The notes below the pieces were generated by a model. That model made no database searches. It was not told where the DNA came from and worked only from the letters and a program-made list of their open reading frames with translations. Positions 1-22,386 of a stretch of 22,386 bases of DNA are shown here, piece by piece. The number at the start of each line of letters is the position of its first letter. Position 1 is the first letter of the stretch. A program made the position numbers and the translations under genes. The DNA comes from Bugula neritina (lineage: Eukaryota; Animalia; Bryozoa): contig CAXIUT010000067.1 of assembly GCA_964035545.1 (NCBI GenBank), positions 1 to 22,386 of the forward strand. Direction: 5' to 3'.

Positions 1-93
1 CCCAACCCCAACCCCAACCCCAACCCCAACCCCAACCCCAACCCCAACCCCAACCCCAACCCCAACCCCAACCCCAACCCCAACCCCAACCCC
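1..93 (+). repeat. Left telomere, (CCCCAA)n
   Basis: Perfect C4A2 hexamer array at the window start, with the C-rich strand on +, as expected for a left chromosome end of the Tetrahymena-type ciliate telomere. Confidence 0.98.
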
Positions 94-515
94 GATAAAT
101 TTATATTTATATTTATTCTTATTGAATATCAATATCTAATATTTAATAATTATTGTCAAAATCTTAAATTCATAAAAGAGTTGGGATCACGTTGTTGCAT
201 ACTTCATTTACAAGTAAACTAAGAAACAGATGAGACTTTGCTTAAAACCTCTAGATCTGGTTAAATTATCGGATAAATGAATAAAATAATTAATCTGACA
301 ATAGGTTTGATTTTAAATATCAAAAATTCATCAATTCAACTGTTGAAAACTAACAGCAAGAATGTAAAACATGGAGAATAGTATGTAGTAAAGACATGAT
401 TTATCTGATAACAAAAATTTCATCACATTGTCGAACAATATGTGGTCTTAGTGAATGCTATCATAGTTTGTATTTAAAAAATATTTTATAAATAAGTCCT
501 TATCAACAAATTGGT

Positions 516-643
516 GGTGTTATTAATTCGGTTAAATTATTGGTGTTATTAATTCGGTTAAATTATTGGTGTTATTAATTCGGTTAAATTATTGGTGTTA
601 TTACTTCGGTTAAATTATTGGTGTTATTAATTCGGTTAAATTA
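516..643. repeat. Subtelomeric 26-bp tandem repeat, ~5 copies
   Basis: Unit GGTGTTATTAATTCGGTTAAATTATT starts at 516, 542, 568, 594 (one A>C change) and 620 (partial). Confidence 0.92.
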
Positions 644-1027
644 CAATTTGTTAAACAAAAAGTATATTTTTTGTTAGGAACGTTATTATTCTTCTTAATG
701 AAAAGAAAATTGTGATAAATGGTGGTGCAACCAGAATAATGTGCAAATTTAATTCGTAAATTATAACAATTGAAAGAAAATAGAATTACAAAATAAGTAT
801 AATATTCTAATTAAGCAAAGAAAATAGGCGTATCTAAATTATCTTTTTTGTATTTACTGCAGCTTTTTGGATATTCTCACAGCTTTATTTTTAAAAAGAA
901 GTATCCCTACAAAGAGTTTATTAAAAAAGTGTAAAAGTAACAAAAGTTGATTTAAAAATAGAAACAGAATTGGATGAAACGTAATTTTCATAGTTTAGAA
1001 TGATAATTAATTATCAATTACTTATAA

Positions 1028-1468
1028 ATGAGTGGAAAATAAAATGAAAACTCCCTATTTCCAGATTTAGATAGTCTTGATTCTATCTATTAATCCGCCC
1101 TGTAATAATCTTTGATTAATGTTAAAAAGTTTGGTAACATTCAACAACCATAACTAAAATAAATAGATCCTCTTGTTATGGTTACGTCTATTTGGAATTT
1201 TAAATTGGCAATTAAGATATCAGAAGATCAAGAATAAAAAGAAAAATTTCAAAAAATAATGGAAATATTAAAAGAAGAAATGGCTATCAAGAAAAATAAT
1301 CCAAAAAAAACTTATATCTAAAAAATGTTTGGTAATTTTTGGAAGACAGTAACTGTGGGTTTTAGTAGTTGTTGGAAAGGATAAAAATAAACTTAATAAC
1401 TTATAAGACTGGAACAAAAGTAAGAAGAGACTCAAATGCTGAGTAGAATTTTTTAAAAAAACCTTTGA
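1028..1468 (+). CDS. Hypothetical protein, 146 aa (TAR=Glu)
   Basis: ATG 1028 to TGA 1466-1468 is open under table 30: MSGKENENSLFPDLDSLDSIYESALEESLINVKKFG...SRIFEKNL*. Composition is protein-like and helical; no family recognised. Confidence 0.55.
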
Positions 1469-1536
1469 AAGAAGAAATGATGAATAAATCAATAAATTTT
1501 TATGAATAATTAATATTGAATATTTATTCATATTCA

Positions 1537-2182
1537 TCATTAATGAGTTTGTTCTCTAAAGTTTGTGTGAGGAGCCACATACTTATATCCATCTCTTGCG
1601 TATTTTGTCTTCTTTTCTTCATCACTAAATGAATTTCTCTTGCTTATGATCTATTCTTCTTTTTGATTCAGTTTTTTAGCCATTTCGTGCATGTAGTAGC
1701 TGTTGATTTCTGTAAAATGAGCAGAGGCTCTGTTTTGAAGTGCATTGATTGGACTGGCATTTAAGCGATCTTTCATATATCTTAAAGTTGTTCCTCTAAA
1801 TAATATGAACTTTACTCTTATGTAAGGAAATCTTCGGGCATTGAGTATACAAAGAGAGTTCCCATGAAAGAAGCCATTCCTAAAAACATGAGGACTCGAT
1901 AGTTTCTGAGTAAAGTATGACCGTTCATGGTAAGACTCCTAAGTGGATAAAATAGTACTTGACCATAGAATATTTATGGAAAAGGAATCCCATGTTCGAG
2001 ACGATGATATGGTTGACATAAGCAATAAGTTTATTAGTTGGATGATATCCGAATTATCTGGGACCAAAGGAGTAGAAGCGTCCAATTCTTCCAAGAAGTC
2101 CGCTTTTCTTGGCTAACTTTTCATTGACAAAGGTGCTTACAGGTTTTAGAGCAACTAGCCAGGCTCTCTGGATGAAATTCAT
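1537..2182 (-). CDS. Mitochondrial ATP synthase subunit i/j (ciliate type), 201 aa; introns 1939-1958 and 1796-1815 (20 nt each)
   Basis: MNFIQRAWLVALKPVSTFVNEKLAKKSGLLGRIGRFYSFGPREFGYHP...NALQNRASAHFTEIN...KKTKYA closely matches my recollection of the Tetrahymena ATP synthase i/j subunit (MNPIQKAWL...GPREYGVHP...RTSAHYIEIN). Two GT-AG introns restore the frame. It ends with TGA TGA. Confidence 0.8.
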
Positions 2183-2222
2183 TTTGTTGGAATAAATATA
2201 TAATCAACTAAATCATTCTTTA

Positions 2223-2629
2223 TCATTCAAAGTAGATTCCAAAGACCATTCCTGTGCAAAATAGGTTTTCATTCGTAAAGGTGCAGGAAGCCCAGTTATC
2301 GAATTTAGGATCCCAGAGAGATTTAGATGCGACTCTTAGACCTTGTCCTTTTAGTTCGCCTAGAATCACTTGCACTCCTAACTTATATCTAGGCATTTTG
2401 AGCTCTTTTCTTAATATAAGAGTACCTTTGATTCTTGATCGAATGATTCTTGAGAGTTACTAAGTTAGTTATGCGCTGGATGCTGCATCATATGTTGCAG
2501 TTTTAAGTTTTTATGCAAAAATACTGTCCATAATGGCTCGCACTTTGCTTGGAAAGAATCTCAATGAATAAGAAACTACATTTAATCTTTTTATGGTTCG
2601 AGTTGATAGGTGTTGCCTGCTTCTGTCAT
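2223..2629 (-). CDS. Tctex-1 family dynein light chain (TCTEX1D/DYNLT2-like), ~121 aa; introns 2560-2579 (20 nt) and 2405-2425 (21 nt)
   Basis: MTEAGNTYQLEP...PRYKLGVQVILGELKGQGLRVASKSLWDPKFDNWASCTFTNENLFCTGMVFGIYFE* carries the typical Tctex-1 motifs (RYK..V...GE..GQG..VASxxLWD...D, FGxYxE). The ORF track misses this gene. Confidence 0.92.
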
Positions 2630-2713
2630 TAAAGTTACACAATTATTTGATTTGAAACAATTTATATCAAATCTAAAAAATATAACTATAATTTGTTAGA
2701 AAAAGTAACACAA

Positions 2714-4248
2714 TCATCTAAGACAAATGCCTTAGCTCTGCAAAAACCCTACGTTCTTGCGAGAGTTTTCTCCTTTATTCGGAAAAAGATTCCAGAATCT
2801 AAGAGTCTAGTCGCCTGCTCCTGTTACTACTGTACTTCCGTCTGCACTCATAGCTAAATAAAGTACTCTACTGGTATGACCTGTTAAAGTAGCTACCTTC
2901 GACATTGAAGGCATTTTCCACAGATTTATCTCATGATTTTGGTATCCATGGGTACTGATTAGTTCCTGAGATACTTTACTGAACATTAAAGAACAAACTT
3001 GAGATCCTGCATCCACTACTTTAGTGGTTGTTCCTGTTAAAGTATTTCTAAATCTGATGGTTCTATCAGCTGTTCCTCCTCCTGAAACAAGAAGTCCATG
3101 TTGATGAGGAGACCAAGCTACAGCTTTGACTGCTGCTTCATGATCATAGAATTTGATAACTGGTTCAGAGGCATGAGGACTCCAAACTAGAAGACGGTTA
3201 TCATTACCTCCAGAGCAGAGTTGTTGTTCATCTGGAGACCATTTTAGTCCACAGACTTCTTGCTTATGTCCTTAAAACCTTGATATAAATTGAGATGAAT
3301 CTCTAAGATCTCTATTTAAAATTGTTTTATCTCTTGATCCTGTGCTCAGAATAGTTGAACTCCAACTAATTGCTCCAACTCGATTAGAATGACCGATTAA
3401 TGATCTTACTTTTTTCATTTTTTGAATGTCCCATACTTGTACTTCACCTGACTCGCTTCCTACTGCTATCATAGGTTATTTTTGTGACCATCCTAATCCT
3501 GTTACAAGGGGATTTCCTAAATCACAAAGTTTTAGAACTTTTGAATTGGCTGCATTCCATAGATAAACGCTTGATGAGAGTCCGACTGAAAGATAGTTTT
3601 GAGGTCCCCAGTCAAGTAAATTAAGATAGTAGTCATCTTGTAGAGAAGGAGCATCAAGTACTTTAATGGGTAGTTTGTTGATTTTTCTTCCTCTAGGAGA
3701 TTACTTCTACATGTTGTCTGTCCATTGGAGTCCTGTTTATTTAAGGGAGAATTGATTTAGTGGAGTATTAGTGGGCTTATTGGCAAACTTGAGGATATTA
3801 TTGTTTTAAAAGCTTTAAATACTTGTTTATTTTCTTTTTCTTGGTGAATCTGTCATGACAACTTTGAGGTAGAGATCACTGACTGACACTCTTTCTTCTT
3901 CTGAAATGAACCCTTTGTTCTATACGTTAGCATCATGTTCTTATTCACTAATCATTGACTCTTTTTTGACGAGTTTTCGCTTGGGAATGTATCTATCTCC
4001 TTCTGGACTTCGATCTATTTCTGGAGATCCTTCTAAGGAATGGTTCTCTACTATTTGTTGAAAGGAATTGACGCATTCTAAATGACAAAAACGATACTGA
4101 TTGGAGATAGCGAAAGGAATGTTGGATTTGATTTATAAGAATTTGAGGTGGATTAGCGTTTTATTGGAGGACTTTCAGGATAGTCGGTCAAAGACTGCTT
4201 ATTGAGGTTAGTTGGAGTTAGTTCAAGTTGAGATGATTCTTGGTCCAT
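2714..4248 (-). CDS. FZR1: APC/C co-activator Fizzy-related/Cdh1 (CDC20 family WD40 protein), ~504 aa; intron 4078-4097 (20 nt)
   Basis: C-box DRYIPKR; KVLDAPSLQDDYYLNLLDW; GHKQEVCGLKWS; GHTSRVLYLAMSADGSTVVTGAGD[TAG=E]TLRFWNLF; C-terminal LR tail (IR-tail equivalent) before TGA. Confidence 0.93.
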
Positions 4249-4430
4249 GGACAGTTTTGCTTATTTAATAAAATTATATAAGAACTCTAATTTATCAAGA
4301 TTTATAATCCATTATTGTTTCTTAACAATAACTGAGTTACTTAGGAAAAGTAGATATAATTCAATGAGATAGTTTTTATGGAGTTAATAAGTGAAGAGTC
4401 AACAAAATTCTGAGGCAATAAAGATGAATA

Positions 4431-6257
4431 TCACTCTTAAGCTCTCGAGGCATAATATAAAACATCTTCGTCTTGTTTTTATTCTTTTACTTTGCTTATA
4501 AACCCTTGGAAATCTTTTCTTGTATTGACTGACAGTTGTCCCTTTATCTGTGCATATGAAATAAACAAACTAACCAGTACATTAGCTATTTTCTCATTCT
4601 ACATTTTTTATACTGAATAAATATATAATTACGAAGAGTAGCGATGATTTTTCCCATTTGAACTTTATCAAATCCTTAAAGCTCTTTTAAGAAGGTACTA
4701 GCTGTCACACGATAGATATAGTTAGCCTATCCTGCTAGTTGACTGATATACTTATGAAGAAGTTCAAAATACTGTTAGTTGTCGAGGAATGATTGACATT
4801 TGACTAAAGACTTAATTGTTTGTTCTCGAACAGCATAGTTATGATCTTTGAGGAAGTTATTAATAATTTTATCCAAAAAATCTTTATGGTTTTAGTAGCT
4901 GAGAGTCTTCATGAAATTAGGTATATTTTATGAGATGGCAAGTTTAAATCTCCATTTTTTATCATTCAAACATCCTTAAATCAAAGGAATCAGATATTTA
5001 ACAGTCCCCTATGCTCCAACTATTTCACTCAATTCCATAACTCTTTGCATGATTCCAATACGCACCACATGACTTTAATCTTTAAGAAGACTAGCTAGAA
5101 TGGGAATTCCAGCATCTGTTACACTATTTTTATCTACAGTTTTAAAATAAGGAATAATAGCTTCAACTAAAGCTAGCTTTACTGTTGGTACTGATTATTT
5201 GTTACCATCTTTACTTGCTTTTTAGATATACTGGAAGAAAATATTCCATGATTGCTGTTGACTAAGTTTCTGAGTTATTTATGATAATTTTATCAAAGAA
5301 ATAGCTCTTACTTATGCCTAAATATCTTTTAGAAGTTCTTAAAAAGTTTATACTACATCTTTTCTTAAAATATCTTTTTAAAGATATGGAGCAATAGAAA
5401 CTAAACACTCAACTAAAGAGTATCTAATTCTCCAACTTTTCTTACCAGAATCAACAAATCTAACTTGCTTGAATATTTTCTATGTGACTTATTATTTCTT
5501 TAATACTCTAGCTATAATAACAGCACACTCTAGTGCTTTTATTTTGATTATATCAAAAGTATCGGATATTAGAGAGTTCCATATCTAATAAAAATCGTTT
5601 CTAATTATTTTCTTTTCTACTACTTTTGAAAAATCTTCTATTGTTTAAGCTACTGCTCTTCTTAGAAGAGGACTTCCTTATTTAAGAGCTAATGATTTAA
5701 AGAGAGTTCTAAGTTATGCTTGTTTATCTTATGTGACATGAGAGTAAGTTGTTGGAATTAAGAAGCAGGCGGCTATTTTAGGAGCATATGCTTTCTCTTT
5801 TTCACATAAAGTGCAAATCAATGGAAAATAATTTTTATCGTAAAAATCTATATTCAAAAAGATGATTACCTTTTTTCTGTCCTTCTGCGAGCTTTTTAAG
5901 ACATTTAACTGCTGTATCTCGAACTGGAGGTTGATCAAGTGAAGCTAATACTCTTAGAGGATAGATAAGAGCAGATAATTATTCTGAATTGCTACAGAAT
6001 TTTTTGAGTTCTAGGATTCCTTAGCAGACTTTGATGAGGAATTAATTTTCATTATCCATTTGTTCAATGATTTAGATGAGGTAGGGGATGAGTTCTTCTT
6101 TGACTCGATTATGTCCTAAATTGATGATGAAGGTACCTAGGACTTAGCCGATGACAGCTATTTTGCTGGCTGCATTTAGTTTTAGAGAGGGATTATCGCT
6201 TTTGAGTTCTTATATGTATACAGTACAATCTTATTCTCCACTATCGTCCACACTCAT
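4431..6257 (-). CDS. PPP2R1A: Protein phosphatase 2A scaffold subunit A (HEAT repeats), ~587 aa; introns 6116-6136, 5848-5869, 4613-4632
   Basis: YIEELKSDNPSLKLNA...LGHNRVKEELIPYL...LASLDQPPVRDTAVKCL...DEDVLYYASRA matches the PP2A-A architecture. Three tiny GT-AG introns give 588 codons, the usual family length. Confidence 0.88.
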
Positions 6258-6412
6258 TTCAAAAGGAAATTCAAATAATCACAAATTTAGATTGTTTATC
6301 TTATTAACAACCAACTTTCAATAAATATTAATATCAACTCTATGTAAGCAAATAAATCAAAAAAGGATGATTTCTTGTTTTTTCTAAGATATTGAAATAA
6401 TATTTAATAACT

Positions 6413-7277
6413 ATGTCAAGACTGTCCAACTTAGCAAAAGTTAGTGTTTATGTCAAATCAGGAAGTTCATCTGTAGCTGGGAAAGTCATTCTTGGAGCAT
6501 CTCTAGTATCGGCTTTTTTTGGAGTTTCTTCCTATATGCAATCTTTTGCTGCCTAAAAAGAATTAGAGTTTCGTAAAAGTCAACTCAAACTACCAGTCTA
6601 TAAACTTTCAGAATAACAAACTGTTAATCCTCCCTGGAATCATGATAATATAGATAGTTGGCTTTATCGCAGAGGTATATCCATCTAACTTAGTTGAAGT
6701 TATTGGTAGACCTATTCATGGAAAAGCTATTAATATCCCTACTAGGATGTTCGAAATACTTGGCGCTGAAGAGGTTGTTCCTCTAGTTACTAGAGAAGAT
6801 AGTAAATATCAGAACCGTCAGGGATTGTTGTTTTCTATGGGATTTGTTCCTGAATTTTTCAAACACCCTACTTGTCGTCCAAGAATCGAGAGAGTTGATA
6901 GACAAAAGTTTATAGGTTTTGTTAGTAAAATGAGTTAACTTCAAAACAAACAATACTTTAATGGAAATGCAACCCAAAAAGGAAGATTGTTCTATAACTG
7001 TGTTGATCTTTAAGATATGGGCAAAAGTTCATAACTTCAAAATAGACAAGAAGCATCAGTAGCTATAATTGAGCGACTGGCTTAAACTGGAGATTTCAAC
7101 TAACGGTCATCTAATCGAAGAGGAGTTGATGCTTCATTTACTGAGCCATATCCTTGGGCTAAGACTGAAGCAGGAGCACTGCAGATGGATAAGATGCCAT
7201 GGGACCACAGAAATGACTCCAAACACTACTTCTGTGCAAGTATTTTTGGATTTTTTGTGGGCGCTTCTGTCTTTTGA
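6413..7277 (+). CDS. SURF1: SURF1-like cytochrome c oxidase assembly protein, 281 aa; intron 6675-6693 (19 nt)
   Basis: N-terminal presequence and hydrophobic segment, then WLYRRVEVIGRPIH, VVPLV, GLLFSMGFVP and a C-terminal H..plus hydrophobic tail. This fits the SURF1 layout (YRxVxxxG, LVNRGWVP-like) but is divergent. Confidence 0.7.
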
Positions 7278-7414
7278 TGAAATAGTAACTAATCATAGTG
7301 ATTGCAATTGTTATGGAATATATTTAAGTTGAAAATTAACTATATATTTTGGGAGCGGTTATAAAAGTTAAATTGATTTGAGAAACACGTAAACAGTTGT
7401 ATATAGATTATAAA

Positions 7415-8892
7415 ATGGTAAAATCGGAAGAAGGAACCAAGCTTTTAAGCATCTTGAAGCCCGCCATAGGACTTATTCCTGAAGTAGAGCACCCCATTGG
7501 AGTCATCTCCTTCTAAACCAAACAAATCTGGACAGGTATCGTTGTACTCGTCTATCTTCTATGTTGTCAGATACCACTTTATGGTATCATAAAGAGTGAA
7601 GAATCTGATCCTTTTTATTGGATGCGTGCTATCTTGGCATCAAACAGAGGTACTCTTATGGAGCTCGGTATTTCTCCAATTGTGACTGCTTCTATGATTA
7701 TGCAGCTTTTGAGTGGAGCTAAACTGATCAAGGTTGATCAGAACAATAAAGAGTAGAAATCTCTTTATGAGGGAGCTCAGAAGTTGGCTGGTATTGTAAT
7801 AGCTTTTGGACAATCATTTGCCTACGTATGGTCTGGAATGTATGGAGATATTTCAGAAGTTGGAGCAGGAAACGCTATCTTGATCGTTGTTCAATTGACT
7901 CTTGCTTCTTTGATTACAATTCTTCTTGATGACATGTTAGGCAAAGGATATGGAATTGGTAGTTCAGCTACAAGTATCTTTATTGCTATCAATATGGCTG
8001 AAACAATCGTATGGAATTGTTTTTCACCTTTATCGTTTAAAAACAAAACTGGAGATACTGATGTTGAAGAATATGAAGGAGCATTTGTCGAACTATTCTA
8101 TGGTATATTCTTCAAGTCAAATAAACTTGGATCTTTGAATGATGCCTTATTTAGAGAAAGTTTACCTAATTTGAGCAATATTTTAGGTACAGTATTTGTT
8201 TTTTTGGTAGTCATTTACTTCCAAGGATTCAAAATAACTCTTAAATTGGCTAATAACAAAGCTACATCTGATTCGTCTTATCCAATCAGATTATTCTATA
8301 CGTCAAATATGCCTATCATTTTGATGAGTGCATTGATATCAAATGTATATTTCTTTTCTCAAATGCTTTACAGAAACTTTAGAGGGTCTTTCATCACTTC
8401 TATTTTTGGTAAATGGCAAGAAGCTGGATATCAAGGTCAAATTGTACCAGTTGGAGGCCTTATTTACTACATTACTTCACCTAAAACGTTTTTAGATGCC
8501 CTTACTGATCCCATCCATACTATCATCTATGTTGGCTTTGTTGTTGGAAGTATCTCTCTTGTTATTTAGGTTGTGCTCTTTTCAGTAAAACTTGGATTAG
8601 CGTCTCAGGACAGGGACCTAGATAAGTTTGTGATAACTTGAAAGAACAAGGAATGACCATGAAAGGATTTACTGATAGAGGAACATATTAAAAAATTAAA
8701 GGAATTATCGAAACAGCTGCTTTGTTGGGAGGTATTTGCACTGGTCTTTTGACCATTTTTGCTGACTTTTTAGGCGCTATTGGTTCTGGAACAGGAATTC
8801 TTCTTTCAGTAACAATTATCTATGGTCTTTACGAGGATATAATGAAGGAGAAGGCTACTGGAAAGCAGAAAGGAGGAAAGCAAGGAAACTGA
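7415..8892 (+). CDS. SEC61A: Sec61 translocon alpha subunit, 485 aa; intron 8550-8569 (20 nt)
   Basis: [79 protein letters not shown]. Confidence 0.98.
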
Positions 8893-8980
8893 TTATAATC
8901 TGACATATCATTTTAACATATGATTGATAGGATAGTCCGTCTTCTTTTGTTGAGGAGAAAGTTATACAAATAAAATTATT

Positions 8981-9696
8981 ATGTCAAACAAACACTAGTA
9001 GGGCTATATGCCATGGGATAGATCTGGAAACAGGTTGTTGGTGAAGTCTTAGTTAGCTAAAAATAGACCAACAAACTACGAAATTCCTGACTCGAACTTT
9101 GTTTATGGCAAAATAACTGCTGATGACCCATAGCATGCTAATGAGGTGATGTATAAGTGGAAAAATCATTAAAAAACTAATAATCAAAACCATTTGAAGC
9201 AGAAAGACTTTATTTAAACGAACAAACAGTGTCTCCATAGCTTACTACATACTTCATCACAATTTTCAGGACATCGAAAAGATAAGACTCAGTATAAAGG
9301 AGTCAGATAAGGCACTAATGTTATACCTATAAAACTTCCAGAAGCAAACCATTTCTATGGAAAACCTCTTGAGTAAAATATGATTTTATTTAGTCTATAA
9401 GACCCAGTTAGACTTGTGGTTGCTAATAGTTATGGGTAGGATGATAAAGATCTTAGGCATACTTTCTATGCCAATCAGAGCCAGGTCAGTTCAGCTCCTC
9501 ATAGAAGATTAAGTTGCCATATTGTAGATATTATTTTAAATAGACAAAGAATCATAATTTAGTGAAGGGAGCTACTGCTAAGAGGTTGGCTAAGTTTGAT
9601 TGGGAGAAGCAGGATGCTCTTTGGAAGTTGTCTAAGTTCAAAGGAGTTAATTATAAGGTTGAGACAAGGAGACCTCGAGTTGAATCAACTAAATGA
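8981..9696 (+). CDS. CFAP77: CFAP77-like ciliary microtubule inner protein, ~224 aa; introns 9373-9393 (21 nt) and 9524-9543 (20 nt)
   Basis: NRLLVKSELAKNRPTNYEIPDSNFVYGK...KDFIETNK...LPEANHFYGKP...LWKLSKFKGV follows the motif order I recall for CFAP77 (NPLL.K..LG, P...F.YG, DF...NK, LWKxxKF). Confidence 0.75.
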
Positions 9697-9754
9697 TTAA
9701 TAAGGCCTATACTCATCTATATTATCGTAATATTTAAATTTAGAGGAGCACAAA

Positions 9755-11560
9755 ATGTATGCCAAATTTAAAAACTTTTTTGCTAAACAAAACACCACTT
9801 CAACTCCATCTCTTTCCTAGGAATTTGACCACTCGAAGGTGATGCCAGGAGATGCATCTCAGTGTCCTTTTATGTCAAAGCAATCTAGAAAGGAGGGAGA
9901 TGAAAAGAAGTGTCCAGTGACGGGTAAGGGAGTAGCTAAGGCAACAGAGGATTCTGATTCATAGGATTAGAAGCCAAAGGGAGGATGTCCTTTTATGAGT
10001 GGTACATCAGATAAAAAGAAGAATCCTAATTTAGGTTTAAATGAATGTGGATTTGATGAGCCTTTTATTTCTAAGTTCAAATTTTATCTATCGGCTTCTA
10101 AAATAGACTTCAGTTCAATGAAAAATGGATAGTTTCCTGTAATAAATCGATAGTTATTCAATTCTTATCCTATTTATCTAAAGCACACCCTGTTTTATAA
10201 TGGATAGGATTATAAGAAGGTAAGAAATTTATAATGTTGTTCAAGGTTTATGGCATATTAGCAACTTAGAGAGAAAGGAAATAAAAAATACAATAAAAAA
10301 TTATATTATTAAGCTTTGGATTATTACTAGAGAGCACTATCACTCTTTAGATGGCTTTAATACCACTAGCCTTTGAATTAAAGTACTTTGTCTTCAAATA
10401 AAATATTAACTGAACAAAGTTTAGATTAGATGTCTGAAAGTGGATCAAAAATGAATATTAACGTATAAGATTAAAAAAATTAAGATCCATCTGCTTTTTT
10501 TGACTAGTTGAAAACTAAATATAAATAATTTTTTACGACTTATAGTGATGACAATACTAAATATTATGATGGAGAGGAATTAAATTAAACTGCTGATATT
10601 GAGATGAGAAAATCTTTGCTTATACAAATCTATCTCAATATGTCTGCAGCTTATATCAATACTCATCACTACTCTTTGGCTGAACTAATTTGTAATGATG
10701 GTTTAGAACTTTCTGATAAAGTTTCACAGCTGTATTTCAGAAAAGCTCAAGCTCTATCGATGAGAAATGATTGTACTCTTTAACAGCTATAATTGGCTAA
10801 AGAGTGTATTGGAGTGGCTATTGAAAGGAGAGCAGGATAAAAAATATTTTCAACTGCTAATAACAATATCCTTAAAATGTTGAATCTTCATGATTCGGAG
10901 GAGGCCTATGAGGAATGTAGGAAACATGTTGAAGATTGCATTTAAAAAGTAAAGGCTAAAAACTAAAAGAACTATCAAAGGATATACAATCGTACTAAAG
11001 AGATAAATGAAGTCTAGAAAAAGATAATAGCTGAAGGCAAGGTTCCTAAATAAGGTCGATCATAAAAGGTTCTTTACAATACTACTTAAATGAAAATAAT
11101 ATAAAAAATGATATTAAAGTATACCAAAGTTATTGAATTTTATACTGAATCTAAAAATGCAGAACAAGTTATGTTAGCTAAAAAAGAACTTCAATAAGTA
11201 TTAAGGATAAAAAGTGAAGTTAAAGATTATTTTGATGTTCAACTTCAAGAAATCGATGACTAGTTAGGAGGGTTAGATTCTTAGAAAATAAGAGGTCGAG
11301 TGGCATATGTTAAGACAGACTATGCAGAAGCAATCTACAATGCAGGTAAATTTAATTTTACTATGCTTGAGTGGGTGATCAAGGAGATAGTGAAGGAAGA
11401 ATCATAAGAAAAGAAGAAATAATAAGAAAAGTAGAAATAAAAGGTGGAAAAGGTGCCTAATAGTGGGATATTGTAGTTGAAGAAGGGTAACTATAAGTTG
11501 TTGTACTTTTTGGTGGTGATTCCATTGATTGTGATGGGAGTGAACGTGTTTATTCTTTGA
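9755..11560 (+). CDS. TPR-containing, tail-anchored membrane protein with N-terminal Cys-Pro motifs, 601 aa
   Basis: Uninterrupted ORF under table 30. TPR-like segments are LREKGNKKYNKKLYYEALDYYERAL, IYLNMSAAYINTHHYSLAELICNDGL and LYFRKAQAL. The C-terminus is hydrophobic (LLYFLVVIPLIVMGVNVFIL*). The N-terminus carries CPFM, CPVT and CPFM. Confidence 0.85.
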
Positions 11561-11587
11561 AGTGATGGTTCATAGTTGATAATTAAA

Positions 11588-12070
11588 TCATTTTGGTATG
11601 AGTTTTCCTTATTTGACCATATTGGGCACTTCTGCTGCTAGCCATGGTCCAAGAGCCATGGCAAGTGCATGAGCAATACCTAACTTGGGCGTATGTTTGG
11701 CCCATAGAGGTGCAAAGTGTATATCTTGGCATATTTTACCTCCTCTATACATCTTAATAGTTTTTCCTTATAGTTCTGGTAGTTATAGTTCAATGGGAGA
11801 GCTGGGATAGGTGGCAGGTATTTAAAATTGTAATTTGAATTCATATCTAACTAAATTGTAAGTATATGAACATATTCCTTGCCATTTTACTCCATCTTTT
11901 GATGGTTCAACTTTAAACCAATCGTTATCTTGTTGCTTATTTGATTTTACATAAAATATGATTGCTCTTAGCTCCTATTTGAGTCTATCTATCCATTTTT
12001 AATCTTTAGGACCAGCGTGGAGAGTTAATAATGGTATTTTAGAAGCTGCTTCTTCGATAGAGCTCATCAT
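11588..12070 (-). CDS. UFC1: UFM1-conjugating enzyme 1, 160 aa
   Basis: [18 protein letters not shown][TAG=E]EL...NKQQDNDWF...IPATYP...[44 protein letters not shown]. Confidence 0.96.
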
Positions 12071-12199
12071 GTTGAATTAGTATAAAGATATAAAAATAAT
12101 AAGAAGAAATAAAAGGGCAGATGATGAGAGAGGTGTTTTTATTTCTAGTTAAGTGATTTTTTGAACAGATATCAATTAATAAATAATTTATCAACACAA

Positions 12200-13840
12200 A
12201 TGAGAGGAATGATGCGTATCGTCCAGGGCTTCTCCAAGAAGCTCAGCATTGCAGATACTGCCAAAGTTATCCAAGATAAGATCATGAACATCTCGCAAGT
12301 GGTACTTCTATGTTTAGTTAGAACGACGTTAAAGAGTTCGGAACTGTCATAAGCATTGGAGACGGTATTGCCAGAGTGGTTGGACTCAATAAAGTTCAAG
12401 CTGGAGAAATGGTGGAATTCCGCTCAGGCATCAGAGGTATGGCTCTCAACCTTTAAACTGATAATGTTGGTGTTGTCATCTTCGGAAACGATAGGTTCTT
12501 CAATCTTTATTCAGATAAATTCAAGAAGGAGACACTGTTACTAGAACTGGAGCTATTGTGGATGTCCCCATTGGAGAGGAAATGTTGGGTCGAGTATTCG
12601 ATGCCCTAGGTAATCCTATTGATGGACTTGGTCCAGTCAAAACTACTCAAAGAAAAAGAGTTGAAATCAAAGCCCCTGGTATTATTCCAAGAAAATCTGT
12701 CAACGAGCCTATGCAAACAGGACTAAAGGCTGTAGATGGATTAGTGCCTATCGGAAGAGGACAGCGAGAATTGATTATTGGTGATAGACAAACGGGAAAG
12801 ACAGCTATTGCTATTGATACTATTATTAACCAAAAGGCTAACTTTATTTCTGGAGATCTTAAGAAACAACTTTACTGTGTGTATGTCGCTATTGGACAGA
12901 AGAGATCAACTGTTGCCAACATTTGTTTGACTTTGAAACTTCATGATGCTCTTAAATATACTATTGTTGTTGCTGCTACTGCTTCTGAAGCTGCTCCTCT
13001 TCAATTTTTGGCTCCCTATTCAGGATGTGCTATTGCTGAGTTCTTCAGAGATAATGGAAAACATGCTCTCATCATCTACGATGATTTGTCTAAACAAGCT
13101 GTTGCCTACAGACAAATGTCTTTGCTGCTAAGAAGACCTCCAGGAAGAGAAGCCTACCCTGGAGATGTGTTTTACTTGCATTCTCGATTGCTTGAAAGAG
13201 CTGCTAAGATGAATAATGATTTCGGAGGAGGCTCTATGACTGCATTGCCTGTCATTGAAACTCAGGCTGGTGATGTCTCAGCATATATTCCAACTAACGT
13301 TATTTCTATTACTGATGGACAAATCTTTTTGGAAACTGAGTTGTTTTACAAGGGTATTAGACCTGCTATCAACGTGGGTCTATCTGTGAGTCGAGTGGGA
13401 TCAGCTGCTCAGATTAAAGCTATGAAGCAGGTGGCTGGTAAATTAAAATTGGAGCTTGCCCAGTATAGAGAAGTGGCTGCTTTTGCCCAATTCGGATCTG
13501 ATCTCGATGCTGCAACCCAACAACTATTGAACAGAGGTGCACAGTTGACTGAGTTGTTGAAGCAGAAGCAATTCGTAATATTATATTAACAAAGGTACCA
13601 ATGGTTGCTGAGGAGCAGGTGTGTGTGATATTTGCTGGTGTGAGAGGTTTTCTCGATAAAATGATGACTTCTTAGATATCTAAATTTGAGTCTAAATTTG
13701 TGGCTCATCTTCGTGCAACTCATATGAGTTTACTTTAAAAGATTAGAAAGGAAGGGCAACTTGATCCATCTGATTAACAAAATTTGAATTCTATCCTTGA
13801 AGCCTTCATTCCTGATTCTGGATGTGCCATGAAACAATGA
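12200..13840 (+). CDS. ATP1: Mitochondrial ATP synthase F1 alpha subunit (nuclear-encoded), 526 aa; introns 12302-12321, 12495-12514, 13575-13594 (all 20 nt)
   Basis: GDGIARV, GMALNL[TAA=E]TDNVG, Walker [52 protein letters not shown]; short basic N-terminal presequence. Confidence 0.99.
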
Positions 13841-13928
13841 TAAATAAACAAATTGAATTTATTACTATTTAAATCAACGACCATCCTTACTATCATCATC
13901 CTTATTATCAACTATCATCACCTTTCAA

Positions 13929-14014
13929 TCACCCTTATCATCTATAATATCATCCTTACCATCTATAATATCATCCTTATCATCTATAATATCATCCTTA
14001 TCATCTTTATAATC
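13929..14014. repeat. 21-bp degenerate tandem repeat (TCATCCTTATCATCTATAATA, ~4 copies) next to the internal telomere tract
   Basis: Directly visible; related low-complexity TCA/TCC-rich sequence extends back to ~13880. Confidence 0.85.
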
Positions 14015-14031
14015 TTTTTTATAAAACCATA

Positions 14032-14106
14032 GGGGTTGGGGTTGGGGTTGGGGTTGGGGTTGGGGTTGGGGTTGGGGTTGGGGTTGGGGTTGGGGTTGGG
14101 GTTGGG
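14032..14106 (+). repeat. Internal telomeric tract (GGGGTT)12GGG, oriented as a right chromosome end
   Basis: 75 nt of perfect G4T2 repeats, followed directly by unique sequence with no inverted C4A2 tract. Confidence 0.98.
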
Positions 14107-14154
14107 CATAACCAAAGATGTCGTTAGTATTACTATAGTAATAATATTTAATTT

Positions 14155-14921
14155 TCACTATGATTATAATGAATCATATGTAATAAGCAAAGCTTATTCC
14201 TTTACTTCTTTCACGCCTACTTCTTTCTTCTTCTCGTTCAATCGAAACAACCTACCGTAAAATCGATTCTTTATCTGATTTCTACTTCGGTGGCTCATTG
14301 TCTTTTGAATAAGTTGCCAATTTTTACCATGTTGGTTGTATAAATCAATCAACTCTAAGTCTTCCTTGACTGTCCATTCATTTTTATTAAGATCCGGACG
14401 GAGATAGTTTTAGTAATGATCTTTTAGTTGTTTATAATTTCTTTCTATATTGCTATTCAAGTACTTGGAAAACTTTGAGCTATAACTTGCCAGTTATTCA
14501 AACCGTACTCTTCTACTCTCTCGAGAAGCATTTTGTCTTCTTTCTTGCTCCAGCAATCCTTCGACTGGTTCTCCAGTCTGCGAAAGCGACTATAGCACAT
14601 TTTAGAGTTTCTTCCAGGTATATGAGAAGCCACTTCTTCGAACCGAATATTCTAGTTTTTGCAAAGACGGAGGAGAAGGGAATCCTCTTCTTCAGTCCAG
14701 GCTTTTTTGGATTGTGAGTATCCTTCTTTGAGGAGGTCTTCTTGAGTCAAGTTTAGGTTTTCTGAGCTATTTATTGTTTTGAAATTATTTTCAGCGTTCT
14801 AAGAGGTAGGATTCTAGGTGGGTAGACTATCAGTGAGGTGATGTTGGATGGAGAGAACAGGGCAGGGAACGAGTAGGTAGTAGAGAGGAGGAGAGTAATT
14901 GTTGAATAGGTAGTTCAGCAT
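14155..14921 (-). CDS. Myb transcription factor with three Myb/SANT repeats, ~248 aa; intron 14445-14464 (20 nt)
   Basis: Repeats read WTEEEDSLLLRL...EVASHIPGRNSKMCYSRF, WSKKEDKMLLERVEEYGLNNWQVIAQSFPKRNYKQLKDHY and WTVKEDLELIDLYNQHGKNWQLIQKTMSHRSRNQIKNRFY. The start codon is less certain. Confidence 0.92.
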
Positions 14922-15482
14922 ATCACTAATAGTGATTTATTTATATTCAATACCATTGATTTACTAAGATAAATATTTACTGATCCATCAAAAATAATGA
15001 TTTAAATCACTTAAAATCTTCTATCTTCCTAACCTACCTCTTCTGATGGTTTTCCTGGGTGATAAGCAGCAGAATAGACTTTGTTTTTAGTCTTTATTTT
15101 TAAACTCAATTTGAATTAAAAATAGATTTTTAGTTCATTAAAAGCCAATCAAAATAGGATAAAGCATGATTGAAGAACCACTTGGGTTTATTTTATGGAT
15201 AAAACTTGAAATAATATTTATTTTTAGAGTAATAATTTCAATTGTAATAACAATCCTCAAAAAAGTGTATCGGATGACTGTTATCATGATTCTATTTAAA
15301 AAAAAAAGACATAAAGGACAATGAGTTGTTATATATAATGACAATATTCAGGTTGGAAAGCAAAATGATTATTTGAACAATATATATTGGTAATATATTT
15401 GTGTTTTATCTTATAATATAGTCATGATTATAAAACTATTCTGAATATTAAATCTAATATAACATATTCTTGATACTTATAA

Positions 15483-18429
15483 ATGACTAGCATCAATGTT
15501 CAAAGTATCTGGATACTTAGTGCTCTTGATAAATTGATTTCTTAGAATAAACCAATCCTGCTCTTGTTATCTAGCTCTTCGAAAAAAAATAAGTCATTTT
15601 GCAAGCACTTCAGAACAATAAAATAGATCCACAAAAATATAAAACTATTGTTGCCAAAGGAAATAAAGATTAAAATTAAATTGTTAAGGCTTGTGCTCAA
15701 TAAGATATCATTAAACTATCTAATCCCAAAGATTAAAATTCTGTTAATACCTGGTTTAAAATGATTATCTAAAATACAGGAGTTCCTTATTAAAAACAAA
15801 AACAACTCTATCACTATTATAAAAATCAAACTAGTCCTCAAAAACCCTCAACTCAACCTGCCCAATCAGTCCAACCAGTACAACCTATTAAACCAGTACA
15901 ACCAGTCCAACCTATTAAACCAGTACAACCGATTCAGCCGATGCCTAAAAAATAAGAGCAAAAAAAGGTCTAGCCACCAAAGGTAGTACCTCAAGTAGCA
16001 CCTCAAAAAGTGGAGAATGGTCCTAATGTTGACTAGATCGTAAGTTTTAAAACTCTTGACACAATGCTTGAAGATTATTCTGGTCCAGTTTCCCGATATG
16101 AAAGGTTGTTATAAAGAAAGATCAAATTATTAGACTTAGTTAAGCGTAAGTAAATGACTGCAGATAAATACAGAGCAACACTTGAGTTATTTAAGAAGCG
16201 TCTTCATGGGTAAATATCAAGATATTAAGGACAGATTTGGCTGATGATTATAAATTTTAGCTTTAATCGATCAATGACTTCCATGATGGCAATGTAGGCG
16301 CATGGTTTTCTGAAGTGATAGATGAGACTAAATTTAATCAGTAGATGCAGATGGATAAATTGACATCACTGAAGAAAGGACCTTCTAAAGTATAAAGCAA
16401 CAAGAAACCTATGAGATAGTCTGTTTCTATAAAACCAAGAGGTGGATACGATATTGGTCAGATTAATAGCTTTAGAGTATTTGATGATCAGCTAGAATAA
16501 CAAGTATAAAACAAGAATAATTACAAATAGGTGTTATAGAAGAAAAAGAAATTTTTATAATTAGCTAAAAGAGGGGAGTTGAATGGCTAAAAATATCGAG
16601 GATTGTTGATGAAGTGCATTTCTTCAGCTAAGAAGTAAATTTAATAGTTATTCAGCTAACAAATCAAATAGACAATGGAATTTTAGTTATCATAATTGGC
16701 TTAATTTCATGATAACAAAATATCTTCGTGGTGGGATGATGTTCTATCGAATGCTGAGTTGATGTTATAGGATCCAGGAAACAGTTATGAAGGACTTGAA
16801 TCAAGGGAAGAAGATAAAAGCTAAAAATAAAGATGATGATGACATTGATATGAAGTTTCTTAATGGATTAGATGACGATGATTAAGATATCAATTTCGAT
16901 TAAGATCTTAATGTTATAGCCAGACCTGCACGAAAACCTAAAAAACCAGCAGTTTAGCCTAAAAAATAAGAACCAAAAAGATAGTAAGATAAGAAATAGG
17001 GATCATCTCCTGGTGGTAGGTCAAGTGAAGGTTCAGATATTTATAGTTTGAAGGTTTTGATGAGTTATTGACTGAAAACCAGAAGAATCCATCTAGATTT
17101 ATGGTATACTACTAGAGGAAGCAGGCTATATTTGGAATGATGCAGAAAGGATAGATAGATGCCAATAAATATAAAATCCTCCAATAAAAAGGTTTATCTT
17201 CTGCTTCAAAGTACAATAGTAGACATATAGTTAAAAGATAAAGGACATAATAGAGATGGACTTGATGGATTTGAATGATATGAATGCATGGAAATGTAGC
17301 TGAATGGTTTTAGAGTTTGATCTAAGATGCTGGATTCAACTTTTAGGAACAAACTTAGATGTATCAGAAGTATAAAGGAAGGGATCTTCTGCTGGCATTT
17401 AAAAGAATAAGGAATAAACATAAGGATCAAATGCTATCAAATAAAATCCTCCAATAGCTGAAGTTATATGCTTTACAGTTATTTCTAAACTATTCGCTCA
17501 TTGCTAGGCTACATAGGATATCCTTTATTACCAATAGTTATTGTAGAAAAGATAGAAGTTGATAGGTTTGGTGACTGAAAATAGATTAATAGCAGGTAAA
17601 TACAAAGATATCAACAAAGCAGCAGCCTCTAAAACATAAAAGTATTCATACTATTAGTATAGTTCTTTTCTTAAAGGCTGTATTCTTGATGAAATTCACT
17701 TACTAGAATAAAAGTATAAAGACAATGAAGAAGAATGGTTTCAACATCTTAAAAAATATTTATTACAATCCCCCTCCTTAATTGAAGTTGCCTGTACGTA
17801 TCATAATAACATAGTAAAATCCTGAGATGAAGCGAGTGAATACTTTATCATCAGCATAGAAGGCAAAATACTTGGCCAAGAAGATGTCAGCTTATGAAAG
17901 TTTGATAGCATATAATAAAGCAAACAATATAACTGAGCAAAATTCTCTTTTATCTGTTTTTTAGAAATCAAAGAAGGAGGTTTTTAAAGCAATTTAGCTC
18001 TTGTCTAAAGATAAAGAGATGGATATATACAATTTATCATAGAAATTGTTTCCTCCAATAACTGTATAGATATTTTATAATGGTAAATATGCTGTTTTGA
18101 AGAAAAGTAATTACTATTGATATATATAGAGGCAGAAACAAGTGTTGGGATATTTTGTTCAAGAAGCAGCAGCTTTGAAGCAATATGGCAATAATATTAA
18201 GAAATCAACTAATGTACAGAATCATCAGGATGTGAAGTAGTAGTTGATAAAATGTGAGTAGAATATTGGGGTGTTGAAGAATTGGCCGGGGAAGGAGTTG
18301 GTTGCCTTTCCTTTGATTAGCCAGTAGAAGGTAGAGAAGTATAATTTGGATTTGAATAAGCATTTGGATAAAAATGAGGTAGAGTTGATTGTTCAGAATA
18401 TGATGGGTTGCATGGCTAGAGTTATTTGA
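15483..18429 (+). CDS. Large uncharacterised protein with four ~100-aa helical repeats, a QP-rich linker and an acidic linker; several tiny introns and at least four single-base frameshifts
   Basis: Repeat cores: LSALDKLISEN..KKEVILQALQNNKIDPQKYK; SFKTLDTMLED..RKIKLLDLVKRKEMTADKYR; SFRVFDDQLEE..KKKFLELAKRGELNGEKYR; SLKV(F)DELLTEN..RKQAIFGMMQKGEIDANKYK. Introns at 16210-16229, 16635-16655 and 17211-17230, with more downstream. Final TGA at 18427-18429. The gene model is approximate. Confidence 0.65.
15864..15947 (+). repeat. Coding 9-bp tandem repeat encoding (Q/K)P(V/I) triplets
   Basis: Translates as QSVQPVQPIKPVQPVQPIKPVQPIQPMP in the gene's frame. Confidence 0.8.
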
Positions 18430-18453
18430 AGTTGTATGTTGGAAAGTAGTAAA

Positions 18454-18909
18454 ATGAAAGGTTTTGGGTTAAAATTCATCCAGGAGTACAAAAGAAGCTA
18501 AAACTATAATTAAATTGCCTGCTAAAGAGATGATGGATGTGATCAAAGGCAATCCAGTTTTAACTGTTCGTTTGTTCTAAAAAAACTTTTGGGGGACTAT
18601 GAAGTTATTCGCTTAGTTTGTTTTAACAGGCTGTTTTATTAGAAACAACATAGTATAGTAGAAAATAACATCTGGTTCTCATGTTCTCCACTACTAGCTA
18701 AAGGTATACAAGCCATCTAAACCACTGATAACTGAAATAACCCATACGACTATGAAGATGCCTGTTCCTTTTAGACCAGATCCTAACTTGTAAAAAGAGC
18801 TATCAAAAGAGTGTCTATCTTATTTGAAGAAGTGATTATCAATATGATGGTTATTAAATATTTGAATGAATAAAAAAGTGATGATCAATATGGTCGTTAT
18901 TATATTTGA
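18454..18909 (+). CDS. Possible hypothetical protein with an in-frame TGA at 18733-18735
   Basis: MKGFGLKFIQEYKRS...IWFSCSPLLAKG..TTDN*NNPYDYEDACSFETRSELVKRAIKRVSILFEEV...; the same frame looks coding on both sides of the TGA. No family recognised. Confidence 0.35.
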
Positions 18910-19535
18910 ATGAATAAAATATGCAAGCAGTGTGATAAAATAGCACTAACTCGATGCATTAAGGGGTATTTGTGTGGGGGATGTGGCAAGCGATGTCATA
19001 ATCGATATTACATCCTGTGGAATTTATTGGTTGCGGATTGGAGAGAAATAAAGTAGTTAAAAGCATGGGAATGCTTAGTTATAAGAATATGGGAGAGAGG
19101 CCTTTGAGAAAAAGTAAAGTTTAAAGTCAACTAAGAGCGAGTAGAAGTTTAAAAGAAGGTCAAATTCATCACAAAGGATCATACAACAGTCACAGTAATA
19201 AAGAATAAAAGGTGCTTTATAGAAAGAGCAGAGATCTTTCTATGTCTAATAAAGAATAAAAGGTGCTTTATAGGTCCAAATATGTATAAAACAAGAAGAG
19301 TATAGGAGTGATGGTGGACTTGAAATAGGATAATAGTATTTAAGAAGATAGATAGAGGTAGTTGTTGTGTCTTCGGATAAGGTATCATAGCAGTAGAGGT
19401 TGTTGAAGTTGATGAAGAGCAAGTTGTAATCTGAAACGTCGCAAAAGCAAGAAGATGGCTATGGAATATGAGTAGAAGTTAAAATGATCCGCAAGATGAA
19501 AAGTTGAATTTTGATAAGTATATGATATATCTGAT
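18910..19535 (+). CDS. Putative protein with an N-terminal B-box-like zinc finger; 3' part probably frameshifted, end approximate
   Basis: MNKICKQCDKIALTRCIKGYLCGGCGKRCHNRYLH has CxxC-x7-C-x5-CxxC-x4-H-x4-H spacing. A 26-bp direct repeat lies at 19197-19222 and 19248-19273. Confidence 0.45.
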
Positions 19536-19645
19536 TAATAAGGTCAAATTTAATTATTTACATGAAACAATATTGATAAATGGTATAATAATAATCATCA
19601 ATGATATAATATAGTATAGTATATTAGCAATATTCAATAGCAAGA

Positions 19646-21235
19646 TCATACTGCATAATTTTTTGATATACTGCAGAAGGGAGAGATGTTTTTTTGTTAG
19701 ATTTCTAATTCTATGGTACTAATCTAGTATGCCTATTATATCTAAACAGCAAAGTCCTTGTAAATTTTTAATCATCAACTGGTATTATCTCACCTTAGAC
19801 TACTAGTCTGTTATATAGATCAGTTATCTATTAGCCTATGAAGCTGCTACCCATTGTATCAGTAGCTTCAATTATTAATCACCACCGAAGGCACCACATC
19901 CCCATCGTCCGCTCACTACTGGCATAAATTAGTCTGCACCCATTTCTGCTCCATTGAAACCAGTCACAGCCTTATTGATCTATCTTCTCACACCCTTCTT
20001 GCTATATTGCTGATTGGCATTCATCACTCGACTAAAATCTGTCGCATCGATTGCCACTATAATCGAGTTGGATACCTGATGATCAGAGCTAACATGTTTG
20101 AGTTATTTATACTAAAAGCTGTCACTGTATCCTTAGTAGTTGCTAAAACGACGAGCTCCGTATATAATAATGGACCTCGTCATCGTCCAGTTACTCGCAA
20201 ATGATCTTGGATATTAGAGTTTATGGAAATATTGAGAATAATACTTACTACTGTACGCAACCGTTTCTTAGAATACCTCCTCCTAGTCGCTTATTGGCAA
20301 AGTCAATCATAATTCCTTTTCCACAGTAATCTTAAATAGATTTTTTTTGTATAGAAAAGATCTACACTGACCTCAGAGGGACTTATCTATCCATTTTCCA
20401 TCACATCCATAAAATCTGTATTACTGTTTCTAGTTCTTTGCAATTTGATAACTCCTTTCAGTAGTGATCGTTTCTAACTACATGTTTAAAATAGGCAATA
20501 AAACATCTTAACTTCTCTCTTCTTACTCTTTGCTTCGAAGGATATAACTAGTTGTATCTTTGAGTCATCAGCTCACCGAAAATGGACATCAGATTATCTC
20601 ATTTGGCGAGGCAGTATACCTAAAAAACATACAAACCAATATTATAAATACTTGTCTCCTTTCTAGTGCTACCAACTCCTGATATCCTGAAACCAACAAT
20701 CTCACGTTATTCTCTATTAGTTTTATATCTTTAGTCAGCATCTCTATTACTACTGGCAGCTATACTCCCCAAAAATCTTAGTCCTTTATGCTTAGAGTTT
20801 TTTAAGTTCTCTATCTTGTGGTATTTCAAATTGGAAAGAATGAACTCCAAGACCTTTTGTTTTGCTGTAGCGATCGTTTAGTTCTTTTAAAGACCTCTAG
20901 ATGTTCTTATAGTAGGTCATAATAGTTGGAGTTAATAAAATGAAGGAAGGTCCCACCATCTTTCTTGCCTCCAATATTTATATCACTGATTACTACTACT
21001 CTATTTGAATAGTATCGCTTCCCTACCTGGAAGATTAGTGGTGCTATCTTGAATCGTTGTTCTTTGATCTTGAGTCATTTTGAGATCTTGGGGACCTTTT
21101 TGGTTATCTTCTGGGAGATTTTCTTGGTTGTCGAGACTATTCTTTTTTATTGGGATTATGTTTATAGGCAAATTTATCTAGAAAGTTGTCCGTTAATTTT
21201 GATTGAGATTTATCTTATTTTTTCATTTTTTTCAT
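19646..21235 (-). CDS. PARG: Poly(ADP-ribose) glycohydrolase; contains frameshift(s), 3' end approximate
   Basis: [29 protein letters not shown] (GGG-x6-QEE signature), [60 protein letters not shown]. The N-terminus is low-complexity and basic. Absent from the ORF track. Confidence 0.93.
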
Positions 21236-21328
21236 AGCTTTTTCCAATCAAATATAATTGATAGATAATCGCGGTCAAATAATAACTTTAAATATCAAAT
21301 AATGACTAAAAATAATAAAAAGCGGTCT

Positions 21329-22244
21329 AATCCACAACTCCTATCAAATAAACAAATAATAAGTCACATCCCTTGTGCCATAATGAAATCCACAACTGCT
21401 ATCAAATAAACAAATAATAAGTCACATCCCTTGTGCCATAATGAAATCCACAACTGCTATCAAATAAACAAATAATAAGTCACATCCCTTGTGCCATAAT
21501 GAAATCCACAACTGCTATCAAATAAACAAATAATAAGTCACATCCCTTGTGCCATAATGAAATCCACAACTGCTATCAAATAAACAAATAATAAGTCACA
21601 TCCCTTGTGCCATAATGAAATCCACAACTGCTATCAAATAAACAAATAATAAGTCACATCCCTTGTGCCATAATGAAATCCACAACTGCTATCAAATAAA
21701 CAAATAATAAGTCACATCCCTTGTGCCATAATGAAATCCACAACTGCTATCAAATAAACAAATAATAAGTCACATCCCTTGTGCCATAATGAAATCCACA
21801 ACTGCTATCAAATAAACAAATAATAAGTCACATCCCTTGTGCCATAATGAAATCCACAACTGCTATCAAATAAACAAATAATAAGTCACATCCCTTGTGC
21901 CATAATGAAATCCACAACTGCTATCAAATAAACAAATAATAAGTCACATCCCTTGTGCCATAATGAAATCCACAACTGCTATCAAATAAACAAATAATAA
22001 GTCACATCCCTTGTGCCATAATGAAATCCACAACTGCTATCAAATAAACAAATAATAAGTCACATCCCTTGTGCCATAATGAAATCCACAACTGCTATCA
22101 AATAAACAAATAATAAGTCACATCCCTTGTGCCATAATGAAATCCACAACTGCTATCAAATAAACAAATAATAAGTCACATCCCTTGTGCCATAATGAAA
22201 TCCACAACTCCTATTAAATAAACAAATAATAAGTCACATCCTTT
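21329..22244. repeat. Subtelomeric 58-bp satellite, ~15.8 copies
   Basis: Unit AATCCACAACTGCTATCAAATAAACAAATAATAAGTCACATCCCTTGTGCCATAATGA, head to tail with no spacers. The first and last copies carry a CTCCTAT variant. Confidence 0.97.
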
Positions 22245-22310
22245 TGAACGGTAATGAATCTTATTTATTGGTTATATAAAATTAGAATTATTATATATAA
22301 TTTATCTATA

Positions 22311-22386
22311 GGGGTGGGGTTGGGGTTGGGGTTGGGGTTGGGGTTGGGGTTGGGGTTGGGGTTGGGGTTGGGGTTGGGGTTGGGGG
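22311..22386 (+). repeat. Right telomere, (GGGGTT)n
   Basis: G4T2 array at the window end; the first unit is the variant GGGGT. Confidence 0.97.

Follow-up and report, generated by a model that had tools for sequence, protein, structure and literature searches.

UAA and UAG as glutamate codons, with UGA as the only terminator, in a ciliate macronuclear contig of a Bugula neritina assembly

The locus and its genes

The window, i.e., the whole stretch of 22,386 nucleotides analyzed here, is a complete ciliate macronuclear contig (22.4 kb) with both ends telomeric and made of G4T2 repeats. Many in-frame TAA and TAG codons are found in its conserved genes, including those for ATP synthase alpha (ATP1), Sec61 alpha, FZR1/Cdh1, UFC1, PARG and a PP2A-A-like HEAT protein. 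A related metagenome contig, hereafter L003, is syntenic with the window and shows 70-80% nucleotide identity to it across positions 1673-14708. The genes are conserved in frame between the two contigs, with 53-93% amino-acid identity. The features are as follows.

1537..2185, minus strand: unnamed gene with GPR[TAA]FG (TAA 2056-2054); tail ...QTH-TAA-TGA-TGA
2223..2639, minus strand: Tctex-type dynein light chain (Pfam Tctex-1); stop TGA 2225-2223 after ...GIYFE
2714..4150, minus strand: FZR1/Cdh1 WD40 protein (Pfam PF24807 at 6e-67); 10 TAA and 3 TAG in frame; stop TGA 2716-2714 after ...ICLR
4431..6137, minus strand: HEAT-repeat, PP2A-A-like gene (weak Pfam HEAT match); about 30 in-frame TAA/TAG; introns 4613-4632 and 5848-5869; stop TGA 4433-4431
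6401..7277, plus strand: unnamed conserved gene with an L003 ortholog; 19-nt intron 6675-6693; tail ...GASVF-TGA-TGA
7415..8892, plus strand: Sec61 alpha (Pfam SecY); in-frame TAA at 7514, 8623 and 8689, TAG at 7754; intron 8550-8569; stop TGA 8890-8892
9578..11560, plus strand: unnamed 660-codon gene; 26 TAA and 16 TAG in frame; stop TGA 11558-11560
11588..12076, minus strand: UFC1 (Pfam UFC1 at 3e-26); 5 TAA and 1 TAG in frame; stop TGA 11590-11588
12128..13840, plus strand: ATP1 (Pfam PF00006/PF00306); in-frame TAA at 12454, 12516, 13736 and 13775, TAG at 13673; 20-nt introns 12302-12321, 12495-12514 and 13575-13594; stop TGA 13838-13840
14155..14930, minus strand: Myb-domain gene (Pfam Myb) with an L003 ortholog; in-frame TAA/TAG; 20-nt intron 14445-14464; tail ...TAG-TGA
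20245..20331, minus strand: PARG signature (Pfam PARG_cat_C at E 4e-4), ending with [TAG]-[TAA] at 20250-20245

No Pfam family was found for the genes at 1537-2185, 6401 and 9578, and the label "ATP synthase i/j", given to the first of them in the initial annotation, is left without Pfam support. The 9578 gene, which has a hydrophobic C-terminal tail, aligns to L003 in one unbroken stretch of 669 columns. In the PARG gene, an apparent 1-nt frame break occurs near 20185, where the assembly or the gene is imperfect.

The initial annotation had quoted five codons or codon pairs in support of a reassignment of TAA and TAG. All are present in frame, namely TAA 12454-12456 (plus strand, ATP1, in GMALNL[TAA]TDN), TAG 2809-2807 (minus strand, FZR1), TAG 11977-11975 (minus strand, UFC1, in RLK[TAG]E), TAA 2056-2054 (minus strand, 1537 gene) and the pair at 20250-20245 (minus strand, PARG).

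Meaning of the TAA and TAG codons

Twelve informative columns from ATP1, Sec61 and FZR1, covering both codons, were scored with BLOSUM62. For FZR1, most of the 150 matches in the search for representatives were giant multi-WD40 proteins; 52 matches of 370-900 residues were kept, a filter intended to retain Cdh1/Cdc20-type proteins. Glutamate obtained the best score for both TAA (15.3, followed by D 13.4, Q 4.9 and K 3.0) and TAG (11.9, followed by D 9.7 and Q 4.2). Four columns are near-invariant glutamate: those of TAA 12454 (E 62/62), TAG 13673 (E 59/62) and TAA 12516 (E 48/62) in ATP1, and that of TAG 2809-2807 in FZR1 (GAGD[E]TLRFW, E in 47/50 homologs, GAG in L003). The two remaining ATP1 codons fall on mixed acidic columns (13736, E 31/62 with D 16; 13775, D 51/62 with E 11), and the C-terminus of the protein coincides with that of its homologs. 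In Sec61, the codon at 7514 lies on an R/K column, and the columns of the other three codons (TAA 8623 and 8689, TAG 7754) are D in 62/62 homologs, variable, and D in 58 with E in 4. In closer relatives, glutamate is found at 7514, 7754 and 8623, and the L003 codon at 7514 is GAA. The best-conserved columns under TAA or TAG are Glu or Asp. Some codons lie on non-acidic columns, such as the R/K column at 7514 and a Gly column at 3478 in FZR1 (G in 45/54 homologs, GAT in L003). The earlier statement that these codons occupy invariant Glu positions holds for several columns (such as those with E 62/62 and 59/62) and fails for others, several being Asp, one Gly and one Arg/Lys.

Structural alignments of UFC1 and PARG used stop-free pieces and end one residue short of the stop positions. 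In UFC1, the PDB alignments of two such pieces bound an ungapped interval of 19 residues that contains three TAA/TAG codons. In PARG, the alignment with PDB entry 8adj covers VDFANKYLGGGVLGHGCV. The PARG family presumably has QEE at this place, so that the two codons following Q (TAG and TAA) would occupy the positions of the Glu-Glu pair.

L002, an ENA contig, and L001, a contig from a seahorse assembly, have only ATP1 in common with the window and show no synteny with it; L001 has 57% GC and an ATP1 gene devoid of in-frame stops. L002 and L003 also have TAA/TAG codons of their own at invariant E positions (E 61/61, 61/62, 58/62 and 54/56). Three distant Sec61 relatives (L012-L014) bring one informative codon each, a TAA on a D 62/62 column in L013 and a TAG on a variable column in both L012 and L014.

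The comparison with L003 involved 3,492 aligned codons, with partners counted in both directions. Where TAA or TAG faces a sense codon, that codon is most often GAA or GAG. Facing TAA, 53 of the 101 sense partners encode Glu, followed by D (10), L (9), Q (6) and K (4); facing TAG, Glu accounts for 23/48 and Gln for 4/48. Tyr is seen once for each codon. The excess of Glu over a 5% background is highly significant (p = 6e-23 for TAA, 8e-12 for TAG) and, with an empirical substitution table, the log-likelihood of E exceeds that of the next-best residue, D, by 120 units (TAA) and 39 units (TAG). Gln, Lys and Tyr are rejected by this comparison as meanings of TAA and TAG. At the gene level, the partners of the HEAT gene codons are mostly GAA, GAG, TAA or TAG, and GAG stands opposite TAA 2056-2054 of the 1537 gene. 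On distant homologs alone, Asp scores near Glu, and the separation of the two residues appears to depend mainly on one relative, L003.

These data bear directly on two other ciliate codes. Glutamine at both codons, as in Tetrahymena and Paramecium (table 6), is the commonest code among Oligohymenophorea (PMC10553269), a class to which the G4T2 telomeres and a Sec61 match to Ichthyophthirius (54%) also point, and a few L003 partner codons are indeed CAA or CAG. However, Gln makes up only 6/101 (TAA) and 4/48 (TAG) of the partners, its log-likelihood lies below that of Glu by 133 and 56 units, respectively, and its scores on distant-homolog columns (4.9 and 4.2) are far from those of Glu (15.3 and 11.9), which leaves this code with almost no probability. 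A split code, in which UAA is lysine and UAG is glutamate, has been published for Oligohymenophorea sp. PL0344, a member of the same class (PMC10553269), and the Sec61 codons TAA 7514 and 8689 do lie on K/R columns. Against this code, TAA 12454 occupies an invariant Glu column (62/62), Lys is found in 4 of the 101 TAA partners when Glu is found in 53, and L003 has GAA at 7514. The split code can be considered extremely improbable here.

Presence of the codons in spliced transcript-like contigs

Contigs from one public run, X4, cover gene bodies only. They are termed transcript-like solely because they are intron-less, the run not being recorded as RNA. Their sequence is that of the DNA minus the predicted introns of 19-20 nt, which are removed precisely. 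Thus, the sole difference is the absence of the 20-nt intron in the Sec61 contig (7412-8905) and of 20 nt at 4613 in a contig of the HEAT gene (4472-5338); in a third contig (6408-7298), the 19-nt intron of the 6401 gene is absent. The identity of X4 with the DNA apart from introns means that the in-frame TAA and TAG codons are present in spliced RNA, being neither edited nor spliced out. The only TAG spliced away is that at 8567, located inside the 20-nt Sec61 intron.

The proposal that the in-frame stops are untranslated, owing to pseudogenes, assembly errors, splicing or RNA editing, could invoke the 1-nt frame break of PARG near 20185. It is contradicted by the 116 such codons in genes kept in frame with the relative at 53-93% amino-acid identity, by the retention of the codons in the intron-less contigs and by the fact that four runs, belonging to three studies, yielded contigs with the same DNA. 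The probability of this explanation is therefore negligible.

TGA as the terminator

All 11 resolved genes end with TGA, as had been claimed for each gene end resolved in the initial annotation. In four of them (Tctex, FZR1, the 6401 gene and the 9578 gene), the L003 TGA is at the aligned position; for Tctex, the C-terminus is the same in L003.

Within 3,497 ortholog-supported codons, 79 TAA and 37 TAG are found in frame, well beyond what would arise by chance. Glutamate in the supported CDS is written TAA or TAG at about 41% of its positions (116, versus 166 for GAA/GAG). The same codons include 0 TGA, a count that results partly from construction, the reading frames having been split at TGA. 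Read in the remaining two frames, these stretches contain TGA at 2.9% of the codons, so that about 101 would be expected in frame. The uninterrupted frames are 371-669 codons long. Each frame change is spanned by a GT..AG intron of 19-25 nt, and no junction requires TGA to be read through. This combination of frame statistics and junction analysis replaced an alignment of the window with L003 in which all three stops were treated as wildcards; that alignment was discarded because it strayed out of frame and into intergenic DNA.

TAA or TAG directly precedes TGA in two genes, the 1537 gene and the Myb gene. At 9563, what looks like a third instance may be part of an intron. Some residual stop activity of UAR may exist near gene ends. 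A context-dependent code, in which UAR means glutamate within genes yet terminates near transcript ends, could account for the two genes with TAA/TAG immediately 5' of TGA; in another form of this alternative, TGA also encodes Trp. The transcript-like contigs end about 13-21 nt from TGA, and this suggests short 3' UTRs, like those of ciliates with ambiguous codes. However, UFC1 has a TAA 7 codons upstream of its TGA, followed by a short coding stretch (GKLIPK), and the TGA position of four gene ends is shared by both species. As for TGA as Trp, it is opposed by the 38 TGG against 0 TGA in the supported frames of this one window, and by junctions that need no read-through. Context dependence in either form is thus very unlikely.

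Distant-homolog columns, the codon comparison with a syntenic relative and the spliced transcript-like contigs agree, and on this basis it is very probable that UAA and UAG are both read as glutamate with UGA as sole terminator, i.e., NCBI table 30, the peritrich nuclear code. The corresponding proposal of the initial annotation is upheld by the same three sources, which are independent of each other. By analogy with other reassigned ciliate codes, UAA and UAG would be decoded by tRNAs that derive from tRNA-Glu and carry UUA and CUA anticodons, and eRF1 would have lost the recognition of UAR while retaining that of UGA. ARAGORN detected no tRNA genes in the window or in seven related loci, and no rRNA or eRF1 gene was found within the window or the fetched loci.

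Nature of the host

An oligohymenophorean ciliate is the apparent host, the G4T2 telomeres and the Ichthyophthirius Sec61 match at 54%, the nearest named one, being hints at the level of the class. Among the matches, named clusters were restricted to Climacostomum for ATP1 and Ichthyophthirius for Sec61, and a protein atlas search returned generic eukaryote Sec61 clusters only. Homolog and cluster-name searches, including those with ATP1 and Sec61, yielded no named peritrich protein. UAR as glutamate is held in the literature to have arisen once, in Peritrichia (PMC10553269), and we infer from this that a peritrich is the default source. Alternatively, the contig could come from an oligohymenophorean lineage outside the peritrichs, possibly a marine or epibiotic one, that reassigned UAA and UAG to glutamate independently. 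The initial annotation had named a peritrich or an independent lineage as the two options, which is sound reasoning. A source of the second kind seems unlikely; if real, it would represent a second origin of table 30, as opposed to the single origin of the literature. A new question would be raised only by a host lying outside the peritrichs.

Relevance for annotation and comparison with known codes

The code itself is already known, so that novelty is low, whereas the relevance for annotation is real. The present genome and many metagenomic relatives need table 30, and translation with the standard or bacterial code leads to fragmented genes. Such fragments are what public protein sets contain for the relatives, with entries of 240-384 residues for Sec61 and 353-470 residues for ATP1. 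Translation with table 6 would wrongly place Gln at such positions, including predicted catalytic glutamates, e.g., the PARG pair. With the window, one more genome joins those with good support for the peritrich code, and former stops make up a large share of the Glu codons of its supported CDS.

Table 30 has been published since 2003 and was described from Vorticella, Opisthonecta, Campanella and Carchesium. All three of its features, UAA as Glu, UAG as Glu and UGA as the only terminator, are found here, with no difference in code. The assignment to this table and its link with peritrichs, as given in the initial annotation, agree with published work (PMC11687900; PMC10553269). Moreover, the tightly sized introns of the window fit the narrow intron-length distribution of three peritrich genomes (PMC13685798). 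Table 6 (Tetrahymena, Paramecium, Oxytricha) has the same two codons reassigned and UGA as the only stop, and differs by UAR being Gln rather than Glu; the telomere repeat found here is of the Tetrahymena type. PL0344 shares the class, UAG as Glu and UGA as stop, but its UAA is Lys instead of Glu (PMC10553269). In Mesodinium (table 29), UAR is also a sense codon in a ciliate, but encodes Tyr. Finally, the Condylostoma and karyorelict codes (tables 27 and 28) likewise use UAR as a sense codon in ciliates; there, however, UAR is Gln and UGA is also Trp, whereas no in-frame TGA is found in the one window studied here.

A macronuclear chromosome and its genes

The window (33% GC) carries (CCCCAA)n at its left end (1-93) and (GGGGTT)n at its right end (about 22311-22386). 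Both ends thus bear Tetrahymena-type telomere repeats, which makes it a complete ciliate macronuclear chromosome. A (GGGGTT)12 tract is also present internally (14034-14106), between the ATP1 and Myb genes; in L003, a syntenic ENA metagenome contig, Myb likewise comes after ATP1, about 1.7 kb apart. A 12.6-kb contig from the public sequencing run X1 maps to about 1334-13931, an extent compatible with a 14-kb chromosome form or with an assembly break at the internal repeat. Just inside the right telomere, at about 22000-22240, is a tandem array of roughly 61-nt units (aataagtcacatcccttgtgccataatgaaatccacaactgctatcaaataaacaaat). ARAGORN found no tRNA genes in the window, which also contains no eRF1 gene.

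For gene finding, the six frames were cut at every stop and the stop-free pieces were scanned against Pfam.

Genes recognized by the Pfam scan
2223-2639, minus strand, Tctex-type dynein light chain
2714-4150, minus strand, FZR1/Cdh1 (PF24807, 6e-67)
4431-6137, minus strand, PP2A-A-like gene, weakly HEAT-like
7415-8892, plus strand, Sec61 alpha
11588-12076, minus strand, UFC1
12128-13840, plus strand, ATP synthase alpha (ATP1)
14155-14930, minus strand, Myb protein
near 20000-20330, minus strand, PARG catalytic domain

When TGA is taken as the sole stop, the gene pieces merge into long frames holding many TAA and TAG codons.

TAA and TAG in conserved proteins

The initial annotation had proposed that both codons encode Glu, from five examples said to fall on invariant Glu positions. 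All five are in frame: TAA 12454-12456 in ATP1 (GMALNL_TDN), TAG 2809-2807 in FZR1 (GAGD_TLRFW), TAG 11977-11975 in UFC1 (RLK_E), TAA 2056-2054 in GPR_FG, where L003 has GAG, and CAG TAG TAA at 20253-20245 in PARG. The GPR_FG gene (1537-2185, minus strand) has no Pfam match, leaving its label 'ATP synthase i/j' unconfirmed. The PARG codons directly follow a 20-residue PARG stretch whose aligned counterpart in a solved PARG structure is VDFANKYLGGGVLGHGCV; in the PARG family, Q-E-E comes next. Further along this frame, at about 20180-20195, there is an apparent one-base shift after ...LDDDE (gacgag g tcc), with no GT..AG intron of suitable length at the break, for which an assembly indel, a pseudogene and programmed frameshifting are possible causes. 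Frequent programmed frameshifting is claimed for peritrichs in the title of a 2020 paper (cited in PMC12411067).

Homologs retrieved with the stop-free pieces were aligned by script to the window frames, in which TAA and TAG were written as X. The sets comprised 120 matches each for ATP1 and Sec61 and 150 representatives for FZR1; these last were reduced to the 52 with 370-900 residues, with the aim of retaining Cdh1/Cdc20-type proteins.

Homolog columns at in-frame TAA and TAG
ATP1 TAA 12454: E 62/62
ATP1 TAA 12516: E 48, D 9, Q 4
ATP1 TAG 13673: E 59/62
ATP1 TAA 13736: E 31, D 16
ATP1 TAA 13775: D 51, E 11
Sec61 TAA 7514: R 36, K 20
Sec61 TAG 7754: D 58, E 4
Sec61 TAA 8623: D 62/62
Sec61 TAA 8689: variable
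FZR1 TAG 2809: E 47/50
FZR1 TAA 3274: variable
FZR1 TAA 3478: G 45/54

Invariance for Glu holds at 12454 and nearly so at 13673, 2809 and 12516, but not at 13775, 7754 and 8623 (mainly or wholly Asp), 3478 (Gly), 7514 (Arg/Lys) or the variable columns. By summed mean BLOSUM62, Glu scores highest for TAA (E 15.3, D 13.4, Q 4.9, K 3.0) and for TAG (E 11.9, D 9.7, Q 4.2). The columns thus demand an acidic residue and exclude Gln, Lys and Tyr; Glu and Asp are only weakly separated by columns alone.

Codon partners in relatives

Both the Sec61 and ATP1 searches led to L003 (18,375 nt), which shares 70-80% nucleotide identity with window 1673-14708 in collinear order. Aligned at the protein level, the supported frames yielded 3,492 codon pairs. 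Window TAA pairs with GAA 23, TAA 16, GAT 8, GAG 6, TAG 6, TTA 4, CAA 3 and AAA 2, and window TAG with GAG 8, TAA 7, TAG 6, GAA 5 and GAT 3; the reverse direction gives a similar pattern. In both directions together, the sense partners of TAA (n=101) include E 53, D 10, L 9, Q 6, N 5 and K 4, and those of TAG (n=48) E 23, D 8, Q 4 and K 4. Glu is enriched over its 5% background (p = 6e-23 for TAA, 8e-12 for TAG). In log-likelihood, with a substitution table taken from the same window-L003 alignment, Glu leads the runner-up Asp by 120 (TAA) and 39 (TAG) units, and Gln by 133 and 56. Since CAA is a transition from TAA, mutation alone should make it at least as frequent a partner as GAA; the opposite is observed, CAA being about 8 times rarer. 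L003 has GAG at window 2809, and at the odd columns GAA (7514) and GAT (3478). Partners and homolog columns both back the reading of TAA and TAG as Glu.

L003 and L002, another relative's locus, have their own TAA/TAG where ATP1 and Sec61 columns are invariant for Glu (E 61/61, 61/62, 58/62 and 54/56), and in L013, a Sec61 relative at greater distance, a TAA falls on a column with D 62/62. The code is thus common to a clade and not peculiar to the window contig.

UFC1 is apparently absent from the otherwise collinear L003, where only about 400 nt separate the flanks (window 11436-12174 versus L003 13560-13964). A further locus, the 22-kb contig JANTIC010000432.1 in the assembly of the seahorse Hippocampus zosterae (GCA_025434085.3), encodes an ATP1 with 94% identity to the window protein, annotated as a fish gene. 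This contig, with 57% GC and no synteny with the window, may be protist contamination.

Termination at TGA

The supported frames contain 0 TGA in 3,497 codons, partly by construction as frames were split at TGA; at the TGA rate of the two alternative frames there (2.9%), about 101 would be expected. Uninterrupted frames reach 371-669 codons, and every frame change in supported genes is spanned by a short intron. As initially annotated, gene ends are all TGA (11/11 resolved). In Tctex, FZR1 and the genes at 6401-7277 and 9578-11560 (both plus strand), the conserved C-terminus is followed by TGA in L003 as well, and the C-termini of ATP1 and Sec61 coincide with the ends of their homologs. In UFC1, a TAA lies 7 codons upstream of TGA and is followed by a short coding stretch, GKLIPK. 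Long frames, intron-bridged frame changes and gene ends together indicate that TGA is a terminator; within this single window there was no sign of TGA also being read as Trp.

Tandem TGA TGA ends the genes at 1537 (1537-1542) and 6401 (7275-7280). TAA or TAG directly precedes TGA in the 1537 gene and Myb (14155-14160), a count above expectation at 3.3% UAR (UAA/UAG) codons, in a tiny sample.

Introns and transcript-like contigs

The spliceosomal introns of the window are all 19-22 nt long, mostly exactly 20.

GT..AG introns
4613-4632, removed in X4
5848-5869
6675-6693, removed in X4
8550-8569, Sec61, removed in X4
12302-12321
12495-12514
13575-13594
14445-14464

The stretch 4301-10300 was compared with the contigs of four public runs, which belong to three studies. 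X1 and X3 each have one long contig with introns present and look like DNA. X4 has short contigs covering gene bodies only (4472-5338, 6408-7298, 7412-8905). Relative to the window, these are missing exactly 20 nt at 4613, 19 at 6673 and 20 at 8550, and are otherwise identical to it. The gaps at 6673 and 8550 are GT..AG introns predicted beforehand from frame changes; that at 4613 was first noticed from X4 and then found to be GT..AG-bounded. Thus X4 behaves as cDNA, although its run record does not state RNA.

Splicing-out and editing of the in-frame TAA and TAG are both ruled out, because X4 retains those of Sec61 (7514, 7754, 8623, 8689) along with over a dozen from the PP2A-A-like gene; the single TAG missing, 8567, lies within the Sec61 intron.

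The X4 contigs stop about 13-21 nt from stop codons, and UTRs seem extremely short. The convergent 9578 gene and UFC1 have stop codons 27 nt apart (11558-11590).

Comparison with known genetic codes

The observation and the UAR = Glu reading are correct, and their value for annotation is real. Three other codes are excluded: UAR = Gln (table 6), Gln partners being 6/101 and 4/48 and 133 and 56 units below Glu; the code of the uncultured Oligohymenophorea sp. PL0344, with UAA = Lys and UAG = Glu (PMC10553269), as TAA pairs with Lys in 4/101 cases versus Glu in 53/101; and the Mesodinium Tyr code, Tyr being ruled out by the homolog columns. The initial annotation had named as source a peritrich or an independent lineage. 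The Tetrahymena-type G4T2 telomeres and the nearest named Sec61 match, Ichthyophthirius (54%), fit an oligohymenophorean as class-level hints. Only a non-peritrich source, which is improbable, would make the finding novel. The UAR = Glu code of the window is already described in the literature: its reading is identical to the peritrich nuclear code, in which UGA is the sole stop and which is stated to have arisen once, against a UAR = Gln background in the oligohymenophorean ancestor (PMC10553269). The very narrow range of intron lengths in the window agrees with narrow length distributions described for three peritrich genomes (PMC13685798).
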